A DNA stretch of 39,931 nt from a virus (lineage: Duplodnaviria > Caudoviricetes): the IMG/VR virus record IMGVR_UViG_3300032212_000056, positions 1 to 39,931 of that record; one strand, written 5' to 3'. This document shows, piece by piece, positions 1-39,931 of this stretch. Numbering within the stretch: the first letter of the stretch is position 1; each line of letters opens with the position of its first letter. A model generated the notes under the pieces. The model searched no databases. It was not told the origin of the DNA and saw only the letters and a program-made list of their open reading frames with translations. The position numbers and the translations under genes were made by a program.

Positions 1-114
1 CTTAGCGACCCGCCCGAGACAACGGTGTCAGCTCTGAACAGGCCAAAGCGAACAAGAATCGGTATTGAACCACTTTCCGAATCTCTCTCTTTCTCTCTCG
101 GGCGGGTCGCTAAG
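1..114. repeat. Perfect 19-bp inverted repeat (1-19 / 96-114)
   Basis: CTTAGCGACCCGCCCGAGA at 1-19 is the reverse complement of TCTCGGGCGGGTCGCTAAG at 96-114; the left arm may extend beyond the window. Confidence 0.9.
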
Positions 115-132
115 ACCCGCCTTCTTTCTTTT
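101..132 (+). terminator. Rho-independent terminator-like hairpin
   Basis: GGCGGGTC-gctaa-GACCCGCC (101-121) followed by TTCTTTCTTTTT; overlaps the 3' end of the convergent minus-strand ORF. Confidence 0.65.
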
Positions 133-310
133 TGCGAGCGTACGCTGCGGCTCCGTGTCCTCTGCTGGGGTTGATCGCTACGATCTCGGAGTGTACAACG
201 CAGACAGTTCCGCACTTCTCACAGCAAGCTCTCTTGGTGCTGCCCTGATCGACTGTATAGGTGTGTGTTACTTTGAGGTTCCCTCCGCACCCGTACTGTG
301 GACATTTCAC
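110..310 (-). CDS. Small zinc-finger protein, Ogr/Delta-like
   Basis: MKCPQYGC...CCEKCG Cys pairs, 66 aa; 4-bp overlap with the terminase stop. Confidence 0.6.
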   Translation of the reverse strand: MKCPQYGCGGNLKVTHTYTVDQGSTKRACCEKCGTVCVVHSEIVAINPSRGHGAAAYARKKKEGGS

Positions 311-1725
311 GTAGCACCTACTCTCTTGTGAGACTTGACCCCTCCCTCTGACTGTCCCTCAATCTCGTGGATGTCATGGAAGGCGTACACGCAACCGTCT
401 GCACGGTCAGGCGAATCATACCCACGCTTCATGTAGATGTCTTTGGGCTCGATCACCATCAAGCCCTTCTTGTTGATATGGTACTGACGAGTGCTGAGCT
501 GCAGGTTCAGGTTGTTGTCGTCAGGCAGGTAGCAGTCTGTGTTCTTCACCTTGCGTGCGAGCCTGAACCACGCCTCTGTGATCGCGTCGGCGTACTTGTC
601 TGACTCGAAAGCTGTGCCTCCGTTGTGGAACTCCCAGATGTTCTTCTCACGTTCGTAGAACTCGTGCATGATGCCCTGTCCGATGCCCCCTGCATCGACC
701 GTGTACTGTGTGAGTCCGTCAGGCCATCCTGCTTCCTTCTGCATCCGGAACGCTCTCTCAACGGCCACGATGGGCTCAACGCGAGCACCACGCCACCATT
801 CGACGATGGAGTGTCCTGAGCGGCGATACACAGTGTTCTCGTCGCCACCAAAGCGGGCAAGGTCGATTCCGATGTTGCGGCCTCTGGATCTCGCAGCCAT
901 GCCCACCTTGAGTCGAGCGTCCATGCAGCGGTCGATGTCGTCCGAGGACATGACACAGTTGGCGTCGGCGACCGGGAACTCCCCAAGCACTCGAACTCGA
1001 TACACGTCGCTGTCGCGTCCGTATTCTTCTTCGAGATCTCGGTTACGCTGAGGGTTGACGATGTGGGGGAAGTCCCGAGCGGTGTCCTCTGCGTTGAACG
1101 TAAAGCAGTTCCAGCGTTTGCGGTTTCGATTGAAGCAATCGTAGAAGTCGCAGTCTCTCGTGTTGGGGTTCCCGATCTGGAGCAAGAGAGCGTTGGGGTT
1201 CGACAGCGTCCCCTTGAACTGCGTGATGATCGGTCGAGCGACGCCTGACGCCTCCTCGACGATGACTGTCATGTTCTCCTCGTGGAAGCCCTGAGCGTTC
1301 TCCTCGCGGGTCGCTGTCACAGTCTTGACACCCCAGTCGGGCTTCCCGCAGATCTCCACCTTCGTCTTCGTGACCTTGATGATCTTCTTGAGGACCTTGT
1401 CTGCTTTGTCCATGAGGCGTCGAGCTTCCGCGAGCCACACCTCACGACACTGACGGCTTGTAGGAGCTGTGACGACAACGAGAGCGTTCTCGTAGCGTAG
1501 ATTACGCCAGAGAGCGATGAGGACAGACACTGTGGTCTTGCCCGGACCTTGACCCGATTTGCAAGCAATCCAGTTCGAGGCTCGACCGAACTCCGCATCC
1601 ATGACTGCTTGCAACAGCATACGCTGCTGGAAGGTCGGCTTGAAGTTCATCGCCTCACAGAACTTGAAGATGTCCTCACGAATCGCAGCGTAGAAGCCCT
1701 CTAGGATGCGAGTCTGTCTTCCCAT
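307..1725 (-). CDS. terL: Terminase large subunit
   Basis: Walker A SGQGPGKT, VVVTAPT, Walker B VIVEEASGV, GNP motif, RVLGEF, RNase H-like nuclease GIDLARFGGD and SPDRADG. Confidence 0.95.
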   Translation of the reverse strand: MGRQTRILEGFYAAIREDIFKFCEAMNFKPTFQQRMLLQAVMDAEFGRASNWIACKSGQGPGKTTVSVLIALWRNLRYENALVVVTAPTSRQCREVWLAEARRLMDKADKVLKKIIKVTKTKVEICGKPDWGVKTVTATREENAQGFHEENMTVIVEEASGVARPIITQFKGTLSNPNALLLQIGNPNTRDCDFYDCFNRNRKRWNCFTFNAEDTARDFPHIVNPQRNRDLEEEYGRDSDVYRVRVLGEFPVADANCVMSSDDIDRCMDARLKVGMAARSRGRNIGIDLARFGGDENTVYRRSGHSIVEWWRGARVEPIVAVERAFRMQKEAGWPDGLTQYTVDAGGIGQGIMHEFYEREKNIWEFHNGGTAFESDKYADAITEAWFRLARKVKNTDCYLPDDNNLNLQLSTRQYHINKKGLMVIEPKDIYMKRGYDSPDRADGCVYAFHDIHEIEGQSEGGVKSHKRVGAT

Positions 1726-2222
1726 TAGGGATTAGGTCCACCCTTCATCTGATCTTCGAGGCGTTCGATCTCAGCCTGCAGTTCCGCTCGGAGCTTTCCC
1801 CGTTCGGCCTCCACCTCCTTGATGATTCGACGCTCTAGGTTTTCGAGGTGGGCTCTCATGTAGCCTTGGAACTCAGTCTGGGCTCTGCCCTGTGACTTGA
1901 GTTCGTCGTTGGTGTCTTCGACGCTGCGTGCCATGTCAGCGACGGTTGCTTTGATCTCTTTGACTTCTTCCTTGATGGCAGAGGTGTCCGAAGCTGTATC
2001 CTCAGCTGCCTTCGCCTCTGTCACTCCCGCACCTACGGTGTTGTTGAGGAAGTGACCGAAGCCTCCGCTGATCCCTCCTCCAAACACTGCCAAAAGCACT
2101 GCTCCCAGTACGACTGTCTTGATCTTGAATGTAATCACTGTAGTCCCCGCATCGTCAGGGTCTGGGTGTATAGCAGCTCCTTCGTTTGGTGCCATCATGG
2201 GTTGTCCAGCCTTCCTTGACAT
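1725..2222 (-). CDS. Membrane-anchored coiled-coil protein (possible lysis accessory / i-spanin-like)
   Basis: Hydrophobic segment TVVLGAVLLAVFGGG followed by a long heptad-rich helix; coupled to terL. Confidence 0.55.
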   Translation of the reverse strand: MSRKAGQPMMAPNEGAAIHPDPDDAGTTVITFKIKTVVLGAVLLAVFGGGISGGFGHFLNNTVGAGVTEAKAAEDTASDTSAIKEEVKEIKATVADMARSVEDTNDELKSQGRAQTEFQGYMRAHLENLERRIIKEVEAERGKLRAELQAEIERLEDQMKGGPNP

Positions 2223-2239
2223 AATGAGTGTTCATATTG

Positions 2240-2530
2240 TTATACAGGGAAGCAAGCGTCCCACGCATCACAGTATAGATTGTATGCGGCGTTTATGCAA
2301 ACCTGAGCTTGTGCGTTTGTAGGAAGTTGGAGACAATCGAGCACATCATTGAGGTAGACGACTCCTGCTGCCGTCGCACACTTCGTTTGTTCAGCGGTCG
2401 CACCTTGAGGGATGTCCTTGAGGACAGGCACCTTGATGCCTATGCCGACGAGGAGTACCTGTTGGTTTACAGTAGCTTGAAGAACTTGCATCTTGGCGAT
2501 GCGGTGAGTAACGATCATGCAGTGAGTCAT
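2240..2530 (-). CDS. Hypothetical protein (Cys-rich C-terminus)
   Basis: Fits the minus-strand operon; GAGGT RBS upstream. Confidence 0.6.
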   Translation of the reverse strand: MTHCMIVTHRIAKMQVLQATVNQQVLLVGIGIKVPVLKDIPQGATAEQTKCATAAGVVYLNDVLDCLQLPTNAQAQVCINAAYNLYCDAWDACFPV

Positions 2531-2571
2531 GTCTATACCTCAATGATGTGTGTAAGGTACACAGATCTGTG

Positions 2572-2808
2572 TTATTCCGAGGTTGCTTCGTCCACAATCA
2601 TGTTGAGGAGTTCAGTATCTCGGAGGAAGATGCTCTGTTCCGTCTCGCTCAACGATTCGTCAGCGTTGACGTAAGCGTCGTGACGTGCGGAGACATCCCG
2701 GAGGGGCTGGCTCACAGCGTTAGCGTTGATGGTCTGCGGAGGGCAGCAGCCCACGAGCAGAGTAGAGAGGGCAGCGAGCCCGATGGTTGATCCGATTTTC
2801 TTCTTCAT
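2572..2808 (-). CDS. Lipoprotein (possible o-spanin-like)
   Basis: MKKK, hydrophobic stretch and lipobox LLVG-C; AAGGAG RBS. Confidence 0.7.
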   Translation of the reverse strand: MKKKIGSTIGLAALSTLLVGCCPPQTINANAVSQPLRDVSARHDAYVNADESLSETEQSIFLRDTELLNMIVDEATSE

Positions 2809-2818
2809 GTCGATCTCC

Positions 2819-5134
2819 TTATGCTACAGATACTGTAGTAAGCCCTGCGGTCCGTCCTGCTTCGGTAGCAGAAATCATTGCCGCAACAGTGTCCTGAATC
2901 TCCTGCATGGTCTCTCGACCGTTGGGGAGGCTCAGTTCAGTGAACGTGTTGAGGACTGCGTCCTTGACCAAGTCACGCACCCACGATGCCTCTGTGGTTG
3001 AATCGTACGTTCCCACAGTGCCTTCGATGCGTTGGATGCCTTGGATCAGTCCAAATACAACCAAAGTTGCCATATCCCGGACCTCTGTTCGAGACCCGAA
3101 CTTGTTTTTGCCTTGAGGGTCGTCGAAGACTCTCAGCAAGTACGAGTAGATGCTCGGGAGCACTGCCTCGCGGAATGTGTTTTCGCGGTTCTGGATAAGC
3201 TCAGATCGTTCAGGGAAATCTTGATCTCCCTGAGTAGCGAAGTGAATGTCGTCTCCTGTAGACACTCCGCTGCCGTTGGTCGCAAAGTAGTCGTCCACGT
3301 CTCCGGGGACTTCAACATAACGAACAAGATCTGGTCGATTCAGCAGCCTGCACATCTCCTTTGCAACAACGTTGAGTGCATCTACTGAGCTATTGGTGTA
3401 TACCTGCCAATCGGAGGACCCACCTGTAGGATACGAGATTTGTCGATGCACCTTCACACTGATGTCAAGCTCGATGCACTTGTTCAAGAACGTTTCAAGC
3501 GAGTTGGTCAGTGTGGTTATCATGGCAATCGTGTTGGTGGAGTTCGTTCGGACCGAGCTAAAGTCGTTGACCATCCACTCCAACATCTCGATGCTCCCTC
3601 CCGCGATCTGATCGAGGTGGGCGAGGTTGTTCGTCACATATTCAGTGAACTTGCCTCCAGATCTGCCGAGAACAGTAAACATCGGACCGAGATGCTTAGA
3701 GGGTAGGCTGCTGGCTGCTCCGGGGATGAGCTTGCGTCCCTTCATTGCCATCTCTGTACTTGTAGACTGTCTGTTGAGCGTTTCCTGAGTAGGTGACAGT
3801 CCGTTGATGTCCGCTGCAACATACGATGACGCCATTGGAGATCTCTCGCCAGAGGATGCGAAGATTCCGTCGATCTCTGCATTTAGCACGGTGTACTTGA
3901 TCTTACCAATACGGGCATCTACAAAGTCGGCACACATCTCGCGTACCTTCTCTTTGATGTCGTCTGTCGCACCGTCGAGGATCTGTGAGCTGGTGCCTGC
4001 GGTCAGGTCTTCGAGCCCGATCTTGGTGACTCCTTGTGCCCTGTTGATTCGCAGTGCGTACCTGTTGTTGGCCTCGGTGTATGAGCAGATCTCGACGGTC
4101 TCTCCTCCTACTGTGAGATCGAGATCCCCTCCCGAGAACGAAAGCGACATCAGGTTGTCTCCGTCGAAGTCCAAGACCTCGATCACTACGACTCCTGATG
4201 CGTTCACTCGAATGCCATTCACGAGAACGATGTCGAACTGCTTGAATCGCTCCAGCTCTGTTGCGAGCTGCATGACTGTCCCAGACGCAGAGATCACTGC
4301 ACGGTGACGTCCGGGGTTGATTCCTCCGGAGGCGTACGCTGTGGGCGTGCAGTTGCCTGAGCCCGACAGGAACTCCCAGATGGACTGCGAGCCGTTCGAG
4401 GGTTCAATCGGACGGAAGGCATACCCCTGCTCCTCCTCGCGGACTGTGTCGATCGTGGTGCCGAATGATGCTTCGTTGTACTCGATAACGATCTCTCCGT
4501 TGCGGTCTCCGTAGAGTCGGCTTCGGACTTCGTCGTCTCCGTGTCCCCACATCTTCCACGAGAGCAAGTTTGCGAGCGTAGTGGCTGTCTGATCGTTCTC
4601 TGAGATGCCGACGCAGATGCCTCCGCAGTACAGAGCGTGACGCCCCGCTACAGACTGCTCGTTCTCCATGATGATCTCGACCATTGAGCCGAAGGGGATT
4701 CCCTCGACCGACTGGTAATCAACAGTGGTGCCTCCTGAGTAGCCGTCAAGGTCGATTCTCCATTGCTGTCCGCTAAAGTATGAGGACCCTGCGTAGATCT
4801 GGGAGATTGTTCTGTTGGTGTTGCCCAAGGGGGAGGTGTCGATGACCCGTCCATCTGCTCCCATGTTGACGAACGTAGGTGCTGCGTTGCGAATCAGGTT
4901 CAGTCCTGCACAGACTTTGAGCTTGTCCCCCACGTCGTCGGCGATGGTTGCGGGATCAGCCAGAACAACCACTTGAGTAGATCCCGACACGTTCTCAATG
5001 TACTTGCGTCCGAACTCGTCCACTCCATGCACAAAGTCCCCTGCCGATCCGGGAATGTCGTGAAGCCCTGTCGTGGCTTCGGTCGCGTTCCCGCTGGTGG
5101 GCCAGTCGGCTGTCGAGATTTTCGTGATGGTCAT
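2819..5134 (-). CDS. Large virion/receptor-binding-like protein with C-terminal SGNH-hydrolase-like domain
   Basis: 771 aa, beta-rich G/S/T N-terminal part; LGRSGG, WMVNDF and GDDIHF resemble SGNH blocks II, III and V. Confidence 0.55.
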   Translation of the reverse strand: MTITKISTADWPTSGNATEATTGLHDIPGSAGDFVHGVDEFGRKYIENVSGSTQVVVLADPATIADDVGDKLKVCAGLNLIRNAAPTFVNMGADGRVIDTSPLGNTNRTISQIYAGSSYFSGQQWRIDLDGYSGGTTVDYQSVEGIPFGSMVEIIMENEQSVAGRHALYCGGICVGISENDQTATTLANLLSWKMWGHGDDEVRSRLYGDRNGEIVIEYNEASFGTTIDTVREEEQGYAFRPIEPSNGSQSIWEFLSGSGNCTPTAYASGGINPGRHRAVISASGTVMQLATELERFKQFDIVLVNGIRVNASGVVVIEVLDFDGDNLMSLSFSGGDLDLTVGGETVEICSYTEANNRYALRINRAQGVTKIGLEDLTAGTSSQILDGATDDIKEKVREMCADFVDARIGKIKYTVLNAEIDGIFASSGERSPMASSYVAADINGLSPTQETLNRQSTSTEMAMKGRKLIPGAASSLPSKHLGPMFTVLGRSGGKFTEYVTNNLAHLDQIAGGSIEMLEWMVNDFSSVRTNSTNTIAMITTLTNSLETFLNKCIELDISVKVHRQISYPTGGSSDWQVYTNSSVDALNVVAKEMCRLLNRPDLVRYVEVPGDVDDYFATNGSGVSTGDDIHFATQGDQDFPERSELIQNRENTFREAVLPSIYSYLLRVFDDPQGKNKFGSRTEVRDMATLVVFGLIQGIQRIEGTVGTYDSTTEASWVRDLVKDAVLNTFTELSLPNGRETMQEIQDTVAAMISATEAGRTAGLTTVSVA

Positions 5135-5142
5135 GGCCTCTC

Positions 5143-5538
5143 CTAGTCCTTGATGTAATCCTGCTCTGCAGTGATGTGGATTTCTCTGATTGTACAGCCC
5201 GCACCGACACCCTTGAACAACAGACGAGCATCACGGATGCTGTCAAGCAGCAAGCGAATAGCTCGACGCTGATCTGTGGTGTCTGCAACAAGTGGGATGG
5301 TGTATTCTTCGAGGACGAACGTGCCTGAGTCATTGCGGTACAGGTCCACCCACTCATCATTGATCTGGACTTGGACCTTGAACGTGAGCCCTGTACATCC
5401 TGCAGGTGCGTCGATAAGGAAACCGAGGCCTGCTCCGTCTCTGCGTGAGGCGTCGATCGTGCCAGAAACTACAGCAGCGTACGAAGTCGTTGGAGTGAGA
5501 TCACTCTCGTTGAGTGCGACGGTCTTGGCTGTGCTCAT
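5143..5538 (-). CDS. Small beta-rich virion protein
   Basis: 131 aa; AAGGA RBS; LTFKVQVQ...WVDL pattern typical of small phage structural proteins. Confidence 0.6.
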   Translation of the reverse strand: MSTAKTVALNESDLTPTTSYAAVVSGTIDASRRDGAGLGFLIDAPAGCTGLTFKVQVQINDEWVDLYRNDSGTFVLEEYTIPLVADTTDQRRAIRLLLDSIRDARLLFKGVGAGCTIREIHITAEQDYIKD

Positions 5539-5548
5539 GGCTGTGTCC

Positions 5549-7198
5549 TTATGGGTTGCGTCCTACGGCGACGTTTGCTGCTTGTCGGCTTCCGACGGAG
5601 GGGGCTGCTGATGACAGAGTATAACCTCCTGATGCCTTCCGTGTCAAAGCGTTGGCGATGTTGAGGTGTACTCGGGCCACTAAAGAGTGTCCTACCACGC
5701 TGGCGTGGGGACTATTATCCATCCCTCCCTGTTCCCAGAGCGACCAGTGGTCTCCGAGGAACGCAGATTCTTGAGCTGCACCCGCTGCATGATCGCTCTG
5801 AGCGAGTGCTGCAGTAGTGTACTGGGAGGACTCTGTATTGCCATTGATGCCGTGCTGTCCATCGCCTGCTGCGTAGGTTTCAATGCCAGCATCCGCGAGA
5901 AGGTCAAGGAAGGTGAACCAGTCAGCCTCTGATGAACCCTGTGTTGCAATATGTGCGACACACAGGTCGATGTCCATTGCGACGCACAGCTCCTTGAACC
6001 ACTCGGGGCGAGGCCACTCGTCCATCTGGTTTCCGTAGCCGTTGCCTGACCATCCGTGAGAGCCTATAGCGACACCTTTCGTGCCGTCGTTGCGGACGCT
6101 GCCCATTCCGAAGATGTGGGTGATGCCCGTCAAGCTAGTAACTCTAACTCCTCGGAACCTGTCCGCTGTTGCGGGTGCCTCGTACTGGGCGACTCCGATG
6201 CCCACCTCGCCGAAGCTGATAACGTCTCCCGTTTGTGGGGGGTTCTCAAGGGTCCACTTGCTGTGGAAGCTGTTGGAGGTCTTGGAGTCGATCACTCCGA
6301 CTGCAACGAATGCTCCAGCACGGAAAACCGTGAACCCCATCCCTACCTGTACGTCAGGGAAATCCACATGAGTTGCGTCGAAGGTAAGGGTATCTCCTAC
6401 GTACGTATCGCTTGCCGTCATGGTCGTCTGCACAACTACGGGAGTGGACGAATCCACTGAGCTGTCGTTCGGATCTCCGGGAGTGAATGTTCCTTCGACT
6501 GCACTTGAGCTTGCGTCCGTGACGTGCTCCCACCTCCACGTGCCGAGGTTCGGTGCTCTCAGATAAGCAATACGATTATCTGCAGTTGCCGAGTGTCTGT
6601 ACAGGGAATCTCCTGTCAACGGGAGGTAATCACCGTGCTCTGCCCCAGCTCCAAACACCTGAGCCATGCCTGATGGGAGGTTGGCAGCTGTCATGTCCTC
6701 GAAGAAGTGCGTAAACGCATTTCCTGATCCTTCCATGACCAGCCCTCCCCCGGAGCCTTCGGAGGTCGAGGTATAGGAACCAAACCCGAAGTGAGACAGG
6801 TCGAGGTATCCTGCAGTGGTACGCACGTTATCTACAGTCCCGAACGTCCAAGGGGTAAGTGTCATGCCTGATGCGTAGTGCTGTACTCGGATCTTGTCCA
6901 CTGGTAGGAACGACGCACCAATACCTATGCTCCACAGCCATCGAGCGTAACCCATCGCCCAGATGCGAGACCACAAGCGGTTGCCTGCACTGTTGACGCC
7001 AGCGGCTCGGGAGTTCGCGGTCACGATCATGGAGATTTTGTCTTTAGGTGAAGCCTGCGACGTGAAGTATTCACCGAGCTGCTTGAAGTACCTTGATGGC
7101 ACATCGACATACTGGTCGGGAGATCCTGCGACCTGTCCCGGCACCTGTGCCTCGAAGAATGACGATAGTGTGACTGATTCTGGGGTTGCTTCTGGCAT
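5549..7198 (-). CDS. Virion-associated protein with split SGNH-like esterase domain
   Basis: 549 aa; N-terminal ANS block I-like motif, GWSGNG and C-terminal DNSPH..VGH, with an inserted beta-rich region. Confidence 0.5.
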   Translation of the reverse strand: MPEATPESVTLSSFFEAQVPGQVAGSPDQYVDVPSRYFKQLGEYFTSQASPKDKISMIVTANSRAAGVNSAGNRLWSRIWAMGYARWLWSIGIGASFLPVDKIRVQHYASGMTLTPWTFGTVDNVRTTAGYLDLSHFGFGSYTSTSEGSGGGLVMEGSGNAFTHFFEDMTAANLPSGMAQVFGAGAEHGDYLPLTGDSLYRHSATADNRIAYLRAPNLGTWRWEHVTDASSSAVEGTFTPGDPNDSSVDSSTPVVVQTTMTASDTYVGDTLTFDATHVDFPDVQVGMGFTVFRAGAFVAVGVIDSKTSNSFHSKWTLENPPQTGDVISFGEVGIGVAQYEAPATADRFRGVRVTSLTGITHIFGMGSVRNDGTKGVAIGSHGWSGNGYGNQMDEWPRPEWFKELCVAMDIDLCVAHIATQGSSEADWFTFLDLLADAGIETYAAGDGQHGINGNTESSQYTTAALAQSDHAAGAAQESAFLGDHWSLWEQGGMDNSPHASVVGHSLVARVHLNIANALTRKASGGYTLSSAAPSVGSRQAANVAVGRNP

Positions 7199-8067
7199 TA
7201 TGCGTCTTCCTTGATGGCGTTGGTGAAGATCATGTCAGCTGCGGGCGTCGGGAAGGTCAGCCCTTCGTCGTACACCGCAGGGTTGCCGGTGTCCGTGATG
7301 CCCGTCTCTTGCCGGAAAGACAGCACGTCTTCATCTCCGTCGATCGCGTCGCCAAGGATGGGTCCTGTCGTGTTGGAGCCTCCTCGGTTCTTGCAGTTGC
7401 CTCCGGGACAATGAGGCAGCACCCAGATTCCATCGTACGAAGGTCCGGGAAGGTTCCCGCTGGCGGGCAAGCTCCAAGGCTGGCAGTTCTTGGAGTTCCA
7501 TACCGTCGTGACGTCCGCTGCGTCGATCGTGATGTCCTTCCAGAAGCAGATGCCTCCGAGGAGTCCGAACCAAAGATGAGATCCGGTGTACGCCAATGTT
7601 CCTCCTACGTTCAGCTTCTGAGTAGAGTCGAGATCTGCAGACAAAGGGGGCGATGCAGGGAACGTAACATTTGTAGATAGGGTGGGGTCTGTGCTTCCTT
7701 CTCGGATAGACCACACCTTCGCATCGACATTGGCTCCTGTCGCATCGAAGTATCCCATGATCAACGTCCACTCTCCATGAGCGGATGCGTTGTTCCCTGA
7801 CCCTCCCGCCTGCTTGAAGTCGTACGTTACCCCGTTCACTCTCAGACGCACCGCCAGAGAAGTGTTCGATTGACGAATAGCGAAGTAATCGCTAGAGCTG
7901 GCCTCGAATGAGAATACGTTGCGAAAGACGCTCGATGCGTCTTCGTATCTGTACACCCACACCGCAAAGGAGAAGTGACAGCCATCTCCATGTACCCAAG
8001 AGGGCAGCTTCCCGTTCGGGAAGTCGTACCCTCCGTCTCCTGTGATGTCGGTGTCTTGCTTTAGCAT
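7198..8067 (-). CDS. LamG/concanavalin A-like lectin domain protein
   Basis: FSFAVWVY, GEWTLIMG, LNVGG and GLLGGICFW are LamG hallmarks; start moved to ATG 8067 (GGAG RBS, after the upstream stop). Confidence 0.7.
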   Translation of the reverse strand: MLKQDTDITGDGGYDFPNGKLPSWVHGDGCHFSFAVWVYRYEDASSVFRNVFSFEASSSDYFAIRQSNTSLAVRLRVNGVTYDFKQAGGSGNNASAHGEWTLIMGYFDATGANVDAKVWSIREGSTDPTLSTNVTFPASPPLSADLDSTQKLNVGGTLAYTGSHLWFGLLGGICFWKDITIDAADVTTVWNSKNCQPWSLPASGNLPGPSYDGIWVLPHCPGGNCKNRGGSNTTGPILGDAIDGDEDVLSFRQETGITDTGNPAVYDEGLTFPTPAADMIFTNAIKEDA

Positions 8068-8068
8068 C

Positions 8069-8905
8069 TCAAACTCCGAGCCAATCGAGAATCGCGTCGC
8101 TGCCTTCAAGCAGTTCACGCATGTATACGTTGTGCATCGTGTCGTTATGGGGATTCAACCAGATGATGATGCGGTTGATGTCGAACTTGAAGTTCAACGC
8201 ACGAAGGTACACGGTGAACCAAGGGCCGTTGTCCATGCCCCAGCGAGGCCAGAACATCGGCAGCTGAGGCAGTCCGAACTGGCTAAGCACCTCATGCCCG
8301 TGCAGTGCTCGATTCACATGGTCCATCACGTTGTCTGATGTCACTGCTCGATTAGCGATGTTCTGGGGCTTGTTGCCGTGCGTCGGGTATAGGTGAAGCG
8401 GAACTGCATCGAAGCTGCGAAGCATTCGATCGTGGGTGCTGATAGCCTTCTGACGCTCCTCGCTGATGCGTCCAATGACGGGAGGTCGAGGGTTGCCGTA
8501 CAGGAAGAACTTAGAATCAGGGGACAGCGGACGCAGCTGCTTCATCATCTCCTCGATAGCGAGTGTCGATGCCTTGTCGATGCCTTCTGTGATGTTTCTC
8601 CACTGCCACCCGAAGTCGTGATCGTCATCGGCCTCGGGCTCGATGTCGGGCATGATGTAGTCCCAAGGCTTCGTGAAGTCGGGACGCCAGCTGCGTTCGT
8701 TGAACAAGTGGAATCTGCGGACTGCTTCTGCGGCGAACTCCTCTTTGGTGACTGCGTCAGGCCACATTTCCCGAGGCATACCGAGCTGAAGTCCGTGCTC
8801 GATGCGATCTCCCGGAATCACGTCGGTCAACTCACGATAGAATCGCTCTTGACGCTCTGCTCCGGCTGGCTGGATGAGTACGATCTTGCGTGTCGTGTCG
8901 GTCAT
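8069..8905 (-). CDS. Glycoside hydrolase-like TIM-barrel protein (hyaluronidase/GH56-like)
   Basis: IMPDIE, FFLYGNP, LHLYP and IIIW motifs; start at ATG 8905 behind AGAAAGGA. Confidence 0.55.
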   Translation of the reverse strand: MTDTTRKIVLIQPAGAERQERFYRELTDVIPGDRIEHGLQLGMPREMWPDAVTKEEFAAEAVRRFHLFNERSWRPDFTKPWDYIMPDIEPEADDDHDFGWQWRNITEGIDKASTLAIEEMMKQLRPLSPDSKFFLYGNPRPPVIGRISEERQKAISTHDRMLRSFDAVPLHLYPTHGNKPQNIANRAVTSDNVMDHVNRALHGHEVLSQFGLPQLPMFWPRWGMDNGPWFTVYLRALNFKFDINRIIIWLNPHNDTMHNVYMRELLEGSDAILDWLGV

Positions 8906-8986
8906 GCTTGGGTCCTTTCTAATCTGAGGGGAGAGCCGTCGCTCTCTGGTCACTACAGGACTTCCTTTCCCTCAGTCGTGCTCCGT

Positions 8987-9307
8987 TTATCCTTCGTCCT
9001 GAGCGGGGACGGGAGGGATGCCGAGTGCTCGGAAGCCGACCTCGAACAGTGCGTCGGTGATGACGCCGACCGTGTTCCAAGTGGTCTTGCTTCCTCGAAT
9101 GCGGTTGACCTCTGCGATCATTGCGATCTGGTTCTTGAGTGCTGCCTGCATCTGCTCTCGCTTGGCTGCGTCAGGCTCCATCATGGTCGCGTACAGGTCG
9201 TTGGTGATCGCTCGGGAGAAGTTCTGGATGTCCTCCTTGACGCCTTGCACGAGCTGCATCAGTACGTTGTTGAGCTGGTCGCCGATGATTGATTCGAGTT
9301 CGTCCAT
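8987..9307 (-). CDS. Hypothetical helical protein (106 aa)
   Basis: Start MDELESII at 9307, directly after the upstream stop with an AAGGA RBS; the longer ORF-track start overlaps the upstream gene. Confidence 0.7.
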   Translation of the reverse strand: MDELESIIGDQLNNVLMQLVQGVKEDIQNFSRAITNDLYATMMEPDAAKREQMQAALKNQIAMIAEVNRIRGSKTTWNTVGVITDALFEVGFRALGIPPVPAQDEG

Positions 9308-9311
9308 TTGT

Positions 9312-10550
9312 CTAATCCTTATGTTCAAATGCCTTCGGTCTGGTAGCCGATGCGGATACGCTCCGCACGACGTTCGTGAAGTCGCTGACGAGGTCGTTGG
9401 CTTCGCTGCGTGCGAGGCCTTGCACCAAGGCCATTTGCTTGAGGGCACCGAGTTCGGCTCGCAGGTCGTACGACTGGCGAGACCTTTCGATGAACCGTTC
9501 AAGCCGCATGACCATGACTCCGCGAGCTTCGTCTACATCATAGTTCGCTTCTTCCATGCACGCAACCCGAGCCATCTCCACGAGGCCCCGTTGTTCGTGA
9601 GGGAGGAGCCCATATCGGTGTCTCAGGTGCTGCATCGCTGTTCGCTGCGATCCGTCTATGAGAACGTCCACAGTCTCAGATATTAGAATCTCCTCGAACG
9701 TAACGAGTTCCATCCGCGAGGGCCAAGCCTGACGGGTCTCGGTCATCAGCTGAGGGAGAGCGTGCTCTGCAAGGTCTGGTACAGCTGGCGTTCCAGCACT
9801 CAGGCCCAGATTGGACGCGATGCGTTCGACGCAGTACATCCACATTTTCCAGAGCGGGCTGTCGTCGTCTCGATCCGGGGGGAGTACGGGCAATCCGATC
9901 GCGTAGGCGGGTTCGTCGGCGTCTGGGTCCATGCAGACCCTGTCCTCGATCGGCACCCGGTTCTCGAAGTCCATGATGCGGGCGACGACTGCGGGTGATC
10001 CTGTCGCAACGATCTCCTTGGAGAAGTCGCTGTCGGGGAGGGGGTCCGGCACACCGCTCGGGAGCTTCCAAGGGTCCAGATTGCCGAGATTGGGCCTCAG
10101 AGCGTCCGTGAGCGATTCTCCGGACGCTACGAGGTTCATGTGACGGGCGAGATCTCGCGTCATTCTCCACGCCAGCAGCATCCGCTCGCCGATCGTGTCC
10201 TCGATCGTGACCCTGTCCCGGTAAAACGCTGTCGCCAGCACCTCGCGTGCGAAGGCCTCATAACCCACTTCTCCGGGGCTTGGAGCTGGTTTTTGCTCGA
10301 TAAACTGGCGTATTCGGGGCTTTGCTGCGAGTGTAGGAAACCTCGCTGCACGGTCCTTGTTGAACGTGCGGTCGATCGCCTTGGCTTCGGATGAGTTGAA
10401 CGTACCCATATGGGCAGTATACGCCAAATAACAGGGTTGTGTTCTGGGCATGAAAAAACCCGGCTGATCTGGAGGAAGCAGCCGGGTCATCTCCGAGGGT
10501 GGGAGATCGCACAGGACTTGTATCATATCAGGAACTGACGGTCTCGTCAA
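9312..10550 (-). CDS. Hypothetical protein; C-terminus resembles terminase small subunit helices
   Basis: 412-aa ORF in the operon; ends ...RLERFIERSRQSYDLRAELGALKQMALVQGL. Confidence 0.6.
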   Translation of the reverse strand: MTRPSVPDMIQVLCDLPPSEMTRLLPPDQPGFFMPRTQPCYLAYTAHMGTFNSSEAKAIDRTFNKDRAARFPTLAAKPRIRQFIEQKPAPSPGEVGYEAFAREVLATAFYRDRVTIEDTIGERMLLAWRMTRDLARHMNLVASGESLTDALRPNLGNLDPWKLPSGVPDPLPDSDFSKEIVATGSPAVVARIMDFENRVPIEDRVCMDPDADEPAYAIGLPVLPPDRDDDSPLWKMWMYCVERIASNLGLSAGTPAVPDLAEHALPQLMTETRQAWPSRMELVTFEEILISETVDVLIDGSQRTAMQHLRHRYGLLPHEQRGLVEMARVACMEEANYDVDEARGVMVMRLERFIERSRQSYDLRAELGALKQMALVQGLARSEANDLVSDFTNVVRSVSASATRPKAFEHKD

Positions 10551-11490
10551 ATCCCTGCTGGAGCTGTGCCTGCTCTTGGTCTTGCCGGGCGTTCTGCTCC
10601 TCTTGGTCTGCGGCTGCGTCGAACAGCGGAGCCTCCTGCTCCTGAGCTTCCATGCCGAAGCACATCCTTGCGTCTCTCATTATCTGCTGCATCGACGCTG
10701 GGTCCAGTCCTGCCTCCCACAGTACGAACTCGTCGTACCCTAAGTCGTGCAATGCTTGCATCTGTGCCTGCAGGTGCATACGACTGCCTGAGCCCTTGCC
10801 TCCACCTGTAGGGAAGCAGCTAATCACGGGCAGCACTTCCACGTCTGGGTTTGTCATGCCTCGCTGCCACGACGCAGCCTGCACTGTCCATGCGTATGTC
10901 TCGTGAGGGTCGAGGCATTTTGTATGTCTGAGGTCTACAAACTGCACACTTACATGTGCCATGTCGTTGAGGTAGTTCGCGTGCCCTAATCGCAGGCCTG
11001 CGTCTAGGTGCGACTCGTAAGCTGGATACCTTTGGTTAGGTTGTCCGACCATGCCCAGACCTAATCCGATGTTCTCTCCTTGTCGCTCTCGTTCTAGGGT
11101 CATCCTGACGCATGACACCATACGCTCTGCCAGTTCCACTTCATTCAAGCTGTACGGGATCTCCGACTTGTTGAATGCCGTGTCTGTGCCCTCTGGGAAG
11201 CTGTCTTCGTCTGACCCGTCACGCTGTAGTTCGAGCTGAATCATCATGTGACCTAGCTGGAATCCTCCCACCTCTGCGTCCATGAGTAAGTTCAGCGTGC
11301 CTCCGCAGAGTACCTGCTCGCATAGATGCAGAAGTCTGTTGTTGTACACCAGCCTCTCTGTAGGGTCTACCTCCTTTCTCATTCGTACTACCCCTAGTTC
11401 CCTGCTGTCGAAGCCTGCGGCATTTACGATCTTGTGAACTGACGCTGTCCGCTCTCGTGAGCCTGTCGAGTGTATGTGAATCGTTGGCAT
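10528..11490 (-). CDS. Glycoside hydrolase-like TIM-barrel protein
   Basis: LLMDAE, LGMVGQP, VLPVIS and GYDEFVLW motifs; start at ATG 11490 behind GAAAGGGA. Confidence 0.55.
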   Translation of the reverse strand: MPTIHIHSTGSRERTASVHKIVNAAGFDSRELGVVRMRKEVDPTERLVYNNRLLHLCEQVLCGGTLNLLMDAEVGGFQLGHMMIQLELQRDGSDEDSFPEGTDTAFNKSEIPYSLNEVELAERMVSCVRMTLERERQGENIGLGLGMVGQPNQRYPAYESHLDAGLRLGHANYLNDMAHVSVQFVDLRHTKCLDPHETYAWTVQAASWQRGMTNPDVEVLPVISCFPTGGGKGSGSRMHLQAQMQALHDLGYDEFVLWEAGLDPASMQQIMRDARMCFGMEAQEQEAPLFDAAADQEEQNARQDQEQAQLQQGFDETVSS

Positions 11491-11550
11491 AACTGTGATC
11501 CCTTTCGTTGAGTGCTGCCTGTGCGGGCACGACGGTCGTGCTGTCCTTGA

Positions 11551-11579
11551 AGGGTAGCACATGAACGACGCTCAAGCAA
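11551..11579 (-). promoter_or_regulatory. Leftward sigma70-type promoter
   Basis: Minus strand TTGCTT-17 bp-TACCCT with extended -10 TGn, upstream of the first leftward gene; 5' hairpin GCACGA-ccg-TCGTGC follows. Confidence 0.5.
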
Positions 11580-12100
11580 GGCCGAAATCGGTCATGCACG
11601 GATGTACACGTACAAAGGGGAGAAAATCTGAACGGTGAAAATGTACGGGTTTCCTGCACTTTTAGGGCGAAAACGGTCAAGTACAGGCCTCTTTTGTACT
11701 CGAACCGGGACAGTTTCCTGCACTCTGGACAAACTTTTGGGGTCGGACAAAAAATGGGGGTCACGTAATATCGCCTCCCCCCGTACGCGAACGGGAAAGC
11801 TCCTAGTAGCCTCTATAGACCGATCGGTACAGGTGCAGGGTACAGGTACGCCGACGCTACAGGAAACCCATAAGATACGGGCTCGATAGTTTCATGCACT
11901 CAGGCACCCCCCACAGTACAGGAAACCATACCCGTACCTAGCGGGGGTTTCCTGTACGCAAGTACCTACAACACTACAGGAAACCGTACCCGTACAAGTA
12001 CCAGACAGCCGGCGACACTACAGGAAACCCCTTTTATGAACAAAAAGGCTACTTTATGACAGGTACGCATAAAGCCCCATAGGGTCGTCAATATAGGGGC

Positions 12101-12475
12101 TAACTGGTTCAGGTACAAGCACTTAGCACGCATAGCTATAGTTTCCTGCACTCAGAAACCCGTACGGATGCACAGAGGCTGACGGATTGATCCGTACACA
12201 CTAAAGCCCTGATAAATAGACACTTATGCACTCCCTGTACGGATGCACGGATTTCTATATACTTGTTACGGGAGATCAATAAAAAGTAGAGTAGGGATAT
12301 GTTATTTTTAGAGAATAGTATAATATGGTCCTACAAATATCCGTGCATCCGTACGCCCACAGGCTAAAGCACTGGAACGCAAGCACTTGCAGCGTACAGA
12401 AAGCCCGCCCGCATCCGTTCCGATCCGTACGGATGCGATAGATATGCACCTAAACCATTGCAGCGTATAGAGTTG
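12101..12475. other. Putative replication origin / terminus: dyad-symmetric element with AT-rich core
   Basis: 16-bp perfect IR (12237-12252 / 12339-12354) around an 86-bp AT-rich core; four 25-bp TAA-N17-ASTTR boxes; further ATCCGTAC/GTACGGAT copies. Confidence 0.6.
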
Positions 12476-12555
12476 CTATCCGTGCATCATCCGTACACAA
12501 TCAAGGCTCTACACCGTGCCCCGTCCACCCTAGCCCCTGACGATCAAGCACGAGC

Positions 12556-12651
12556 CCACAGAGCAGGCAAGGCCCACAGAGAACCGCCACAGAGAGCCCC
12601 CACAGAGAGCCCCCACAGAGAGCACCCACAGAGAGCCCCCACAAAGCACGC
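12556..12651 (+). repeat. 13-bp tandem repeat (CCACAGAGAGCCC-like), 6 units plus 1 detached
   Basis: CCACAGAG cores at 12574, 12587, 12600, 12613, 12626 and 12639 (CCACAAAG), plus 12556. Confidence 0.9.
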
Positions 12652-12738
12652 CCGTATAGGTTTCCTGTACACTCGCCTAGATTATTCTGCGTTTCTATCC
12701 CCCACCACAGCCCCCAAACGCAGGAAACCGCAAGGAAC

Positions 12739-12800
12739 TTGATTTATTTTTGCTTTTATCTCATGCAAGGCCTTGACGCAGCCGATAGGTATGCTATCTT
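12739..12800 (+). promoter_or_regulatory. Rightward early sigma70-type promoter with UP-like tract
   Basis: AT-rich tract 12739-12760, TTGACG (12773-78), 16 bp, TGc-TATCTT (12795-12800). Confidence 0.65.
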
Positions 12801-12808
12801 CTCAGTAT

Positions 12809-12851
12809 CAAACAACCACAGCCCAGCGACGCAGGGCAGAAAGGCAGACCA
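12809..12851 (+). repeat. Early-gene leader repeat copy 1 (partial)
   Basis: AAACAACCACA-GCCC-agcgacgca-GGGC-AGAAAGGCAGACCA-ATG. Confidence 0.85.
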
Positions 12852-13409
12852 ATGAACGACGCACAACGCAAGGCCAAAGCAGACCACGCAGAGAACACCG
12901 CACAAGCACAGGCCGATAGCCTCCTCAAGCACTACACCGCAGAGAAGGCCGTAGAAATCGCAGAGGCTTGGATCGTAACCAATAAGGAACTACAGCACGG
13001 GGCATTCAGCGTAGAGACCTACACCCGTGCTATCGAGATCATCAAGGAACGCACAGCCGACGCAGCCCCCGCAAGCTACGAGCAAGCCCTCATCGAAGCC
13101 AACAAAGACGCCCCCGCCGATACGCTGATCAGAGCCCTGTACGAATCGGGCTGCACCGTTGTAGACTGCGAAGACGGCGAGGAGCTGGAAACCGTACAGG
13201 ATTGTCTAGAAATGTGGTACAGTGTGGACGAACTAACCCTAGACATCGAAGGCGATACGGTCTCCTCTTTTGTATCGTTGATCCATCAGGACAAGCACAA
13301 CAAGCCCAGCATGGAGGACATATCGAACTATGGCACGAGCCTAGAGACCATACCCGCTATCAAAGCCGCACTGACAGAGGAGACATACGCCCCCGTCTAC
13401 AGAATCTGA
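12852..13409 (+). CDS. Early hypothetical protein (acidic)
   Basis: 185 aa; starts directly after the leader repeat/RBS. Confidence 0.8.
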   Translation: MNDAQRKAKADHAENTAQAQADSLLKHYTAEKAVEIAEAWIVTNKELQHGAFSVETYTRAIEIIKERTADAAPASYEQALIEANKDAPADTLIRALYESGCTVVDCEDGEELETVQDCLEMWYSVDELTLDIEGDTVSSFVSLIHQDKHNKPSMEDISNYGTSLETIPAIKAALTEETYAPVYRI

Positions 13410-13494
13410 CCACAGACCACAACGCTAGGCGGTCTCAACGGACCGCCGCAGCGATTCAACAAACCACAGCCCGCAAGGGCAGAAAGGCAGACCA
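13410..13494 (+). repeat. Early-gene leader repeat copy 2
   Basis: CGCTAGGCGGTCTCAACGGACCGCCGCAGCG hairpin, AC-rich linker, GCCC-GCAA-GGGC, AGAAAGGCAG. Confidence 0.95.
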
Positions 13495-13767
13495 ATGCAA
13501 ACACCTACAGAGAACATCCTAAACGACAAAGCCTCAATCGTCCCAAGCATTCACAAAGCACGCAAGGCGAGCGGGGGCGGTTGGTGGCAATGGCTCGGCG
13601 AGTTCATCGACCACAAGGGAACCGGGCACCCTATCCGTATCAAGGGGTACGGCACTTGGATGCAACTATTCACGATCGACGGCATAAAGCACTGGTCCAC
13701 GCCCGATGGTAGGGTCAAGGATATGACAGCGGACCTACAGAAAGGCCTAGACACGCTGCCCGCATGA
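13495..13767 (+). CDS. Early hypothetical protein
   Basis: 90 aa, bounded by leader repeats on both sides. Confidence 0.8.
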   Translation: MQTPTENILNDKASIVPSIHKARKASGGGWWQWLGEFIDHKGTGHPIRIKGYGTWMQLFTIDGIKHWSTPDGRVKDMTADLQKGLDTLPA

Positions 13768-13852
13768 ACCACAGCCCACAACGCTAGGCGGTCTCAACAG
13801 ACCGCCGCAGCGATTCAAACAACCACGCCCGCAAGGGCAGAAAGGCAGACCC
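13768..13852 (+). repeat. Early-gene leader repeat copy 3
   Basis: Near-identical to copy 2. Confidence 0.95.
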
Positions 13853-14389
13853 ATGAACACCACAGACCGCCACGAGGTACACCACAGCGACGACGCAGGC
13901 CCTAGCCCTATCCACTGGACCACGCCCGCCGCAGAGCATCGCAAGCCGCAGACCGTGTACACCAACGGGAACCATGCACGCTACACAATCAAAGTACAGC
14001 GGAACGCCTACCTGTCAATCAGCGGGGACAAGCTGCACCATATCGGATGCACCTACAGAATCAGAGTAGAGGACAAGGCCGGGGAGCTGATCGGCTACGG
14101 TCATACGGGCGAGGTGCTTGCACTGGTTCGCATCGTGGAGGACCAAGTAGGCGAGGCGACAGGACGCACGCTCTATCGAGACCTAAAGACCGCAGGCGTA
14201 GAGCTGGACAAGCACGAATCAGACCTATACGCACTCGATACCCCGGACGCACGCCGCATCATCGCACAACACGGGCACGAGCTGCAACCATTCCAAAGCA
14301 ACGCAGACCGCCGCCAATGGCTAGAGCTGCCTTTCCAGTATGATCCATTCTGGGACAAGGTAGAGGAACGCAGCCGCCGCAAGGCATGA
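13853..14389 (+). CDS. Early hypothetical protein with HESDLY...PFxYDPFW domain
   Basis: 178 aa; the C-terminal motif resembles an uncharacterised domain of phage/conjugative leading regions. Confidence 0.8.
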   Translation: MNTTDRHEVHHSDDAGPSPIHWTTPAAEHRKPQTVYTNGNHARYTIKVQRNAYLSISGDKLHHIGCTYRIRVEDKAGELIGYGHTGEVLALVRIVEDQVGEATGRTLYRDLKTAGVELDKHESDLYALDTPDARRIIAQHGHELQPFQSNADRRQWLELPFQYDPFWDKVEERSRRKA

Positions 14390-14478
14390 ACCACAGCACA
14401 CCCGCTAGGCGGTCTCAACGGACCGCCGCAGCGATTCAAATAACCACAGCCCAACAGGGCAGAAAGGCAGGCGACAGC
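14390..14478 (+). repeat. Early-gene leader repeat copy 4
   Basis: Same hairpin as copy 2; GCCC-AACA-GGGC; AGAAAGGCAG. Confidence 0.95.
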
Positions 14479-16764
14479 ATGAACGCAGAGCAAGCACAAC
14501 AGGCAGAGAACCGCAACACTTGGACCAGTGAAGCCGGACCCATTCAGACCAAACGAGTAGAGAAGGCCCTAAGCAAGTTCCGTCAAGCCTCAATAGGATA
14601 TATCGAGCTATGGGGTACACGAGGCGAGGACGAACACCGCAGCCATATTGTAGAACTGGGCCTAGGGTCTGGAGGTTCGCCGATGGTGCCCGCATCGGTT
14701 GAGAAGCTGCAGAGCATCGGCGAGGCGTACGGCTGGACAATCACAAGCAAGAATCATAAGGAGATTATCGGCGAACTGGAGGAGGCCGCCAAAGGTGTAG
14801 AGCTGCCAATCGTGGACAAGCTACGCAGCCCGGAAACCGTAGCCAAAGAGAAAGCAGAGCAGGCAGAGAGAGACGCAGCACGCAAGCAAGCACAAGCCGC
14901 AAGGGATGAGGATTGGTCTAAGATCATCGCCAAGGCACCCGCCAACGCTACAGCGGTCATCGTTGCCGAATATGAGGTAGACGACTGCGACAGCATGACG
15001 GACTATTTCAACGCCACAACGGACCGCCGAGTAGTTATCGGATTTAGGACCGGCAAGCGTGAAGATTTCAAGCAGTTGAGAGCCGCCGCCGCAGGCTTTG
15101 AAGAAACCAAGCACCTAGGCCCCGGTTGCGAACGCTGGACCATCCGAGCGATCGACAAGGGCGACGGTATGCACCATGTTCCCTACGATCTCCAGCGGGC
15201 AGAGTATGCGACAGAGGCAGAGGCCCTAGACGCTATCGAGCAGAGCGAAGGGACCGCAGGACTGGACCAATACGAGGCCCGCAGCGAATCCATCGAGCAC
15301 CGCGAAAACTACTCAATGGGAGCAGGTAACTACCTGAAATCAGGGCACCGATATAGTACAGGCTGGGCGGTCCGTTCCCGTGCATTGTCCACAAGTACGC
15401 ACTATGACCACGAGGACGGTGTACCCGAGAAGGCAGTACACGAGGCAAGCACGGACCACAGCCCAGCCCTAGAGGGTGCAGGGTACAGCATCCAAACGCA
15501 CTACCATACCAAGCGGGAAACAGATTTCTATATCGTGGTCCTAGACGACCGGGTAGAGCGTTCCGAGTTTGACGCTATCCGCTCCAGCTGCAAGGCCGCA
15601 GGGGGCTGGTATTCTCGCAAGTGGGGCAGCACGCCGGGAGGCTTCGCATTCATGGACCGGACCGCCGCAGAGAACTGGGCACGCTCAGAGTTTGGAGGCG
15701 ACGCACCAACGGACCCGGACGGGGACCGCTACCCCTTAGCAGAGGGGGAGAGCTTTGCAGCCCCATTCGGGGGAGCACCTGCCCCCGGTTGTGGTCCCAA
15801 GAATGACGGACGGCACCGCCAAGCCGCAGCGTTTCGAGTTCTTGCCGACAGACTGGGCAAGGATACGGACGCAGGGCAACGCACAGAGAACACGCCCAAG
15901 CAACGCAGGCAGGCGAGTCTAGCACGAGCCAACGCAAGCAACGCCCAGCACGCCCAGACCGCAGCCGCAGCCATTGCCGACGCACTGGAGGCGGGGACCT
16001 TGCCGGATTCGTTGAAGTCCGTACCCTGTACGCTTGCGGGATTGAAGAAGATCACAGCCCGCCGCATTGAGAGCGGACCGGGATACTATGACACCTTCTA
16101 CCCGACTGACGAGCTGGAGGTAGAAGACTCTCAGGCCGAGACTCTGAGGGACTGGATTCAGGGACTGGGCAAGGATACAGGACCAACGCCCGAGGAGCTG
16201 AAAGCACAGGCAGAGCGTGCAAGCGTACTGCACGAGAAGATCCCCGGATTCTTCCCGACACCCACAGAGGCAGCTCAACGCATGGTAGAGGCCGCAGGAC
16301 TCAGTACAGGGGACTGCGTACTCGAACCGTCCGCAGGCCGGGGAGACCTTGCCGACGCTATCGAGGAAGCTATCGGACCGGCTGGGGTGCTCCACTGTAT
16401 CGAAGTCAATCAACGACTCGCCGCACTTCACAGCTCAGAGACTCGACCCGTTCACTGTCTCGACTTCACAGAACAGGACCCCCGAGACTGGGACCAGTGC
16501 GATGCGGTCATTATGAACCCACCGTTTGAGAATGGACAGGACCGGCAGCACATTCTCCACGCTTGGGAGTTCCTGAAACCGGGCGGCTGCCTCGTGGCGA
16601 TCTGTTCCCCCGGCTCATTGACGAACAGCAGAGGGAACTATATCAACGGATTCAAGCGTTGGTTCAGTGACCACGATGTAGAGGTATTGGATAAGGAGGT
16701 CGGAGGATTCGCAGCGACCAAGATTCAAGCCGTAATGATTCGAGCATACAAACCACAGGACTGA
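14479..16764 (+). CDS. Polyvalent protein with C-terminal N6-adenine DNA methyltransferase domain
   Basis: FFPTP, VLEPSAGRG (motif I), IMNPPF (motif IV), LKPGG; N-terminal DSMTDYF / EHRENYSMGAGNYL and GGWYSRKW domains; start moved to ATG 14479 after the leader RBS. Confidence 0.85.
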   Translation: MNAEQAQQAENRNTWTSEAGPIQTKRVEKALSKFRQASIGYIELWGTRGEDEHRSHIVELGLGSGGSPMVPASVEKLQSIGEAYGWTITSKNHKEIIGELEEAAKGVELPIVDKLRSPETVAKEKAEQAERDAARKQAQAARDEDWSKIIAKAPANATAVIVAEYEVDDCDSMTDYFNATTDRRVVIGFRTGKREDFKQLRAAAAGFEETKHLGPGCERWTIRAIDKGDGMHHVPYDLQRAEYATEAEALDAIEQSEGTAGLDQYEARSESIEHRENYSMGAGNYLKSGHRYSTGWAVRSRALSTSTHYDHEDGVPEKAVHEASTDHSPALEGAGYSIQTHYHTKRETDFYIVVLDDRVERSEFDAIRSSCKAAGGWYSRKWGSTPGGFAFMDRTAAENWARSEFGGDAPTDPDGDRYPLAEGESFAAPFGGAPAPGCGPKNDGRHRQAAAFRVLADRLGKDTDAGQRTENTPKQRRQASLARANASNAQHAQTAAAAIADALEAGTLPDSLKSVPCTLAGLKKITARRIESGPGYYDTFYPTDELEVEDSQAETLRDWIQGLGKDTGPTPEELKAQAERASVLHEKIPGFFPTPTEAAQRMVEAAGLSTGDCVLEPSAGRGDLADAIEEAIGPAGVLHCIEVNQRLAALHSSETRPVHCLDFTEQDPRDWDQCDAVIMNPPFENGQDRQHILHAWEFLKPGGCLVAICSPGSLTNSRGNYINGFKRWFSDHDVEVLDKEVGGFAATKIQAVMIRAYKPQD

Positions 16765-16775
16765 TTTAGAATGCT

Positions 16776-16849
16776 CCACAGTTGCCCGCCCTAGCGGACG
16801 GGTACACTGTTTGAACAAACCACAGCCCCGCAGGGCAGAAAGGCACGCC
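16776..16849 (+). repeat. Early-gene leader repeat copy 5 (divergent first hairpin)
   Basis: ACAGT...cTAGCg...ACTGT hairpin, then AACAAACCACA-GCCC-CGCA-GGGC-AGAAAGGCA. Confidence 0.85.
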
Positions 16850-17590
16850 ATGAACTTCCTAGAGAAAGATAACATAGTCCGCACACTTGACGAGGCACGC
16901 ACAAAACTCCGAGACCTTGAGCACGACGGGGGACCGAACCACGATGTACTGTTTGAGGAGCTGGAGAATACAATCATGCACGCAGTTCAGCAGGTACAGC
17001 AGTGCGGTACAGGTGAGGGATCAATGGACCGGCACCAAGTACGCATGGTGATGGGCTGGCTCAAGAGCTTGATAATCCCCGAGTCTGGATGCACAGCGGA
17101 CGCAGCAGAGAAGACTATGGGACTGATTCGACAGCTTCACAAGCCCCGCATCGTGAACATCGTCATAGAAGGGGGCAAGGTCCAAAATGTACTCAAGTCT
17201 CCCGGTGTTGAGGTGACTGTAGAATATCCAGACGGAGACAGTCACAAAGCAGTCTCATACCCCGCAGACATTGCAGCATTCGACGACGACATCGACCACA
17301 CTATCGAGCCGATCGCGTTCGAGCGTGACAGCTTCAACCCGTTGAACATTCTCCCCGGTGCAAAGACGACGACCTACTACGCCAATGTCAACGGCGAGCC
17401 GTACGCCGCAGTGTTCCAAGATTGGCCGTACCCTCCCGAGTACGATAATGACGACGGGTTCACCCGACTGCAGCGGGGAGTCGAGAACCCACAGGGCGGC
17501 TATGACTGGATCACTGTACCATCGGCTGCACGCGAGGTAGAGGTAGCCCAACGCATGAGGGACTGCACTCTGCGATACTCCGATGCCTAG
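16850..17590 (+). CDS. Early hypothetical protein
   Basis: 246 aa from ATG 16850 after the leader; contains IVIEGGKVQNV. Confidence 0.8.
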   Translation: MNFLEKDNIVRTLDEARTKLRDLEHDGGPNHDVLFEELENTIMHAVQQVQQCGTGEGSMDRHQVRMVMGWLKSLIIPESGCTADAAEKTMGLIRQLHKPRIVNIVIEGGKVQNVLKSPGVEVTVEYPDGDSHKAVSYPADIAAFDDDIDHTIEPIAFERDSFNPLNILPGAKTTTYYANVNGEPYAAVFQDWPYPPEYDNDDGFTRLQRGVENPQGGYDWITVPSAAREVEVAQRMRDCTLRYSDA

Positions 17591-17612
17591 TCCGACCGTG
17601 TAACGACCTGCC

Positions 17613-17675
17613 GATCGGGGGTGGTTCCCCGGTCTCCAGCCCTGCCCCTAACCGGGCAGGGGACTGGATTTCAAG
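17613..17675 (+). terminator. Tandem hairpins, possible terminator/processing site
   Basis: GATCGGGG-gtggtt-CCCCGGTC, then TCCAG-CCCTGCCC-ctaacc-GGGCAGGG-ga-CTGGA followed by TTTC. Confidence 0.45.
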
Positions 17676-17743
17676 TTCTCTCAAGTGGAAGGAAAGGAGG
17701 CTAGTATGAATGATTAGCTAACAAGCACAGCAATGAATGCAAA

Positions 17744-17816
17744 GGTGTCCAGTTCTAGCGGACTGGGCACCGATTAGAAAACAACCAAGCCCGACAGGGC
17801 AGAAAGGCAGACGACC
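17744..17816 (+). repeat. Early-gene leader repeat copy 6 (divergent first hairpin)
   Basis: GGTGTCCAGTT-cTAGCg-GACTGGGCACC hairpin, then AAAACAACCAA-GCCC-GACA-GGGC-AGAAAGGCAGAC. Confidence 0.85.
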
Positions 17817-18230
17817 ATGAAACCAGCTATGCTCAAGCCGGAGCGAAAGAAACTAATCAAAGCATTGCCGGAACTATTGAAAGCTCACGGCCTGCAACTT
17901 CGACTGCAATACTCTCCCATGAAAGGCAGGGGAGAGACCGATCTAGTATGGCACGGGTACAATGACCGATTTGATTGCAACTTTACTGTACGGCCTATCA
18001 TCGACGAACACCCTTGGCTGGCTTGCTGCTTCAACAGACCGCGAGGTAGAACATCCAATACCAATATGAAGTACAGAGACATACGAGATCACTTGGGCAG
18101 TGATGTGAATCCCCATGTCGGCAAGTTCAACTGTCACCTGTTTGAGCGATGCTCTGTAGCATACGCATTGGAGGTATTCGATAGGCACTTAGCACTGATG
18201 AGCAGGAAAGGAGAGCAGTTGAATGCCTGA
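17817..18230 (+). CDS. Hypothetical protein
   Basis: 137 aa after the leader; VNPHVGKFNCH motif. Confidence 0.75.
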   Translation: MKPAMLKPERKKLIKALPELLKAHGLQLRLQYSPMKGRGETDLVWHGYNDRFDCNFTVRPIIDEHPWLACCFNRPRGRTSNTNMKYRDIRDHLGSDVNPHVGKFNCHLFERCSVAYALEVFDRHLALMSRKGEQLNA

Positions 18231-18480
18231 CCTAATCGACAGACCCGACTTGTGCGTCATGCTCACCGTCTTCAAGATGACGGGCAAATACTACACCAGT
18301 GCGAGCTACTACCACACCGAGATAATCGCACCACGCATTGATGAGATATGGTCGGAGGTGCGTGGGTATCTCAAAGCAGGCAAGCTCCCCGGACTCATGG
18401 AGGGACACGACGCAGACTGGATCGTTCTCGTAGAAGTCCCAGACCATCCACACAATCACCCCAAACTTATCATCGGATGA
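18223..18480 (+). CDS. Hypothetical protein
   Basis: 85 aa; AAAGGAG RBS; FKxTGKYY motif seen in small phage proteins. Confidence 0.75.
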   Translation: MPDLIDRPDLCVMLTVFKMTGKYYTSASYYHTEIIAPRIDEIWSEVRGYLKAGKLPGLMEGHDADWIVLVEVPDHPHNHPKLIIG

Positions 18481-18494
18481 GAAGGAAGACTGAA

Positions 18495-18689
18495 ATGACA
18501 GACTTCGAGATAGCGTGCAGAGATGAAGGATGGGAACAGTCCGCGACAGGCTCGATCGTCTACGCAGGGACCAGCGATCCTGTAGACTGGGAGAAGGCAG
18601 ACCCTATGGCAGCTATGGCAGTGTTGTTCAGCGGCAAGGGTCCAAGTAAAGAAATCGAAGCAGCACTTTGGAAAGGATTGAACAGATGA
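18495..18689 (+). CDS. Hypothetical protein (64 aa)
   Basis: ATG 18495 behind GAAGGA; ATGA coupling to the next gene. Confidence 0.65.
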   Translation: MTDFEIACRDEGWEQSATGSIVYAGTSDPVDWEKADPMAAMAVLFSGKGPSKEIEAALWKGLNR

Positions 18690-19168
18690 AATCACTACTC
18701 TTATTCCCCGCAACATTCGCACTCATCGCAGCATCCCCGGATGTAGAGCGACTGGACTCCAGCACGATCCAGATCGTCGGAGCAGACTTCGCAATCATCG
18801 AGCCGACCGCAGACATTACCGCAGGCGTTCCGATCCCCGTGCTCAGCGGGGCATGGGGTGGACTGATTCGGGCGACTGTTGATCCATACACGGACTACAC
18901 AGTCACGACCTACACGCTGGTCGATGGTGCAGACGGGGAAGATCCTCTCCGAGAGATCGAGGAGTTTGATCTCAGTCTTACCCCTCTGCAACAGCTCGAC
19001 GCAGCAGTCGTCAATGTCCTGTACTGGCAGGAGCAGCACCAGCAGTCTCTCGACAACCTTGGCGTATGGGAGCAGCAGCTCAGAGACATCGTAGCGGACC
19101 AGACAAACGGAGTGGACTACTTCGATCTGATCGAGGCCCTGCAACGAGCACAGCCGGGAGGTGGGTGA
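18686..19168 (+). CDS. Secreted protein (signal peptide), possible degenerate dockerin/EF-hand-like tail
   Basis: MKSLLLFPATFALIAA signal peptide; GAAAGGA RBS; C-terminal ADQTNGVDYFDLIEAL. Confidence 0.65.
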   Translation: MKSLLLFPATFALIAASPDVERLDSSTIQIVGADFAIIEPTADITAGVPIPVLSGAWGGLIRATVDPYTDYTVTTYTLVDGADGEDPLREIEEFDLSLTPLQQLDAAVVNVLYWQEQHQQSLDNLGVWEQQLRDIVADQTNGVDYFDLIEALQRAQPGGG

Positions 19169-19365
19169 TGTTTAGGATCATACTACTCGCAGTGTTCATC
19201 ATTCCTGCCTACCTCAGCTCACTGTTGACCATCATCCTGATGTATATCGCACTCGGACCGGACGGAGCACGCAGAGTGTTCAGAGCTTTCGGCTCCAAGA
19301 GAGAAGTCAAGGGATTCATGGCACGGATGCACGAGGCAGCCGATAGATCAAAGAGAGGTGGATGA
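19168..19365 (+). CDS. Small membrane protein
   Basis: MFRIILLAVFIIPAYLSSLLTIILMYIALG; TGATG coupling; GGAGG RBS. Confidence 0.65.
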   Translation: MFRIILLAVFIIPAYLSSLLTIILMYIALGPDGARRVFRAFGSKREVKGFMARMHEAADRSKRGG

Positions 19366-19625
19366 TGTCTGGAACATTTAGAAAGTTCAGCGACCGTGTA
19401 GACATCATCACCAGCGACAAGCCAAGGCGACGGGGCGAGGTGTTCCTCAAGCTCGACGGTAAGTTCTCGGTCAAGGTGTACAAAGAGAACGAGGACGCGA
19501 TGGCACTCGCAGAGCGTATCGCTATGTTCCTCACGGTCATGGACGGACCGGCTTGGGAGACTGCTTGGCAGCCAGCAAAGCCCATGAAGACAGAAGTACA
19601 GGGTACTTGGAAAGACATTGAATGA
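19362..19625 (+). CDS. Hypothetical protein
   Basis: 87 aa; GAGGTG RBS; overlap-coupled. Confidence 0.7.
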   Translation: MMSGTFRKFSDRVDIITSDKPRRRGEVFLKLDGKFSVKVYKENEDAMALAERIAMFLTVMDGPAWETAWQPAKPMKTEVQGTWKDIE

Positions 19626-19801
19626 GGCTCTGGCCCCGACACATACGACTGGCGATCAAAATGCTTTACACTCGATCAAAGAACGACTACCCGACCCCGC
19701 CCAAGCAGCGTCCTCCTCTCAAGCACGGGATCGAGGCACTGGTTTCGATAGCGGTGTGGAGTGCAATGGGCATAGGTTTAGCACTCCTGTACATCCTCTA
19801 A
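19622..19801 (+). CDS. Small membrane protein (59 aa, not in ORF track)
   Basis: Hand-translated MRLWPRHIRL...ALVSIAVWSAMGIGLALLYIL; ATGA coupling. Confidence 0.55.
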   Translation: MRLWPRHIRLAIKMLYTRSKNDYPTPPKQRPPLKHGIEALVSIAVWSAMGIGLALLYIL

Positions 19802-19814
19802 GGACAGGCCTACC

Positions 19815-19937
19815 ATGAAGAACCCTCGACGGAAAGTCATACCGATCTGGCCCATCTATGCGTACGCTGGAGCCTGCTGGATCATCATCATCACCGCAGT
19901 CATTGTGAAGACTGCACAAGCCCTATTGGGCAGTTAG
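19815..19937 (+). CDS. Small membrane protein (40 aa, not in ORF track)
   Basis: Hand-translated MKNPRRKVIPIWPIYAYAGACWIIIITAVIVKTAQALLGS; fills the gap exactly. Confidence 0.55.
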   Translation: MKNPRRKVIPIWPIYAYAGACWIIIITAVIVKTAQALLGS

Positions 19938-19945
19938 GATCAGAA

Positions 19946-20422
19946 ATGTCAATGAACCCAAACCAACTCCAAGGCAAGATGCTTCTCAGCTTCACCTGTT
20001 TGCTCGACTTCCAAGGCAAGTTCTATGTGAACTCCCATGTTCAGCTCAGGGACTCCGAGGAGCTGCCCAACTTCGACCAGTGTATCAAGATGCACGCAGC
20101 CTGCTTGTCTCAGGTGGACGAGAAAGCCCGTGAGTTGATCGAGCAGCACACAGAGAACGAGGTCGAGCACAAGGACGCTCTCCGCTTCTACGACGAGTGC
20201 ATCGTGAAGACCATTCAGGGAGTCGAGGACCGCGAGTTTATCGAGGCCCTTCGCACCCGCGACATCCACGATGCAAGTCAGGACCCGCTCGGTGGAATCG
20301 CTGGCGTGGTCGAGGCAGCTCGCCTTGTACTGGTAGCTGATAAGAACGACAACAGCGGAGAGCATATAGAGGCAATCCGCACTCTCCGGCTCAAGCTCAA
20401 GGAGATCGGTATCGAGGAGTGA
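19946..20422 (+). CDS. Hypothetical protein
   Basis: 158 aa, operon-coupled, coding-like codon usage. Confidence 0.75.
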   Translation: MSMNPNQLQGKMLLSFTCLLDFQGKFYVNSHVQLRDSEELPNFDQCIKMHAACLSQVDEKARELIEQHTENEVEHKDALRFYDECIVKTIQGVEDREFIEALRTRDIHDASQDPLGGIAGVVEAARLVLVADKNDNSGEHIEAIRTLRLKLKEIGIEE

Positions 20423-20673
20423 ACATGGACGCCGAGCAACGCAAAGCATATGTGCAGATGATCGCTCGAAACGATCAGGAGATGGAAGCGGGCAAGTCGT
20501 GGATGCACCGAGCAGGATACCTCGGCATCAACCGACTCAACGCCCAACTCCATCACCAGATGGGCAGTCCCGACGGGGGACAGCAGGCGATCGCACGCTT
20601 TGCGTTGATTGGCATGAGAGCCGTAGCAGTAGCTGAAATGGAACGACAGGAACAGGAAGGATCAGACCAATGA
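20419..20673 (+). CDS. Hypothetical protein
   Basis: 84 aa, overlap-coupled at both ends. Confidence 0.7.
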   Translation: MNMDAEQRKAYVQMIARNDQEMEAGKSWMHRAGYLGINRLNAQLHHQMGSPDGGQQAIARFALIGMRAVAVAEMERQEQEGSDQ

Positions 20674-21314
20674 CATCTAACATCGCGTACGAAATCAAGC
20701 ACGAACAGGATCTATGCAGCAGGGACTTCTATCTGGTGCTGGGTGAAGACCTCCTCGCGGAGATCGAGCAGGCATCGAAGGATGAGAAGGCACTTGCCCT
20801 CAAGCGTAAAGCATTCATCAAGAAGAACAAGGCACGCAACCTCATGCACAACGGGGACGACATCGTTGCACTTGTACTCCTCGAAGGCAGAGAACCTGTA
20901 CAGCCCGGCATGAAGCTCGCCAACCCGAAGGCCCGCATGTGGCAAAGACACAGTCCTTGGATGACATACAGAGGACGCAAGTATATGTACTGGGTTCCCG
21001 GAACCACCTCTCGCAAGAAAGAAGACAAGAACATAGCCGAGGAGACCCACAAGCTGTTCCGCTCCATGAACACTGTGAACGGAGGCGATCGAGTCATGGC
21101 GGTTGCGGAAGGCTCACTGAGTCGAATCTGCATCTGCGATGAGCGTCAGATTATGACCAACCCACAGCTTCTCAAGGCAGGCGACAACTACATCATCACG
21201 GTCAGCCGGGGAGACAAGGACAAGGTCGGAGAGGAGCGTCAGGTCGAAGGTATGACATTGCTCAAACCATCGGAGGCGTTTGCTCTGTTCGCTGAACACG
21301 AGACCGGCAAATGA
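20670..21314 (+). CDS. Hypothetical protein
   Basis: 214 aa; GAAGGA RBS; coupled. Confidence 0.75.
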   Translation: MTSNIAYEIKHEQDLCSRDFYLVLGEDLLAEIEQASKDEKALALKRKAFIKKNKARNLMHNGDDIVALVLLEGREPVQPGMKLANPKARMWQRHSPWMTYRGRKYMYWVPGTTSRKKEDKNIAEETHKLFRSMNTVNGGDRVMAVAEGSLSRICICDERQIMTNPQLLKAGDNYIITVSRGDKDKVGEERQVEGMTLLKPSEAFALFAEHETGK

Positions 21315-21796
21315 GCTTCGCAGAGGATGAGGGATGGGACGGCTTCGACTTCGATCTGCATCCTCACGATGACCGCAGATATTTCTACGAGCAGGGAGAT
21401 CATCGACCCGAATGGTACGAGAATCCAGTCTCGATGAAGCAGCTGCGTCGGCTGGGAGAGTGGATGGTCATCCCCAAATGCCCGAAGTGTGGGGCTCATG
21501 CTAAAGGGAACAGGACAGACTTTGGGATAGAGCACCGCTGTTGCGGTCTTCGATCTCGAAACTTCAAACCTCTCGTAACCGAGGGCACGCTCAAGGCGAG
21601 GATGCTTGCACACGAGGCCTTCGATCAAATATGGGGGCACGGATACATGACGAGACCCGAAGCGTATGCGTGGCTTGCAAGCAAGATGGGAATGAAGAAG
21701 CGTCGTTGCCACATGGCGATGATGACAGAAGACGAATCACTCAAGGTGTACTTTCTGAGTGCATCCTACATCGAAGAATCGAGGAACAAACAATGA
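21311..21796 (+). CDS. DUF3268-like zinc-finger protein
   Basis: CPKCG...CC, ARMLAHEAFDQIW, RPEAYAWLASKMG, CHMAMM. Confidence 0.8.
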   Translation: MSFAEDEGWDGFDFDLHPHDDRRYFYEQGDHRPEWYENPVSMKQLRRLGEWMVIPKCPKCGAHAKGNRTDFGIEHRCCGLRSRNFKPLVTEGTLKARMLAHEAFDQIWGHGYMTRPEAYAWLASKMGMKKRRCHMAMMTEDESLKVYFLSASYIEESRNKQ

Positions 21797-22191
21797 AAGA
21801 CCCACGACGCGAGCACATGCCCGACACCCGATCCAGCAAGACCGGGAAGGCTCAGGTTGACAGTGTAGAGTTCTATGTAACGATCAGCTTCTTCGACGAT
21901 GTTGATCGAGACGATGCCCGTCCCGGAGAGATGTTCATCCGCATGAGCAAGCATGGCAGCGACCTGTCCCTCATGTACGACGCTCTGGCTGTCATGGTCT
22001 CTGTCTCGCTCCAGTACGGGGTGCCTTGGCAGAAGATCAAAGAGAAGTTCGAGCACAGCCGGGGATCTACCTCAGATCACGAGAACCCCAGCATCCTTCA
22101 TGGCATCATCATGCTGGCTGACAGACTTATTTCAGAATATCGAAGTGAGACTCAAGCCATGCAGGACGATGTGTCGATAGAAGGTGCATGA
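21793..22191 (+). CDS. Stand-alone TSCPD domain protein (class II ribonucleotide reductase C-terminal-like)
   Basis: FYVTISF, PGEMFIRMSKHGS, DALAVMVSVSLQYGVP; start at ATG 21793 (GAGGA RBS). Confidence 0.75.
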   Translation: MKDPRREHMPDTRSSKTGKAQVDSVEFYVTISFFDDVDRDDARPGEMFIRMSKHGSDLSLMYDALAVMVSVSLQYGVPWQKIKEKFEHSRGSTSDHENPSILHGIIMLADRLISEYRSETQAMQDDVSIEGA

Positions 22192-22305
22192 ACAGAAGAA
22201 TCAACAACGCACGCACCGTAGATCAACAAAACTTCCACCTCTGCCGTCACCTGATGAGAAAGGATCAGCGGCACGCACAGGCCCGAGCATTACTGGAGAG
22301 CATCT

Positions 22306-22665
22306 ATGCCAAGGATCAACCCCGGAAAGAAGCAGCCCAAGCTGCACCCGGACCTAAAGACACTCAAGCGACTCCTCGGGCACGTCGAGCTGGATGACAG
22401 CGGCTGTTGGATCTGGCAGAAGTACAAGGACCCAGACGGATACGGGCAGGTGAAGATCGCAGGCAAGAGACTGTCTGCACATCGGGTGTTCTACTCGATC
22501 TTCAAACGCTCGATCGCTGAGGGTGACGAGGTCGATCACATCTGCGAGAACCCTGCATGTTGCAATCCCATGCACCTCAAGAGGTGCTTGCCTGACTACA
22601 ACAGGGCTCAGGGTGGACGAAACTCACGGAAGAACATCACGGATGATGACCTTCCTCCGTTCTAA
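22306..22665 (+). CDS. HNH endonuclease
   Basis: SGCWIW, DGYGQ, AHRVFY, VDHICENPACCNPMHL. Confidence 0.9.
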   Translation: MPRINPGKKQPKLHPDLKTLKRLLGHVELDDSGCWIWQKYKDPDGYGQVKIAGKRLSAHRVFYSIFKRSIAEGDEVDHICENPACCNPMHLKRCLPDYNRAQGGRNSRKNITDDDLPPF

Positions 22666-22712
22666 CTACACGATGGAGTGGACCAAAGAAGACCCGGTCT
22701 ATATCTAGTGAC

Positions 22713-22741
22713 TTGACAAATGGACACGAGCACGCGACACT
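22713..22741 (+). promoter_or_regulatory. Possible sigma70 promoter for the primase operon
   Basis: TTGACA-17 bp-GACACT (weak -10). Confidence 0.4.
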
Positions 22742-22768
22742 ATCTGATGCTGCTTACTGGAGACGACA

Positions 22769-25387
22769 ATGACAAACGCGATGCTCGGAGTGCTAGAACA
22801 CAAACACCAGACGGGGGCGATGAATCTAACGGACAGCGTTCCACCCCAGATCATCATGCCTCTGACGGACATCTTCGAGACCCCGTTCAACACAGACGCA
22901 CACTTCACCTGCTACCAGCCGGTCGGCAACTTCCACGACAAGGAATGGCCTCGCCTCAACAAACCGATCCTGCCCCGCTTGCGTGCTCTCGATGTAGATC
23001 TCGCAATGCAGATGATCGTGCTCGACTACGACAACCCCGGACACCTTCCTTGGTCGTCCCGTGAGCAGGTCGATGACTTCATCAACATGCTGCAGTACCT
23101 ATCCAAGACAAACGGATTCGTTGCAGCGTCCGAGTGGTCTTGCTTCTACACCACCAAGCACGGGGCTCGCCTCGTCTACATCCTCACCAACCCGCTGACC
23201 CCCGAGGAGTTCGAGGGTAAGCACCAGTGGCTCTGTCAGGAGTTCAACAAGTACGGCGTAGAGATCGACGTTACGGTCAGCGACTGGACGCGAGTGATGC
23301 GGGCTCCCTATGTGGTCCGCGATGGTGAGCCGTCGTGGGAAGATCCCTTCTTCAAGTACGAGGCAGCTTGGGACAAGAGACTGGACCCGGAGACATTGGG
23401 CACAGCTGTCCGCGAGAGACAATCACAGTACGCCGAGATCATTCCGATCAATCAGGTCAAGCCCGACGATACGGTGACGCTCGACCTATTGCACGAGCTG
23501 AGCCCAACCTCCGGGCGACAGGTGATGTCTCAATGGCTCAAGGACGCAAAGAGCCGACTCAAGGGACGCTCCTGTGTGCCCATCGTATTCGGCACTGAGC
23601 TGATCGGCGAGCACGGAGAACGCGACAACAATCTCCACAAGGTACTCGGTCAGGTCATCGGCGTGTTGTTCTATCTGGACGACACCACGCCCGAGCACAT
23701 CTATGCCCTGATGCTCGAAGCGGTCAACAAGCTGGAGCCCGACGACGGCACTCCTGACTGGAGCAGGGTCCTCTGGGACCACATCTGCAGGCTCTGGGCC
23801 AAAGAGGATGCCAAGGCACGCGAGAAGCAACACATCGAGGAGGAGCGGGTCGAGAAGGCAGGATCTCAGATCGAAACGATCGTTGCCGGTATGCGTGACT
23901 GGACAGAGAACAGTCAAGCGTTTAGCCCAGATCCGCAGGAGGTCATCAAGTTTGTAGAGCGTCGCATGATCGCACAGCACGGACGCAGCTACTTCCCGAT
24001 CATGCCCAACGGTCGGTATGTCGGTGATGCTCTGCTGTCCGAGCAGCTGATCCCTTGGATTCGATCGCACGAGATGGACAGCATGATGGAGACGCACCAG
24101 TACACCGAGGACGGTGCGACCAAGGACATCGACCGCACGACGCTGATCAACAAGTATGCCTTCCCGGTCAAGGAAGTGACAGGACTCCCTCAGATCGAGG
24201 GAGGCTACATCACCGAGGACGAGCGGCTGGTGATCTCCCTGTACCGAAGAAACCCTCGGCTCACTCCCCAGTACCACGCAGGCGTAGAGCAGTGGCTCAT
24301 GGTCCTGTTCGGCGAGCACTTCGAGCGAGTCTGCAAGTGGATCGGTTACGCTCTGGCGTTCGAGGACGGTCCGGTCTGTGCTCTCTCGATCAAGGGAGAT
24401 CCCGGAGTGGGCAAGAAGATGTTTATCCAAGGCCTCGCCGAGTGCTTGGAGAATCCTTGGGTTGCAGAAGCCGACGACATCGTGAGTGAGTACCAGTACG
24501 GATTGCTGCGTTCTCCGTTCCTTGCAGTGAACGAGGGCTGGCCCACTCAACGATCGAGGCATCCAGCCGACACCTTCCGCAGACTCGTCGGCGGTGACGG
24601 GCTCCTCGCAAACCAGAAGTTCCACGCACCCATTCGCATCAAGAACCCGGCTCGCGTCGTGTTCGCTGCAAACAACATGGATGTGGTGTCCTTCCTCACA
24701 GGTGGGCGTGACCTTTCCCCAGAGGACCGTGAAGCTCTCCAGATCCGTTTGTTCCACGTCGATGTAGGAGGAGACGCCGCAGCTTGGCTGAGAGCCAATG
24801 GAGGTACACGCTTCACAGGTGGATGGATCGAAGGAGACGGGGGCAAGCCATCGGACTATGTCGTCGCTCGTCACTTCCTCCACCTACACAAGACCCGTGC
24901 GAACTACGGACAGCCCGAGCCTCGTCTACTGGTGGAAGGTAAGCCCGACAGCGAACTGATGTTCGCTATGCGTACACAGTCAGGTAGAGGCCCGCTTGTA
25001 GTCGAGGCTGTTATCCGACTGCTCAACACGGAGGGTAGCAGCTCAAAGGCAGGCATCGCAATAGAAGATGGCAAGCTGTATGTACTTGCTTCTGAGATAC
25101 TGACATACTATCGTCAGCAGATGGCTTCGAGCACGAGGGGCGAATCCCTGACCGCCAAGATCATCGGCAACGTTCTGAAAGGCCTTGTTGAGTATGATCA
25201 CAACAAACCCTTGCAGCTCAAGACGAAGCCTCAGATGGGACGCAAACGCTGGCACCAGCTTGACCCAGAGATGCTTCACCACGCAGCCCAGAGAGACGGC
25301 TGGCGTTGCGACAAGCTGGTGAAGCTCGTAAATGAACGGGTCGAACGTAAGCAAGGACACCTGATAGAGAGGCCGGTGACAGCATGA
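22769..25387 (+). CDS. Primase-polymerase/helicase fusion (AEP + PriCT + DUF5906/NrS-1-like helicase)
   Basis: VLDYD, YTTKHGARLVY, DWTRVMRAP, GERDNNL, P-loop GDPGVGKK, AVNE, VVFAANN. Confidence 0.85.
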   Translation: MTNAMLGVLEHKHQTGAMNLTDSVPPQIIMPLTDIFETPFNTDAHFTCYQPVGNFHDKEWPRLNKPILPRLRALDVDLAMQMIVLDYDNPGHLPWSSREQVDDFINMLQYLSKTNGFVAASEWSCFYTTKHGARLVYILTNPLTPEEFEGKHQWLCQEFNKYGVEIDVTVSDWTRVMRAPYVVRDGEPSWEDPFFKYEAAWDKRLDPETLGTAVRERQSQYAEIIPINQVKPDDTVTLDLLHELSPTSGRQVMSQWLKDAKSRLKGRSCVPIVFGTELIGEHGERDNNLHKVLGQVIGVLFYLDDTTPEHIYALMLEAVNKLEPDDGTPDWSRVLWDHICRLWAKEDAKAREKQHIEEERVEKAGSQIETIVAGMRDWTENSQAFSPDPQEVIKFVERRMIAQHGRSYFPIMPNGRYVGDALLSEQLIPWIRSHEMDSMMETHQYTEDGATKDIDRTTLINKYAFPVKEVTGLPQIEGGYITEDERLVISLYRRNPRLTPQYHAGVEQWLMVLFGEHFERVCKWIGYALAFEDGPVCALSIKGDPGVGKKMFIQGLAECLENPWVAEADDIVSEYQYGLLRSPFLAVNEGWPTQRSRHPADTFRRLVGGDGLLANQKFHAPIRIKNPARVVFAANNMDVVSFLTGGRDLSPEDREALQIRLFHVDVGGDAAAWLRANGGTRFTGGWIEGDGGKPSDYVVARHFLHLHKTRANYGQPEPRLLVEGKPDSELMFAMRTQSGRGPLVVEAVIRLLNTEGSSSKAGIAIEDGKLYVLASEILTYYRQQMASSTRGESLTAKIIGNVLKGLVEYDHNKPLQLKTKPQMGRKRWHQLDPEMLHHAAQRDGWRCDKLVKLVNERVERKQGHLIERPVTA

Positions 25388-25563
25388 ATCAAAGCAATAC
25401 ATACCAACAGATGATCGACGACCTTCTTGATTTGGAGGAAGGGTTGAACGATTGGGAAGTAGAGTTTGTAGATTCTATCAGCCAACAGACATACCTCCTG
25501 ACTGCTCGACAGAGAGACAAGCTCGTTAGGGTTTGGAACGAGAGGATTCTCAATGCAGAGTGA
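25384..25563 (+). CDS. Small conserved-type phage protein (59 aa, not in ORF track)
   Basis: Hand-translated ...LNDWEVEFVDSISQQTYLLTARQRDKLVRVW...; ATGA coupling to the primase. Confidence 0.7.
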   Translation: MNQSNTYQQMIDDLLDLEEGLNDWEVEFVDSISQQTYLLTARQRDKLVRVWNERILNAE

Positions 25564-27631
25564 GCAGACAACAACGCCCGAGTGGGTTCAGAAGCGTCAA
25601 CGACGCAGCATGATGATCTCAGCATCACAGCTCGAAGCCTTCGCAGACTGTCCCCGCAAGTGGTGGATGGAGAAGATCCGCAAGCTGCCCGTGATCCAGA
25701 AAGGATCGTTCTCGTTCGGTACTGTTCTGCACGCTGTTGCTGAGCGATGGCTCAGAGCGGACGACCAAGGGTACGACCAGAACGGTCAGCCTGTGAACCT
25801 CTACCCTGTCGGATGGGAGTTCGACGGAGGCGATCAGCTCTACCCCGGAGACTTCAAGAAGCTCCGCACGTTCATGGAGAAAGCCAAATGGATGTCAGCC
25901 GAAGCACGTCGAGCTATCAACAACCGTTTGCAAGGCGACCTTGTGTCGAGCCCAGAGGACCAAGCCGCGATCGCTGCGATGTTCGAGGAGCACACGCTCG
26001 ACTCGATACACACGAGGCTCATCAAGACCCTGATGGACAGCGGAGATTGTGTATCCCCGGACGAACAAGTCATCATCCAGAAGCTGATCGAATCCGCGAT
26101 CGAGAACGGGACACTGCAACGTTTGCCCGGACGGAAGATCGAGGAGCAGTTCACTCGCAAGATGATTGTTTCCGAATCAGATACTACGGTCTCCATCACG
26201 GGCTATATCGACGTGAGCTACGACGATCGTGTAGAGGACCACAAGACCACGAAGTCGATGAGGTGGGCTAAGACTCCCAAGACCCTCCGCGAGAACCTGC
26301 AGGTTCACATCTATGCGATGCAGAAGATCCTGCAGGCACAAGACGAGGGCAGAGAAGTGCCCGATGCGATCCTCGTGCGTCACAACATCTTCGTCAAAGA
26401 TCCCAAAGCACTCAAGGTCAAGCACGTTGAAGTCGAGCTGACCCGCGAGGAGATCGAGAAGACTTGGAGCAAGCTGCTCAAAGACGCAGAGCAGATGTCC
26501 TTCCTAAGAGACTCCATCGAGAACTGGCACGAGATCCACGACCCTGTTGACAATCGAGTCTGCAACAAGTACGGTGGATGTCCCTTTATGACCATCTGTG
26601 GTGGCACAGAAAGTTTAGCCGGATACGAAAGCCGGGTTGACAACGCAAAGCGTGTAGCCCATAATATCACTCAGCAAGTACCACTGACACTGAAAGGATC
26701 AGATATGTCGAACGCATTTACAGCCAAACTCGGAGCGAAGATGGCGGCTAACGGAACCGCCGCCCCTGTCGCTGCACCCGCCCCCGCACCAGCTGCAGCT
26801 GCAGCTCCCGTAGCCGCAGCTCCTGTAGCACCTGCACCAGCACCAGCACCAGCAGCTGCACCAGTAGCCGCAGCTCCAGCAGCGGAACCTGCTGCAGCAC
26901 CGACGAACTCTCCACCTTGGGCTAATCCCAACTGCACCGCATGTAAGGGAGCAGGGTTCAACTCGCAAGGCAGTCCGTGTCGGATCTGCGATGCGACGGC
27001 ATCGAAGCAAGGCAAGCCGCCTTCCTCGTCGTTCGACATTACAACAGCTAACGGGCAGATCCAATGGGCAGAGAAGGGTACAGCTCAGGCAGGCACCTCT
27101 CCGTCTGCCTCGACTGACGCTCCTGTAGCTCAGGCCCAGCAGACAGCTGCGACTCAAGCTCCTGCACCCGCACCCGCTCCCGCTCCAGCTGTACCCGTTG
27201 CAGCTCCTGCAGCTCAACCAGCCGAAGCAGCCGCACCTGCTGCAGCGGCACCCGCTGCAGAACCTGAGCAGCCAGCCGAGGCAGCCAAGAACGCCAAGGG
27301 AGGACGTCCGAAGAAGGGATTTATCCTCTGCATCAACTGCACGCCGAACGTCACCAACGGACGCAAGGGAAGCGGTCGAGGCGTCACCCACCTCAGTCAC
27401 GTGCTCAAGGAACTACAGGACAGCATGTGTGCTGTCTCAGGCGTCGCGTCCTTCTATGACCTCGATGTCTGGGACCGTCGTGCGAAGCTCGCTCAAACAG
27501 CCGAGGCTCTTGCAGAGGAGTTTGGCACTGACATCGTTGTGGCAACAGGGGTGCATGGCGAGAGCGATCTCAAGTCGTTGGTTGACGCACTGCGTCCGTT
27601 CGCTGGAATGGAAATCCTGTCCCTCGCATGA
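25553..27631 (+). CDS. PD-(D/E)XK Cas4/RecB-like exonuclease with Ala/Pro-rich and zinc-ribbon C-terminal extension
   Basis: SASQLEAFADCPRKW, FGTVLH, GYID...DHKTT, CNKYGGCPF..C; then AP-rich linkers, CTACKG...CRIC and GRPKK. Confidence 0.85.
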   Translation: MQSEQTTTPEWVQKRQRRSMMISASQLEAFADCPRKWWMEKIRKLPVIQKGSFSFGTVLHAVAERWLRADDQGYDQNGQPVNLYPVGWEFDGGDQLYPGDFKKLRTFMEKAKWMSAEARRAINNRLQGDLVSSPEDQAAIAAMFEEHTLDSIHTRLIKTLMDSGDCVSPDEQVIIQKLIESAIENGTLQRLPGRKIEEQFTRKMIVSESDTTVSITGYIDVSYDDRVEDHKTTKSMRWAKTPKTLRENLQVHIYAMQKILQAQDEGREVPDAILVRHNIFVKDPKALKVKHVEVELTREEIEKTWSKLLKDAEQMSFLRDSIENWHEIHDPVDNRVCNKYGGCPFMTICGGTESLAGYESRVDNAKRVAHNITQQVPLTLKGSDMSNAFTAKLGAKMAANGTAAPVAAPAPAPAAAAAPVAAAPVAPAPAPAPAAAPVAAAPAAEPAAAPTNSPPWANPNCTACKGAGFNSQGSPCRICDATASKQGKPPSSSFDITTANGQIQWAEKGTAQAGTSPSASTDAPVAQAQQTAATQAPAPAPAPAPAVPVAAPAAQPAEAAAPAAAAPAAEPEQPAEAAKNAKGGRPKKGFILCINCTPNVTNGRKGSGRGVTHLSHVLKELQDSMCAVSGVASFYDLDVWDRRAKLAQTAEALAEEFGTDIVVATGVHGESDLKSLVDALRPFAGMEILSLA
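26637..26665 (+). promoter_or_regulatory. Intragenic sigma70 promoter
   Basis: TTGACA (26637-42), 17 bp, CATAAT (26660-65); GAAAGGA RBS and in-frame ATG 26705 follow. Confidence 0.7.
26705..27631 (+). CDS. Nested in-frame protein (C-terminal 308 aa of the nuclease ORF)
   Basis: Has its own promoter and RBS; begins exactly at the domain boundary MSNAFTAKLG. Confidence 0.55.
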   Translation: MSNAFTAKLGAKMAANGTAAPVAAPAPAPAAAAAPVAAAPVAPAPAPAPAAAPVAAAPAAEPAAAPTNSPPWANPNCTACKGAGFNSQGSPCRICDATASKQGKPPSSSFDITTANGQIQWAEKGTAQAGTSPSASTDAPVAQAQQTAATQAPAPAPAPAPAVPVAAPAAQPAEAAAPAAAAPAAEPEQPAEAAKNAKGGRPKKGFILCINCTPNVTNGRKGSGRGVTHLSHVLKELQDSMCAVSGVASFYDLDVWDRRAKLAQTAEALAEEFGTDIVVATGVHGESDLKSLVDALRPFAGMEILSLA

Positions 27632-29772
27632 ACTCAGCCTTTGCCAAACTGAACGCCAAGGTAATCGCCCAGTCAGATCGAGCAGTGCAGGAGCGGCCTC
27701 CCCAGTCTCCTGTCTTCGACAAGCTCACTCGCAAGACAGAGTTTGCTCGATCTGATCAGGGCAAGGCCCTCTCGATGCAGGACATCAACCGCATCGTGGG
27801 CCTGCCTGTTGTGCTGCCTATGACTCCAGAGGAGCACGAAGCGTACTGCAGGGATACCCTGCTTGCCGAAGCGTTCCTCTCAGGGTTCAGGTACTTCAAC
27901 ACCCAGTCAGACGCTACGCTGGCGTTCCTGTTGTACAGAGGGCTGTTCGGACCGATCGGTGTTGGATGGGGCAAGACCCTGATCACCTTGATCTGCTGCA
28001 ATATCTGCTACACGCACTTCGGCGTCAAGAAGATCGTGCTCCACGCTCCATCTTCCGTAATGTCCCAGCTGCTGACCCACGACCTCAAGTGGGCTCGCAC
28101 AAAGATACCAATCAACTTCCCGATCCATGTCCTCTATGACAAGCCTGCCCGTATGCGTCGGCGTATTAGTCAGAGCGGACAGCCGGGAGTTTACATCTTC
28201 CCCTATTCTCTGCTGTCTACCAAAGACTCGGCAGACAATCTCGATGCCATAGATCCCGGTGCGATCATTTGCGATGAGATCCAGAATCTCAAAGACGAGC
28301 GTAGTGCCCGCACTAAGAGAGTCATGGAGTTTGTTCGCAAGCGTAACCCGATCGGTGTAGGCCTCTCAGGAACAGTGACCCGCAAGAGCATCAAGGACTA
28401 CTACCATCTGATCCGCTGGTGTCTGGGATCGAACTGCCCGCTTCCTCTCTCGACGTCCGTAGCGAACGACTGGGCTGGCGTGCTCGATGCCAACGCATCT
28501 GCAGGGTACAGCGACCCAACCACTACAGGACCTCTCCAGCCCCTCGTGCAGTGGGCTCAGCGAGTCGATCCGATGAACCCGTATCCTGATGACCGCACAG
28601 GCTTCCGTAGAGCATACAAGCTGCGGCTGACCACCTGCCCCGGTGTTGTTGCTTCGGGGGATGCAGAGATCGGTGTAGGCCTCCTGATCCAGAACCAGCC
28701 CGTGAAGGATCACGAGAGCTTCGAGGGATGGGCAGAGACTGAGTCTTTGATTGAAGCGATCGAGGAGGAATGGCTGACCCCCAACGGTGACGAGATCGAG
28801 TACCCAATCCATAAGTTCAAATGGATGTACGAACTGTCTGCAGGGTTCTACAACGAGCTGTCGTGGCCTGAGCCGTCGGACTTCGCTCGACGCAAGGACA
28901 TCCCTCTGGAGCAAGCCAAAGGCATCATCGACGATGCAAAGGTCTACCACGAAGCACACCAGATCTACTCGAAGCGTCTGCGTCAGTTCCTGCAGTACGA
29001 GTCCGAGAAGAATCTCGACACTCCCATGATGGTCGGTGCGAACATGGCAGCCCACCAAGACAGGGACGTGCCCAGAGAACTGTATCAGCTCTGGAGAGAG
29101 ATGAAGGCGTGCGACTTCGACGACAGGCCTGAGCGAGACCGCACGGCTATCAGAGTTTGCCCGTACAAGGTCTACGACGCTGTTCGCTGGGCTCAGTCAC
29201 TCAAAGGCAAGGGAGGAATCATATGGGTGTACCATCAGGAGATGGGGATCTGGATCTCGGAAGTCGCTAGGGAAGCGGGGCTGGACGTGATGCACTGCCC
29301 CGCAGGGAACGAAGCCAACGCTGCGATAGGTGACGAGAGAAATAAGAACAAGATCGTAGTCGCTTCAATCACAGCTCACGGCACGGGCAAGAACCTGCAG
29401 CATTTCCAGAATCAATACATTGCACAGTGGCCCCGACCTGCAGGGGTAGCTGAGCAGTTACTCGGAAGGACTCACCGCAACGGGCAGGAGGCCGATGAGT
29501 TGATCGTCGTGACAAACAACACTCTGCCTTTCGACGATATGAACATGGCAGCCTGCATCAACGACTCGCTTTATATCCATCAGACATCGAACAGGCAGAA
29601 GCTCATTATCGCATCGTACAATCCGCTCCCCAAGATCTTCCCACCAGAGGTCCTGATGGAGAGAGGCTTCAAGCCAGAGGCACTGGACCGCGAACAGATC
29701 ACACTGCTTCAAGAGAAGTTTGGGGAGTTGGACTACTCACAGTTCGCCCACCAAGAACTACCCCCGTTCTGA
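27628..29772 (+). CDS. SF2 (SNF2-like) DNA helicase
   Basis: GVGWGKT, ICDEIQ, LSGT, GTGKNLQ, EQLLGRTHRNGQ. Confidence 0.9.
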   Translation: MNSAFAKLNAKVIAQSDRAVQERPPQSPVFDKLTRKTEFARSDQGKALSMQDINRIVGLPVVLPMTPEEHEAYCRDTLLAEAFLSGFRYFNTQSDATLAFLLYRGLFGPIGVGWGKTLITLICCNICYTHFGVKKIVLHAPSSVMSQLLTHDLKWARTKIPINFPIHVLYDKPARMRRRISQSGQPGVYIFPYSLLSTKDSADNLDAIDPGAIICDEIQNLKDERSARTKRVMEFVRKRNPIGVGLSGTVTRKSIKDYYHLIRWCLGSNCPLPLSTSVANDWAGVLDANASAGYSDPTTTGPLQPLVQWAQRVDPMNPYPDDRTGFRRAYKLRLTTCPGVVASGDAEIGVGLLIQNQPVKDHESFEGWAETESLIEAIEEEWLTPNGDEIEYPIHKFKWMYELSAGFYNELSWPEPSDFARRKDIPLEQAKGIIDDAKVYHEAHQIYSKRLRQFLQYESEKNLDTPMMVGANMAAHQDRDVPRELYQLWREMKACDFDDRPERDRTAIRVCPYKVYDAVRWAQSLKGKGGIIWVYHQEMGIWISEVAREAGLDVMHCPAGNEANAAIGDERNKNKIVVASITAHGTGKNLQHFQNQYIAQWPRPAGVAEQLLGRTHRNGQEADELIVVTNNTLPFDDMNMAACINDSLYIHQTSNRQKLIIASYNPLPKIFPPEVLMERGFKPEALDREQITLLQEKFGELDYSQFAHQELPPF

Positions 29773-29786
29773 GAAAGGAAACGCAC

Positions 29787-29942
29787 ATGATACTCGACCT
29801 CATAGAGCTGCTGAAATACACCCACTCCGGGTGGATTCCCTTCTTCGGCACCTTGATCTATCTCGTGATAATCGGAGGGATCTCCCTGCAGGGCATGAGC
29901 CACGTCGCTGATGCTGTCAAGGGACTCAAGAAAGGTAGTTGA
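29787..29942 (+). CDS. Small membrane protein (51 aa, not in ORF track)
   Basis: GAAAGGA RBS; MILDLIELLKY...WIPFFGTLIYLVIIGGISL... Confidence 0.6.
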   Translation: MILDLIELLKYTHSGWIPFFGTLIYLVIIGGISLQGMSHVADAVKGLKKGS

Positions 29943-29967
29943 CACAGCTCTCGTCGAATGGTATAAT
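29939..29967 (+). promoter_or_regulatory. Consensus sigma70 promoter
   Basis: TTGACA-17 bp-TATAAT with extended -10 TG, upstream of the SSB-like gene. Confidence 0.9.
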
Positions 29968-30044
29968 CTGTAACTGTACTGGTCAGGTGTACTGACCCAA
30001 TCAAATGTAGCCGTCTTCGGACGCAAATCGAAAGGACAGATCAA

Positions 30045-30794
30045 ATGAGTACATTCCCAAATCAGCAGCCAATGCCCGGAAACGCTCCGATGCCTGCTCA
30101 ACCCGCAGCAGCTCCTGCAGCCCAGCCCGCAGCTCAACCGGCAGCTCAGCCTCAGTACGCTCAACCCGCTGCAGCTGCTCCAGTGCCCGCTGCTCAACCT
30201 CAGTATGCTCAGCCAGCTGCAGCTGCTCCAGCGGGAGGCCCTGACCTCCGAGCAACCTTCTCAGGGTTGCGTGAAGCAAAGGGACGCATCGCCGCGAACT
30301 ACATCCGTCCGGGTCACTACTTCGCACTCATCAAACGGTGCAAGGTCGATCGCAGCCGCAACGGAGATACCTTCGCAGCTATCGAGCAGCAGATCCTCTG
30401 CGTGTTCGATGATGCAAACGGTCAGGGCCATCGCGTAGGCGAGGAAGTCACGCACATGCTCCTGCAGCGTCACGATTCCTTCATGGGCAATATCAAGACC
30501 TTCATCTCGAAGATATTGGAAGTGCCCGAGGTCGAAATCACCGAGGACAACGCGATGCTCGTGTTCGGAGATCAGCAGCCTCTGACCAACACCATCATCG
30601 AGTTCCGTGCGACCGGGATTATGACACGAGCCAACAAGCCGTTCACCCAGATCGACTATGTTCGTGAGGTCGATCCGCGAGAGCTTGAAGGGAAGATCAC
30701 CCAAGAGCATCTGGACATCTGCCTGCCCGGAGGTATGTGGGCAGAACTGATCGCAGCTCACGACGCTCAGAAGGCAGCTCAGCCTCAAGCCTAA
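30045..30794 (+). CDS. Putative single-stranded DNA-binding protein with Q/P/A-rich N-terminus
   Basis: Sits between helicase and polymerase; beta-rich OB-like core (YIRPGHY...FTQIDY); repeated AAQPQYAQPAAAAP. Confidence 0.6.
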   Translation: MSTFPNQQPMPGNAPMPAQPAAAPAAQPAAQPAAQPQYAQPAAAAPVPAAQPQYAQPAAAAPAGGPDLRATFSGLREAKGRIAANYIRPGHYFALIKRCKVDRSRNGDTFAAIEQQILCVFDDANGQGHRVGEEVTHMLLQRHDSFMGNIKTFISKILEVPEVEITEDNAMLVFGDQQPLTNTIIEFRATGIMTRANKPFTQIDYVREVDPRELEGKITQEHLDICLPGGMWAELIAAHDAQKAAQPQA

Positions 30795-30811
30795 TCGCTT
30801 CCACACGCGAC

Positions 30812-30845
30812 CTCTGTAGGGCTAACGCTCTACAGAGCGTTTTAC
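30812..30845 (+). terminator. Hairpin, possible terminator/attenuator between ssb and pol
   Basis: CTCTGTAGGGC-taac-GCTCTACAGAG followed by CGTTTTA. Confidence 0.55.
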
Positions 30846-30869
30846 TGCTTCAACATAAAGGGATCAACC

Positions 30870-33143
30870 ATGAGCGACACACCTGTAGTAATCGGATGGG
30901 ATACAGAAACACGACGCATCGGACCGGGACAAGTCTTCCCTCCCGTTGTATGTCTCCAGATCAGCTGCCAGCAAGACACCAGAGTCGTCTGTAAGTGCGA
31001 GACGGAGAGCTTCAACCAACTCAAGGCCGCAGTGTTTGATGTCAATGAGAGCTGGGTGCGTGTAGCTCACAGCAGCACCTACGACCTGATGGTGATGGCG
31101 ACACACGACCCCCGCCTCCTGCCCGCCATCTTCGACATGCTTGAGCGTGGACTGTTCACCTGCACGAAGATCCGCGAGAAGCTGCTCAATCTCACATCTC
31201 ACGGGAACATGGAGTTCCTGAGTCAAGGTGATCGGAACATCAAGATCGAATACTCGCTCGCGGATCTCGTGAAGAACTACTTTGGTGTAGATCTCAAGAG
31301 CAACAAGGCGACCACGAAGGTCAACACAGAAACAGGCAAGCTCGAAGTTGTTGGAGAGGAGGACGCTTGGCGTCTGAACTACGAAGCACTCGAAGACATG
31401 CCCGTCAGTGAGTGGCCCGAGGAAGCCGTCACCTACGCAGCGGACGACGGCGTCTGGGCAGAGGCAGTGTACTGGGAACAGGAGAAGGTTCGCCAACAGA
31501 TCATCCAGAACGCAGGGCATGACCCTTTCGAGGTACTGCCGTTCAAGTGCTCTGTTGACTTTGTGCTCGCGTTGCTCACGCAGCGAGGCATGAAGACAGA
31601 TCCTTCACGAGTGGCAGAGGTCGAGGCCATGCTGCACGAGGAGCTGGCTCCCGAGAAGATGAAGCTGCTGCTTGAGCACGGCATCGTTCGACCCGCTGAG
31701 CCTCCTCGACCTTACGCCAACAACTCAAAGAACCACGCCCCCGATTGCACAGACAAGAAGAACTGCGACTGTCCTCCGAGGATGACCGCAGGTGTCAAAG
31801 AGTCCGTCAACGAGACCAAGCTCAAGGAGTACGTCCGGGTACTCTGCGAGAACAGGCCCGACATCTTCACCCTCAAGCGAACCAAGCCAAGCAAGTCGCA
31901 TCCGGAGGGTCAGGTCAGCTGTGACAAGGACTGGCTCGAAGACCATGCGGCTTTCGATCCGATGCTCTCTGAGTATCAGCACCGTCAGAATCTGCAGAAG
32001 CTCGTGAGTACCTACATCCCGCAGATGAAGTGGGAAGGCGAGGTAGCCAGCACTGTACATGCTAACTTTGATGTCCTCAAGGCGACAGGTCGCACGTCGA
32101 GCTACGGATCGAAGATGTACCCTTCGATGAACGGACAGCAGGTAGATCCTCGAATCCGTCGGTGCTACATTCCGCGAGCAGGGCATCACCTGTTCTCGAT
32201 CGACTACACAGCGATGGAGCTGGGGACGTTCGCTCAGACCTGCCTCAATCTGTTCGGCTTCTCGAAGCTCGCAGAGATCATCAACTCGGGCAAGGACCCT
32301 CACGCCTATCTAGGTGCCCAGATCGCTCTGGCGACCAATGAGGACTTCCGCGAGGTTGCCATGTCTGAGTGCAACGAGGACGACACAGACGGCATGTACG
32401 AGCTGTTCTCGTCGCTCAAGGAAGACCCACAGACCAAAGCTCTCTACAAGCACTACCGCACCTTTGCGAAGCCCACAGGCCTCGGCTATCCGGGCGGTCT
32501 CGCTCCCAAGACGTTTATCACCTTCGCTAAGGGATCGTATGGTATCGACATCGACCTTGCCACAGCGACGCAGCTCAAGCAAGTCTGGTTGAACCTGTTG
32601 CCGGAAGCTCCCTTGTTCTTCGATCACATCAAGAACAACTGCATCGACGAGCTGAACGGTGCCCGCAAGGTCGTCGAGGAGAAGTTCATCAAGAACGATG
32701 ACGGCACGGTCGGCGTCGAGAAGAAAGAGAAGTGGAAAGAGCGGTTCCGCTACATGAGTCCGATGGGCATGTGGCGTATGGCGTGCGACTACTGTGCGTG
32801 CTGCAACGGACTGGCTCTGCAGACTCCGTCAGCTGAGGGGGCTACCCTCGGACTGTACGAAGTGATGAAGCAGAGCATCCTGCCTACGGGCACGCTACAC
32901 GGTCAGCTGTTCCCCCTGCTGTTCATCCATGATGAGATTCTGGGGGAGATCAAGATAACTACGCCAGAGCAGCAACACAGGTTGCTTTTGCAGGCGAGTG
33001 AGTATATGGTAGAGTCCATGCAAGCCGTCACGCCTGATGTAAAGGCGGGTGCAGAGCCCGTGTTGATGACCCGATGGGACAAGTACGTGGACCCTGCATA
33101 CGATGAGAACGGCTACCTTGTACCCGTAGATCCAGACAACTAA
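30870..33143 (+). CDS. polA: DNA polymerase family A with 3'-5' exonuclease
   Basis: ExoI WDTET, ExoIII YAADD, TGRTSS, motif A SIDYTAMEL, motif B RTFAKPTGLGYPGG, motif C IHDEI. Confidence 0.95.
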   Translation: MSDTPVVIGWDTETRRIGPGQVFPPVVCLQISCQQDTRVVCKCETESFNQLKAAVFDVNESWVRVAHSSTYDLMVMATHDPRLLPAIFDMLERGLFTCTKIREKLLNLTSHGNMEFLSQGDRNIKIEYSLADLVKNYFGVDLKSNKATTKVNTETGKLEVVGEEDAWRLNYEALEDMPVSEWPEEAVTYAADDGVWAEAVYWEQEKVRQQIIQNAGHDPFEVLPFKCSVDFVLALLTQRGMKTDPSRVAEVEAMLHEELAPEKMKLLLEHGIVRPAEPPRPYANNSKNHAPDCTDKKNCDCPPRMTAGVKESVNETKLKEYVRVLCENRPDIFTLKRTKPSKSHPEGQVSCDKDWLEDHAAFDPMLSEYQHRQNLQKLVSTYIPQMKWEGEVASTVHANFDVLKATGRTSSYGSKMYPSMNGQQVDPRIRRCYIPRAGHHLFSIDYTAMELGTFAQTCLNLFGFSKLAEIINSGKDPHAYLGAQIALATNEDFREVAMSECNEDDTDGMYELFSSLKEDPQTKALYKHYRTFAKPTGLGYPGGLAPKTFITFAKGSYGIDIDLATATQLKQVWLNLLPEAPLFFDHIKNNCIDELNGARKVVEEKFIKNDDGTVGVEKKEKWKERFRYMSPMGMWRMACDYCACCNGLALQTPSAEGATLGLYEVMKQSILPTGTLHGQLFPLLFIHDEILGEIKITTPEQQHRLLLQASEYMVESMQAVTPDVKAGAEPVLMTRWDKYVDPAYDENGYLVPVDPDN

Positions 33144-33155
33144 GAAAGGGATCAG

Positions 33156-33602
33156 ATGGCTAAGAAGAAAACAACCCGCAAGCCAGCAGCTCGAAAGACC
33201 ACTGCTCGCAAGCCCCGACGCACAGTCAAGAAGACCGCACGCAAGAAGGCACCTGCTCGCAAGGTGACAAAGAAGGTCGCAAGGAAGACCGTCAAGAAGA
33301 CAGCGGCAGGGGTGCCCGAGATCTCCTTGAAGGTCTCCAAGAAAGTCGCCACGAAGAACGTCAAGTTCAAGACCGCTGACTCTCGTGGAACCCAGTACCA
33401 GCCGCTCTTTGACGAAATGGCTAAGTTGAAGAAAGGCGAAACTCTCCCGGTGGATGTTCCCAAAGGGATCACCGCACGTGTTCTCCACAACCGTCTGAAC
33501 AGTGTGTTCCGTCGCTTCAAGCCCAAGGCCCCAGCTGGCTGCAAGTTTGTCAAGCGGACACTCGAAGATGGTCGTATCGGAATCACCTGCGAAGGCAAGT
33601 GA
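33156..33602 (+). CDS. Histone H1-like basic DNA-binding protein
   Basis: About 50 aa of K/R/A/T repeats (KKTARKKAPARK) followed by a small globular domain; GAAAGGGA RBS. Confidence 0.75.
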   Translation: MAKKKTTRKPAARKTTARKPRRTVKKTARKKAPARKVTKKVARKTVKKTAAGVPEISLKVSKKVATKNVKFKTADSRGTQYQPLFDEMAKLKKGETLPVDVPKGITARVLHNRLNSVFRRFKPKAPAGCKFVKRTLEDGRIGITCEGK

Positions 33603-33626
33603 GCATTCCCATCCGGGAAGCAGTAA

Positions 33627-33660
33627 GGGGGTCGGGTTCATCCGGCTCGACCTCCTTTTT
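33627..33660 (+). terminator. Rho-independent terminator
   Basis: GGGGGTCGGGTT-catcc-GGCTCGACCTCC followed by TTTTT. Confidence 0.7.
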
Positions 33661-33722
33661 CAGAACCACAACTGCCTGTGTTGACCCGTGCAGGAGGAAG
33701 GAGTGGGTTACGGGTCCCCATT

Positions 33723-33817
33723 GGGAAGGTACGCTAAGTTGGCATGTGCGGCCCTCATCGGTGGTCAGCGTTGGATGAGCAACGTGTGACATGCAGGTTC
33801 GAGTCCTGTCCTTCCCT
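33723..33817 (+). tRNA. tRNA-like RNA with aberrant anticodon arm and long extra arm (identity undetermined)
   Basis: Acceptor stem GGGAAGG/CCTTCCC, T8A9, D-arm CGC-TAAGTTGGCATGT-GCG, T-arm GCAGG-TTCGAGT-CCTGT; no canonical 5-bp/7-nt anticodon arm; no encoded CCA. Confidence 0.6.
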
Positions 33818-33818
33818 T

Positions 33819-34442
33819 TTGAACTACGCAATCGGCATAGATCCAGACGTGACCCGTCCCAGTGTCGCCTGCGTCGGAGAAGACCTCTCCGTAGTCGCGG
33901 TGGACTGCATCAAGGTCTCGATCCCCAAAGGCGTCGTGAAGCTCGACAGGCTCGCGTACACCTTCTCTGCAATCCTCGACTACCTCGACTCCGATCAAGG
34001 CCCTGCCCGGTGGGGTGTGTCGCCTGACTTCCTCGTCGTCGAAGGACAATCCATCTGGGGATCGAACGACGCCACTCCGCAGAGCATTCTCTCACTGGGC
34101 ATTGTGGGGGGCATGTGCATGGGGGCGTTCTCAAGCAGTTTCCCTATGGCTCAGAGGTACTATCCTGCTCCTGACAGCTGGAAGGGAGGGGTAGTCAAGC
34201 ACGTACACCAAGCACGTACATGCACCAAGCTGGGCTGGAAGTATGTCAAGAAGGGTAAGTCTGACAAGACAAAGTATTGCCAAGCCGTCAATCCTGTGAT
34301 ACGATACCCTCAGTCAACCTTCAACCCCGGAGACTGGAAACATGGAATGGACGCAGCTGGCCTCGCAATGTATGCCTTCGATCAACAAGCCAAAGACTCT
34401 CGCCGAGCACTTCGTACTGCTAAGGCGGCTGCTCTTTCTTAG
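33819..34442 (+). CDS. RuvC-like Holliday junction resolvase
   Basis: AIGIDPD, LVVEGQ, PDSWKG, HGMDAAGLA; probable TTG start at 33819. Confidence 0.8.
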   Translation: MNYAIGIDPDVTRPSVACVGEDLSVVAVDCIKVSIPKGVVKLDRLAYTFSAILDYLDSDQGPARWGVSPDFLVVEGQSIWGSNDATPQSILSLGIVGGMCMGAFSSSFPMAQRYYPAPDSWKGGVVKHVHQARTCTKLGWKYVKKGKSDKTKYCQAVNPVIRYPQSTFNPGDWKHGMDAAGLAMYAFDQQAKDSRRALRTAKAAALS

Positions 34443-34581
34443 TGCTCTCGTGACGATCATCGGATGCACTCAGACTCGCATGACTGTTACCAAGGAAGGC
34501 GAGCCGACCAAGTACGTCACGATCGACTCCAACCTGCTCACAGGAACCACAGACATCGAGGTGTCTGACTCACGCCCATGA
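34342..34581 (+). CDS. Small putative lipoprotein (start uncertain, probably downstream)
   Basis: RRLLFLSALVTIIG-C lipobox-like; ATGA coupling to the next gene. Confidence 0.45.
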   Translation: MEWTQLASQCMPSINKPKTLAEHFVLLRRLLFLSALVTIIGCTQTRMTVTKEGEPTKYVTIDSNLLTGTTDIEVSDSRP

Positions 34582-35735
34582 GATTCCATCACTGGCTCCA
34601 AGCCCCTCCCCGCCATCCCATCTGGTCGAACCCTCAGTACATGCCTGCGGTCCGCTTCGAGTTCAGCCGTCTGGACTTCCTGAACCCTCGCCAAGCTGCG
34701 GGCAAGACCGCAGAACTCATCGGCGATCTATCGGATCAGATGTCCGATTGGGATCGACGGCTCGAAGACTACATGCTCGTGCCCGAGGGTATCTGCAATG
34801 TCTACATGCCCATGACCAGAGATCCGGTCGACGACTCCGTCCTGTTCTGCGAGTCAGGAGTCAAGCGGTGGCGAGGCTGGAGCAAGATGTACTTCTACGA
34901 GTTGGCGAGTATCCTCGACAGCTTGGGCCTTGCGTTTCCCTCAATGCTGTACTGCGATGTAGTAGGTCCTGATCTAACCAAGGACGAAGGCAGGTGGTGG
35001 TCGAAGGAGTACAACGACGAGCGATCCTTCCGGGTCAAGTTTACGAATGAAGATCAGACGCTGAGGCTCTGGTTGAATCACCTGCAGACGATAGAGAAGC
35101 GATCTACGGTTGGACTAGATCCGGATGTAGGGTATTGGCATCTCAACAACTCGTGGTTCCGTTCGATGATCGAGCGAGCAGGAGCTGCGGGGCTTGACTG
35201 GAACATGGAGCGTGCGGTGTACAGCATTGCACGCAGGCACTTCGACAACATCGTCTGCGTGACCCGAGGGATGAACTCCGGGTACTGGAGACGAACGCAC
35301 ACAGACATGCTCTCAACAGTGTTGCTGCAGCACGCAGACACAAGTGCTCCTGATCTGTGCCCGGTGGATGAGTCGATGTGCAGCCGATCATTCCCCGCTG
35401 ATTGGTTTATGAAGCTGAGCCTTACTTCTTCGATCTCTGCGATCGCGGACATCGAGAACATCTCAGCGTCGATCGCAGCTCGAACGCTTCACGACTGCCC
35501 TCACAGGAATCCAATACCTCTGATCGACCTCCCCGGCAACATGACCAAGACACGGCTTCATGGAGGGCGTCAGATATACAAGACCCGCACGAAGTACATG
35601 AATCGGCTGATGGGCATCGTCCGCGAGAACGACTGCACCGATGCAGTGCTGTGGACGGATCAGGAGAGACTGCATGTGTCTGAGTGGGATCAGATGCACC
35701 GATCGCTAGGAGACTCTGAGGTCGAGGCTCACTGA
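34578..35735 (+). CDS. Hypothetical protein, possible glycoside hydrolase-like TIM barrel
   Basis: 385 aa; Trp-rich; terminal TDAVLW strand like the two left-arm GH-like proteins. Confidence 0.6.
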   Translation: MRFHHWLQAPPRHPIWSNPQYMPAVRFEFSRLDFLNPRQAAGKTAELIGDLSDQMSDWDRRLEDYMLVPEGICNVYMPMTRDPVDDSVLFCESGVKRWRGWSKMYFYELASILDSLGLAFPSMLYCDVVGPDLTKDEGRWWSKEYNDERSFRVKFTNEDQTLRLWLNHLQTIEKRSTVGLDPDVGYWHLNNSWFRSMIERAGAAGLDWNMERAVYSIARRHFDNIVCVTRGMNSGYWRRTHTDMLSTVLLQHADTSAPDLCPVDESMCSRSFPADWFMKLSLTSSISAIADIENISASIAARTLHDCPHRNPIPLIDLPGNMTKTRLHGGRQIYKTRTKYMNRLMGIVRENDCTDAVLWTDQERLHVSEWDQMHRSLGDSEVEAH

Positions 35736-36251
35736 CGCACGAGCGTTCAGGTTCTCTGCTCCGATGAGGTCCTTCATCAGCTTCCTGAACTCCCTCTGGA
35801 CGATCTCCCCGGCTTGAGCCCTGAATCCAGTCATGCCTCCCGTGTTCGAGAAGAACGGCGTAGGACGGACTCCAGCGACGCGAGAGCGAACGATGATGTG
35901 TCCTTGCTTGCGAGCCTCCCGGAACTGATCCTTGGTCAAGCTCCTCTTGTTGCGATACCTGTTGGGAGTCCTGCCTGCATTGAGTCGAGGATCGAGCTTG
36001 GGATTCTTGAACCAGATCATGTTCTTGCCGACGATCGGTCCTCGCCCATCGTGGTAGTAGAGAGCCCAGTACGGGTCCACGTAGAGGTATCCCTTGGTGG
36101 AACTCTGAACGACCGCCTTCATGTCGTCGGCGACCTGTCGAGAGACGTGGGCACCTCCTCGACGCAGGATGTACCTGCGGGATCGCTTGCGTCCTGCGTT
36201 CAGCAGCTCACGCATCAACCTGTCTTGGAATCGCTCAATCTCTGACGCCAA
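35706..36251 (-). CDS. Neck/tail-completion protein (HK97 gp10-like)
   Basis: YWALYYHDGRGPI and VAGVRPTPFF; basic; downstream of the portal. Confidence 0.6.
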   Translation of the reverse strand: MASEIERFQDRLMRELLNAGRKRSRRYILRRGGAHVSRQVADDMKAVVQSSTKGYLYVDPYWALYYHDGRGPIVGKNMIWFKNPKLDPRLNAGRTPNRYRNKRSLTKDQFREARKQGHIIVRSRVAGVRPTPFFSNTGGMTGFRAQAGEIVQREFRKLMKDLIGAENLNARASVSLDLRVS

Positions 36252-36432
36252 GGACTACCTTCTTTCCGTTGCACTCAGGGCACGGAATCGGATGACCAGT
36301 GCTCGGCTGCAGAGCAGGCACTCCGTTGAGTCCCATCGTGCGAACAGCTGTCGTCGCAGGACACGGAACGTGTCCCTTGCCGTCACACTCGGGGCAAGTC
36401 ATCAGATTTGATTCAGTAGCCAGCTTGAGCAT
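36235..36432 (-). CDS. Small zinc-finger protein (DnaJ-type CxxCxGxG repeats)
   Basis: CPECDGKG and CPECNGKK; TAATG coupling to the portal. Confidence 0.65.
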   Translation of the reverse strand: MLKLATESNLMTCPECDGKGHVPCPATTAVRTMGLNGVPALQPSTGHPIPCPECNGKKVVLGVRD

Positions 36433-37910
36433 TAGTCTTTCATTCCTTCGTCGAGATCTCTGCCCTCTGCGTTCGCTTCGGGAAGGGGCTGGTGCATACG
36501 TCCGATCTTGTCCATCTTGTCGGGATCTAGGTCGTCCGTGACGGTCTTGTATGTGAAGTCTTCTGGCTCAAGCCCGAGCCCTGCGTCCTTGGTGCCCAGC
36601 GTTCTCGCCAGAGTAGACTGAAACAGTCTCTGCATCTGTCCGATCACGAGCGACTGGAACGCGATGAGGGCTTGGCTCAGCTCGTTCGTTGCTCCGAGCT
36701 TGCCGGGGATCTGAATGCCCGCGAGTAGAGGAGGAGTCTTGTGGGCTGTCACGACAGACAACGCGATGGTTTCTTTGAGCGACTTGAAGTCCTCCTCCTT
36801 ACCTCCCTCGACAGCGAGCTTGAACAGCTGGATAGTGATGTCCTTCTGAGGAATGTTGACCGCCAAGCTCTTGTGCGAGTTGCCGTGACCGATGTTCGCT
36901 TTGATTGCATCGGTGATGGTCGTCCACTCTTTCTTGCCCAGCTTGCCTCCGGTGATAAACAACATGAACTCGGGAACGCCCCTGTTGTTGAAGAAGTCGA
37001 ACTTGAACTGGTGAAGCATCTGACACAGCTCGATCATGGGCACCGCACTGATCCAGTCAGGAGAGCCGTACCACTTCGATCGAGATGAAGGGCGACGGAA
37101 GTGAATCACCTCGGAGATCTCGTCGGGGTTCTCTGTCTTCAACTCGATCATGGAAGAATCCTTCGCTCTGCGAATGAAGTCCTCCTTGTCACCGAACGCT
37201 GCGAACACTCGGTCTCCCGTAGTGCCCTCGCCTTGGATCACGTAATGGAACTTGTGGTTGTTGCTCTCTACCCGGATGTGAGTGTCAACGGACGGCAGGA
37301 AGTGGAGGCCCTTGATCTCTTTCCCCTTGCGTACCACCTCGACATATCCGTTGCCTGTCTCCCAGAAGTCTTCGCACGCATCCATCTGCACATCGTTCCA
37401 TGAGATTGCACAAAGAGGATCGAGAGCATCGTCGGCTTTCGATGGCTGGTAGATGGGCATTGACGGAGGGGCTTCCGGCTGTGCGGGTGCTGCACCTTCT
37501 GCTGTGGGAGCAGGCTGGACTGCAGGAATAGGATTCTGCTTGCGTTCCTTCTCTGCTTCGTTGAGGTATCCCAGCCCGACTGTCGCCGAAGTCTTTGCGT
37601 GTATGCACGTCGAGTGGTGTTCGTTGTAGTCCTTGAGGAGCTTGAGTGCAGGGAAGTTGAAGGGATGAGTCTTCAACCCGATGTTCACTCCCTGAGCAGA
37701 CTCTCCTCCAGCGGGCACCATCTCTTTCTGGAGAAGTGCCATCATCGAATCCCCTTGAGGATTGTGCATCAGCTCCCCGTACAGGTTGGTACGGTCGTGC
37801 TTGACTACCAAAGTCATCGACTGAGAGTCGTGATCTTCGAGGATTTCAACGTTGGACTTATCCAGATCGGCAAGCATTGACGGCAGGTTTTCGATTGATT
37901 CTTCTGACAT
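36432..37910 (-). CDS. Portal protein, PBSX/P2 gpQ family
   Basis: HHSTCIHAK, DFWETGNGYVE, EVIHF, WYGSPDW, FFNNRGVP, AHKTPPLLAGI. Confidence 0.9.
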   Translation of the reverse strand: MSEESIENLPSMLADLDKSNVEILEDHDSQSMTLVVKHDRTNLYGELMHNPQGDSMMALLQKEMVPAGGESAQGVNIGLKTHPFNFPALKLLKDYNEHHSTCIHAKTSATVGLGYLNEAEKERKQNPIPAVQPAPTAEGAAPAQPEAPPSMPIYQPSKADDALDPLCAISWNDVQMDACEDFWETGNGYVEVVRKGKEIKGLHFLPSVDTHIRVESNNHKFHYVIQGEGTTGDRVFAAFGDKEDFIRRAKDSSMIELKTENPDEISEVIHFRRPSSRSKWYGSPDWISAVPMIELCQMLHQFKFDFFNNRGVPEFMLFITGGKLGKKEWTTITDAIKANIGHGNSHKSLAVNIPQKDITIQLFKLAVEGGKEEDFKSLKETIALSVVTAHKTPPLLAGIQIPGKLGATNELSQALIAFQSLVIGQMQRLFQSTLARTLGTKDAGLGLEPEDFTYKTVTDDLDPDKMDKIGRMHQPLPEANAEGRDLDEGMKD

Positions 37911-38000
37911 TTTGGTATTTCTCCGCTTTGTTTGGATAGATACACCCTTGGGTGAGTTGACCGACTTGCGAATCGTCTGTTCATAGTATACCGTATTTTC

Positions 38001-39356
38001 ATGGATCTACCTACCCGCCATCTCGACGAATCCACAGAAGCGTACGCACAGCGTCTCCTGCGGCATAAAGGTGCCCGGAAGATGTGGCCCTCAGCCGAAG
38101 ATCGCTTGAGAGGATGCTACGCATACCTCCGCAAGACTACCGGCTCAGCTGTCGTCAAGGCCTCTGCCACAGAGAACAACTCCAGTAAGCGTCGAATCAA
38201 GAAGGCCCGCATCGACTTCATCTCTCTCGTGCCCAGAGGAGCGAACCAGCTTCCGGTCTTGTACAAGAGCGACGAATCTCGCATCGCCATCCAGACTCTT
38301 TTCAAGGGGGACATTGATCACGGGGAAGTAACCGCGATCGTGTACGCTCCAGAGAAGCGGGACTCCCAAGGGGACATCGCCTCGGCAGACGTCATCAAAG
38401 AGATGGCTGCAGACTTCCTCCGTCGAGGCGGGGAGATCGACATCCGGCACAATGGCAAAGCACTCAGCAAAGAGGACGTGTACATCGCCGAGTCATTCAT
38501 CGTGCAGAAAGGCGACGCACGCTTTGCAGACATGAAGGACTACAGCGGGGACCCTGTCGGAGACATGACAGGATCATGGGCAGTCGTCCTCAAGATCGAG
38601 AACGAGCAGCTTCGAGACCTCTACCGTGAAGGCAAGTGGGAAGGCGTCTCGATGGCAGGGCCTGCCGAGGTGGACTTCACCGAGAAGGAAGACACAACGC
38701 AAGACATCCTGAGCCTTGACTTGTCTAAGGCGAATGGAACAAAGAACCAACGACTGCTGCAAAGCATCGCATCCCATCTGGGCTTGTCAAACCCGACAGC
38801 GTACCAGAGCATTACACTCTCAGGAGAAATAGACATGACACCAGAACAGCTGGCAAAGGCTATCACGGATGGAAACGCCCCACTGTTGGAGGGCATCCAG
38901 AAGTCGAACACCGAACTGCTCACCAAGGCAGGACTCATCAAAGAAGACGGCACGCCCGTCGAGCAGAAGCCTGCAGCTGCAGCCCCTGCTGTCGAGGAAA
39001 CCACTGTCGAGAAGGCAGAGCTTCCTGCGTTCACTGGCGACATCACCGATGAAGCTGCTGTCCGCAAGTACGAGTATGACTGCAAGAAGTCCGAACTTGA
39101 GTCGGGCATCGACCGCACGAAGGTCGAGTCCATCAAGAAGGGTGCCGAAGCACTCGTCGCTCTCAACAAAGAGTACGAGGACATCCTCACCACTACTGAG
39201 GAGACCACTGAGGTTCGGAAGCAGGAAGCAGCTGCATCGAACGCTCCTCAGTTCGACGGCAACTCGACGCAGCTCACCAAGCAGGAACAGAAATGTACTG
39301 ACATCGGATTGGCAATGGCTGGTGAAGTCAATACCAACCGAGGATTCGGGACCTGA
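38001..39356 (+). CDS. XkdF-like prohead protease / scaffold
   Basis: ISLVPRGAN, VYAPEKRDSQGD, IDIRH, AESFI, GSWAV, GKWEGVSMAG; acidic helical C-terminus. Confidence 0.85.
   Translation: MDLPTRHLDESTEAYAQRLLRHKGARKMWPSAEDRLRGCYAYLRKTTGSAVVKASATENNSSKRRIKKARIDFISLVPRGANQLPVLYKSDESRIAIQTLFKGDIDHGEVTAIVYAPEKRDSQGDIASADVIKEMAADFLRRGGEIDIRHNGKALSKEDVYIAESFIVQKGDARFADMKDYSGDPVGDMTGSWAVVLKIENEQLRDLYREGKWEGVSMAGPAEVDFTEKEDTTQDILSLDLSKANGTKNQRLLQSIASHLGLSNPTAYQSITLSGEIDMTPEQLAKAITDGNAPLLEGIQKSNTELLTKAGLIKEDGTPVEQKPAAAAPAVEETTVEKAELPAFTGDITDEAAVRKYEYDCKKSELESGIDRTKVESIKKGAEALVALNKEYEDILTTTEETTEVRKQEAAASNAPQFDGNSTQLTKQEQKCTDIGLAMAGEVNTNRGFGT
38835..39356 (+). CDS. Probable nested scaffold protein
   Basis: In-frame ATG (MTPEQLAKAI) behind an AGGAG RBS at the protease/scaffold boundary. 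Confidence 0.5.
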   Translation: MTPEQLAKAITDGNAPLLEGIQKSNTELLTKAGLIKEDGTPVEQKPAAAAPAVEETTVEKAELPAFTGDITDEAAVRKYEYDCKKSELESGIDRTKVESIKKGAEALVALNKEYEDILTTTEETTEVRKQEAAASNAPQFDGNSTQLTKQEQKCTDIGLAMAGEVNTNRGFGT

Positions 39357-39408
39357 TCTCCTGCCAGTAGCAGGAACGTAACCACACTCTGTCCATAGGA
39401 GATTCCAA

Positions 39409-39816
39409 ATGGCAACGCAGAAGACAGAACTTTTCGAGAGCCGATCAGGTCTCAGCTCGCAGCTGCGAGTCGAAGCCCTCACGATCCAACCCCGCAAGTT
39501 TGCAACAGGCAGCGGGACTCTCGCCCAACTCACCCCTGTTGCATTCAACACCAGCACCTTGAAGTACGTGCCTTGGGACCAAGACGGCTCCAACGGTACG
39601 AACGTCATCGAAGGCTTCGTATGGCCCGACGCGATCGTTCTCGATGGCTCGGACGAAGTGCTCGGCAATGTCCTCCTTGGTGGCAAGCTCCACTTCGATG
39701 ACCTGCCAGCAGCAACCGACGTGGACGCAAACGCGACCGCCGCAGGTTGGAACGCAGCCCTTCGTGCAGCAAAGACTTTCGGCCTGTATGTCGAAGGTGT
39801 ACCAGCAGACGTCTAA
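39409..39816 (+). CDS. Head decoration protein (lambda gpD-like)
   Basis: GSGTLAQLTPV...YVPWDQDGSNGT; position between scaffold and capsid. Confidence 0.75.
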   Translation: MATQKTELFESRSGLSSQLRVEALTIQPRKFATGSGTLAQLTPVAFNTSTLKYVPWDQDGSNGTNVIEGFVWPDAIVLDGSDEVLGNVLLGGKLHFDDLPAATDVDANATAAGWNAALRAAKTFGLYVEGVPADV

Positions 39817-39865
39817 GCGTCCGCATTCACTCTGACCCTGAACCCTCTCTCAAAGGAGCAAAGAA

Positions 39866-39931
39866 ATGACCATTCCAGAGCTTGAGTGGCGGACCCTGAC
39901 TACAGCCGTCAACTCAATCAAGTCACCCAAT
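39866..39931 (+). CDS. Major capsid protein, N-terminus only (lambda gpE-like), truncated by window
   Basis: AAAGGAG RBS; MTIPELEWRTLTTAVNSIKSPN; synteny after the decoration gene. Confidence 0.65.
   Translation, partial: MTIPELEWRTLTTAVNSIKSPN

What the first reader, a model, noticed from the sequence alone, without database searches (positions are those of the whole stretch)
12809..17816. Array of early genes each packaged behind a conserved structured leader (gene-cassette system)
Seen: six consecutive early genes (12852, 13495, 13853, 14479, 16850, 17817) are each preceded by the same module: [long hairpin with YARC tetraloop] - [A/C-rich linker AAACAACCACA] - [GCCC-N4-GGGC hairpin] - AGAAAGGCA - ATG. 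Copies 2-4 are about 85-bp near-identical repeats that fill the whole intergenic space. Copies 5-6 keep the hairpin shape with different sequence. The one change in the copy-3 long hairpin turns U-G into U-A, and the GCCC/GGGC stem is invariant while its loop varies. This points to selection on RNA structure. Only copy 1 has a visible promoter. Known analogues: T7 early RNase III sites, lambda boxB (GCCC...GGGC stem) and T4-type PeSL cassettes. Inference: a system that cuts or stabilises one early transcript into separately translated mRNAs and/or lets unrelated anti-defence genes be swapped by recombination between leaders. The five uncharacterised cargo genes are prime anti-defence candidates.
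Basis: partly seen in the sequence, partly recalled or inferred. Interest (0 to 1): 0.85.

Follow-up and report, generated by a model that had tools for sequence, protein, structure and literature searches.

The report
Repeated RNA connector between phage genes
An uncultured phage puts the same short two-hairpin spacer between its first early genes, which likely protects the end of one message and starts translation of the next and could serve as a gene-swapping point; it is real and uncatalogued but resembles known phage gene cassettes.

Summary
The repeat is real. Six copies of an A/C-rich linker, GCCC/GGGC hairpin and AGAAAGGCA ribosome site precede six consecutive early genes (0 expected by chance). 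Copies 2-6 also carry a 12-bp tetraloop hairpin; copy 1 has the only strong promoter there instead. The long hairpin covaries across copies (59 of 60 cells paired), and copies 2-5 keep an 85-89-nt stop-to-start length with the hairpin 13-14 nt after the stop. So the unit is likely two parts: a 3' hairpin for the upstream gene and a standard 5' leader for the downstream gene, probably split by a host endonuclease (untested). No Rfam match and no copy in 79 related loci. However, 9 of 24 distant relatives have their own private repeated leaders, and their shared cargo is reordered. Crossover at the leaders is not shown. BoxB is unlikely; RNase III is undecided. Anti-defence roles are unsupported, except for a mosaic adenine methyltransferase. 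Closest kinds: T4 PeSL, mycobacteriophage SAS/ESAS, stem-loop processing operons. This scan has noted similar modules on other DNA many times (133 notes match the search words). Side lead: oriented GGACT arrays with 13-bp period across the family.

The parts
12773..12800 (+). sigma70-type early promoter (TTGACG-16-TG.TATCTT); predicted start near 12807
   Evidence: among the 3 best-scoring + positions in the window; start site inferred
12807..12851 (+). copy 1: leader only (A/C linker, GCCC/GGGC hairpin 12821-12837 with 9-nt loop, SD 12838-12844); no long hairpin
12852..13409 (+). g1, 185 aa acidic orphan (36 D/E vs 15 K/R)
   Evidence: only itself found
13410..13494 (+). copy 2 (85 nt): long hairpin 13423-13453, linker, short hairpin 13469-13480, SD 13481-13487
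13495..13767 (+). g2, 90 aa, no family match
13768..13852 (+). copy 3 (85 nt): long hairpin 13782-13812, short hairpin 13827-13838, SD 13839-13845
13853..14389 (+). g3, 178 aa, no family match
14390..14478 (+). copy 4 (89 nt): long hairpin 14403-14433, short hairpin 14449-14460, SD 14461-14467
14479..16764 (+). g4, 761 aa mosaic protein with C-terminal N6-adenine methyltransferase (NPPF); relatives carry LPD29 in a part g4 does not share
   Evidence: start at 14479 supported by N-terminal alignment to P0156
16765..16849 (+). copy 5 (85 nt, diverged): long hairpin 16779-16809, short hairpin 16825-16836, SD 16837-16843; weak promoter-like site overlapping the long hairpin (16782)
16850..17590 (+). 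g5, 246 aa near-orphan (2 partial relatives among 1.84 billion representatives)
17610..17717 (+). extra double hairpin, then a strong SD (17691) with a 3-codon frame at 17706; possible scar of a lost gene
   Evidence: interpretation inferred
17744..17816 (+). copy 6: perfect 12-bp hairpin 17744-17771, short hairpin 17789-17800, SD 17801-17807
17817..18230 (+). g6, 137 aa basic protein, no family match

Best explanation
The repeat is a structured 85-nt spacer between early genes that likely works at the RNA level as a two-part connector: its long hairpin would protect and insulate the 3' end of the upstream gene's message, and its G-poor linker, short hairpin and ribosome site would give the next gene the same ready-to-translate leader that the first gene gets from the promoter. 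One sigma70 promoter (12773) would make a single early transcript (inferred). A host endonuclease would likely cut at the foot of the long hairpin or in the unpaired linker, leaving separate stable messages (inferred, untested). The unit spread by duplication and gene conversion (inferred from near-identical copies 2-4), so it also offers 20-37-nt exact patches where unrelated genes could be inserted or deleted with expression signals intact (possible by-product, crossover not shown). Shown: repeat, positions, covariation, constant spacing. Step odds: structure real 0.95; leader role 0.85; 3' protection or insulation 0.6; actual cleavage 0.4; used as crossover point 0.5.
For:: 59 of 60 cells paired, 4 of 8 pairs of the upper stem change on both sides, 0 of 500 shuffles reach the covariation score, slid controls pair 22-48%; stop-to-start 85, 85, 89, 85 nt and stop-to-hairpin 13, 14, 13, 14 nt for copies 2-5, although copy 5 shares only 56 of 87-91 aligned positions with the others. 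Copy 1 matches the others only from 12808, next to the predicted start site; linker unpaired 0.90-0.98, short hairpin paired 0.99-1.00, SD unpaired 0.50-0.80. A short GCCC/GGGC hairpin directly before AGAAAGG is common in unrelated phages: about 1700 stretches vs about 690 for a non-pairing control (rough estimates), and 65 of 96 distinct contexts are followed by an ATG frame. No U-tract after the long hairpin on + and no good promoter in copies 2-4, 6. 9 of 24 relatives have 3 or more look-alike leaders before early genes, none of 25 loci has such a set among genes downstream of the primase. Shared cargo is reordered, e.g. A,B,C,D in L212 vs A,D,B in L229. Precedent for stem-loops as cleavage signals and end protectors: PMC10311766 (abstract and section 12 read).
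Against: No expression, end-mapping or cleavage data. Covariation rests on five paralogous copies, three nearly identical, i.e. about three independent sequences; the structure was drawn from these same sequences. The model finds no copy in 79 primase-related loci, so there is no cross-genome covariation. In relatives the stop-to-hairpin offset is spread over -1 to 26 nt (28 of 71 junctions have such a hairpin) and several leader sets have no long hairpin (L138, L212) or hold a promoter (L205). In the control, CAGAAAGG without hairpin is also followed by an ATG frame in 24 of 45 cases. Invariant letters in the 3' arm (RGAC) and the strand-biased CCACAG motif could mean protein binding instead. 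None of g1, g2, g3, g5, g6 occurs in any fetched locus.
Confidence: 0.5

Rival explanations
1. The long hairpins are T7-type RNase III sites: a single cut near the foot of the 12-bp stem leaves a hairpin on the upstream message and frees the leader.
For: [quoted passage not shown] The hairpins have 12 pairs and a tetraloop; copy 6 has adjacent U-A/U-G pairs near the loop, the preferred distal box.
Against: Natural R1.1 is 49 nt, these are 28-31 nt. The basal four pairs are three G-C and one U-A/A-U, whereas the proximal box prefers A-U and G-C acts as antideterminant. The U-A/U-G pair set is not kept in copies 2-5. Host and its RNase III rules are unknown.
Confidence: 0.15
2. The unit is a binding site for a phage or host protein (RNA-binding antiterminator or translational regulator, or a DNA-binding regulator) that switches all six genes together.
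For: Sequence is conserved beyond pairing needs: invariant RGAC at the start of the 3' arm, invariant GCCC/GGGC (never varies), CCACAG 22 on + vs 0 on - in 12-18 kb, family-wide oriented GGACT arrays. SAS/ESAS were proposed to be protein sites (PMC3203893 passages).
Against: Short-hairpin loop varies in sequence and length (4-9 nt), unlike boxB (recalled); no boxA-like site in the leaders; compensatory changes argue for shape over sequence; no candidate regulator recognised among window proteins (about 17 kb of the genome is missing from the window).
Confidence: 0.15
3. PeSL-type terminator-plus-promoter cassettes: each long hairpin stops or attenuates upstream transcription and each copy restarts it.
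For: Copy 5 has TTGCCC-15-TACACT inside its hairpin, a PeSL-like geometry (PMC2839356 passages). Relatives L205 and L215 have promoter-like hexamers inside their repeated leaders.
Against: Copies 2, 3, 4, 6 have no usable sigma70 site (1039-3847 and 370 positions score as well); no U-tract after the hairpins; spacer 15 in copy 5 vs 16-17 in the 7 strict relatives' promoters. A non-sigma70 promoter cannot be excluded.
Confidence: 0.1
4. REP-like brake: a hairpin within 15 nt of the stop codon stalls the terminating ribosome and lowers or uncouples translation of the upstream gene.
For: Offset 13-14 nt in four of four copies that follow a stop; REPs under 16 nt from a stop are reported to stall ribosomes and trigger cleavage (PMC12306157 passages citing earlier work).
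Against: Copy 6 is far from g5's stop; offsets are not fixed in relatives; damping first-expressed genes is hard to reconcile with strong leaders (inference).
Confidence: 0.06
5. Mainly a duplication by-product: an ordinary strong ribosome site and ordinary 3' hairpins copied along with gene gains, with no dedicated role.
For: Each relative has a private leader; hairpin-before-SD is common in phages.
Against: Diverged copy 5 keeps length, offset and pairing.
Confidence: 0.04

Closest known systems
PeSL cassettes of T4-type phages (Arbiol 2010, PMC2839356, passages read; Comeau 2014, PMC4122927, part 1 of 3 read)
   Same: Repeated intergenic unit from stop codon to SD and ATG, with a stem-loop, flanking orphan genes in a variable early region; proposed crossover points.
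   Different: PeSLs contain a sigma70 promoter and act as terminators; here four of five hairpin-bearing copies lack a promoter, there is no U-tract, and there are two hairpins. Mini-circles and breakpoints were shown for PeSLs, not here.
SAS/ESAS of Cluster K mycobacteriophages and Cluster EF Microbacterium phages (PMC3203893, PMC7302621, passages read)
   Same: Over-conserved ribosome-site motif before non-structural genes, one orientation, ATG starts, lineage-specific sequence, often with an upstream extension.
   Different: ESAS inverted repeats were judged not to form RNA hairpins; here the upstream element covaries as a hairpin. Sequence is unrelated.
Selective RNA processing and stabilisation by intergenic stem-loops, cip-cel operon (PMC10311766, abstract and section 12 read)
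   Same: GC-rich intergenic stem-loops without U-tract, cleavage downstream of the stem-loop, protection of both new ends.
   Different: There the stem-loops differ from each other and set stoichiometry in a bacterial operon; here one unit is repeated in a phage and processing is not shown.
T7 early RNase III sites, R1.1 (PMC8708148, PMC1540722, passages read)
   Same: Hairpin between early genes of one transcript; size equals the minimal substrate.
   Different: Much shorter than natural R1.1, G-C-rich base, repeated sequence plus second hairpin.
Lambda boxB/nut (recalled, no call)
   Same: GCCC...GGGC stem after an A/C-rich stretch.
   Different: Loop not conserved, no boxA-like site, sits against the SD, six copies.

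Membership tests
PeSL | sigma70-like promoter inside every unit | tested here: not met
   strong in copy 1 only, weak in copy 5, none in 2, 3, 4, 6
PeSL | stem-loop in an intergenic unit spanning stop codon to SD/ATG | tested here: met
   (copies 2-5)
PeSL | stem-loop terminates or attenuates transcription | not testable with these tools
   no + strand terminator called at the copies; activity needs a reporter
PeSL | gene gain/loss breakpoints or mini-circles at the units | tested here: inconclusive
   no close relative; contigs of run X1 show no joint across copies; cargo reordered only among distant relatives
SAS/ESAS | over-conserved SD-containing motif a few nt before ATG of non-structural genes, one orientation | tested here: met
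   6 of 6 on +, early region only
SAS/ESAS | upstream inverted repeat that does not behave as an RNA hairpin | tested here: not met
   covaries as a hairpin
SAS/ESAS | motif shared across related phages | tested here: inconclusive
   absent from 79 distant relatives; no close relative available
RNase III site (E. coli rules) | helix of at least 11-12 bp below a tetraloop | tested here: met
   12 pairs in copies 2-6, with a 1x2 loop in 2-5 and one mismatch in 5
RNase III site (E. coli rules) | UA/UG distal box and AU-rich proximal box | tested here: inconclusive
   by inspection only copy 6 has adjacent UA/UG; basal pairs mostly G-C; cut register and host unknown
RNase III site (E. coli rules) | cleavage shown | not testable with these tools
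   no RNA holder listed
lambda nut/boxB | conserved GNRA-like loop (recalled) | tested here: not met
   loops GCAA x2, AACA, CGCA, GACA, 9-nt
lambda nut/boxB | boxA upstream (recalled motif) | tested here: not met
   17 one-mismatch matches, 20.6 expected, none in a leader
Rfam families incl. self-cleaving ribozymes | match at gathering score | tested here: not met
   (best E 0.42, outside the leaders)
Polyvalent / DarB-like anti-restriction protein (g4) | adenine methyltransferase in a mosaic multi-domain protein | tested here: met
Polyvalent / DarB-like anti-restriction protein (g4) | SF2 helicase fused C-terminal and LPD36 N-terminal to the methylase (PMC5512222 passage) | tested here: not met
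   g4 ends after the methylase; no helicase or LPD match

The most novel reading that the evidence does not exclude
A promoter-less, RNA-level gene-cassette system: one early transcript is cut at a standard two-hairpin connector into separately stabilised messages, and the same connector is the crossover point where orphan host-takeover genes are plugged in. Each member of this large uncultured phage family (about 55-58 kb) would have evolved its own private connector, alongside a family-wide oriented GGACT 13-bp-period protein-docking code in the same region.
Probability: 0.22. Interest if true: 0.68.

Novelty: new variant of a known kind. Interest (0 to 1): 0.42.

Why it matters
If right, it shows a compact way for a phage to gain unrelated early genes with expression built in and without a promoter per gene, and it gives an 85-nt natural part (3' protector plus insulated ribosome site) that can be tested in a two-gene reporter. 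Leaders of this kind also mark where the fast-changing early genes of an unstudied phage family sit. The general idea is in print (PeSL, SAS/ESAS), and this scan has met similar modules often, which limits the surprise.

Tried and rejected
Rfam: nothing at gathering score in the window or in leaders of six relatives; nothing useful by E-value. Close relatives: none in GenBank phages, best polymerase hit 25%; the one 61% relative in viral contigs lacks the early region; g4 search found no locus; the tighter leader pattern gave 5 unrelated contigs. L127 is the window itself and was not counted as a relative. Searches for near relatives of L212 and L138 leaders gave only the same contig or unrelated phages. 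Sequencing runs: no RNA holder listed. Contigs of run X1, possibly the source sample, give a circular genome of about 57 kb, break at the copy 2/4 repeat and show depth 14.6 vs 17.7 for the g2-g3 block, with no joint that skips it; this cannot show or exclude deletion. Antisense partner (lead from earlier notes): no complement of a leader longer than 13 nt in the window; the 10-of-11 match at 12686 lies in its own local hairpin; the missing 17 kb was not searched. A fixed stop-to-hairpin distance is not a family rule. Fold look-alikes for g1 and g3 were all below TM 0.4 by query. Literature: combined-term searches for such a cassette gave 0, 3 and 1 unrelated papers; GGACT with phage, repeat, motif gave 4 papers whose listings are not about such arrays (listing only). 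The library lacks most subscription papers; no supplements were read, and motif tables in such supplements could hold this element.
Full report
Setting. The window is a partial phage genome: terminase, portal, protease and decoration genes, primase, exonuclease, helicase and family A polymerase. Contigs of one run close it to a circle of about 57 kb, and the primase has 63 strong relatives at 30-65% identity plus one weak hit, many on 52-58 kb contigs. The host is unknown. The six genes lie directly after a 1-kb non-coding stretch and a good sigma70-type promoter at 12773.

Observation. The pattern GCCC-N(3-9)-GGGCAGAAAGG occurs six times, all on +, none expected, each just before an ATG. Copies 2-4 fill their intergenic spaces and are 83-92% alike, with exact stretches of 20-37 nt. 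Copies 2-6 carry a long hairpin with a CAAC or TAGC loop. Copy 1 does not: its likeness to the others begins at 12808, where transcription from the promoter is predicted to start. Copy 6 follows a 226-nt gap that also holds a double hairpin and a strong ribosome site with a three-codon frame.

Structure. On an alignment of copies 2-6 the 8-bp upper stem and the 4-bp short stem are paired in 59 of 60 cells; 4 of 8 upper pairs change on both sides; 0 of 500 shuffles reach the covariation score and slid registers pair 22-48%. By inspection copy 5 also keeps the 4-bp basal stem with two both-side changes. The caveat is that three copies are near-identical and the structure came from these sequences. 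The short stem never varies, so it gives no covariation evidence. Ensemble folding in context keeps the linker open (0.90-0.98), the short stem closed and the SD mostly open. Copies 2-5 measure 85, 85, 89, 85 nt from stop to start and place the long hairpin 13, 14, 13, 14 nt after the stop, although copy 5 is only about 63% alike. I read this as two parts: the long hairpin belongs to the upstream gene's 3' end, the rest is the downstream gene's leader.

How special are the parts? AGAAAGG is an ordinary Shine-Dalgarno sequence (established knowledge). The short hairpin in front of it is common in unrelated phages: about 1700 stretches hold the pattern against about 690 for a non-pairing control (estimates from partial scans, inflated by redundant gut phages). 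65 of 96 distinct contexts among 120 sampled matches are followed by an ATG frame, against 24 of 45 for the same SD without hairpin. No Rfam family matches. A covariance model from copies 2-6 finds the six window copies, nothing below E 4 in 79 primase-related loci, and weak hits in three of five loci picked by the leader pattern.

Relatives. A primase alignment fetched 130 loci. I examined 25 with about 6 kb or more upstream of a long primase match, after dropping duplicates and weak partial hits; one (L127) is the window itself. Using a between-locus null (99.9th percentile), 9 of the 24 relatives have three or more look-alike upstream regions before early genes (L138 eleven, L204 six, L212 six, L203 four plus three, L215 four, L202, L205, L213, L222 three); none of the 25 has such a set downstream of the primase. 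The leaders are private to each genome and differ in kind: SD-only (L138, L212), with promoter (L205), with hairpins (L202, L203, L215). Among 574 upstream frames of 33 loci, shared cargo is patchy and reordered, for example L212 versus L229, and L138 versus L188 in reversed order. This fits modular exchange but cannot place breakpoints, as these phages are too distant. Searches for close pairs failed. A strong hairpin after the stop occurs at 28 of 71 examined junctions in relatives, at offsets from -1 to 26 nt, so the 13-14-nt rule is local.

Cargo. g1, g2, g3, g5 and g6 match no Pfam, NCBIfam or PADLOC family, and PHROGs gives only two weak unnamed hits for g1. g1 finds only itself, g5 two partial relatives, g1 and g3 no usable look-alike; g2 and g6 were not searched against the large protein collections. 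g1 is acidic, which is compatible with but no evidence for DNA mimicry. g4 is a widespread mosaic protein ending in an adenine methyltransferase; some relatives carry LPD29 in a region g4 lacks, linking it loosely to polyvalent early-phase proteins (PMC5512222, passages). The region 12.3-22.7 kb avoids ACGT (1 seen, 29 expected) while the rest does not, which suggests exposure to restriction early in infection (inference).

Mechanism. Most likely one promoter makes one early transcript, and each connector protects the upstream 3' end and hands the next gene a standard insulated leader, with or without a cut between the two hairpins; intergenic stem-loops doing this are described for the cip-cel operon (PMC10311766, abstract and section 12). 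Confidence 0.5; cleavage itself 0.4. RNase III is possible since 12 bp plus tetraloop is the minimal substrate size (PMC8708148, PMC1540722, passages), but the stem bases are G-C rich (0.15). A protein-binding role is open because RGAC, GCCC/GGGC and CCACAG are conserved beyond pairing (0.15). Promoter-terminator cassettes fit only copy 5, weakly (0.10). A REP-like brake fits the 13-14-nt offset (PMC12306157, passages; 0.06). BoxB fails on loop and boxA (definitions recalled).

Novelty. It works like a PeSL or SAS/ESAS cassette joined with stem-loop processing, but fails PeSL membership (no promoter per unit) and the ESAS non-hairpin trait. I found no paper on this element (open-access library only, no supplements read). 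Earlier notes of this scan describe similar modules in other genomes (133 notes hold the search words; none on this genome or with this sequence); they are unchecked and I use them only as context and for the antisense and ribozyme leads, both negative here. Verdict: real, uncatalogued, new variant of a known kind; interest 0.42.

Side lead. Upstream of the primase, GGACT occurs 560 times on + and 157 on - over the 25 loci, with a spacing peak at 13, 26 and 39 bp. GGACT-N8-GGACT is present in 13 of 24 relatives and once in the window (16149, inside g4): 62 pairs upstream on +, one downstream, none on -, none in 80 unrelated loci of 553 kb. It is the most widespread 5-mer spacing in these regions. 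It likely marks a protein-docking array and may deserve its own study more than the leader does.

Noticed in passing
window 16149-16166; L138, L179, L188, L191, L205, L212, L213, L216, L220, L222, L224, L229, L239 upstream of the primase: Family-wide oriented GGACT-N8-GGACT arrays (13-bp period, up to five units), inside genes and just before start codons, only on the early coding strand. Binding protein unknown; not found in print by one search.
   Followed up: partly
window 11649-12670: Ten copies of GTTTCCTGYAC (up to one mismatch) in both orientations in the non-coding region before the early promoter; 12 in the whole window vs 1.06 expected. Operator, origin or packaging array.
   Followed up: partly
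window 12573-12643: 13-bp tandem repeat CCCACAGAGAGCC, 5.5 copies, 130 bp before the promoter; same period as the GGACT arrays, and CCACAG also recurs in the leaders (22 on + vs 0 on - in 12-18 kb).
   Followed up: partly
whole window; 12300-22700: GCGC, AATT and TTAA are absent from all four regions examined; ACGT is absent only from the early region (1 vs 29 expected) and CTAG is common only at 10-18 kb: region-specific restriction-site avoidance.
   Followed up: partly
window 11561-11584: A stretch resembling the first 24 nt of g1 lies on + at the far side of the non-coding region (seen by eye); remnant or chance.
   Followed up: no
window 17691-17737: Strong SD with a 3-codon frame; the following 30 nt resemble the last codons of g4 at about 70% with gaps. 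Possible scar of a deleted cassette; weak.
   Followed up: partly
window 36432-39356: Portal (minus strand) and head protease (plus strand) genes are divergently arranged, and the terminase is far from both: unusual structural gene layout.
   Followed up: no
window 33723-33817: ARAGORN calls a tRNA-Asp with ATC anticodon overlapping an ORF; Rfam does not; probably spurious.
   Followed up: no
L121 6577 and 6802; many of L001-L120: Short GC hairpin directly before an AGAAAGG ribosome site recurs in unrelated phages, often before scaffold-like or small genes: a general, uncatalogued translation-start design.
   Followed up: partly
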